A DNA stretch of 64,000 nucleotides from Paraspadella gotoi (taxonomy: Eukaryota > Animalia > Chaetognatha). The notes beneath the pieces are model-generated. The model had not been told where the DNA came from, did no database searches, and worked only from the letters and a program-made list of their open reading frames with translations. Location of the stretch: positions 8,551,008 through 8,615,007 of the forward strand of contig CM119268.1 of the NCBI GenBank assembly GCA_051294375.1. The letters are read 5' to 3'. The position numbers and the translations under genes were made by a program. Numbering within the stretch: position 1 is the stretch's first letter; each line of letters starts with the position of its first letter. Below, one piece after another: positions 1-64,000 of this stretch.

Positions 1-2204
1 TCGTTAAAAATTTTTTTTTTTAAAAGACAGCTTTCTATCTAAACGCAGCTTCTCATCGGCGATAATGTTGTTCTTCCGTTTTGGCGATGAGAACCCAGAA
101 ATAACATTCAGTTACCAAAAAAGATTTAGAGCCGAATGTCGTCACTTCCGCCCCAAAGGAAAAAAAAGGAAACCTTTTGCTTTCACTGATTCCGAAAAAG
201 TCGAAGGTGCATCGAAAATCCGGAGCCAACTACGGATTTTCTTTTCTCCCTTTTTTCCTCACTCTGCTCACCTCGAAACAACTCCACAAAAAAACAAAAC
301 ACGTTTGTTAATAAACAAAAGTCAGAATGCGAGAAAACGAAAAGGCGCCGAGATGAAAAGTCAAGGTAAAAAAATGCAGGAGAGAGAGAGAGAGAGAGGT
401 TGCAGGAGCATGCAGCCCTTCCTATCCTTTCCGCCCCCTCCCCCCCATTTCCACCTCCCCGAAGAACTCGAAGAGTCGCGACTCGAACTCGGCGGAGATC
501 GAGATCTCGACGCCGCCGCCGCCGCCGCCGCCGCCGGCTCGACGCCCAACCGAGCCGACCTCGCCGCTTCTAATTACACTGGAATGAATTCCCAAGCGGC
601 GGAGAGAGAGGAAGGGCCGGGGGGAGAAAACAGAGGCTAAAGAGAGAACTCGAAACGGGCATCGGATTTGGAGAGAAGAGTGAAAGCATATTATTATTAA
701 GGGGTTGATGGAGATGAGATAAGGAACGCTCAGTGATTGGCAAAGAAACTAAAGGAAACTGCAAAAGGTGCCAAATACGAACATTTTGATTGTTTATTAA
801 TGATTGTCTTATATTTATCTCAAACGTAAAAAAACGCTAACTTGGAATATATGTAAGTCAACTGATAATCGCAAAGGAACTCTGAATTATAGCGACAAGC
901 TTTGTACTCACATGTTGTTAGTAGTAGATGGACTAAGGTCCGGCATTACACAAAACAACCTTTCTTCAAACGTACTAATTTTGATTGTTTCTCTCGACTT
1001 AGCGCGAGCGTTTAAATGGAGCAATGGAGTTTAGATTACGGGATAAGTCAAACATATTAAAGAAAAAACGACGCGTGATTTCGCAACTTGTGTTTTCGTT
1101 TTCATGACACAATCTTAAATAGGTTAAAAATTCAACCGTGGAGAAGAAAATTGTTTTTCTTGTGGCCTCAACGATTTTCCAGATTAAACGATATTATTTC
1201 AAGGGAAATGATTGTTACAAAACGAAAAACTTATACGATAGGAGTGTCGACACGAGTATGAATAAGCGCCCGCACATTTAGAACTGTGAAGACGCCTTAA
1301 GAGGCTCGACCGAGGTTTTCTGAGAACGAGTCAGACCAAATGTTTCCAACTAAACATCACGTGACCAACGGCTCGTCCAATCAAAAGACGGATAAAAACA
1401 GAACGCATCTGCGAACATTTTCGCAAACTTGGAACTACCTCTTAATATTGTTTCCTTATTTTTTTACCTCATTCACCTTTCTCTTTGACAATTGCCAATG
1501 AAAAATTTAGAATGAGTACAAGCTCAAAAAAAAATTTATACATTTTTAAGTATACTTTCAATGAACAAAAAATTTCTTCTAGTAATTATTTTTTTAATAT
1601 TTATTTATAGATAGGAAAGGCCAACAATTTTTTTTAAAAATTAAAAATTTTAAGACGGTCGGCGAAAGTAAAAGTAACCCCATCTAGCCCCATATTGACA
1701 AGATTTATATAATTTTAATACCATACTAATCAGTTTCCGAATCGTTTATTTCCTCCGTACACAAGAGATTTACAATACAAGGACCACCCATTCATTACAT
1801 ATATATTACCTTAAATCGTTTTAGAGCCGGAGTGAAAATTCCTCACTGATCAATTCCGGATTGCGAAGCGTCACCAGGCCTCACCAGGTCGATGCTCTTT
1901 CACGCAAATGATGACGACGACATTTTTTAAGAATTCAACTTTGGCGACTAAATTGATCAATCACACTGCTAAAAGTGGCCAAGCATTAGCCAAAAACTTA
2001 ATATAATTTGGGGAAAAAATCATCTTTATATACCGTAAATATTTATAGGTGAGATATACCACTCACCTACACATTAACATCATCTATTATAAATAAACAT
2101 AAATTTGAAATTAAATATATATGCAGTTTCTTGAATTTCGCAGGCAATAAAAGTCAATTAAATAGATCTAGATCACCTTTCAAGTTCAGCCATGGGTAAT
2201 TAAT

Positions 2205-3548
2205 TTAAATCCTGGCTCCCTTTCTTTTCCTCCTCGAGTCTGTCGTCGGCGCCGCTTCCGCCAATTCGGCGACGCCGTCCAAGCCCTCGAAGCGCTCTTC
2301 GGCGCCCCTCTCACTTCGAGCACCACGCGTCATTCTCGAAGAGGGCTTCAACTCGATGATGCTCTTCGACGCGGAGAATTTCGGCGAAGCGCCGACGGCG
2401 AAGTAGGTCGAAACTTTTGGCACCTGAGCCACGGCTGGTGTTGAAATTTTCCCCCGTGGCGCCTCCGCCACTAAAGGAGGAGCCGAATCGTGGACGGCGA
2501 CTGGCTCAGGCGCGACTTGTTCTTTGGTAGACATCGTGGTCGTTGTTGTGGTTTTTGTTAATGTTATTGCCTGGCTTGATAAGACGGGCGCCGGGAGGCA
2601 CCCGGGCAACATGGATGACGGCCGGCACTCGGGTAAGATGGAAGCTGGGCGGCACTCTGGCAAAACGGATGAAGGGCGGCAGTCGGGCAAGATGGCATAG
2701 GAGCGGCAATTGGGCAAGAACGAAGAACGAGGGATTTCCAAAAAAGAGGCGGGGGGTGGCGTATTATCGGTGAAAATATTTCTGTTTCGGGGCGGCATGG
2801 AGGCGGCACCTCCGGGACACTGGTGGTCGTTGAGTACTTTATACGACTTGGGCGCGACACGAGGATGAGGAAGGCTGGACTGACCGGAGAAGTGTTTGAG
2901 AGTAGAAACGTAATTACCCCGATTCAACGAGAATGGAATAGATCTACTCGTCGCGGACAGATGCATCTGCGGGCTTGGCTCTTGGGAAGGAAAACAGGAT
3001 TTGGGCTCTAAAAAACTGCGATACAGAGACAAAGGTGGAGGTGGTTGAGGCAAGGGAGTCGGCGGCGGCGGCGGCGGCGGCGGCGGGTGCATCAGATCAA
3101 ATGGATTGTTCCAAACTAGTTCGCCTCCAACTCCGCCGCTAACGCAAGGTCCCGGAGGTTCGGTCGAATATTGCGACTCCGGACGAAACGAAGTACGGGG
3201 GATTTTCCGGCGAACTTCTTCCTCCTCCGTCGCTTTGGCTTCGTCGTCTCCGTCGTCCTCGTCGTCGTCATCGTCGATAAAAGGTAAGAAATTCGGACAA
3301 CAAGATCGGTGTCTCGGGAAGAGCTTTAGGTAGCTGGTGGCTCCGAACGTGAGGGAAGCGGCGCTTTGACCTATCTCGAAAAGGCGTACCGCGTCTCGCT
3401 GGACGCATGGGAGACAAATCAGGTCCTCTTGGCCCAAAAGTTGATCGTGCATCAACTTGGATGCTTCTGCGGCGTTTTTGTAGATAGTCGAGCAGAGGGA
3501 GAGGAGGACGTGCCAATCGGTCTCCATGATGGACAAGCTCTTGGAAAA
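2205..3548 (-). CDS. Uncharacterised protein, one large open exon (~445 aa): Cys-containing N-terminal ~90 aa, acidic patch, Pro/Ser-rich body, basic C-terminus
   Basis: ORF 2205..3536 is open back to a TAG| acceptor-like site at 3549; first ATG at 3527. Five 9-aa repeats (LPxCRPxSx) and a C-terminal RRKRK. No family recognised; an upstream exon may exist. Confidence 0.6.
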   Translation of the reverse strand, partial: FSKSLSIMETDWHVLLSLCSTIYKNAAEASKLMHDQLLGQEDLICLPCVQRDAVRLFEIGQSAASLTFGATSYLKLFPRHRSCCPNFLPFIDDDDDEDDGDDEAKATEEEEVRRKIPRTSFRPESQYSTEPPGPCVSGGVGGELVWNNPFDLMHPPPPPPPPPTPLPQPPPPLSLYRSFLEPKSCFPSQEPSPQMHLSATSRSIPFSLNRGNYVSTLKHFSGQSSLPHPRVAPKSYKVLNDHQCPGGAASMPPRNRNIFTDNTPPPASFLEIPRSSFLPNCRSYAILPDCRPSSVLPECRPASILPECRPSSMLPGCLPAPVLSSQAITLTKTTTTTTMSTKEQVAPEPVAVHDSAPPLVAEAPRGKISTPAVAQVPKVSTYFAVGASPKFSASKSIIELKPSSRMTRGARSERGAEERFEGLDGVAELAEAAPTTDSRRKRKGARI

Positions 3549-4534
3549 CTATCAAACGCAGATTTAACGAGAGCAAATTCGTGAATATGGCTTAAACGCT
3601 AAAAATACTTTTACATAATTTTCTATCATTTCATTATATTAAATGTATTTCTCCTAATATGAATAAATTCATGAGTAATTGAAATTTTGTTATGCAAATC
3701 TCTCGGTTGATCGATAACGAGCCAGCGATCTATGAATAGAAAAACATTTTCGAAGACATGAAACACAATCCGTAGTTATCGGACATAATTTTCTTTCTAA
3801 TAATCATTGTGGTACACGAATTCATGAAAAGCATTCTACTTATTTAATGTATGGTTTACTTGGCAAAGATTTAATTAATTTTTATTCAAGGAAAACATGA
3901 AAATATGAATAGTAAACCTACACTAAGCTGCTTTAAAAGGCATAACTTTAATTTCTCACCAGTTAACTAAAGAATAGAGCCTTTATAAAAAAAACAAATG
4001 AAATAAATAAGACTTGGGAAACGAAAAACTTGCATTTCCGTAAAAGTAAACATCAGAATACACGTCATTTGATGAAATAAAGAATGAAAAAAAAAATGGA
4101 GACAAAAATGGAAGAAGAGGTAAAACAGAAACATTTCGACAAAGAGGCAGGCCGGAGGGGGGGAGGGACGAGTTGGTGCAGGGAGCTCATAAGAAACTCG
4201 GTATTTTAAGGTCTAATTATAGAAAACCATTGCTCTGATTTTTTTTGTTTCGAATTGATAATAAAAAAAAAATACATCATAGTTCTACTTAAGCATTAAG
4301 CGATACTAAATTCAACGTATTTTAATCAATTCCGATTTAGACAAAGCGACTGAGACTAAACGGACTCTCGGCTTTCATGAGGGGTCATTTGGCCGGTGGT
4401 CATCGCAAGGAGTTTTTTCCCCACTTTCCTCGCCGAGTTTGTCTTCCGTTGTCGTCGCGATAGAAGAATGATGCCAGAGATCAGCGCCGAAAGTCCCAAA
4501 TAACTAATCATCCCAATTTATTTCCTTTTTTTGT

Positions 4535-7500
4535 TTAGTATTTGACGAGGCCTAACTTTTTCGCTTCAGTTTCGTAAATAAGCAGACGCCACATCTTGAC
4601 GACGAAGACCTCCGCCTCGTCGTCCAAAACCATCTGTACGTCCTCCAGTATTGTGCGAGGAGAGCTTTTCGAAACGACCTAAATCGGAAAATAAATACAT
4701 TCAACCCTCACTCTCCGATAGGCTATTTGGTATTTATATTCCCCCCCCCCAAACTCGCCTTCTGACAAATGTAGTCGACGAGAGATTGCTCCTCCTCGCC
4801 GATGTACTCTATGATCTTTTTGTTGATCCAAGGTTTAATGCGCTTTTCCATCAAAGACGAGTCCACCATCTTCCACTCGAGAGAGAATTCGAAGAGCTCC
4901 TCCTTCGAAGTCGGGATTCGCTCTGTCGCGGGAAACAAAACGATGAGAATTTCTTGCAGCAGGAAACCCAAAGAAATCCCAGCTGCTCGATTCCTTACCA
5001 ATCAACTGTTTGATGGCCTTCTTCTTTTCCTCCGTTGTCAGAGGCTTCGTGGGTGGGGCTTCGTCAACGCGAGCCTTCTTGGGCGTTGGCGCCACGGGCT
5101 CGGAGGAATCCTCGTCTTCCTCGGCGAAGGCTTCGTTGGGCTGCTGCAGTTTCTTCCGCTTAGCCTCGACCTTACCCTCCCCGCCGAGCCGAAGGCCTTG
5201 GAAACCGATGGGACGGGAGTGCGGGTCCGCTTCTCCCGGTGACTGGGCAAAAAATAGCTTACAAGATAAGAAAACAAAAAAGAAAGAATATGCTGTGGGG
5301 GTATATTCACACCGCCTCACGTCCACCATCGTTCGGCCAAATCCATAGGCTCAGAGGGGGAACACACCATCCCAGGCGTAGTGTTCCATCCACAGTCCTA
5401 ACGACTTCCCTCTGCGTTGGCAAAACGAAACCGTCCTAGGGTAACCGCGCCAGTGACTGGATGCGTCACTAAGGGTCGGAAGCGCCCCCAAAAGTCAACA
5501 GTGAGATGCCCCATCCCAATGGACATCACAGGCAACCCGGCTGCTGCCATAATGCTTAATTTACACTAACCTTGGGCTGTCGACCACTTCCCCGTTTCAT
5601 CCGCGCGTCCCACGTTTCTTGCGAATCGGCTTCCCCTTCAAAGGAAGGTCTTGACTGCGACTCAGGTCGGGACGACGCGGGCTGATGGAGGTGACCGTTG
5701 TGAGGTTGGGGATAGGCGGGGGCGTTAAACGAGGGGGACTCGGCTCCTCCGGCGTCGAAACCGGTATCGTAGTCGGCGTCTGAAGAAAAAAAAATGATTA
5801 ATTTAATCACATCCAAAGTCTAAACCTGTCCGAAACCAACCGGGAGAGTTATCCGGCGACGGGGAATTCCGATTCGGTGGTACCGCCGGCGGTTGTTGAA
5901 TGGGCGCGACCTCCCGGTGAACGGCGGGCGCGGGAGGTGGCGCAGCGCCAAGGGAGGAGCGTCGCCGCCGGCGCCGTTCCTCCAACCCGGCGGCGTCTTC
6001 GTCCTCGTCGTCTTCGGTTGCCGCGCCGAGTCGACGAGCAATCTTGGCATCGTGATGAACAGGTACGCCGCCATCTTCGTCGATGGAGCCGCGGCGTTTG
6101 CCGTTTCCGGCGGATTTGTTGTTGTCGTCCTCCTCGCCAACGCTGATGACGAGACGCTCCTCGGAAGCCATTCGGTCGTCCTTTCGAATCTCCTGGGAAG
6201 ATATGGGGTTAAAACCATCGCATCATCGCCGTACCGAAGAAATCTTAGCTTACCTCTTTGAGCTGCGAAGCAGAGGTAAGATGCAGCATGGGTCTCAGAT
6301 GACGGCTCAAATTTTCGTCCAATCGGATGATTTCGTCAGAATTTTCGTCGTGACCTTGCAATAGACGAGGAGGAAAATAAAATTTAAAAAAAAACGGAAC
6401 GAACAAGAGGGTAAGAAAGGGAAATTATAAATAATATGTATATGTTATTACTAACCCGCCTCCTTAAGTTTGGACTTGATGTCATCGATCTCCTCTTTCT
6501 CTTTCTGTCGGTCGCGACTGTCCTCGGCGGCCTCCATATCGCGCGCCTTCATCCGCCGCGCCAACGCCGACCCCTGGTAGTACTTGGGATCGTCGCGAAG
6601 GTCGTCGTAATCTTCTAGGAATTCCTTCAATCTGAAAAGAGATCCGAGGTGCACTAAGTTTCCTCGAGTATCGAACTCAACCGCTCTGGTTCCCGGCCAC
6701 CTTCCCTTACCGCCTAGCTTCTTTCGATATCTCCGTCTTTCTGTTCTGCTCGGCCCGTTCTTCCTCCTTGTACTCGGCTCGTCGCTTTCTCTCTCGCGCC
6801 TCCCAATTGTGAAGGCGCTGAGCAAAAGGAACATACAATTTCAAGTAAATACCTAAACAACAACAAATACAATGGCGAGACGTTAGACGGAGCGACTCAC
6901 CTCTTGATAAGCGACTTCCTTATCGCGAAGTTTTCTTTCCATCTTCTTTCGCTCGTACTCCTCTTCTTCGTCCTCCTTATCGCGGTCGCGATCGCGAGTT
7001 CTGAATCGAAAAGACAGGAGACAGATTAAATAAAATATATCTCTCGGTCGGCTATTCCGTCATTTAACCTGTCCGCGTTCCTCCTCGACTCGAAAGCGCT
7101 GGCAACGGACATTGCAGAACGGTCGTCCTCGATCTGCGAACGACTGCGTTCATGATCGCCGCGTTCACCGCGTTCGGTGCGGTCTCCCCGTTCGCCGCGT
7201 TCACCGCGTTCGCCGCGTTCACCGCGGTCGCCTCGGTCGCCTCGGTCGCCTCGGTCACCTCGGTCCCCGCGATCAACGCGGTCACCTCGTTCTCCGCGCT
7301 CCGAGCGCTCGTTACGTTCTCCTCTTCCGCCTCTGTCGCCGCGGTCCCCGCGGTCGCCACGGTCGCCCCTCTCGCCTCGATCGGCCGACGCGCGCGCTTG
7401 CGAAGATGATTTTCGACTGCGAGTCGACGGTGACGCCGATCGTGACTTGGATCTTAAAAATAAATATATATAATATTATAGATTATATACTGCATACCGA

Positions 7501-9760
7501 TTGGAAAACCTGAGTCTCCCTACCTCGAGGGCGACTTGGGAGACCGCGACCTCCGTCTTTCCTCCTCCCTCTCCCTCCGCTCCCTCTCCTCCCTTCGCCG
7601 CATCCGATCCTTTTCCGCTTGCTCCATCTCCGCGCGGATCTTCTCCTTTTCCGCCTCGTGCTTCTCTCGAATGAGACGCTCTCGCTCCTTCTCTCGCTCC
7701 TTTCGCTCCCGCTCCGTCGCGTCGCTTTCCTGAATGGAGGAAAGGAAAGGGGGGCAAAAAAGGCGGGAAGGAGGAGGAGGGAAGGGGGGGGGTTGTGTTT
7801 GGATTAGAGAAGACGAAAGATTCGAACAAACATTAGCATTTCCTAAAGCGTCGCTTGTCTCCGCAGCTTTGTTTTACATAGTATCTGATTTGTAAACTAG
7901 CTTCCTAATAAACTGTTGGGGAAAAAAAAAGCTAAGCCCAATACCAACGTTTCGCAATAAGTGACAATCAAAAGAATTCAATTTATTTGGTAAAACAGAT
8001 TTGTATTACTTGAGTGAAGACCGCGTGACATCGGGATGCCTGGTGCCAATAGAGAGCCGACGGTAGGGGGGCAGCGAGATCGAAACACAGTTACCCGGCT
8101 GTTTATTGATAAAGGAAACCCAAAACAACATTCTCGCCGAAAAGATGTCGATGATACTTATTAACTTAAAACAACTACGAATGTTTTGAATTCATGCTAA
8201 TCTTTTGAATTTCGTAAGGTACGGTATAAAAATGGTACCTTAAAACGTACATGACATGTGGACTAGCCTGGTTAGAGATTCCATAGAAGAATAACCGAGA
8301 AGTACGATAGTGAAATCGTTGCCACTATTTTCATTAAAATTTTTGTTTCATTTTTGAGTTTTGCAGAATTCAGATGCAAACGAAGTTTTTAAAGTTTCTT
8401 TGTTTAATTTTTTATTGGAGACTGACGTTACGGCTGAATTTTTCTTTTTTTTGGCTGATAAACCACCTGAAAAGTCTAATCCCCGACTCTCTAAGTAATG
8501 AATCAAATTCGATAGTACAATAGATTTGTAACAATAAGAAAATGGCAAAACGTACTGAGGTGTTTTTGATAGCCCTTACCTATAAGTCTTCACGAGTATC
8601 GCTCGTCGCCTTGGAACTGATAAAGCAACACGAAGCAGTAGTTCACAACATTCTCATTTTTTAAACTGAGAGTCAATATTAAACGGTCATAATTCTTGTA
8701 AATTTTACACATCAATTGATCTTTCACAGCATTCACAACACTTATGATATTTATACAACTATAACTTTCCCATTTGTCATAAAACACGTTTCAACTAAAA
8801 AAAAGCAAACCGGTAACATACAAACATTTTAAACTAACCTTTTCGAACTTAACCGCGCGACGCGCTCTGAAAAGAAAAGTTTGGGAGTGGCGGCAGCCGC
8901 GCCTACCTCATACAAGATTTTATCCTGCAAACAAGTTTTCAAGTCGGCGTCGACATCAATCGGGTGGAAAAGTAGAGTGTGATATTTCCAAATTTCTTCC
9001 GCTGACGGTGGGGGTGGAGTGAATCCAACACCCCAAAGCCAGACTGTTCCTGTTTTTGATGACACGACAACAAAAGACATATTTTTCGCTGATTGCGTTA
9101 AGACCGGACACCATTTTCACGATGACAGACGTCAACTATTAACGTAAAATCGTAACGGGACCTTCACGATTGAGTGAGTCCGACGATATATATAAGGGTG
9201 TTTATTTATTATCTCTATTTTTTCCACCCTCAGGTAAAAGAGAGCTAAAATCAAAAAAAGCCCATTACCTTGTATGTTTGACGGAAATGCTCGATTTCGC
9301 GTCTCAGCATCGCCTTTTTCTCTTCCTCCATATCAATGCCATCCAGTTTCTATTAAGAGGAAAATCATCGTATGACTTCAGGAGAATATGAAGAAAATAA
9401 AAATTAACCAAAATAGGAGTGGGTGACTCACATTTCTTTCGAAATCCTCCAGAACCTTGTGCGTAGTTACGTGCGCCATTTCCAACTTGGAGTTGAGTTT
9501 TCGCGCATCAGGCTGTTTGGTTTTGGAATCGTCGGCGTCCAAGACTATGGGTTCCTCACTGCTTTTTCCGACTGAAGGGTGCAAGGCATTACCGTATTTC
9601 TTCCGTCAATTTCTACACCGCAATCGTTTAAACCTACCGGAAACTTGCGAACTGGATCTCGTACTTCTTTCCGCGCTGCTCTCCTTTTCCTTTTCCACAG
9701 CGCTTTTTTCTGAAAGGAACGACAAAAGAGTTAATAAAGGCCGTTGCACCCTCTTTCACC

Positions 9761-9812
<52 letters not shown>

Positions 9813-10826
9813 GGCCAACTTAATGTCGTTCGCGTACTCCCGCATGATGGCCTCGAGGCCGGCTTTGGCGATGCGGTCTTCCCTCAGCACCTCCTCGTCG
9901 AGGACCTCCTCCTCCTCTTCTTCCGCGTCCTTTCCTTCCTCCTTGTCCTTCCCGTCCTCGTATCTTTTGGGTTTGGAGACGATGACGCCGCCGCCGGCTT
10001 TGTTGCGCTGTGAGAGAGTAAGGTTCCACGATCGGATTGGAAAAAAGTGACTGGCGAAAAAAAAGAAATTCTTACCTTGTAATTGTCGAGCTGCTGTTTG
10101 GTTTTTGCATCGACCTTGACAACCAGCTTCTTATCGGCGATTTCCCATTCGTGAAGGAGTCGAATGCAACGCATTGCCGCTTCGGGATCTGCAAACTCAC
10201 AGAAACCGAAAGCCTAGAAGTGAAAAGAAATTGATTATTTACCGTCGGAGATAACCGACAGCACGGCAGAGGTGGCGCCCAGAGGATCGATTTACCTGCA
10301 ACTTTCCGGAGGCGCCCTGAACGCGTTTCCAGGTTAGCACGTTGCCGCATCGTCCGAGAAGTTCTTTCACCATTTTGTCGCTAGCCTTGTCAGAAATGTT
10401 CCCTAGAGAGAAGAAACAAGGTAATCGAGGAGGACTGAAATAGTATAAGCCCTAATTCCAATATAATTTTAATTGTCCAAGAGCTCACCAACAAAAACCG
10501 TGGTTGGAGGAGCCTTGACCTCCATTGGGGCAGTCGGGAAAGGTGGTCGGGGCCGCGGGGGCATGGGTCGCGGTCCGCGGTTCATGAATCCAGGTGGCGC
10601 GGTCATAAACATGTTACCTGAAAAAAAAAATGTAGGGTTGCCAAAATCCAACGAGCGACAAAGTACAGACAGTTTTGACATTTACGTTATCCGCGAAATT
10701 ATTTTCGAACGATTGAGACGTACCTGGCATCGGAGGCATTGGCATCATCGGGTAGTTACCCCAAGGAGGGTAACCCGGTCCCGGAGGCGGGGCTGAAACT
10801 GGCGGACGGGCACCATTGAACGCCAT
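4535..10826 (-). CDS. RBM25: RNA-binding protein 25 (RRM, RE/RD-rich region, C-terminal PWI domain), 19 coding exons, ~1050 aa
   Basis: Exons 10724-10826, 10489-10617, 10296-10402, 10076-10213, 9812-10007, 9638-9709, 9432-9571, 9269-9349, 7524-7729, 7069-7452, 6901-7000, 6711-6817, 6456-6631, 6254-6354, 5841-6192, 5571-5779, 4999-5242, 4759-4922, 4535-4678 join in phase (3153 nt). Motifs TTVFVGNIS, AFGFCEF, EFLEDYDDLRDDPKYY, KPWINKKIIEYIGEEE, VKMWRLLIYETEAKK match RBM25. Confidence 0.96.
5293..5552 (-). repeat. ~260-bp GC-rich interspersed repeat, copy 1 (RBM25 intron)
   Basis: Clear reverse-complement similarity to 27573-27816, e.g. shared CAACAGTGAGATGCCCCATCCCAATGG and GCTCAGAGGGGGAACACACC. 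Class unknown. Confidence 0.85.
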
Positions 10827-11491
10827 TGTTTCTTTTCGATAAGACGGTTGTACGTGAGTTTTTACTCAAAATTCCGAAACATAATAAAGTTTCCACAAAA
10901 AACGAATTCTGTAGCACGTCTAAAAGGCGTATCAGAAAAAATAAAAGTTGAGAAGTATTAGCAAAAAATAAGTAACGAAAAATATTGTCGAGGAGGTTAT
11001 CTCATTAAAGTTCAAAATATTGAGGAATTTAATTAGGAAGGTTGCTTTCAGAATCCGTAAAAGAAAAGATTTTCGGCAGTGTAGCTAAATATTTTATCCA
11101 CATAGTTTATATACATTTATACTATAACTGTAATAGTATATAGTACTGGGAACCGAAAAACAATGATTTTATCATAAAATATAGAAAAAAATATCTTCAA
11201 GCTATATTAATACAATTGAGTAAATTTTCATTGACTCATAGCCCATAAATCCGATAAAAAAATAATAAATTCAAAAATTTCACCCCGTCACTGACAAACA
11301 GCAAAATTATGTACGGAACAAGTAAAATGATTAAAACAAAAATAATAAGTAGCTGGAAGGGTAAATAAAATGTGGAAAAGAGATTTCACATCGTAAAATT
11401 TTTAACGTTTCAAAAGAATCAAAAGCTTTTCGTCAATGTTCGAATTCTATCACAGACATGAGCACTACACACACATAAAGAGAGCGACGAA

Positions 11492-13910
11492 TCAGGATCC
11501 AACGGTAACAGTTTCATTAGTCGCATCCACCGCCCCATGGACTTTAGCCCAATCAGGGAAAACTTCCAAGTCAAATATTGCGCGACCCCATGTATTAACG
11601 GCGAGACCGACGGCCAAAACGCCTATCACATTCATGATCAAACCGGCTTTGCACATGTCTCTAATACGCAGCTTTCCGTAGGAAAAGGCGATCGCAGCTG
11701 GCGGAGTCGCAACCGGCAGCATAAACGCAAAAGAGGCCGAGACGGTGGTCGGCAGCAGCGTGAGGTAAGGGTTGAGGCCCAGAGACACGGCCAAGTCTGC
11801 CATGACGGGCGTGTACACCTGCGAGGCGGCCATCACCGACGCCAAGTCCGTTGTCACGGCGACGACGGTTGCTACGACGAAAGGCAAAGACCACGTGGGC
11901 ACCGATGAGAAGACGGTGAGACGTTGCCCGAGCCATTGGGAAAGTTTTGAGGCCGTCATGCCCTCGGCCAAAGCCAGCCCACCCCCCATGATAAGCAGAA
12001 TGCACCACGGCATTTTAACGTGGACCGTGTCCCAATCAAGAAGTGGAGCTACGCGACGTCTTGCGCGAACGCCAGAATTGGTTGGAGAGTCTTGGCGGGG
12101 AAAACAGCGAGAGAGAAAGACTGGAGCCTCAGAAGGAATGACGAAGAGAAGGCTGCAGATAAAAATTGCTGGAACAGCGTCGGACATGAAGCCGTTTTTG
12201 AAAAGCGTCGCGTATCCAGGGGCGAAACCTAGCGTATGTAATTACGAATACAAAATACAATACAATTCCATAAATTGTAAATTAAGCAATCTATATCTCA
12301 CTACTAAGAAAGCTAGGACACAGTCCTGGTCATATTTTATTTTTGTGAACTTTTCACCTGGATCTCTCGAAAACCACAAAAGAAACAAAATAAAAAAGAG
12401 CGTCATGACGGCGACTTCGTTGAACCGAAGCCGACCGAGCGCGCGGTATTTCCGGCGGATGAGAGCGCTGACGGCGGAGTTGTTCACATTTTCACTTCCG
12501 CTAAATCCGAGAAAGCAGATCTGAAGCCACATCCATCTAAAATAAACATTTTTAAACAGATTTACAAGATGCTCCTATAACTACAAGACCCAGCTGACAG
12601 GGGCGTTACCCAAAAAGCACGACGATGACCATGGTGGGAAAAGCAAATGCTGACCAGTTGACGAAATTCATGTTGCTGCCGGGGAATCTCTTCTCCATGT
12701 AGGCCAGCGTGACGAGATTGGGAGTGCACCCGGTCAACAACCCCGTGCCCCCGAGTTGCGCAGAGTAAGAAACGCAGAGCAGCAGCATTTTGTCCGTAGG
12801 CGAAGTGCGAACAATTTCGCCAGAATCGATACAAGAGACGTCGTCGCCGGCGGCTTGTTCCATCGACGAAGCTGCTGCCTTGCAACGAAGCGTGCAACCG
12901 TCGGCCAGCATGGCGTGGGTGCAACGCTTGGAGCGAAGGGCGGGAATGTCATCCAGGGCGAGGACGACCTCTTCGTGAGAGGATCGTCTTTTGCCGTCTT
13001 CTTTCTTTTCGTTGGAGCCTTCAATCTCGCAGGCTGAGTAAGAGAAGGAGTTTGATAGTAAATATAATGATATGAGGTATTGTAGAATTTAGAAATTAAC
13101 AATATTTTTAATAGTAACATGTTTAAAAAGTCGAAGAGTGCAAAGACCTGGATTAAGTAGTCCACCTTCAATCGCCTCGACGTCCTCGTTCTTGCGCATC
13201 TCCTCGAGGATGGCGTTGGCGATCGGCATCATCATCGCCGTCGTCGCCGTGTTGGAAAGGAACATGGAGAGAAAGGCGGTGACCAACATGAGACCCATCA
13301 TGATCGACCGAGGCTTCGAGCCCAGGAGCAATAAAACGGAAAGCGCGATTCTTTCGTGGACACTGTCAAGAATTAGTTCTGGTTGAAGAGTTGTCGGTTA
13401 AGGTTAACGACATTGGTTGCCTTACCGAGATTTTTCCACGGCGATGGCGATGATCAAACCTCCCAAAATAATGAATTGCACCTCGTTAAAGTAAGCGCCG
13501 CAAGTCCTTTTGGCATCCAAAACTCCCAAGACAGGAAAAAGGAACACGGGCAAAATTCCCGTGATCGCCAAAGGAACCAACTCCAAGATCCAAAACAACG
13601 CCATCAAAATAGCACAGTAAGCCATTCGCCCCGCGTCGGGTTTGTCATCGTCGAAAAAGTTAAAAATCGCGAGGGGCGAGCACAGGATGGGCAAGAGTAC
13701 CACGAGAATAGAGCGCCAATGAGTTATGAACAGGTGACGCAGAGATCTGCATCTATCTTTCGTAACATGTTTTTCCGTGGGAGATGCCAAGATCTTGACT
13801 GCTTCCGCATTCGCCTCGACCTCATCATCGTCGTTGCGATTTTCGATGTTTGACTCGGGAGGTGTTGGGACATGAGATTCAGAATTTCCGGGCGTTGTGA
13901 GATTCAACAT
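11492..13910 (-). CDS. SLC13/DASS-family Na+-coupled di/tricarboxylate or sulfate transporter, 5 coding exons, ~673 aa
   Basis: Exons 13426-13910, 13166-13362, 12610-13033, 12358-12536, 11492-12228 join in phase (2022 nt). Motifs HERIAL, FLSNTATTAMMMPI, GGTGLLTGCTPNLV, ILLIMGGGLALAEG, SFAFMLPVATPP, NTWGRAIFDLEVFPDWA. Paralogue not assignable. Confidence 0.93.
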
Positions 13911-14535
13911 TTTTTAGTATCGTTTTTCAGAAATTCCTTGGTCACAACCACCACACGAACCAGTAAAGTCTTCGATAAATTAAAAAAAAAAGAAACCCCG
14001 CTAACAAAAATGCCTTGGCGATTGACTCGCAGCTCGGCTAAAATGGCGATTCTTACTCGCGAGGGGAGGAAAGGCGAAGGAGGAAAAGGAAGAGGAAAAA
14101 TTCATTAGAGATCAATCGGAGGAGGAGCAGAGATGAGGATGAACTGGAAAAAAGTAGTTCTGGACATGAGGATTATTAAAATAATTTTTCCTTAATTCTT
14201 TTATTCAAGACGATAATATTTCACTTAAAAACTATTTTCATTGAGATAAACATCATAAATATTGGGTATTATTCGAAGGCCGTTCAAAATATCTGGTTGC
14301 TATGCGACAAGAAATCAATTGAAGTGGTAGTAGTTTGGTAGTAATTGTTTGGTTTATTTAAATTAATAATCATAATGGTAAATATAAATGTTGGTTGGTT
14401 GGTGTTAAGTTTTAATACTAATTTTCTAGAAAACTGTTTTAAACTAATCGTTCCTTTTTCGTCACACTTCATTTTTTATAATTGAATCGTCTCAAATGCC
14501 ATCAGTGAAAAAAGAATTGTGAAGAAGCGAAGGGA

Positions 14536-14542
<7 letters not shown>

Positions 14543-14618
<76 letters not shown>
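14543..14618. repeat. (GA)n microsatellite in the SLC13/FSIP1 divergent intergenic region
   Basis: Perfect GA run seen directly; a second run lies at ~14858-14902. Confidence 0.95.
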
Positions 14619-14619
<1 letters not shown>

Positions 14620-14761
14620 CCACCACTATCTCAATGTAATAAACGGCTAATTAAGTTGTTGACATCAGTAGTGTGACCCGGTTTGGTTTATTTAAATTAA
14701 TAATCATAATGGTAAATATAAATGTTGGTATATTTTTCGTTAACTTTTAATACTAGAAAAC

Positions 14762-14842
14762 TGACAGATGGACAGACATACCGACAGACCGAAAAGTGAT
14801 TTATAGAGTTGCTCCGCGAGTTTTCGCGGCGCAACTAAAAAA
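14762..14842 (-). mobile_element. Helentron/DINE-1-like (HINE) non-autonomous element end, copy 1
   Basis: On the minus strand: T-run, hairpin AGTTGCGCCGCG-AAAACT-CGCGGAGCAACT, then (GTCY)n-like microsatellite. This subTIR/IR plus microsatellite layout is typical of DINE-1/HINE. Near-identical copy at 52452-52543. Confidence 0.6.
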
Positions 14843-14857
14843 TGTTCTATTACATGT

Positions 14858-14906
<49 letters not shown>

Positions 14907-14988
14907 TTGGCCATCACCAAAGACTCAGTTAAAGTTCTTTTTAGATTTTTTACCTTAACGTAATAAACCGCTAACTGAAAGAAACGCG

Positions 14989-17900
14989 ATGGCCGACGAC
15001 GGCGAAATTGCTGAAGTCAGAGACGACTTTTTCGACTTTGATGGTAGTGCGTCATCTTCGTCCTCGTCGACGACGCCGCGGATGACCTCGCCCAGTCTCG
15101 ACGACATCTCGCGCCCGTCAAGTCACGAAACTCGCGGGTTTCGTCAAACAAGGTGCGCCTCCAACATTTCAGCCTCCCTCGACTTTGACGCCGTCGTCAA
15201 AAAGATTCGAGGTGAGGGACCCAGTCTCAACGGCGGTTTAGTTAAACTGCCGTCGGAATTTTATTTCGACGATTTGGAGCTGGAAGAGATTTTCGACAAC
15301 GATGACGACGACAACAACAACAACAACAACGGGGAAGAAAACGCGACGACTCGAACGACGTCGACAACGGAATCCTCCGCCTCTGGCTTTGATGAAGCGG
15401 CCAACCTGGAGCGGATCTTGTCGGAAATTCGAGAGCACGATCGCGTGGTCGAGGCGCTTCTGCGCGGAGACGCGGTCGACGAAGGGTCCGCCGCTATTAA
15501 AGACGAGAGTCAGAATGGCCGAGCGATGCAGGGAGAAGAAGGAAAGGAAAGGGCGAGGATCGAAGTGAGAAGAGAATTGGAAGAGAGGACAGGAGTGAGA
15601 AGAGTTCCCGTGGAGGCCGAAGACGAAGACGAAGACGATTTGCTCAATCACTGGCACAGGTTCGTACTTCATACATACAGTGTACTTCAAGTGAGAACGT
15701 CCTACAAATTAAACACACAAAACAAAAATTAAAACAATAATAATAATAAAAATTATAATAATAAAAATAATGTAACACGGGTAATTTGAACCGACTCTCT
15801 TTTGATTTCGTCGTCGTCGTCATCGAAGGCTGCAAAGAGTGAGAGAGGACGAACTGCGTCGTACGGAAAAACCCGACGACGCAGCGGCGTCAGACCCTGA
15901 CGCCACAGCCGCGTCCCCGTCGTCGACAACGACCGGCGCAGGGGACGGAACACGTCACTCTTTACGGCCTGAAGGTGGTTTCTTAGAGGGCGAATTCCTT
16001 GATGGTGTTTCCGTCGAACATGATGCAGAAGTAGTTGACACTCCAGAAGAAGATGAAAATCTGACGGACGAACAAAAAGTCGTTCGGAGAAGAACAGCTG
16101 GCGTGGGGTGAGAAATTGTTAATACTGAAAATATTTAAGATAAATGAGAACATAAAAATATAAGGGAGTGGTCTTTTCATACAATTTAAACATTCTTTGA
16201 AAAATTTTACCACTTCATTGATATGGAAGCCAGGTACTCTGGGAGTGAATAAACGAGACTGTGAGAGAGTCTTGATTGAAAGCTTGCAGGGACCTGCTAT
16301 GTCATTATCTTGTAAGAGTGATGGATGCCTTAAATCACCAAAGCTTGTCCGAAGTCGGGGGCAAGATAGCTTATTTATTGAATGATTGGATAATTTTTAT
16401 ATTGGTTGTACCCATTTTATTTCATATCCTTTAAACTTTACATTTCTACTCGTAAAAACGAACGTCTTCAAGCTCCTCCGCTGCTTCCTCTGACGCTAGC
16501 GATCTCTCCCACGTCGACGATCCTGAACTCCGTACCGCCATCTTGAAAGTCCGCAAGCTCGATCGGGTTTTGGCGCGAAAAATCAGAAAAGAACGCAGGG
16601 TGAAGAGGGAAAGGCTTGAGCTGGTCAAGAAACTGAGGCTAGAGTTGGAGAAAATTGAGCCGAAGGGAAAAGAGGAGAAGGAGAATAAATTACAGGTAAA
16701 CGACGAATTAATGGTTGTCATCGGAGTGATTGATGTTGTAACAAGAAATAATTTTTTACTATTTAAAAAAAACATATAAATTAACAGTTTTTAGCTCTGA
16801 CGCTGCCCGAGAGTCACAGTAGAGACATTGAGGACGATTCCTGCGGTCTTTTGTCTCCCTTCACGTTCACAAATGCTGAAGACGACGACGCCGATGTACC
16901 CAACCCAATTTTCGAGACACAAATACCAGAATTCTTTTCACCACAAAGCAGAGAAATATGCAGGTCCCTGAAATATTGGCTGAATCCCTATATCATCTAA
17001 TAATAAAAACAATTTTATCTTATTCTCATGACTCGATCTCTTAAACTTTTTAAATCGTAAAACGTGATTGTTTTTTACTACCGCCTGTATTGATTGTATT
17101 GATTGCTTATCAATAATCTTTAATTTTTTGATTGATTGATTGATGACTGACTGAATGATTGAAAGATTGATTGATCGTTTGAGTGATTGATAAATTGATT
17201 GATTTATTGATTGAATAATATTTTAATCACAGATCTCGCTTAGAGTCCCTCTCTAAAACTTCCGGTCGCCGCGCCAAACCGGGAGGCGGTATCAAGGCGG
17301 GCGAAAAAAAGGGCGGCCGAAAGGCGGCGGAGGCGGCGGTCAAGAACTTCCTCCGCCGCAACAAGGAATTGGCGGGAGAAGCCGGGGAGGTCGTCCCCTT
17401 CACCGAAGAGGAGAAAAAGCGCCTGCTGGAGTTGCTCGAGGATGTGGAGATGGAGTTGCGGTTGGAGACGATAGAGGAAGAGGATGAAGCTTCGGCGGCT
17501 CAGGTTTGTGTGTTTTTATTATTACTATATTTACTAGACATTGTATTATTTTCTCTCTTTTCGTAGCTGATGAAGACTCGAATCAACAGAGTCGAAACAT
17601 GTACTATGAAAATAAAAATCGTTGTATTGGCAAACAATAAACAATTCCTAATACTATATTTACTAGGCCTTAGCAANNNNNNNNNNAAGGGTGTAACGGT
17701 GACGAGCGGGGAAGGATTTCTTCCCTCTGTAGCCGATCGACAGACTTTGGACGATATCGAAAGATCGTTGAAGAATCTCGCGCCGTTGGGACTAGAGATC
17801 GGTCAAGATCAAGGAGAGGGCCTAAAACCTTCGTCAGAGTCTGGATGCGCCTCCACTAATATCGAGTCCAATGTGAGCCAATGACATTTTTTTAGAAGAT

Positions 17901-18667
17901 AATTTGTCCTTGTCTTGCCGACAATGAACGATATTACCCTTAAATAATACCTTCTGATTTATTTTCAGAGCAACCGCGCCCATCCAAAAGAGGCGTCTGA
18001 CGTCGTGGACGCGAAATACGGAGAGAAGGCGTTGACGGAAGCGCGAGAGGCGCGAATGACGGAGGCCAAACTCAAGGATATTGACGAGCGACTCGAGAAG
18101 ATTCGTCGCGCCGGTTTCGTCGAAGAAGAACGCGGCTGGGCGAACTGCTCTTGGCGCGACGATATCGTCGACGAAGGCGGCACTTCGCGATCTCCACGTC
18201 TTGCAGAACACGTCGTCCGTGTACTCGTCAACGAGGCAGCGGCGTCGTTGGGCGTGGTTCCTCCTCGAAACAACGGAGAGGATCGTCAAGAGGCTATCGA
18301 AATCAGCGAAGCGACTCTCGATTGGAACGGAGGCGGTGAAGATGACGAAAAAACCGCGCGAAAGACGCTGACGAATGCGGACGATGTCTCGTCAAAGGAC
18401 GAAGAGATTGAGAGAACGAGATCGGCGTCGTCGCCGTCTTCCTCCTCGTCGACGCCGAGCGAACTCGACCGGCGTCTCTTCCCCAGTCCGCGCCTTATTT
18501 CTCCTGCGCTGCTGCGTCAGCTGCTGCAGAATCCCAGAGCGACGTCTTCCTTTTCCTTTTTCCCGGAAGAGGGCGCGGCGTCCGAGACTTTGGGGGCTCC
18601 GGAGCCCGTGATTGCCTCACCCGTGCTTTGCCGGGACGTTGACTCGAGAGAAAGGGTGGAGGCGTGA
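14989..18667 (+). CDS. FSIP1: Fibrous sheath-interacting protein 1-like coiled-coil protein
   Basis: Exons 14989-15659, 15829-16107, 16473-16695, 16788-16963, 17233-17503, ~17690-17872, 17969-18667 join in phase (one intron has an N-gap). Blocks AILKVRKLDRVLARKIRKE, FLAL, FETQIP, KNFLRRNKELA, EKKRLLELL, EAKLKDIDERL match recalled FSIP1 blocks. The 3' end could instead splice 18655 to 18809-18895. Confidence 0.78.
16162..16412. repeat. ~250-bp interspersed repeat family B, copy 1 (FSIP1 intron)
   Basis: High similarity to 39917-40177 and 48788-48912; all share the same right end (...TATTGGTTGTACC). Confidence 0.88.
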
Positions 18668-18927
18668 CTGAATTTTCCGTGGCACAAATTAAGTTAATCA
18701 ATAATAATTTTTAAATGATCATTACGATGTGATTTCGTGATTTTTAAATTGTAAATCAATGGCTATGCGTTATAAATCTTAAAATAATTTGCGAAAATTT
18801 TTTTTCAGCGAATAGACACTTCCAACTTTACTTTGGCATCAGCGGTCATGAAGAAAATAAAAACTGGGTCAGTCAAACAAGTGATTAGCACGTGACTTAC
18901 TCCGACGTAACCCACAAAACCGCCGCC

Positions 18928-30597
<11,670 letters not shown>

Positions 30598-30747
30598 GGC
30601 TCAAATTGAGCCAAGCAATTAAGCATGCAAGCTTTAATTTCACCGACTGCTTTTTGTCCATCGTATTTATTCGAAATATATACGAGTAGAAAAATAAGTA
30701 ATTTGGCAATATTCATAAAACCTCGTCGCAAATATTTGTCACAGCCA

Positions 30748-32755
30748 TCAATCGCCACCGCTTTGAATTCCTATCACCATGGCGACGGCCTCCAACGTTT
30801 TCAACCTTTTAGAATTGGCCGCTGCCATGGCGTCGATCGCTCGCTTCCTTTCCGCCGCCTCCGCCGCCATCGCTTCCAGTTGAAGCCTCCAACCTTTGTT
30901 GCCTCGCTTCATGATCTTCAGTTTGCAGCGAATCTCGCGGTGGCAGTCGAGCGACATTCTCACCAGATGTCTCAAGCCGGTGAGACCGAACGAAATCGCC
31001 GTGACGTTGGAGTCTTTGGCGGCGAAATTGTGGAGCATCTGGTCGAGCAAGGCGCAGGCAGCCGGTCCGCTGACGTTGGTTGGCGTTGATGCCTTGGTCG
31101 TCGTTGCTGACGCATTGACGTCCGGACTCGTCTCTTCCGAAATTGGCGTTGGCGTCGTGACGGAAGGCAACGCCACTTCCGTTCCGTGAATCGCGAGAGT
31201 GAACGCCCTCAGGGAACTTTTGGACCTTGAGGTCTTGATCTACGTACAACGGAATTTAGGTTGAAAAATCACTGCCCAATCATATTTTATATCGAAAGGT
31301 CATTTAACCTGTAAAATCCAATTTCCCCGAGGATTTTCCCCCCAGAAATGAACTGAGAGCAATGACCACCTTTGAAATCCTTCGTTGGAACGATCTGTAG
31401 TGGACAAGAGTTTTAATAATTTTTTTTTTCACGATCCTTTCGTAGACGCTATTCAAGCAATCAATAAATTTTTCTCCCAATAAATTCCCAAGCCCAAAGC
31501 CCACAAATTGCGCCCCCCCCCAAGCTTCGCAATGACTAATGACTAATGACCATGTGGTCGTCGAAAGAGAAGAACCGACGAAGATCCTGACGGAGACTTA
31601 AGTTTGATTTCGTTGTCACCACGAATTTCCGTCGTCAATGTTATTTCCGCGATCACGTGTTCGCAGCGCGTAATTTTTCCTGCAAAATAGGATTTTCTTT
31701 CGTTTTTTTTGTATTAAAAAATAGTTTACTGGGAAGATGGGTATCTAGCTAAAGGTAGGTTCTAACTAGTCTCTCATCAGGGAAAAGAGGTAAGTAGGGT
31801 AGGGAATATATTGGTAATAGGTAAGTAACTATAACAAAGGGAACAAGGGTACATAAAAGGGAGAGAAGGGAGAGGGAAGGTTTGCAGACCCCGAGACCGA
31901 GAGGAGAAGTTGAGAGAGTGACTCCGGGGATGAAGAGAAGGGGACGACGAGGGGAGGAGGAGGCGTTGAGAGGGGGAAGAGAAGGCCCGGGGGAGAGAGA
32001 GGTTCTGGCGGTAAGGTGAGCCTCTATTTTGGTTTATTTTTTCGCCTAACCGAAATGAAAAAAAAAAGATATTGTTGAAAGTAAAATGTACCTGAATTGA
32101 CGTTTATCACGACTTCATAAGGTTCGTTTTCATCGAAAGTGTTGTTCGAGGTTAGTTTAGTTACCCATTTCTCCACATGAGATTCAGAAACGCTCTCCCA
32201 CGACAGCGCGGCAGTTACTAACGAGTCCGCATCGAGAAGGCCGAAGCCAAACCTCAACGAGATCGAAATATAAATGAATGCTGTAATAATTAATGAATTT
32301 TATTATAATTGTAAACATTAACATTCACAATGAAAAAGCTGTGAAAAACAGAAAACAGAAACATTTTTTTTTTTGGTTGCAAATATTAATTTTTTGCACA
32401 GCTTACTACCATCTGCAATGGTTGTATCCCACTTCCATAATCCATATAGTACAATTAAATCTCTCTTCAAACTTTGTTCTAAGTACAATTAATAATAAAT
32501 TATGAATTAAACGGCATTCCCAAATCCGAACCTTCTTAGTTATTTCAATAAATCCAAGTCATTTCTTACCAATTGGAAAATCGTTTCCCAGCCCCATTCG
32601 TTTGCCATTCGTCTTTGGGGTCACGAAGAGCATCAGATCTCGAGGTCTCCACAATGAGATGCTGGAGGTCGCGCCAGGTCAAGGAAGAATTGGCCTCTAA
32701 CACCAACGCGAAAATGCCTGTGTGATTGGTAAATATGCGTTTGTGTGTGAGTGAG

Positions 32756-32791
<36 letters not shown>

Positions 32792-32818
32792 TTCTTTCTT
32801 TCTTTCTTTCTTTCTTTC

Positions 32819-32875
<57 letters not shown>

Positions 32876-32876
32876 T

Positions 32877-32924
<48 letters not shown>

Positions 32925-35890
32925 CTCCCTGCCTCCCTCCCTCTATATTCTCTCTTTCTCTCGCCTGCTGCGATGGCGCAGCGGCTGAATGATCCAGTGT
33001 GGCTTCCCGCATCGACCTCGAATGTCCGGGCAGACGATAGAGTCGTCGAAAGCGAAGACTGAGGATGAGTAAGTGACGGCCATGATGGCGGAACACGGCT
33101 CTGCGTACCTGATCGATGGATACGAACTTGAATTGAAATAATACGACGAAAAATTACTTATAAATATTATGTAAATACATGTAAATAAATTATACGTAAG
33201 TATTTACTTTTTAATTCTTTAACAATCACTGTACACTTTATCCGTCCTTCACTTTGGCATTTGACATTTTCTATTTTGTATCTCTCTCTCTTTCTCTCTC
33301 TTTCTTCGTACCTCTTTCGCTCTCTCTCTCTTACAACAAACAACTAATTAGAAAGTTGGGTCAACGAATTCTGAACACCAGAGCAACAGTTCTTATCAAC
33401 AAGTCCTTCACTCCGTCCTCCAAACCAACCATGGTATCCGACCGCGCTTTGTGGCGGCAGAGATGGCGACGGTGAAGGGCGAATTGACGTAACCGTCGCA
33501 GGCGCACGTGTCAGACCGTTGCCCGCCGTTACCCGACGCCCAGACGAAGACGGAGCCACGCCCACCGCGTCCGTGATTGACGCCGTGAAGGAGGGCGCTG
33601 GAAAGGAACGCGGAAAAATGGTCGGTCAGTCGGGCGAAAAGCTGGTTGTCGTTTTATATTTTTTTGTTTTTATTTGTTTTGTAAAATTTAATAATCAAAA
33701 TCATTTTAATTAGTAGTTCACACTGTACTCACTACAGTAAGTAACAGTAAACGACACATAATCATCATCATCATCATCGTCATCATCATCATCATCATAA
33801 TCATCAATCCCTCAATTCTCGCGACTTCGTCAATCGTCACCCTTCCGCCAAAGGTCCCGGTCCTTCGACGTCGTCGCCGTAATCTCCGGGTCCCCAAGCG
33901 AGAGAGTAAATGTCCACGTAATCTCGTTTGAAAGAGAGAGAGGCCGCCTCGAGGGCGTCCGTTACGTTTGCGTCCAGCATTCTGGGGAAAGAAATGGGCT
34001 TAAAAAGATACAATAAGTTGTTGTAATTGTGAATCGATTAATGATTATGAATAAACTGAAGAAGTTCCCCAACTAAGAATCAACCCTCTTGCTACGTGGC
34101 AACCGGACACGAGCTTTGGTCTCGAGACCTTTGGACTGAACTGGCGAATGTTGTACATATAGCATACGGTAAATTTTTTCTTCTCTGTCTGCTTTTTTAA
34201 AACTTTGAATATGCACGACGTCAAAAATTCCCTTTCTTAAATCCCGAAACATTTAAAAAAAAGAAAAGAAAATGGTACTTTCATAATTTATACACATACT
34301 ACAATACAATACTACAAAATGCACGGAACTTTGTTTTCCCCCGAATTTCGTTCCTTCTCGACCCGCTCCCCCTCCCCTTCTCTCCCCCCTCCATTTCTAC
34401 GCCTGATAATCTCCATCGACGATTCCCACCTGATCCCGGCCGTGAGCGACGCCCACGCCGCAGAAGCTGTTGTTCTGCGCTGCTGCGACGATTCCGGCGC
34501 TGCGGGTGCCGTGTCTGCCGGACGAAGAAAATATTCGATAAGATGAATTATGAGAAATTACAAATAAATACAAATATTAATAGTATTAATAGCTAATTAA
34601 TAAAAAAAATGATAACAATAAAATGATAACGAAAGTTTTGATTAACGAGGTTTAATCGATTTAATCTTACATATTTAGTACTGTCATCGCGCGCGTACGA
34701 TCTCTCTTTACATTACATTTCCAGTCACTTCAAAAATATTTGACGACTGACCGACCGACAGACCGGTTGTCGTCCATGAGGTTGTATCTTGGATACGGAT
34801 CGTCGTCGTTATCGATGAAATCCCAAGATGCGTCGGCGTCAAAGTTGTGGATCAGCTCGGGGTGGTCGGATTCGAGCCCGTCGTCGACGACTGCCACCAC
34901 CACGTTGGCGCCGGTGTAGCCTGTCATAGTGGAGAGTGAATGGAAAATGTTCCCCTTTGTTTTCTCGATTCATGACGTAGAACAGCGTGGTCAACCCACA
35001 CCTCTTCTCCACACCCTCTCCACATTCATGGTGACATTTTCGATGTCGTCGTTGAGATACCACATGCGCCTCCACTTGGGGTCGTTGTACGTCGCGCCAT
35101 CTCCCGCTCCGCGTTTGTGCCTGTTTGGAGAGACAAGAAAACTACGGTAAGTTTCTCGAAAGAATATTAAATAATTTTAAGAAAAGAAAGAAAATAAAAC
35201 GTGTATGTATGATCAATTCGAATAAAATGAATCAAGTCAATCAATCAGGTCAATCAACTCAATCAAATCAAATTTAAATCAATTCAAATCAAATCAGTCA
35301 TTTGAAAAATAGTCAAACTCTCTGAACAGAACCTGACGTGGGGAATCTGCGGTAAGACTTTTTCGACGACGCATTTAGGAGACGACGACGACGACGACGA
35401 CGACGACGATTCCAACTCCTTCACTTCCTCCATCGAAATTGGTCGGAACGTTAGGCCTCCGCTCGGTTCATCGATGTTCTTTTGTTGTCGCATTTTTCGA
35501 AATCTAAAGAATCCTTCGCCAAGGGCGACCCTGGCGGCGAGGCCGTGAAACTGGGAAAATTCATCTACGCAGCTGGCTTCGCAAGAAGGCTAAATCGTAG
35601 GGATTCGAGGGGAAGCGTTTGATGGAATGGATAACTGTCTAATTGAACGTTATACTACTAAATATTAGTGTTAGGCAAAGTCGAAAACGGTTTGTGTCAA
35701 ACTCAAAGGAAGGAAGGAACATAAAAATCCCGCACAAAATAAGTTCATTGTTTCATAGGCCTACATATTAAGCAGAAAGACACCATACCTTAAATTTGAT
35801 GACCACTTCCGGAAATGTGATTTCCGACATCGCTAACCCAATCCCAAAAATTGAAAGCGACCAAAATCGAAAAAAATTCATTCGATCCAT
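30748..35890 (-). CDS. Furin/kexin-type (S8B) proprotein convertase, copy 1: signal peptide, prodomain, RHKR site, catalytic domain, P-domain, soluble C-terminal tail; apparent frameshifts in two exons
   Basis: Exon 35789-35890 [20 protein letters not shown]; RHKR|G..DPKW..MWYLN; VAVVDDG (Asp); HGTRSAG (His); WASGNGG (oxyanion Asn); HTGSS-like Ser region; LTWRDLQH; FGFGLLDA; CEHV..RGD..LKSPSG; [13 protein letters not shown]. Exons 34430-34514 and 32965-33108 are out of phase by small indels (error or decay). Confidence 0.85.
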
Positions 35891-36801
35891 TTTGAGAAGT
35901 GAATCATATTACGGTAAAAGTTTAAAATAACTTTTAGTGTAGTTTATTTAACATTTATTGAATTAACTCGTAGGGAATCATATGAACTTTTCTTGAGTAC
36001 ACGTAGCATTTACGAGAGGAAAAGGGCGGAAAATTTTGAGAAAGGGAGTTGGAAAAAAAAAGTGTGATCTTTTTAAGATTTTACTTCAAGAAATGACCTA
36101 TTTAGGATCTCTAGAGAATAAATATTTATACAAAGTCCGTCACTTCATCCGACATCTTTAGCTGAAATCGCAAAGAATATGCTTTTTTTTTCTTTTTATA
36201 CTATTTTACTATTCTTTACTATACTATTACACAGAAAAGCAGTGAAATTCATTTAATTCCATTAAACTAAGGTTACCTCTTTTTTATCTAAGTATTCATA
36301 TAACGACAAGGCTACAATAGAGATCTTTATTTTTTCATTATTTAGGGTGAAAGTTAAACGGTTACTGAAAATCAAAGCTTCGACTCCCTGTGACATTATT
36401 ATGTTTAACCAACATAGAAAGAATTTTATTTCGATGATCTACTGTTCGAAAAATTTAGTTCTCAAAAGAATAGTCGCATTCTTTTATGATTGAAATATTT
36501 TAATCAATAACTTTAATCTTGTTTTGTCTTTAGTGGTAGTTTTCATGCAATCTTTAACTTGGTATTGTCTTTAGTCTTAGCTTTTTTTGATGCTCATGTA
36601 TGTACTGAATCAAGCTTGTTGAATTCGAAATAAAACGCATATATAACGATACAAAATACAATTACAGATAACTGAAATAAATCCTGTCCGTTTCATTTTT
36701 CCATGTTAACATTTATCCGTTTCCAATGCACGTTTCTTCCCCCCCCATAATTCTTGCTCAAATTCACACTCTCGCACTGACTACTTTCTCTTTGTGATCC
36801 A

Positions 36802-38341
36802 GGTTCCGCGTACAAACGTTGCATTAAGGAAAAAAAGACTCTTTCCACTATTGTTCAGTTGTTACTTACAATGTTGTTAACTTTGTACCACAACACAATT
36901 AGGCGAACGAAGGATTGGTTTAAAACATCTCCACCCATTTTTAATGATTAAAAATAGTACCATTTTGGCAACTTTTAGCCAAAAAAATATGTTCATTTTT
37001 GTCCATTTTTTACTTACGATTCTGATTTGAATGCCAAGGAAAGTTGAGAAAAATTTTTTACTTTGGAAATCCGTTCTTTCTATCTTCTTTACCTCTGGGT
37101 AAATTTATTTAGCTTATTATTTATAGTTGCCTATGAATTAATTTTAAAAGTAACAAGTCAAAAAGTTGGAGTATTCGATCTTTATCATAATTTGTTAAAC
37201 AAAAATAAAATCAATTAGAATTAATAGAAACGATAGCCTATTGAATAAGCTTTTAACACCTATTAAAATTATCAAAAAAAACTTTTCTGGTTTAGCCACA
37301 AATAATTTTTTAAGAAGACTCTTTTAATTGTGACTTTTGTGACTTGCATTTATTTTGTATAAAGATAATATTTTCAACTCATTATTAGTTTTAAAAGATG
37401 AGGACATACTGACTTAGATTAATCAAAAAAAACCGCTTCCTTTTAATCCACTGGAAAGCATCAGGACTTGTTTTTTCTCAAAATTCGACAGCATTTTGCG
37501 GAAAATTTTTCCGCAAAATCTGTCGATTTACTAAATTTGCTAGGCAACAAAAATTGAAAGAAAATCACGCGCTTACCGTTATTTTCTTTCTTATAATGAA
37601 TTTTAATATTTCTTTGATTTGCTCAATGTAAAACGTTGTGAGAGGGAAGACGAAATGGAAAACAAGAAAAAGAGAAGAGGAGAAAATGAAAGACAGGGCG
37701 AAAAGCAAAAAAAAGAAGGCAAATGGGAGAAAAAATAGTGAGACAAATAAAAGGTAGGAAATGAGGGGAAAATTGGAAAGAAAAAGAGGGAAAAGAAAGG
37801 AAAGAGAGAAGGAGAGAAAAAATGTGAGGAAAGTGCATGAGTGGCAGAAAAAAGGTAGGGGCCAAAAAAATGGTAAGTGACAGAGTAGAAGTAAGGAGGA
37901 AGAGGAAGAAGAAAATATAAAGAAAGAGAAGAAAAGAAGTGAAGAAAAAGAATCCGGGAAAGCGTATTAAGAAAAAAAAATTTGATCAGATAATGTTGCG
38001 TCTAACCTAAAAACTTTTATGTAATAAAAGACGTTAAGATTCTTATGAGGAATTCGATTCTTAAAAATGATCTATACATAAAAATTCGAACATACTTATA
38101 TCTAAAAATACCGCAGTTAATGGGATTAGATAAACAATCATTGAAGAAATCATGTCTTACCGTATTTTTAACTCATAGAAATTTACCCTGGGAAGTTCTA
38201 AGTGATAAGAAGGAGATAACTTGAGACTACCTTTTTTTAAACAGAAGTAAGGGCTTCATACTAACTCAATGAGATCAAGAAAGATGGATATTATGCAGTT
38301 CAGATTTCGTTGTCTAAAAGACATCGATCGTACGTGGAGCC
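36802..38341. mobile_element. 1540-bp non-autonomous DNA transposon with imperfect TIRs and 4-bp TSD (TCCA)
   Basis: Ends GGTTCCGCGTAC... and ...GTACGTGGAGCC (15/20 TIR match), TCCA at 36798-36801 and 38342-38345. The second copy shows the empty site GTGA-TCCA-ACATTC at 44696-44709. No transposase ORF. Confidence 0.85.
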
Positions 38342-39112
38342 TCCAACATTCGTTGTGTCGATGCAGAATCTGCGCTGGAGAATCGTATTCCGCGACTTCG
38401 TACCATCTGACAAACGAGTAAAACGTCGGTTAACCGTTAAAAATCGACTTTTTTAACCGTTAACGGTTAAAATAGATTAATTTAGTACTTAAGTAATTTG
38501 ATAATATAAATGCATAAAAGAAGGAAAAACAATTTAAACCTCGTGTTCAAATCTGATTTCAGAGAGAGAAATAGAGGCGAAACGCCTGTTCGAAAAGCAG
38601 ACTGTTGCAAACTTTTTAGTATTTTTCCATTTTTTTTCAGATTTACAACGATCGATCATAGAACAAAGACAAACGGTATAACCCCCCAAAATAAAAATAA
38701 ATTTCGTCCCAACACAATGGGTTGACTACTACTAGTACTACGGACAACAATTTCAGTACCCAAATTCAATAACAGAAGAAACAAAAAATCTTAATTTTTA
38801 AAAAAATTTAATCATACCCAGTGGACGCAACCTGTCATAAACTCACGAATAAACTCACGAATCGCTCTCTTTAGTTCTATACACTCGTTCCACGAATGAT
38901 CGATCGAATGGGTGACATTTTTTAAACAGGAGCAGCTCGTGATCGTCGGAGAATCATGTACAAAAATGGTTGTTAAAATAATTAACAATTTTCCTATCTT
39001 CAAACTAATCAGTGCCCTTTTGTTTTTCGTTTGTGCGATACCTTTTTATTTTAAACTTAATGAATTAATAAATCAAAAATAAATCTTTTAATTAATCAAT
39101 AAATACATGCAT

Positions 39113-39373
39113 NNNNNNNNNNNNNNNNNNNNNNNNNNNNNNNNNNNNNNNNNNNNNNNNNNNNNNNNNNNNNNNNNNNNNNNNNNNNNNNNNNNNNNNN
39201 NNNNNNNNNNNNNNNNNNNNNNNNNNNNNNNNNNNNNNNNNNNNNNNNNNNNNNNNNNNNNNNNNNNNNNNNNNNNNNNNNNNNNNNNNNNNNNNNNNNN
39301 NNNNNNNNNNNNNNNNNNNNNNNNNNNNNNNNNNNNNNNNNNNNNNNNNNNNNNNNNNNNNNNNNNNNNNNNN
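39113..39373. other. Assembly gap (largest of six; others 17677-17686, 40218-40227, 46369-46393, 53608-53617, 57024-57048)
   Basis: N runs seen directly. Confidence 1.
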
Positions 39374-39569
39374 TAACAAATTACATCTGAAAATTACTAC
39401 TACGACAACCGTCATAATTTATCTTGTTCATTGAATGAGTGAACGATTTTTTTTTTCATTTTTAGAATAAATTTCAAATGTAAAAACGTGAAAAATATCC
39501 CGAGCAGGTTGATCACGCATTAGTTTTATTTAAATTACGTAACTAATTTAAAATTTCGCAAATAGTCAT

Positions 39570-39830
39570 GAAGAAGGAGCTCCTGGGATCGTCGTCCTCG
39601 AACGACCCTTTCTTGTTAATAACCGCGACTTTTTCGCCGGCCATCCAGACTCCGTCTTTCGTATGGCCGTCCGGCTGACCAAGTTCCCACGATATTTCCT
39701 CGGTTTCGGGAGACCCGCGCCAGTGCCAACAGCATGGGTAGTCATCCCACTGAACGGCGCCCGTCCAGAATTTGGGGTCGTCCTCGTAGCCGACGCGAGA
39801 GAGATAGTCGCCGGCTTCTTTGAGGAGACT
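39570..39830 (-). other. Duplicate of the last C-type lectin exon of the XK-lectin gene
   Basis: Reads SLLKEAGDYLSRVGYEDDPKFWTGAVQWDDYPCCWHWRG...WELGQPDG...FMTICE; near-identical to 45650-45920. Confidence 0.8.
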
Positions 39831-39916
39831 CTGACGAATAATGATTTTAAAAGTTACAAAATTTTTTTATAAATCTCTTTGGCCGGCTGTCCGTAAAAAA
39901 ACATAATCTAATACTT

Positions 39917-40177
39917 AAGGGAGTGGTCTTTTCATACAATTGAAACATTCTTTGAAATATTTTCCACTTCATTGATAGGGAAGCCAGGTACTCTGGGAGT
40001 GAATAAACGGTACTGTGAGAGAGTCTTGATTGAAAGCTTGCAGGGACCTGCTATGTAATTATCTTGTAAGAGTGATGGAGGCCTTAAACCACCAAAGCCT
40101 GTCCAAAGTCAGGGGCAAGATAGCTTATTTATTAAATGAATGGATAATTTTTATATTGGTTGTACCAATTTCATAAG
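39917..40177. mobile_element. Repeat family B, copy 2; present in one duplicate copy and absent at the homologous site ~46018-46045
   Basis: Flanks GCTGTCCGTA... and ...GTTTTTCAGTTCTTCTTGAG are nearly adjacent in the other copy. Confidence 0.8.
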
Positions 40178-40444
40178 TTTTTCAGTTCTTCTTGAGATGT
40201 AAAAAAAAATTGTAGAANNNNNNNNNNACTCTGACGAATAATGTCTTATTATTAATTAATTATTAATTATTAATGATTTTAAAAGTTACAAATTTTTTTA
40301 TAAATCTCTTTGGCCGGCTGTCCGTATAAAAAAGTGGTAAGTCGCCTCAGTTTTTCAGTTCTTCTTGAGATGTAAAAAAAATTGTAGAAGGCAGCATGCA
40401 GACATACTCCTCAAAAGAGCAGGAGATGGCACTCAGAATCATCG

Positions 40445-40628
40445 AAAGGGTCCTCCACAATGGAAGGATCTTGGAGGTGCGCCAGGTCAAGGAAAGAATT
40501 GGCCTCTAAACACCAACGCGGAAAATGCCTGGTGATTGGTAAATATCGCTGTTTTGTGGTGAGTGGAGTCTTTATCTTTCTTTCTTCTCTTTCTTCTTTC
40601 TTTCTTTTGCTTATCTTTCTTATCTTTT

Positions 40629-40661
<33 letters not shown>

Positions 40662-43600
40662 GTCTTTTCTTTCTTTTCCTCTCTCTCGTCTCTATCCTCT
40701 CTTAGTCTCTGGCCGGTTGTGACTTCTTCTCTTCTCTGCTTCTCTCTCACTCACTCTCTCTCTCCTCTCTCTCTCTCTCTCTGTGTGTCTCCTGCGCGCC
40801 TCCCTCCCTTCGTATTTCTCTCTATTCTCATGCCTGCTGCGATGGACGCAGCGAAGGCATGAATGACCAGTGTTGGCTTCCCTGCTATCGACCTCGAATG
40901 TCCGGGCAGACGATAGTAGTCGTGCAGAAAGCGAAAGACTGAGGGATGAAGTAAGTGACGGCCATGATGGGAACACGGCTCTGCGTACCTGATGCGATGG
41001 ATACGCGACTTGAAGTTGAAATAATACGACGAAAATTACAATAGTATATAAATAGTAAATAAATTATGCGTTAAGTATTTACTTTTTTAATTCTTTTAAC
41101 ATCACTGGTACACTTTATCCGTCGCTTCACTTTTGGCATTTGACATTTCTATTTAGTATCTCTCCTCTCTTCTCTCTCTTTCTTCGTATACCTCTTATCG
41201 GCTCTCTCTCTCTTAGCAACAAACCACTAATTAGAAGTTGGGTCAACGAATTCTGAAGCACAGACGCAACAGTTCTTATCAACAAGTCCTTCACTCCGAT
41301 CCTCCAAAGACGCAACCAATGGTATCGACCGGGCGCTTGTGGCGGCAGAGATGGCGACGGTAGGGCGAATTGGACGTCAACCGTCGCAGGCGCACGTGGT
41401 CAGACCGTTGCCCGCCGTTACCCCGACGCCCAGACGAAGACGGAGCCACGCCCAGACCGCGTCCGTGATTGACGCGCGTGAAGGAGGCGCTGGAATAGGA
41501 ACGCGGAAAAATGGTCGGTCAGTCGGGCGAAAGCTGGTTGTCGTTTTATATTTTTTTGTTTTTATATTTGTTAAAATTAATAATCAAAATCATTTTAAAT
41601 TCAGTAGTTCACACTGTACTCACTACAGTAAGTAACAGTAAACGACACATAATCATCATCAATCATATCGTCATCATCATCATCATCATCATCTATCAAT
41701 CCTCAATTCTCCGCGACTTCGTCAATCGTCACCCTTCCGCCAAAGGTCACGCGGTCCTTCGACGTCGTCGCCGTAATTCTCCGGGTCCCCCAAGCGAGAA
41801 GTAAATGTCACGTAATCTCGTTTGAAAGAGAGAGAGGCCGCCTCGAGGGCGTCCGTTACGTTTGCGTCCAGCATTCTTGGGGAAGAAATGGGCTTAAAAA
41901 GATACAATAAGTTTGTAATTGTGAATCGATAATGATTATGAATAAACTGAAGAAGTTCCCAACTAAGAATCAACCCTCCTGCTACGTGGCAACCGGACAC
42001 GAGCTTTGGGTCCTCGAACCTTTGGACTGAACTGGCGAATGTGTAATATCGATGCATGTACATATACAATGTATATAGATACTAATTTCTTTTCTCTGTC
42101 CTGCTTTTTGATAAACTTGAATAATGCACAACGTCAAAAATTCCCTTTCTTAAATCCGAAACATTTAAAAAAAAAAAATATCGAAAATGGTACTTTCATA
42201 ATTTAATACAACAACTACAATATATTACAAAATGCACGGAACTTGTTTTCCCTCCCCCGAATTTCGTTCCTTCTCAGACCCGCCTCGCCCCTCCCTCTCT
42301 CCCCCTCCATTTCTAACGCCTAGATTAATCCTCCATCGACGATTCCCACCTGATCCGCCCGATGCCGACGCGCGTGAGCGACGCCCACAGCGCAGAAGCT
42401 GTTGTTCTGCGCTGCTGCGGACGAATTCCGGCGCTGCGGGTGCCGTGTCTGCCGACGAAGAAAATATTCGATAAGATGAATTATGAAGAAATTACAAAAA
42501 ATACAAATATTAATAGTATTATAGCTAATTAATAAAATAAATGATAACAATAAAATGATAAGAAAGTTTTGATTAACGAGGTTTAAATCGATTTAATCTT
42601 ACATATTTAGTACTGTCATCGCGCGCGTACGATCTCTCTTTACATTACATTTCCAGTCACTTCAAAAATATTTGACGACTGCCGACCGACAGACCGGTTG
42701 TCGTCCATGAGGTTGTATCTTGGATACGGATCTGTCGTCGTTATCGATGAAATCCCAAGATGCGTCGGCGTCAAAGTTGTGGATCAGCTCGGGGTGGTCG
42801 GATTCGAGCCCGTCGTCGACGACTGCCACCACCACGTTGGCGCCGGTGTAGCCTGTCATAGGTGGGAGAGTGAATGGAAAATGTTCCCTTTGTTTTCTCG
42901 ATTCATGACGTAGAACAGCGTGGTCAACCCACCCTCTTCTCCACACCCTCTCCACATTCATGGTGACATTTTCGATGTCGTCGTTGAGAAACCACATGCG
43001 CCTCCACTGGGGTCGTTGTACGTCGCGCCATCTCCCGCTCCGCGTTTGTGCCTGTTTGGAGAGACAAGAAAACTACGGTAAGTTTCTCGAAAGAATATTA
43101 ATAATTTTAAGAAAAGAAAGAAAATAAAACGTGTATGTATGATCAATTCGAATAAAATGAATCAAGTCAATCAATAGGTCAATCCTCAATCAAATAAATT
43201 TAAATCAAATCAATAATCAGATCATTGAAAATAGTCAAAATCTCTGAACAGAACCTGAGTGGGGAATCTGCGGTAAGACTTTTTCGACGCGCATTTAGGA
43301 GACGACGACGACGACGACAATTCAATCCTTCACTTCTCCATCGAAATTGGTCGGAACGTTAGGCCTCACGCTCGGTTCTCTGATTTCTTTTGTTGTCGCA
43401 TTTTTTTCGAAATCTAAAGAATCCTTCGCCAAGGGCGACCCTGGCGGCGAGGCCGTGAAACTGGGGAAAATTCATCTACGGCAGCTGGCTTCGCAAGAAG
43501 GCTAAATCGTAGGGATCGAGGGGAAGCGTTTGATGGAATGGATAACTGTCTAATTGAACGTTATACTACTAAATATTAGTGTTAGGCAAGTCGAAAACGG

Positions 43601-43780
43601 TTTGTGTCAAAGGAAGGAAGGAACATAAAATAAGTTCATTGTTTCATAGGCCTAATATTAAGCAGAAAGACACCATACCTTAAATTTGATGACCACTTCC
43701 GGAAATGAGATTTCCGAGATCGCTAACCAATCCCAAAAATTGAAAGCGACCAAAAAATCGAAAAAATTCATTCGATCCAT
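40445..43780 (-). pseudogene. Second, 3'-truncated and indel-rich copy of the convertase (signal peptide to TWRDLQH exon); probably an assembly artefact, not a true pseudogene
   Basis: Same exons as 32640-35890 with frequent single-base indels in both exons and introns; no P-domain exons. Confidence 0.6.
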
Positions 43781-45600
43781 TTTGAGAAGTGAATCATATT
43801 ACGGTAAAAGTTTAAAATAACTTTTAGTGTAGTTTTTTTTAAACATTTATTGAGTTAACTCGTAGGGAATCATATGAACTTTTTCTTGAGTACAACGTAG
43901 CATTTACGAGAGGAAAAGGGCGGAAAAATTTTGAGAAAGGGAGTTGAAAAAAAAAGTGTGATCTTTTTAAGATTTTACGTTCAAGAAATGACCTATTTTA
44001 GGATCTCTAGAGAATAAATATTTATACAAAGTCCGTCACTTCATCCGACATCTTTAGCTGAAATCGCAAAGAATATGCTTTTTTTTTCTTTTTATACTAT
44101 TATTTGATACACAGAAAAGCAGTGAAATTCAATCTAATTATAACATTGTAACCAGCTCTAAAGATTCCATTAAACTAAGGTTACCTCTTTTTTATCTAAG
44201 TATTCATATAACGACAAGGCTACAATAGAGATCTTTATTTTTTCATTATTTAGGGTGAAAGTTAAACGGTTGCTGAAAATCAAAGCTTCGACTCCTGTGA
44301 CATTATTATGTTTAACCAACATAGAAAGAATTTTATTTCGATGATCTACTGTTCGAAAATTTAGTTCTCAAAGAATAGTCGCATTCTTTTGATTGAAATA
44401 TTTTAATCAATAACTTTAACCTTGTTTTTGTCTATTAGTGGTAGTTTCATGCAATCTTTAACTTGGTTTTGTCTTTAGTCTGCTTTTTTTGATGCTCATG
44501 TATGTACTGATCAACCTTGTTGAATTCGAAATAAAACGCATATATAACGATACAAAATACAATTACAGATAACTGAAATAAATCCTGTCCGTTTTCATTT
44601 TTCCATGTTAACATTTATCCGTTTCCAATGCACGTTTTTTTCCCCCCCCATAATTCTTGCTCAAATTCACACTCTCGCATGACTACTTTCTCTTTGTGAT
44701 CCAACATTCGTTGTGTCGATGCAGAAATCTGAGCTGGAGAATCGTATTCCGCGACTTCGTACCATCTGACAAACGAGTAAAACGTCGGTTAACACGTTAA
44801 AAATCGACTTTTTTAACCGTTAACGGTTAAAATAGATTAATTTAGTAGCTTGTAGTAATTTGATGATAATGCATAAATGATAAAAGAAAGAAAAACAATT
44901 TAAACCTCGTGTTCAAATCTTATTTCAGAGAGAGAAATAAAGGCGAAACGCTGTCGAAAAGCAGACTGTTGCAAACTTTTTAGTATTTTTCCTTTGTTTT
45001 CAGATTACAACGATCGAACAAAGACAAACGGTAAAACCCGCCCAAAATAAAAAATAAATTTCGTCCCAACTCAATGGGTTGACTACTACTAGTACTACGG
45101 ACAAAATTTCAGTACCCAAATTCAATAACAGAAGAAACAAAAAATCTTAAATTGTTTAAAAAAATTTAAGCATACCCACTTTACCCAGTGGACGCAACCC
45201 GTCATAAAGTCACGCAGCTCCAATCGCTCTCTTTAGTTCTTTAGTTAAGGTTTTCTATACACTCGTCCCACGAATGATCGATCGAATACGACATTTTTAA
45301 ACGAGCAGCTCTTCGGAGGATCATATACAAAAATGGCCATAGTTGTTAAAATACTTGACAATTTTTCCTATCTATTCAAACTAATCAGTGCCCTTTTGTT
45401 TTTCGTTTGTTGCGATAACCTTTTCCTTTTAAACTTAATGAATTAATAAATCAAAAATAAATCATTTAAATTTTAATTAAATTTTAATTAATCAATAAAT
45501 ACATGCATTTGTACATTTTTCTGACAGCATATTATCGAAATATTTGATATGAATTTCCGTTTTCGTTATCACCACCAATGTTCTTCTATAATTATTATTC

Positions 45601-48600
45601 TCATGATCCAACGCCAAGTTCTTCGTCGTCGTCGTCGTAATTTAAAATTTCGCAATAGTCATGAAGAAGGAGCTCCTGGATCGTCGTCCTCGAACGACCC
45701 TCTCTTGTTAATAACCGCGACTTTTTCGCCGGCCATCCAGACTCCGTCTTTCGTATGGCCGTCCGGCTGACCAAGTTCCCACGATATTTCCTCGGTTTCG
45801 GGAGACCCGCGCCAGTGCCAACAGCATGGGTAGTCATCCCACTGCACGGCGCCCGTCCAGAATTGGGGTCGTCCTCGTAGCCGACGCGAGAGAGATAGTC
45901 GCCGGCTTCTTTGAGGAGACTCTGACGAATAATGTCTTATTATTAATTAATTATTAATTATTAATGATTTTAAAAGTTACAATTTTTTTTATAAATCTCT
46001 TTGGCCGGCTGTCCGTATAAAAAAGTGGTAAGTCGCCTCAGTTTTTCAGTTCTTCTTGAGATGTAAAAAAAATTGTAGAAGGCAGCATGCAGACATACTC
46101 CTCAAAGACTGTTTTCTTTTACGTTTCCTCGTGTCATTCGCAACATTTGCAGCTATTTGCTTCAGCTAATTTTAAATATAATTATTTACTATAATAACGC
46201 GGAGTTTTTCATCACTGTCGAAGACCGCCACGCGACTTTTTGCTCCTGCTGACCTCAACTCGCAGAACTTTTCGGCAACGTAATAAGACCTTTCGACCTG
46301 CAAAAATGCGAATCAACATTTTAGAAACCAGTTTAAACCAGTTTAAACCAGTTTAAATCACTGGTTCANNNNNNNNNNNNNNNNNNNNNNNNNCAACTTT
46401 TCGTCCTTGGTAAAATAATGACAACATCTCACCGAAATGAAGGCTGAAGCTCGAACCTTCCACGTCGACGTTAAAATTTCTCTCCAACGTCGGACGTTCA
46501 CAAACAAAAGGGAATTCTCGGCTTCGGGCCTCGTCTTCGATGAGGCCCGATTCCACGTCGAGCACCGCGGCGGCGTCGTCGATAATTCGCCTCGGGAACG
46601 TGACGTCAAAATTTGCCTTCTTTGACGAGGCGGAGAGTGGAGCGGAGTGGAGAAGTAAGTCGTCGGGTTCGCCGGGAGACCAGGGGCTGATAGTATCGCT
46701 GGGTCCGAACTGAACCCACTTGTTCCACGGTTTTTTCAACCTTCGCAACCCCGTCCAAATTCTGCGAGCTTTCGATCCAGATTTCAACACGGTCTCTTTC
46801 AACGCTTTCGATGCGGGTTCCGTGGCCGTGCTCGCCAGTTGCGCTCCTTCTCTCGCGCAAGCGTCCAACGCTTGGTACCAAATGAGAGCTTCCGAGTGGA
46901 AGACGCGCGTTAACGTGTCCTCCAGCGACGTTGCTCTTCTGAACTCCACAAAGAGACTCCAGTTGGTTTCAAAGCAGTTGTTGAGTTCATGACATTGGGT
47001 CCCGTTCAAATACTCGGTGCAGTAGCCGAAGCACCGTGCCTTGTCCTCGCACGTCGGCAATCGGCGGATACCGAAGAAGAGCCGATGGCCGAGAAGGCGG
47101 GAATTGTTGTGAGATGCAGCGGATAAGGCGAGTTCTTCGACGCCCTTTCCTCCCGAGCAGGTAGGTTCCCAGGGTCCGTAGGGGGTAGGGGCGGAAAGAG
47201 CGAAGCCGGTGCTGCATCCTGAGCTTAGGACGAGAGAAGGATTCATCGATGACGAAGACGATGATGAGGACAAAGATTCGTTAGACAATTTGCAAAAAAA
47301 TGTAAACTCTGCATTTAGAAAATTGAAGGCTTGCATTGCGCCGTCACTAGAAAGGAGTAGGGCCTTGGATATTCCATCGATGACGTCTTCTCCGGCTGCT
47401 TGCTTGATTGCATCAAACTCTGAAAGAGGAAATGAACCAAGGACCTACAAAGTTTTTTGAATCTCTGTAATAATGTCCGTTTATCTATGATCTGTTATAG
47501 AGTCTGCCGAGATTTTCTGTGTTCAGTAATCACGACTTGACCAAACTTCCGTGCCGTTACCTTATTACCTGTTTCGTCTTCATCTCCGGCCACAACGCCT
47601 CCGCACTTTAATCCCTCGCAACAGACGCCCAGCCACGCCCACTGCTCCTTCACGTCTGTCAACGTCGCCGCCATTGCATCCCTCTCTGCCTTGGCCGACC
47701 CAGTAGCAAGAACTCCTCCATTGGCCAGGCAAAATTGATGCGCCTCCAACCAAGTGAGCGCGTCGCCGTGATAGTAATAGGAAACGTTTTCATAAACTCC
47801 GGCAACGGAACTAACGTAAAGCGTGTTGGCATTCTCGTAACATTCGTCGGACAGAGCAACGCCCAGTCCATATTGCCAGCAGTCGTTGATTCGATTTTCT
47901 TCGCCGTCGCAAACGGGCTGCAACAGGGAATTGGCTTCTAAGAATCTAGCGTTTCCAACTAGCAAAGCGTCCGTTTGCCGCTTTAACAGCTTCTTGGAGA
48001 CAATTCGACCCAACCAGGTGATTTGAGACACGTTTCTATTAAAGACGCAAATGGACCCGCGTGGACTGTGGTCAGTTTTAGCTACGAGGGGAAAACCACG
48101 GTCCGTATAGCAGTCCGAATGGAATTCCAGGTAGTAGTCTGGCTCAGGGTTCTCCACTGGTACGATAATGAAGGGGATGAGAATGATTAGGATGATGGGG
48201 ACGACAAAGAGAAGCCAGAGCGCGGAGGCAGGAGTCGGTTCGGTATTGATAGGATGATTTACACATTTGATACAAGAATCTATTTTTGCATCTTCATCCT
48301 TCTCAGACGTTCCGTCTGATGTTGTTCCATCTCCTTCTTTCTCCTCAGCTTCACTTTCATTTGCAGCATTTCTTCTGTCTACGCATTCAACCCTCAAATC
48401 ATAAGGCCTCTTTTCCCACAGGCTCGTCAAGAGTTTAAAGAGGCGACACTCGAACTCCTCCTTAAAGAGCAAGAAGCCGACGACGGCGTTGAAGACGGCG
48501 ACCAGGATCGTAGTCACGAATGTCCACAAGCTGTTGTTGTTGTTGAGGGACTTGAAGAATTCGACCGGAAGCTTGGCCCCGCGAATGTTGACGTCGGCAA

Positions 48601-50474
48601 TAAAGAAGCTGATGATGATGACGAAGACGATGACTTTGGAGACGAGGAAGACGACGCAAGCGCCTCGGCGGAAGATGGATTTGTGGCGGACCTAGGGGTG
48701 TAAGGAAGTATATTGACCATAAGCTTTTAGGGCTTTTATATTGTAGTGTGAAGTCGTACTGGCAAGTCTATAAAGTTATTTTTGTAAATGTCATTATCTT
48801 GTAAGAGTGATGGAGGCCTTAAACCCCCAAAGCCTGTCCAAAGTCAGGGGCAAGATAGCTTATTTATTAAATGAATGGATAATTTTTATATTGGTTGTAC
48901 CAATTTCATAAGAAACCGATTTGACTAGTTTTTAGTTGTGTCATAATATAATATAGACTTTTTACAAACTGCAGTGGAAATAAAAGTCATTTTATTTCTG
49001 TTCATGACTTACCAAAAAAAAAAAAACAACTCCATAAGACAAAAATCAAAACTCACCAAATCTACGAGGACGACGAGAGTAACGAAGAAGGCGGGCGGCA
49101 GGACGAAGACGGCGATCGTCGGCAACCGTCCAGTCGGAGCGTAAATGGCGCAGGAGAATCGACAAATCCCGCCGAGGACGACGACTTCGGAAATGAGGAA
49201 GACAACGATGACCAATCTGGTGATCCATGCCGGGCGGTCGGGAGAATCAAAACGGCCGTGGACCGAGTCGTTTTCGTCGTCGCCGCCGTTGGAGTCCTTG
49301 GACGCGCATTCTTTATCGCTTCCGTCGCCATCGCTTCCGTCGCCATCGCTAACGTCGCCGCTCGTTTTCGGTTTCTTGGAATATTTTATTGAGCAAAGTT
49401 ATTTTGGTGTTTTATATTTATTTTTCATTAGGTTTTTTTTTTTATATCAATATGTAACGCGCGTAGAAAACGCTTAAAAAATAAAGTTTTGTTTCATATT
49501 CTTACTTGTGAAATATTGAGAGCATCGCCGGAGTCGTCGCCGCCGCCTCCGCCGGAGTCGCTTACGAGGATAAATTCCGTCAAACCGTGACACAGAGTGA
49601 CGGCGGAGGAACAAACGGAAATCATTTGAGCAAAGGAGAGAGAACGAACGCCTTCTTGTCCCTTGGCGCTGGTCATAATTAGCTGAGAAGTTTTAAAGCA
49701 ATGAAATTTGAATTGGATAAAAGAAATCAAGAAGACAAAAGGGATGAACACCGAACATTAAACAGGAGTGTCAGCAGTTTACGAATTTAGTTATCCCTTG
49801 TTAAAACCTGTGTGCAGAACTGCGGAAGACTCTCCGCGAAAATCTCAGCCAATTTTGCAGAGGAGGCGAACCCGGCGGCGGCGCTGACGAGACCCGTCAC
49901 ATCTTCCGGCCGATGACGATTTTGAATCAACGTGAAGAGACAGAAGAAGTAGATCACCGTGGGACCGAGCATAATCGCCGATCCCACTAGCGCCGCCACC
50001 AACCACGGCGTGGGAATGACCTTCTTGGCGCGACCGCGACGTAACATGTGCCAGGCGAGCAGGAGGAATTGCCCGGCCCCACCGGAAACGATCCATAGCC
50101 ACGTGAGAAAGAGGTGAATTGCGTTGTAGTCGGGAGGAAAGGAGAGCCAAACGCGAGGCGACAGCACGTAGTCAAACATCCGACCTACAAAACAACAGGT
50201 AAAATTTTAAGTTCCGACGAAGTCATGGCGGGTGCTGAGTCGTCTCCAAATCTCTCTCGTGGAATGACGATCTCAGAACCAGTGAGATTCTGAAAAAATT
50301 GTCATAATTTATATTTAAAATTAAATCGTGAAATTCACATTCACTTCTCTCACCGATTGGAGTCTCGTAAGGAAAAGCCTGAGGAATCTGTTCGCGCGCG
50401 ACGAGAATATCAACGCCCACGTCCCAGAAGTAGGACGCGATCAAAATGACAAACCGAATCAGTGAGACCCACAT
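45601..50474 (-). CDS. XK-related (Xkr/CED-8-like) multi-pass membrane protein fused to an extra TM helix and at least 3 C-type lectin domains
   Basis: Exons 50354-50474, 49808-50184, 49506-49682, 49057-49374, 47569-48691, 47419-~46400, ~46190-46277, ~45920-45601. XK motifs SYFWDVGVDI, KLAEIFAESLPQF, QMISVCSSAVTL. CTLD motifs LTWLEAHQFCLANGGVLAT..WLG..FFCK; LIWYQALDACAREGAQLAS..WTGL..WSPGEPD..FVCE; SYYVAEKFC..FWTG..WELGQPD..ICE. The first six exons join in phase. The junction across gap 46369-46393 and the true stop are uncertain. Confidence 0.78.
48788..48912. repeat. Repeat family B, copy 3 (left-truncated), in an XK-lectin intron
   Basis: Matches the right-hand ~125 bp of 39917-40177. Confidence 0.85.
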
Positions 50475-50813
50475 CGTCGATGTGAACAAAGAGGAAGCGC
50501 GCGTCAAACGAACGGAATTACCTCAATGTCCATTTGTATAGGTTGATTGGCTATTGTTGTCATGTTGTCTGAGTACAGATTTCGCTCGATCTATTCTTTG
50601 GTGAATTAATGACTTATGTCAAACCTTTACTCCTAATGGAGATGTGGAAGAAAGAAAATGAATACAAAACTTTTTTTTTAAATAAAAAAGTAAATCTAAG
50701 AAAAGATCGAAAAAATAAAAATTCGGAGCAAGATGATACAAAAGTCGAATTATTCTTGACTGTCTCTAATTAATTAGAGCATTTCTAATTGATGACAATG
50801 CGGGTTCACCGAT

Positions 50814-50861
<48 letters not shown>

Positions 50862-51710
50862 CTTCTCTCGCACACTCACACACACACTCAGTAATAATTA
50901 TGACTCAACAAAAAAACAATAGAAACTAGACACTATTTGTTACTTACACTCTCAGCCCTCCCATCAATGATGCCAATAAGTGACGAGGTAGCGAAAGAAA
51001 CAAATGAGGGGAAAAGTCGTAATCTCCTATCAATTTTCTGAAACCTGACTCTAATGTCGATTCTAAATTTAAAAAAAAAGTTTAAGATTACAGCAGAAAA
51101 AATATATTTAATACCATGCGGCTTAACAAAATAATTCAAACAATTCTTCGAGCTCTAACAACACTATAGTTTGAACGGAATTTGTATATACACGTGATAA
51201 AGAGCCGAATTTTACATTCGCCGACTGGAACCTGGGTTTTTTTTTCTATTATTTTCCCTGCAATGTCGGAGGGTAGACTTTAAGACTTTATATCAAGATG
51301 AAGGCGTTGGTGGATTTGAAATGACTGGGCGGTCACAGGTTAGGGTAAAGGGTAAGGATATGGATAATTGGGAATAGGGTTTTAAAAGGCCTAGTTGGCG
51401 AAAGTAAAATTTTCCTTATTGAACAATTCCTGAAATCAATGTAAACATAAACTGTAAATATATTTTCATCCGTTGACTTCGACGGCGTAATAATAATACT
51501 ATTGAGCAATTCGTTAAAAAATAAAAACTTAATAATCGGAGACTGAGTTGCCTTTATTTATGATTAAAAAAACAAACAAAAAAAAACAAAAAAACAAACG
51601 AAACAGCCAAGTGCCCTTTGCCATGCCCGAAAAATACATTCGGGCAGAATGGAAACGAAAGTCAACATAACACAATAACTAATTTGACGAATCCCTTTTA
51701 ACGTAACTAG

Positions 51711-54700
51711 TTAAGGCTGCTCGTCGTCGTAGTCGTCCTCTTTTCTTACTCCACAGATTTTCAACGTCAATTTTACGTCAAAAACTTTTTTCCCCCGGAA
51801 CGTCTCGATTGTCAATAAAGGCTCTTCAATACGGAGGCGCCCTACTTCCACCCACACTTTATTTTTCCGTTGGATGTATGACGTCAAATACAAGATTCGA
51901 CGACGACGACGACGACGATCGGTGCAGATGTGACGGTAGGTGCCCGGACATGTCATGCCGACTGACTCGCGACTTTGTTCGTGCCGTATTGAAGGTTTAT
52001 GAATTCCCTGTCGGCCACTTCAGTGAGAGAGCTATGGGCGGTGGCGGAGAGAATTCGGTTTGTGGGGGAGGGGTGGGGGGGGGGGGGAGGAGAGGTTGGG
52101 GTGGGGGGGGTTGGGGGGGAGGGTTGGGTTGTAGACCGGGGGAGAGGGGGATTAAGTTTTGTCTTTATTTGGATTTTTTTTAGAATTAATTTAACAAGAA
52201 CGGTAATTCCAATGTGTGGCGCCGCAGTGACTGCCTTAACACGTGTATTTTTTCCCAACATGACATGATAAGACATGAAGTGACGTGACTTGACATGATT
52301 ACACGACGACGATAACTTTCTTAGCCCATGTATTGAGTTTTAGGATTTCCTGAAGGCGGTCACTTAAATTTGAGGATTTTCCCTTCATAACAAATGGGCA
52401 TTGAGCAACCAACTATATGCAAGTTTTGAGCATTTTTAACGTAAGTGGGATAGACCGATGGACAGACATAACGACGGACCGACCGACCGACCGAAAAGTG
52501 ACTTACAGAGTTGCTCCGCGAGTACTCGCGGCTCAACTAAAAATAGACTGGGTCGGCTAAGGAATGACGGAGACATCGAGGTCTGGAGGGACAGAAAAAT
52601 TCATTAAAAATCATCCGCCTTTTTTCATTAATTTTTTTTTCATGTTTTTTTTTTTTCCGGGAGGAGAAAATTGATGGAAAGATATAAACGAGAAATTCTC
52701 GGTCCATTCTCGACTTTTCTTTCTAGATTCCGAGTTCGACAAGCTCAACGTGGGGGCGAAGAAGAACGATTTATAATTATATATATAAACAGTTCCGAAT
52801 GTGTCGAGATCAGACTTCCAGCGGGGAGTTTGTACTGTGTATTTTGTATAATGTATATGTCGTTTTTCTTCGACTTTTGTTTACCGTCTCATTTCGAGTC
52901 TGCTAATGTTTGTAAGACGCTCTTTACGAGAAGACTTTCAGACTTTCACTTTTGACTTGAATATCGATAATTTTAAGAGCCTTTTTGACATTTTGTCGTC
53001 GCCGCGTTTATTCTAGTTATAGTTCCCAGTTTCTTCATTCGAATCAACCCATTTTTTTTTCTTAAAAAATTAGTTATCCTTCCTAATAAGAAAACTAACC
53101 ACTGACTAATAGTTCAAATTTAGAAACTTCTGGTAAAACAGAGAAAAAGCCATGCGCCTGCTAAAAAAAAACCGCGTTTATTCGATTCACTCGCGAAATA
53201 AATCACGAGTGAATCGTGTGAAAGGTTTTCACCCCTTAACTTAAGGCTTAAGTCACTTCTTTTTTAAGCAAAGTTACAAGCCAGATCTCTGCCTCCAACC
53301 ACATATTTTCCCCACAACCCACCCACCCAACTATATCTCCACTCAACTCTTTACCTCGTCAGAGAAGTTGCGTTCGTTCCTCGTCGCCATCTTGACGCCG
53401 ATTCGTCGTTGCCATGGATACGACGGCTTGGTCTGAGCCACCGCGCCCAAAGCGTGGATGCAATTTACCACCTTGGAATACAAGAAAAGAAAATAAAGGG
53501 TGTTAATTCTTTTATTTATACTTTAATTTTTACAACGAAAGTCCATGAAAAGGTCACATTTAAATCCCTTTTATGAAAATGAATTAAACTCAAATACATA
53601 CAGTATCNNNNNNNNNNACGACGACAATGACGATCATGATGATGACCACAGGAAGGAGGGAGGAAGAAGAAGAGGATCGAAGATCCTTTTGGCGGAGCAG
53701 TTTGATGTGAGTAAAAAATTGATATTTTAAAGTCCAAAAAAAGAAATTGAAACTAGGATAATGATTTTATATAAAATATCTTGAATATTTGTTTCTACAG
53801 CATCTACATAATGACAATCGCGAGCGTGGTGGGGGCATTAGGCGTCGTCGTAGGCGTCGGCGTTGTCTTTAGGCGCCAACTACGGCGCCTTGTAGAACAC
53901 GTGCGGCGACGGCGAGGAGGAAGACGAGAAATTGGTGTTTTCGTAGTAGAGGGAGAGGGAGAAGAAAGAAGAGGGAGGGGGGTGAGATTGGGAGAGTGGG
54001 TGAGAGAAGTGAGAGGAGGCGAGGAGAGTGAAAGGGAGGGAGATGGAGAAGGAGAAGAGGAAGAAGAAGAAGAAACTGTATTTGACAGAAGAATTATGTA
54101 TAATACCATGTAAATAGTTTTTGTAATTTTTTTTTTTAGCTAGGGTTAGTTAGTTTTTCATTGTTATAATTGTATTTTATATTAAATATCAAAAGAATTA
54201 ACTTCTTTTTTTAATTCTTCTACTATTTCAGAAGAAGGATTCACAACCGTTTCACAAATGGATAATTCTGATGAATGAATTAAAGAGAAAAGGGATACAT
54301 TGATGTACAAATGTAAATAATAAATTGTAAAAAATGATATATTATTTTTAATCCACAGACAATAGGGCGCTAGACAATCAGTCAAACAAAAAGTTAAAAA
54401 CAACTAGACAACTATTATTTACCTCGATCGCGGAACAAAAAGTTTATTTTTCGAGTAGTCTCAAGATCTGATTTTCGAATTACAAAGAATTCAAAAGATT
54501 TCAACTTCAAATAAAACTGCCTTCTCTAAAGATAAATGAGACTTATTTGATATCATCTGAATCTACTCTTCAAGCTGAACAACTTCGTCAATTCAAATCA
54601 GCGCCACAAATTCCCTATGACGATCTACGCTCATTAATATCGCCAATGTGTTTGTATTGCGAGACTACTCTTTCCCGGTCTCCGTCAAGTTGTAAACAAA

Positions 54701-57700
54701 CTGCGATCAGGCCTAAGTCAGCTAAACAATCGGCTAAACAAAAAAAGATAAGAACAACAGTTTAACTGAATCAGTTCCACTGAAATCAAAACGCAGCTGG
54801 CGGTTTTACAGAGTGATAATTGTCGTTACGTCAGCATTCTTTCTGGCAATCTTGATAAGGTGATAAGTTTTTTTCGATTTCGAGTGCCGCGAATCTTTAT
54901 CAAGATGGCCAGAAGGTGTAATAGTATATCTCTGTCTTCGTGCGTCGATCGTCGTCGTTGTCGTGTCGTCTTCATGGAGGTGCACCGCCCGATAAAATAT
55001 AACGTCCGGAGAAGTTATACTTTGCGTCAGACTTTATGATAATATGGCTCGAATCAATGTTATAATTTTTTTATATTAATTGAAGTGACGTCGTAGTCCA
55101 AAAAAAAAGCAATTTTAAGCAAGCCAAAAGTTAACCACTCCTGAGATTATACATTAACTCTCTCTCACGACTGGGCTCACAACAACTAAGACCCAGAATA
55201 AGACGACATGCCTCTCCCACCGACTCTCTGTGAGCTCCTTGCCACTCCCCCGGAATCTCGTCATTCGACGTCCATGTATGGAAAAATCTCGCCAGCAAAA
55301 GGAGCGTTCTCACCGAACTTCCGTCGCCGGGATTAAGTATCTCATGATAAAAATGTTTCCGGCGGAAATCGAAACGGGGAGAATGACATTTGGGAATCCG
55401 AACGGGAAAGAATGTGAATGAATGCGAAAGCTGAACTGCGTGAGATGTCATGAAGCGAAATGAAAGTACATAGGAAGAGGACCAAACGATATGGAGAGGA
55501 CATTTGGTGAATGATGAATTGATTAAGTAAATATGTAATGATAAGTGTTAATGACAGAACCGTTCAATATATAAGCAGTTCCTGAGCTTCGGATCAGGTG
55601 TAACACCTAGTTACAGGCGGGTTAAGCGCCCCGTCCCTCTAACTGCTCGGCGGCCACCGGGCTAGAACCCCGATCTTGGGGTTGGGAGGCGAATGACTTG
55701 CCTCCGGCACCAGATGGCCGCTGAATGGAAGTGTTGGTGGATTTTAGTCCACCAAATTTAGTATGTAAAAAATTTTAATTTAAATTATTAAAACAACAAA
55801 GACAAGCTGAGAAATAGACAGTCAAGTAAAGGACGAATAAATTATTTACAAAAAAAGCCAGTGAAGGAATAAACAGATGTAATGACTATATACTGCATGT
55901 ATCAATATACACACTAACTCGATGAATTTTTAAATAAGAAAGATGTCAATGCATATTGTCTGCGAGAATATTAACTCATTGAGTAACAAATACAGTACTA
56001 ATTCGTAATGTGCTTTTGAATATATAAAGTACTGAGATATATGACTTTAGAGATTTGATAGGTCCGGGGATCAGCTCAATTCAAATTATAATTAGGGTCT
56101 AAAACCAAGCTCGGATTTCGAAAGAGAGCTCCTGACGATTCCGAAAATGTATTCACTTTACTATTTCTTTCAAAGCGTCCATTCGTTTTTTGATTTTTTT
56201 TGTACTATATAAAATAAAAAAAACCTATTTGAAAGAGTTGTCAGACCAAAACGGTAAGGCGTTTCTCATGAAATTTGGCATGAATTATCTTTGAGGTCAC
56301 GGACTCCAATTCTATGAAAGATACTTTCAAAATTTGCCTTCCTTCATAGAAAATTTTATTATTTATCAATTAATTTTGGCATTAATTCCTTAAATATCTT
56401 TGAAACGAAAAAAGTTTTCCAAAAAAGCGCTCATAGAATCTTCCCCACCTTTCCTTTCTTGCCCAAGATATTTTTTTCTTCAGAAAGAGTCCACACGGTT
56501 TGGCTGCAACTCTTCGTATGTTTCAACTTCTCTTTTCGTCAATGAAAGTTAAATTCTCGTACTCATTACTCATGCAAGATTCACCACAACATTACACAAA
56601 CTACGGGAATGTGATGATGGAGTTTGTTCAACGCCGATGTCTTAAAAAAACGGCTTACTGTTTTTAATTGTTCTTAATCCAGGTTTTATGGTGGACTAAA
56701 ACCACCAACCGTTCATCAGCGGCCATTGGTGCTGCGAGGCAAGTCATTCGCCTCCCAACCCAAAGGTCCGGGTTCTAGCCCGGTGGTCGTCTGGCAGTTT
56801 AAGAGGGACGGGGCGCTTAAAACCCGCCTGTAACATGGTGTTACAGCCTGATCCGAAGCTCAGGGACTGCTTAATTGAACGGTTCTTCACGTAACTCATA
56901 ACAATAATTACTGTCTCTTCAGTATTGATTTTTTTTTTCAGAGATTCGCCTTAGAAAAACTAGACGAGGGAGTCAACTATGTAAAATCATTTACATAAAG
57001 TAAAAAGTTCAAATTGAAATAAANNNNNNNNNNNNNNNNNNNNNNNNNACGGTTTTATTAAAGTTGGAATTAAGATGTTTTTCTGTATTTTTTAAGGTTT
57101 TGAAGGGTTATATTTCATAATATAGTAGTCGTATTTAAAAAAAAATTATATAGTTTGTAGCACCGAGGACAGTTGGTTGGCATAATTACTATTTTTTAAA
57201 AAACATTTGTTCAAAAAAATGCATATTTTGATATTTTGTTGAAAATTAATTTTGGATTAAAGAATAACAAATATTCTATTTTATGCATTGTATGTTATTG
57301 GTGTATCAGTTAGCTATTTTTTGAAATAAATTTTTTTAAATTATCATAAGACCGAATATACAATATTATAAAAAAATATATTGCTACTGTATGCAAATGA
57401 GTTTTAACAAAGCTGTATTTGATCATTTTGTTTTACCACTGATTTAGGCAACCCCTCCCGGTTATATCACCATAATATAAGAGTATTTACTACCATATAT
57501 TTTTTACAGTATGCAAATTAATTTTTGTCCAAAAAAATGCCCCTGCACTATTTTTTTTCAAAGTGGCTCAAACTCTTATGGGGATAAAACCACCCTAAGG
57601 TCTAACCCGTATTCGATTTTCAGCTGATTTCCAGCATTTACAAAAAAGTTACAGCCTCCCTGGACTTTTCCAGGTTCTTCAAAACCGATACTGTATGACA

Positions 57701-57858
57701 GTTTGTGGTCGTCTCTGTTGTTGTTGTTGTCGTCGTTGTTGTTGTCGTTCTCACGATGTAGATGTTCTTTCCCTCGATGAGGTCGTCGCCTTGAAAGAGA
57801 TTAATCTCGTTGACCCCGAAGGCGCGAGCGTGAGTCAAGAACTGCTCGATGTTCTCGC

Positions 57859-57912
<54 letters not shown>

Positions 57913-58025
57913 ACTTATTTTTATATAATGCAACTTTTGAATCGATTAAACTCACCGTGCCGAAAGGTTTCTCGGGTGGATGAACTTTTTTAATCGGGTT
58001 TTCCGGATCCAGCACGTTCATTAAT
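51711..58025 (-). CDS. Calponin/transgelin (MP20-like) protein: partial CH domain plus one calponin repeat; 5' exon(s) not found; last exon has frameshifts
   Basis: Exons 57956-58025 (LMNVLDPENPIKKVHPPEKPFGT), 57755-57859 (RENIEQFL..FGVNEINLFQGDDLIEGKNIYI) and 53355-53471 (VVNCIHALG..ERNFSDE) join in phase. ~52030-51711 holds INLQYGTNKVASQS(G)MTCPGTYRHI, with one G missing for frame continuity. Confidence 0.8.
52452..52543 (-). mobile_element. Helentron/DINE-1-like (HINE) element end, copy 2
   Basis: Same hairpin and (GACC)n microsatellite as 14762-14842. Confidence 0.6.
53618..54113 (+). CDS. Possible 3' end of a single-pass membrane protein nested antisense in the calponin-like intron
   Basis: Exon ..53706 (AT|GTGAGT) joins in phase to TTTCTACAG|53801-54113: SFWRSSLIIYIMTIASVVGALGVVVGVGVVF-RRQLRR...ETVFDRRIMYNTM*. 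The upstream part runs into N-gap 53608-53617. Confidence 0.45.
55557..55753 (-). mobile_element. tRNA-derived (Gly-like) SINE, copy 1
   Basis: Minus strand shows acceptor-like stem GCGGCCA/TGGCCGC, A-box-like TGGTGC..GG, TCGCCTCCCA resembling tRNA-Gly, B-box GGTTCTAGCCC, unpaired anticodon stem and a ~100-nt tail. Inverted copy at 56689-56885. Confidence 0.75.
56689..56885 (+). mobile_element. tRNA-derived (Gly-like) SINE, copy 2
   Basis: tRNA-like head at 56719-56790; head, tail and ~30 nt upstream match 55557-55753 in reverse complement. Confidence 0.75.
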
Positions 58026-58305
58026 CTGAAAAATTAAAGAAAAAAAAAACAACAAAATTACCCCAAATCTCTATCTACTAAAATATCACCGTCTTACTTT
58101 CCCCTCTATTGCGTACGCGAAGAATACGAAGTAGATTTCCATCGGATACGGAGAAGATTTAGCGAAAAGCGCTAGAATTTTTATGAAAGATTTTTCGAGA
58201 AGTTAATCTAAGTTTAGATTAAGTCTATTTATCTTTTTATTGTATTTATCGTTTACTAATTGGTCCCATCTTGCGACCGCTACGACCTTCAACGAAAGTG
58301 AGAAA

Positions 58306-61300
58306 ATGACCATGAATAACTTTGGATCGGAAGTGGACGGGGGTGGAAGAGAATCAAAAAGCGAAACGTCGGAAGCCCGAAGACGTGAGCCATGAATGAA
58401 TCGAGAGGTTTTCGAGAGAGCCGAGGTATGATGGAACTATAACGTGGAGTTTTAAAAAAAAGAATTTCACAAGATTTTTTTTTTACGATTTTTTGTTGCA
58501 GAATAACTTAATTTTATTTTAAATGTAGAAAAGGGACAGAGGAGCCCGATTAACCCTGTATTTTATAAGATTAAGGATAGTAAAAAGCTTGATCACCGAA
58601 GCAATTCCATGGATTTTCGAATTGGATTAAACAGGGGCGAGCACGGCGGTTACGTCCGGAACCGGCGGTCAATTAGACAGCGCCATTCACATTCTCATCG
58701 ACGCTACCGCCAACCGAGGAATCGCTAACGCCGAAAAGACCCCGAGACTAGAAGGCGCCAAGGACGCCGCTCGAAACCCACACAGAAACTCGAGCTACTA
58801 TTTCCAACTCATTAAACCAGAAATCGGAATCTTGTTCGTGGCTGTCTGTTGCTCCTTCGTCATGACGGGGGGAAACATGGCGCTGCCACTTATCCTGCAG
58901 AGAGCCTTCCAACTCGCCGTTCGTATGAACACAGATGTTGCGGATACGAAGGACTGGGAAGCGCTAACTAATTACATCATTTATCTTTCGCTAATCTTGA
59001 TTATATTGCCTCTCGTCAACGGAGTGCGGGTCTGGTTGACGGGGCTGGCCGGCGAGCGGTTCCTGCGCCGCCTAAGAGACATTGTATTCGCGGTTCTGCT
59101 GCAACAGCCTATCTCTTTCTTCGACAACAATATGTCGGGGGAGTTGGTGAACCGAGTTGCGTCGGACACGGAGGTGCTGTGGGGGCCGATTGTACGAATT
59201 TATTTATATCAAGTTCCTTGAACTGCGTTGCAAGCGTGCAGTACAATATGATCTTTACAGGATTCGTATTTTTTTCCCAACAGTTAAAAGATGTTAGCTA
59301 TAAAGAAGCAAAATATTCTGAGAGTTAATAGTTTAAGGGGACTCAGTGATAAAAATCATATCATAAGCTTAAGGGTCAATCATCAAAGGAATTTGAATAA
59401 TAATAGTCATTAACTTTTGTTTACATGGAAAAAAATAAAAAAAATTCATATCTCTTATTATAGCGGAAACAAAATTTTAATAATTATTAAAGATAGTTTG
59501 AGTTTAATTTTGACAACGATTTTATTTTAATGAAAAACAGACATGTTTTAGCTTCATTTCAAGCCTTCATCAGCGTTATTGTGAATTTGGAAAATATTTT
59601 TATGTAAAGGAAGAGAGAAAGAAAGATAAACAGAGAGAAAGAGAGAGGGCAAAGTTTCCAACACAGAGTTGAGAAAGGACAGTGGTCAATTGGTGAGGAC
59701 AGGCTGAAGTTGAGAAAAGACAGAGTAAGTTGTGAAAAGAAGTGAAATGGTGAAAAAGAGAGAGGGAGAGAGAGAGAGAAAAAACAGTGCAAAATCTTTA
59801 TATTGTGTTATGTATAACAATAATAAAAAGTTTTAAACTGATGAATATTAGTGAAATTTAACAATTAATCTACTTAATAATTAGTGAGAATGAAACAGGA
59901 ATAGATTTGAGAGATGAGTTAATAAGTAATAAAGTGAAATTGAAGAATAAAGATAGAGCTCAAAATGAGCTGGCCCCCCTTGGCATGGGCAAATGAGAGG
60001 CAAGATCGATGAGGCCGGGTCATTGGCATTTCATAGGCTGAGATGACAGTTGGATTGAGCTTGTCATGGATGAGCTCTATCTTTATTCTTCAATTTCACT
60101 TTATTACTTATTAACTCACCTCTCAAATCTATCATCCGTCGGTCCGCCCCCTCAATATTGTCGGGCACTAACTTATATCATGTCAGAACATCGAATTATG
60201 ATGAATTATGCAAAAAAAATGATGTCCGTCCATCCGTCTGTCTGTCCGTCCGTCCATCCGTCTGTCCATCCGTTGTCCGTCCGTCCGTCCGTCCGTCCGT
60301 CCGTCCCACCTTAGCAAAAAACATCAATTACTCGTGATTGGATGGATGGATTTGAATGAAATTTTGTGAGTGGGTAGGGAAGTGTGTGATTGAGCATCGT
60401 CCGAGTGGAAATGGTTTAAATGGAAAAAACAAAAAAATATAATTCACTATTTGAATACTAATTGCTCATGAGTGGATGGGGCGATTGACCTGGAATTTTG
60501 TATGTGAGTAGGAAAGTGGGTGATTGAACAGGAAACCAAGTTTCGATGGAATCGTTTGAGTGGAAATGAGTTTAAATGGAAAAAAAAACCTGTTTCACTA
60601 ATTGATTATGATTTTTTTTCCTTTTATATTAAATGTATATGCAGGATGTATTAAAAAATCAAATAATTAATCAGTTAATTATTCAATTAGTCAATTAATT
60701 AATCACTAATTAATTAATCAGTCAATCAATCCGTCCATCCGTCCCACCTTAGCAAAAAGCCCCAATAACTCGTGATTGGCTGGTTAGATAGGAATGAAAT
60801 TTTGTGTAAGGGTAGGAACATGTGTGATGAAGCTGGATATAAAGTTTCGACGGAATCGTGTGAGTGGATATGAGTTTAAATGGAAAAAACATAAGTCGCA
60901 TTTACTAAAATCTTTTTACTTATTTTAACCAATAAATACTCTAATTAATCATAATTGGATGGATAGATTGAGTTCAAATTTTGTGTGTGGGTAGGAAAAT
61001 GTGTGACAAAGCTTGATATAAAGTTTCGGTACGAGTGGAAATGAGTTTAAATGAAAAAAATATGAGTCACATAACTCACATTTACTTGACTCTTTTTACT
61101 TATTTTAACCCATAATAGATTGAGATGAAATTTTGTGAGCGGGAAGGAAAGTTTGTGAAGAAGCTAGATATAAAGTTTTGACGGAATTGTGCCAGTGGAA
61201 ATGAGTGTAAATGGAAAAAATATAAGTCACATTTACTTTATTTTAAGGACATCGATGATGATAAGCTGTATATAAATTTAAAAATAATTATTAAATATTA

Positions 61301-62894
61301 AAATTAATGAAATAATTAATTAATCGATTAATTAATTAGTTAATTAATTTTTGTAGGCAGATGCGACATTGTTTGCTCAAATTTGTTTAGAAATTTACCC
61401 TCTCAGAAAAATTTTTACAACATTATTATAAAAAAAATTTTATAACCCGATTGTTCCTTGTTTTGATTATATTTTTTTTGTATTACCCTAGATTGAAGTC
61501 CCTGTATTTAAGTGATTGCTTAAACTGGAACCAACTATTTCACAACGAGCCCATTATCTCCTTTCTTTTTTAATTTTAGGTGATGCAGAAGCTAGTGTCG
61601 TTTGCCCTCCCTTCGCTTTTATACTCCATAATGTTGATGATGTCGTCCTTTGTCATCATGTTCTACATAGACTGGCATCTCGCGAGCGTCTTTTGGGGAG
61701 CATTTCCCCTTGCGATAATCCTCTTTGTTTGGGAGACCAAATCAATTAAGAAGAAGAAAATGGTTTATCAGGTGAGGGTTGGAGAGTTTGGATATTTCTC
61801 TTGATAAATCTTATTTTCTTTATCTCCCGCACTCACCTAGTAAATCATCCTCAATTCCATCTCTATTCCTCTTCTATTCCTCTGATCTCCCCTGATCAGG
61901 GATGTGGAGCCGACCTAATTTTTTTTTGGGTCCAGCTCCGGTTCCGGCAAAAAAGCTCGGCTCCGGCGGCTCCAGCTCCGGGTCCGGCTCCACATCCCTG
62001 ATCAGGGGAGATCAGAGGAATAGAGATGGAATTGAGGATGATTTACTACGTGAGTGCGGGAGAGTATGAATGATAAAGAAAATAAGATTTATCAAGAGAA
62101 ATAAAAAAGAGAAAGATTTATTAGGTAAAAAATTATCAACAAGATTGCTTAAATGTATATTTGTTATTAATGCCATCTTTCCCCCATTTCACATTTCCCT
62201 TTTATTTTATTTTTTTTCACCACCAACTTAACAATTACAGCCACCTCTTCTTCCCCACAACCCGTTAAAAACTTCAGGAGCTTCTCGCGCAAGCCGGAGC
62301 CATGATCTCGGAGACGGTCACTCAGATCCGCACGGTGCGGGCCTTCGCGGCCGAGTCCCGCACGCAGAAGGCCTTTCATGCGATTTTGCAGATTGCCTAT
62401 GAGGACGGCCTCAAGCTCATCTTCATTCGCGCTGGGTTCGACGCCCTCGAGACCTTCCTCTTCAACATCTGCTACGCTGGATTCTTTATCCTCGCTGTCT
62501 TCATGATTATCTGGGGCAAAATCAAAATGGATAATGTACTTGTCTTGCTCATTTACGTCACGCAGGTGGAAAGGGCGGACCTGGTGGTCCGTCTTCGGGC
62601 GTCTTTCGTATCGTGTAGATCCGAATCATGAACGCCTCTTTCTCCAGGTTATCGCCGGCTCGGTCGAGTTGATGATGGGAGTAGCGCATGTGGCCGAAGC
62701 TACGGGTGCTTCCACGCGGACCTTCGACATCCTACAAACGCGACACGAAGACATCGTCGACAAGGCCCGATTTCGCCGGATGCTCAAGATCACGAACCCA
62801 TCGTTGGAGCACTCGGCCAAGGATTTTGACGGCTCCATCGTTTTTGACAACGTCTGCTTCTCCTACGGGAGATCGCCTCGGAATGTGTTGACCG
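58306..62894 (+). CDS. ABCB-type half-transporter (TAP/ABCB9/ABCB10-like), TMD and start of NBD; continues beyond the window
   Basis: Exons 58306-58384, 58635-59173, 61580-61771, 62278-62565, 62648-62894 join in phase. Motifs GERFLRRLR..F..LLQQPISFFD..SGELVNRVASDT, ISETVTQIRTVRAF, GSIVFDNVCFSY. Walker A is not in the window. Confidence 0.88.
59901..60132. repeat. Foldback/MITE-like element, 62-bp arms with one mismatch and 108-bp spacer
   Basis: 59901-59962 is the reverse complement of 60071-60132. Confidence 0.85.
60225..61230. repeat. (GTCC)n microsatellite followed by about 5 degenerate tandem units of ~130-200 bp
   Basis: Recurring GAAATTTTGTG..GGGTAGGAA..GAGTGGAAATGAGTTTAAATGGAAAAAA near 60357, 60493, 60797, 60976, 61128. 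Confidence 0.8.
61796..62100. mobile_element. 104-bp CAGGG-ended MITE (61897-62000) inside ~100-bp inverted flanks
   Basis: TIR CAGGGATGTGGAGCCG / CGGCTCCACATCCCTG; the flanks are inverted, not direct. Another left end occurs at 63000-63040. Confidence 0.8.
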
Positions 62895-63714
62895 GTGATT
62901 CCGAGCCGTTGGTTGGGGGGAGGTGATTGATGTTGTTGATGATGTAAGTCTTCTGCATCATCATCTTAGTCCTTGTCGGCTGCGAGTAGTTGTTGGTTCC
63001 AGGGATGTGGAGCCGGAGTCGGAGCTGGAGCCGGAGCTGAAATATATAAATCTGAAATTTTTTTTCTGTAATAAAAACCTAAATCATTTATATATCAAAA
63101 TTTTATATTGATTGGTTTTGATTTGACTTGGCACTGAGCGGAGAAAAGTTGCCTTCAAAATTGAGTTTAATTTTAAAACTCTATTTTTTTTTTTAAATCT
63201 GTTTGTCTAACTTTTTAACTATTTTTTTACAAAACTTTATATAAAAAGGTATCAATATTAATATCTTCTGAAAGCTCTTAAAAAGATTGGCATAATTAAA
63301 AATACTGTAATTTTAAAATTAGCCTATCTTACTTTAAGATAATTATTAAATTAAAAATTCTTAAAGAGCAGTTTTTGAATAATTATTAAATTATTGTTAG
63401 CTGTTTTAATTTAGTTTTTTTATGCTTTTTTATGATACCTATATAAACAATAATTGGTAAGATCATTATAGTAAAAAAAGGTCAGATATTTAAAAAAAAA
63501 TATTTTAGGATTTTATTATTTTAATTTAGATTATTTTGATTAAACTAAAGCTGGTTAAGCTTATTTTCAAGTTACAATATTCTTAAATATATCATTTTCT
63601 TCAAATTTTCAAGAGCTTTCAGAAGATATTAATATTAATACCTTTTTATATAAAAGTTCTTATTTGGAAAAAAAACAAAAATTTGTTATTTGATAACAAT
63701 GATTTTGTTTTTTT

Positions 63715-63770
63715 TTTAAATCGGACATGTTTCGACTCTAGGACTTCAGAGTCTTCATCAGCATTTAAAT
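63715..63770 (-). ncRNA. Minimal type I hammerhead ribozyme motif (Penelope-like)
   Basis: Minus strand ATTTAAATG-CTGATGA-A-GACTCT-GAAGTCCT-AGAGTC-GAAA-CATGTC-CGATTTAAA: core CUGAUGA/GAAA, 6-bp stem II, palindromic ACATGT stem III, GUC triplet. Confidence 0.8.
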
Positions 63771-63807
63771 TTACAAACGTTTCAGTTTTTAAATATTGAG
63801 TTTGCAA

Positions 63808-63864
63808 ATTTAAATGCTGATGAAGACTCAAAAGTTATAGAGTCGAAACATGTCCGATTTAAAT
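63808..63864 (+). ncRNA. Minimal type I hammerhead ribozyme motif (Penelope-like)
   Basis: ATTTAAATG-CTGATGA-A-GACTC-AAAAGTTATA-GAGTC-GAAA-CATGTC-CGATTTAAAT; predicted cleavage after C63854. Confidence 0.8.
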
Positions 63865-64000
63865 AAAAACAAAATTATTGTTGTCAAATAATCAAATAAT
63901 CTGAGTTTTAAGTAAAATCACTATAACAAGAATGCTAAATATAATTCACAGTTAAATTACCAAATATTTTGCTTATTATTTTAATATTTTTTAAAATAAT

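Follow-up and report, generated by a model that had tools for sequence, protein, structure and literature searches.

The 64-kb window (the whole stretch of DNA analyzed here) carries on its minus strand an animal gene whose predicted product joins an XK-type membrane core, with the fold of the lipid scramblase Xkr8, within one chain to an ectodomain of SRCR-like modules and C-type lectin domains (CTLDs). The architecture is real and conserved, recurs in sequences from marine metagenomes, and is apparently undescribed.

A single gene spanning core and ectodomain

Starting at an ATG at 50474 (−), six exons read through to 46433 without a stop codon or a frameshift and encode 1034 amino acids (3.1 kb of coding sequence in total). 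The borders of the six exons are GT–AG throughout and the phases are consistent (Table 1). The junction between core and ectodomain falls within exon 5, which is one ORF of 1123 nt. As the preliminary description had read it, this exon leads without a stop from the XK-like helices through an acidic linker and a further transmembrane (TM) helix, TM9, into CTLD1; a Cys-rich module sits between TM9 and CTLD1. The frame is open for 398 codons over the TM8-to-ectodomain junction (48691–47498), with no stop codon between TM8 and TM9, and exon 5 is collinear with single ORFs in relatives. The acidic loop in exon 4 contains three copies of a 15-nt repeat that encodes GDGSD. No paralogues of the XK–lectin gene lie within the 64-kb window, in which no tRNA genes or Rfam families were found either. 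A neighboring SLC13 gene had vertebrate SLC13A5 as its best named matches (45%–48% identity) and matched metagenome, Logan, and MERC sequences at 61%–74% identity.

Table 1. Coordinates of the XK–lectin gene and its parts in the window
Feature	Position	Strand	Residues and remarks
XK-type membrane core	48461..50474	−	aa 1–408; eight TM helices and re-entrant hairpins; exons 1–5 with introns
Exon 1	50354..50474	−	aa 1–40; start codon and TM1; ends in phase 1
Exon 2	49808..50184	−	aa 41–166; TM2, re-entrant hairpin (aa 99–128), K151/E154/E158/PQ161–162 helix
Exon 3	49506..49682	−	aa 167–225; Q185/S188/S192 helix, then start of acidic low-complexity loop
Exon 4	49057..49374	−	aa 226–331; remaining acidic loop, TM5 (SE288..GGxCR297FS), TM6
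Exon 5	47569..48691	−	aa 332–705; TM7, TM8, cytosolic linker, TM9, SRCR-like module 1, first part of CTLD1
Cytosolic linker	48218..48460	−	aa 409–489; 81 aa
TM9	48161..48217	−	aa 490–508; predicted inside-to-outside; WLLFVVPIILIILIPFIIV
SRCR-like module 1	47801..48142	−	aa 515–628; ~115-aa stretch from TM9 to CTLD1
CTLD1	47280..47800	−	aa 629–752; intron 47568–47420 inside
Intron splitting CTLD1	47420..47568	−	between exons 5 and 6
Exon 6	46433..47419	−	GT–AG; in phase with exon 5
SRCR-like module 2	46941..47225	−	aa 771–865; degenerate; behind Ser-rich spacer
CTLD2	46482..46940	−	aa 866–1018; EPD at 46670–46662
Assembly gap	46369..46393		25 N; inside intron behind exon 6
CTLD3-like remnant	45601..46297	−	exon 7 (46297–46189) and exon 8 (45921–45601)

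The fusion recurs in other organisms

An exhaustive HMMER search uncovered a family of related proteins, including 22 ORFs that hold XK and SRCR-like modules in one reading frame and fall into ~15 clusters at 50% identity. The one-chain fusion first proposed from the window thus stands on a single-exon junction here and on an uninterrupted frame in these relatives. The family is divergent: The closest relative is 29%–36% identical to the window protein, and two long acidic low-complexity insertions of the window protein are absent from the relatives in the alignment. TM1 (YFWDIGFDILVAREQ) and the phase-1 intron behind helix 1 recur in Tara scaffold L002.

All 30 related proteins that we checked came from metagenome or read-archive assemblies and none (0/30) from an annotated genome. 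Word-indexed protein searches with the full protein or with a 15-sequence alignment yielded only P0001 among the matches listed, probably because low-complexity words (poly-Ser, GDGSD) filled the list of 8000 candidates; scans of JGI metagenome contigs gave no relatives. In the literature we found no description of an XK protein joined to lectin domains, which, together with the 30 relatives looked up, agrees with the original remark that no such protein was known. The apparent lack of the XK–lectin family in annotated proteomes points to a blind spot in domain-architecture catalogs.

An XK-type core by motif and predicted fold

Profile searches, proposed in the preliminary description as a check on its architecture, bore it out in part: Lectin_C recognized CTLD2, a third CTLD went unmatched, and Pfam XK-related (PF09815) matched aa 68–203 at 24.2 bits (E 2e-5), 0.6 bits under its gathering cut-off of 24.8 bits. 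Two fusion relatives, P0002 (27.3 bits) and P0007 (30.7 bits), exceed that cut-off. When a 16-sequence family profile was compared with the whole PDB, XKR9 was the best match (E 0.0058) and XKR8 aligned at the same place, the EIFAESLPQ motif of exon 2. No XK protein was matched in PDB searches with single sequences, with a two-sequence profile, or with the N-terminal 208 aa alone.

An AlphaFold model of the core (aa 1–408; pLDDT 71.5, pTM 0.67) had as its top three Foldseek matches in the PDB XKR4 (9boj), XKR9 (7p14_A), and XKR8 (8xej_X), each with probability 1.00, a target-normalized TM-score (TMt) of 0.51–0.54, and 422–435 aligned columns. A wide gap separated them from the fourth match (E 1.8, probability 0.06). 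The model thus agrees with the XK fold of eight TM helices and two re-entrant hairpins. As judged from sequence and predicted fold, the XK resemblance of the core goes beyond chance and identifies the window protein as a member of a divergent XK-related clade.

The three XK/Xkr8 signature motifs noted earlier in the N-terminal exons were all found and are kept in relatives: D18-V-G-V-D22 in TM1 (50423–50409, −), E154-IFA-E158-SLPQ162 (EIFAESLPQ; 49846–49820, −), and Q185-MIS188-VCS-S192 in the exon 3 helix, where S188 is invariant (21/21 aligned sequences). Scrambling by Xkr8 requires D26, D30, R/K134, E137, E141, and R183 (PMC8500837). Five of these six residues have counterparts in the window protein (D18, D22, K151, E154, and E158), the equation of D18/D22 with D26/D30 being based on motif and fold match rather than on a residue alignment; no equivalent of R183 was identified in the window protein. 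Among the 19 informative rows of a 21-sequence alignment, position 151 is K or R in 18 and position 154 is E in 17, and E158, P161, and Q162 are each kept in all 19.

A tethered C-terminus and a ninth helix

The protein has no free cytosolic C-terminal tail; the chain instead passes from TM8 through the linker into TM9. A free tail regulated by caspases or kinases marks the Xkr4/8/9 apoptotic subgroup, not the XK family as a whole. The linker begins right behind TM8 with a conserved helix (RLFKLLTSLWE, 48445–48413, −), continues as a variable acidic stretch (20 D/E, 11 K/R), and has no conserved caspase site (DxxD) in the family alignment.

TM9 has a hydropathy of 3.2. Its own flanks in the window protein are without K/R, so we took its orientation from relatives: Across 15 family members, 51 K/R precede the equivalent helix and 20 follow it. 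The NNS sequon in the TM7–TM8 loop is conserved across the family alignment, the termini of XK-family proteins are cytosolic, and SRCR domains and CTLDs are extracellular domain types. The earlier proposal that the extra helix places the CTLDs outside the cell fits the charge bias, the sequon, and the domain types, all of which are consistent with an extracellular SRCR-like/CTLD head.

The ectodomain is a duplicated SRCR-like and CTLD unit

Where the preliminary description saw plain tandem CTLDs, the ectodomain is two units of one SRCR-like module and one CTLD; the modules preceding CTLD1 and CTLD2 had been overlooked. BLASTP aligned aa 765–1020 with aa 509–754 (E 2e-8, 175 columns), indicating a duplication of the unit. 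Pfam SRCR (PF00530) matched four of 22 aligned family members (best E 2.9e-6) and had no match in the window's own module. SRCR-like module 1 was modeled with a pLDDT of 86–96 except in its first ten-residue block (66), and Foldseek matched it to CD163 (9nb6_C, E 1.5e-3). It has five Cys, fewer than the six to eight of a classical SRCR domain.

CTLD1 was modeled with a pLDDT of ~87–95 over most of its length, with one ~30-residue loop below 50. Foldseek matched it to the CRDs of collectin-11 and langerin (probability 1.00), a profile search of the PDB gave weak CTLD matches, and CTLD1 contains no EPN, QPD, or WND motif. The claim of a CTLD with an EPD motif was confirmed for CTLD2, a significant match to Pfam Lectin_C (PF00059; 41.1 bits, E 3e-10, cut-off 22.6 bits). 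The PDB sequences that match CTLD2 best are mannose-receptor-family CTLDs. Its EPN position reads EPD and its WND position IED, and the second disulfide pair is missing. Because EPN/QPD and WND never occur together in CTLD1 or CTLD2, we refer to both as CTLDs and not as demonstrable carbohydrate-recognition domains. Ca2+-dependent sugar binding by either is not supported by these sequences, and the suggested glycan sensor loses its footing, given a motif-free CTLD1, an EPD without WND in CTLD2, and a QPD that is frame-broken.

Proposed function

We lean toward a multi-pass surface protein in which the XK core probably handles lipids and TM9 with the head probably serves as a built-in partner. 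Its parts follow in the order core, short conserved cytosolic helix, variable acidic linker, TM9, two (SRCR-like + CTLD) units, and a broken CTLD-like tail. Because the charged track used by Xkr8 in scrambling is retained, the core probably still moves or handles lipids; we infer scramblase activity from these conserved residues. TM9 and the glycoprotein head would probably act in cis, like the separate single-pass glycoproteins of other XK proteins, in folding, surface delivery, and stabilization, and the head would add a binding surface of the scavenger-receptor type, with a protein or a polyanion a more likely ligand than a Ca2+-bound sugar. Xkr8–basigin and XK–Kell are precedents for such partners (PMC8500837; PMC10243564). 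The C-terminal tail of XKR8 is described as working as a plug (PMC10938166), and the post-TM8 helix and linker, which occupy the position of that plug, are a likely control point.

A bolder form of this proposal, which we think rather unlikely, is a self-contained ligand-gated scramblase. A ligand on a microbial, apoptotic-cell, or gamete surface would bind the SRCR/CTLD head, and the signal would pass through TM9 to the post-TM8 helix and lead to phosphatidylserine exposure without caspase cleavage. If so, the family would be a natural "Rosetta-stone" fusion, pointing to a general need of XK cores for a single-pass glycoprotein partner.

It is also possible, though not probable, that the protein acts as a receptor of the scavenger or lectin type, with ligand capture or endocytosis by the SRCR/CTLD head as its main function and with an XK-like core that has lost scrambling. 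The core would then be a multi-pass anchor or a docking site, for example for a bulk lipid-transfer protein, as XK docks VPS13A. The head does look like that of type II class A scavenger receptors, its CTLDs resemble the mannose-receptor type, and the XK similarity is weak in sequence. XK was originally not credited with scrambling, not all XK-family members scramble alone, activity has been demonstrated in some of them only, and XK complexes with VPS13A (PMC10243564). Yet the acidic/basic track of the Xkr8 type, with E158, P161, and Q162 foremost, ranks with the best-conserved features of the family, and eight helices kept in ~15 clusters would be needless for a mere anchor.

A conserved XK–glycoprotein fusion provides independent evolutionary evidence that the pairing matters; the reason for such partnerships is an open question, as is the existence of a so far unknown partner of XK in brain and muscle (PMC10243564). 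The gene offers a single-gene system for tests of how lipid scrambling is controlled by a partner helix and by a tethered stretch of cytosolic chain, and it would widen the known modes of membrane attachment of invertebrate SRCR/CTLD recognition modules.

A broken 3′ end

At its 3′ end the gene is either disrupted or incorrectly assembled. Exon 7 is out of phase with exon 6, and the QPD motif emerges only when exon 8 is read in a frame that differs from the frame at either of its ends, which implies two frameshifts. The CTLD3-like remnant matched neither Pfam Lectin_C nor PDB lectins (phmmer) and had no BLASTP similarity to CTLD2. With this phase mismatch, these frameshifts, no recognition by profile, and an adjoining N gap, we do not retain the third, QPD-bearing CTLD of the preliminary description.

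One phase mismatch and two frameshifts in the last ~430 coding nt are what a decaying or unexpressed copy would show, as are the two acidic insertions absent from relatives and the low identity to the nearest relative; the window copy could be a pseudogene in progress, with the architecture real in relatives. We consider this improbable in view of the upstream coding sequence, which is intact over six exons, its splice sites canonical and its motifs conserved. The broken part, moreover, adjoins the assembly gap, and a neighboring furin-like gene jumps frame as well, at least once at a C run, which together suggest local assembly indels.

That adjacent XK-like and type II lectin/scavenger-receptor genes were merely fused in the gene model is very unlikely and was rejected, since the linker, low in complexity and poorly conserved as it is, lies without a stop inside one exon and the same junction is unbroken in the 22 independent ORFs.

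Comparison with known systems

CED-8 is activated by N-terminal caspase cleavage and, unlike the window protein, is not known to carry an additional TM helix or an ectodomain. It is an invertebrate (C. elegans) XK-family protein tied to phosphatidylserine exposure (cited in PMC10243564).

Xkr8 with basigin or neuroplastin, XKR9, and XKR4 have a core fold like that predicted here, and the window protein has counterparts of the acidic pair that Xkr8 carries in helix 1 and of its K/E/E track, which lies on the helix with the ExxxESxPQ motif. Sequence likeness to the Xkr8 group is marginal by the XK-related profile, and the window protein differs from it in having neither a free C-terminal tail nor a recognizable caspase site. 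As in Xkr8–basigin, a single-pass glycoprotein bearing extracellular domains accompanies the XK core; basigin, however, is a separate type I protein with Ig domains, whereas here the partner is covalently fused at the C-terminus, runs inside-to-outside, and bears SRCR-like modules and CTLDs.

Type II class A scavenger receptors share with TM9 and the head the N-in, C-out single-pass layout and modules of the SRCR or CTLD type: SCARA5, MARCO, and MSR1 end in a C-terminal SRCR domain and COLEC12 in a C-terminal CTLD. Mannose-receptor-family CTLDs are nearest in sequence to CTLD2, and CD163 is matched by the SRCR-like module. The window head differs in having no collagenous or coiled-coil stalk, in its divergent SRCR-like modules, and in sitting on an eight-helix XK core in place of a short cytosolic tail.

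Kell is a type II protein. In XK–Kell, an XK-family core is covalently joined to this single-pass glycoprotein with its large ectodomain (PMC10243564). There a disulfide bonds the products of two genes, whereas the window protein is one chain, and the Kell ectodomain has an M13 metalloprotease fold, unlike the SRCR/CTLD head. The fusion in the window has the orientation that would result from attaching a Kell-like partner to XK at its cytosolic C-terminus.

Gene structure of the XK-lectin gene

The XK-lectin gene starts with an ATG at 50474 on the minus strand, and its first six exons have compatible phases and together encode a stop-free protein of 1034 aa (the window protein, to which residue numbers refer). 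An open frame of 398 codons, counting the in-frame run into the next intron, spans exon 5 and encodes, in order, TM7, TM8, an 81-aa acidic linker (aa 409–489), a ninth helix (TM9), a Cys-rich module, and the beginning of a C-type lectin-like domain (CTLD1). The preliminary description had reported this exon as running from XK helices through a TM segment into the start of a lectin domain, and it is indeed present as one open frame, as are the three motifs named there (D18-V-G-V-D22, E154-IFA-E158-SLPQ, and Q185-xx-S188-xxx-S192). A 15-nt tandem repeat, present three times at 49315–49359 (aa about 230–245), encodes GDGSD units in the acidic loop that links TM helices; as all relatives lack this loop, it is probably a recent low-complexity expansion. 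Two acidic low-complexity insertions of the window protein are not present in relatives.

Exons of the XK-lectin gene and position of the ninth helix
Feature	Position	Strand	Remarks
Exon 1	50474-50354	-	GT-AG
Exon 2	50184-49808	-	GT-AG
Exon 3	49682-49506	-	GT-AG
Exon 4	49374-49057	-	GT-AG
Exon 5	48691-47569	-	GT-AG, 1123 nt
Exon 6	47419-46433	-	GT-AG
TM9	48217-48161 (aa 490-508)	-	Very hydrophobic, in exon 5

The N-terminal half has the predicted fold of an XK-type core

Sequence evidence for XK membership of the N-terminal half is marginal but specific. The window protein scored 24.2 bits (E 2e-5) against the Pfam XK-related profile, just short of the curated cut-off of 24.8, which two relatives of the same architecture exceeded (27.3 and 30.7 bits). 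When the whole PDB was searched with a 16-sequence family profile, the top match was XKR9 (7p14_A, E 0.0058), with XKR8 aligned at the same ExxxESxPQ helix; simpler PDB sequence searches did not reach XK proteins. The XK identity proposed earlier is clearer by predicted fold than by sequence: an AlphaFold model of aa 1–518 (mean pLDDT 71.5, pTM 0.67) had as its best three PDB fold matches human XKR4 (9boj), rat XKR9 (7p14_A), and human XKR8 (8xej_X), each with probability 1.00 and a target-normalised TM-score (TMt) of 0.51–0.54 over 422–435 columns, and the fourth-ranked match had an E of 1.8 and a probability of 0.06.

Scrambling by Xkr8 requires D26, D30, R/K134, E137, E141, and R183 (PMC8500837, in which Xkr8 mutants were assayed in Ba/F3 and PLB985 cells). 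Residues K151, E154, and E158 of the window protein align with Xkr8 R134, E137, and E141 in the family-profile alignment, D18 and D22 match the D-x-G-x-D spacing of XK helix 1, and all five are among the best-kept positions of the family alignment; no counterpart of R183 was found. The conserved charged track suggests that the core still scrambles or otherwise handles lipids; we consider it rather unlikely that it is an inactive anchor or adaptor.

The ectodomain combines SRCR-like and lectin-like modules

The preliminary description read the ectodomain as tandem lectin domains and missed an SRCR-like module (aa 515–628) right after TM9. Pfam SRCR matches four of 22 aligned relatives in this module (best E 2.9e-6), and its confident model (pLDDT mostly 86–96) resembles CD163 (E 1.5e-3). 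CTLD1 (aa 629–752), modelled confidently except for one loop, structurally matches the carbohydrate-recognition domains of collectin-11 and langerin (probability 1.00). A poly-Ser spacer separates the two ectodomain halves, and aa 765–1020 repeats the first (BLASTP E 2e-8, 175 columns), so that by sequence the head is (SRCR-like + CTLD) ×2.

CTLD2 is a solid match to Lectin_C (41.1 bits) and is nearest in sequence to mannose-receptor-family CTLDs. It carries EPD at the EPN position; since it has IED at the WND position and lacks both cysteines of the second disulfide, Ca2+-dependent sugar binding cannot be inferred. CTLD1 is free of EPN, QPD, and WND motifs, and the glycan sensor envisaged earlier is not supported.

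The third CTLD with a QPD motif, also claimed from the sequence alone, is where the finding is weakest. Phase 1 at the end of exon 6 does not fit the sole plausible acceptor, at 46297, which demands phase 0; an N gap (46369–46393) lies inside the intervening intron. Within the last exon (45921–45601), the lectin-like reading changes frame twice, first at a CCCC run, and the QPD is legible in the shifted frame only. A conceptual join of this domain had no Lectin_C match, no PDB lectin match, and no similarity to CTLD2. Since frame jumps, one of them at a comparable C run, occur in the neighbouring furin-like gene too, local assembly indels are as likely as real decay to have caused these frame breaks. 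That the gene copy at this locus is as a whole decaying seems to us improbable.

Surroundings in the window

The furin-like proprotein convertase gene lies downstream of the XK-lectin gene (about 43050–41700, minus strand, with further pieces to 32566–33096) and has at least four frame jumps in some 600 coding nt. Two of these are DFIDNDD|DPYPRYN near 42740 and YNDP|QWRRMWFLN near 43000; the latter falls at a CCCC run and resembles the first frameshift of the XK-lectin last exon. It contains either assembly indel errors or is a pseudogene. Six N runs mark scaffold gaps of the draft assembly (17677–17686, 39113–39373, 40218–40227, 46369–46393, 53608–53617, and 57024–57048), one of them within the intron preceding the broken CTLD3-like exons.

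Exons of an SLC13-type Na+/dicarboxylate-sulfate transporter (11492–12187 and 13422–13910, minus strand) have vertebrate SLC13A5 as best named relatives (45%–48% identity) and closer matches in metagenome, Logan, and MERC sequences (61%–74%), placing the lineage in environmental data and not in annotated proteomes. Gene content (XK, SRCR, CTLD, the furin-like convertase, and this SLC13A5-like transporter) suggests that the eukaryotic genomic DNA of the window is that of an animal, apparently from a lineage with poor coverage in annotated proteomes. By eye only, an exon-sized ORF at 62534–62926 (plus strand) looks like part of an ABCB-type transporter, in its nucleotide-binding region. A dispersed inverted repeat (5268–5553 / 27840–27573; 82% identity, 289 nt), both copies of which give similar short ORFs (..DVRRCEYT..), is a possible mobile or SINE-like element. 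Microsatellites of the (GA/CT)n type are unusually frequent (9766–9809, 14536–14617, 27955–28016, 28943–29045, 32807–32918, and 50815–50869), one of them some 340 nt before the start codon of the XK-lectin gene.

The fusion is conserved among environmental relatives

Searched exhaustively with HMMER, 1.84 billion cluster representatives gave 85 proteins at E≤1e-3, including 20 at E≤1e-30. Relatives share 29%–36% identity with the window protein; all 30 looked up derive from ENA, JGI, or Logan assemblies only and bear no informative name, and the sample, where visible, is a Tara Oceans marine metagenome. Sub-profile searches recovered 22 ORFs, which fall into about 15 clusters at 50% identity, with the XK core and SRCR-like module in one unbroken frame, most also with a CTLD-like tail, which largely excludes two neighbouring genes having been mistaken for one. 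These sequences are genomic contigs, not cDNA. On one relative's scaffold (L002), the main ORF is preceded, at a distance of about 1.2 kb, by the helix-1 exon (YFWDIGFDILVAREQ), whose phase-1 donor agrees in position with that of the window; the remaining gene (TM2 to CTLD) is a single exon. The same fusion in genomic ORFs, together with this common intron position, argues that it is conserved and not a gene-prediction artefact. A single organism may have several copies of the family: two clearly distinct members, P0008 (872 aa) and P0011 (760 aa), come from one metagenome sample (ERZ27286572; L005 and L006), each with an extra Cys-rich C-terminal extension past the CTLD.

Our literature search found no paper describing a single chain that has both an XK-related part and CTLD or SRCR domains, and the related proteins looked up included no annotated one. 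The novelty stated in the preliminary description is provisionally sustained by the literature and related proteins covered.

Topology and comparison with known XK proteins

XK-family termini are cytosolic, so one extra helix, TM9, would place the C-terminal region outside the cell, as proposed earlier. Across 15 family members, K/R residues total 51 in the 15 residues before TM9 and 20 in the 15 after, and the TM7–TM8 loop has a conserved NNS sequon; both agree with an outward head, as do SRCR and CTLD being extracellular domain types. The window protein has no K/R flanking its own TM9, so its orientation rests on the relatives.

The conserved architecture, as read from these sequences, is a single chain of XK core, linker, TM9, and (SRCR-like + CTLD) head. 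XK proteins are known to have single-pass glycoprotein partners, among them Kell, a type II protein. The partner of Xkr8 is basigin and that of XK is Kell (PMC8500837; PMC10243564), and by analogy TM9 and the head are probably a built-in counterpart of such partners. The C-terminal tail of Xkr8 is described as a plug (PMC10938166). A conserved helix directly past TM8 (RLFKLLTSLWE) would stand in place of that plug, and its tether to TM9 makes it the obvious candidate for a link between head and core.
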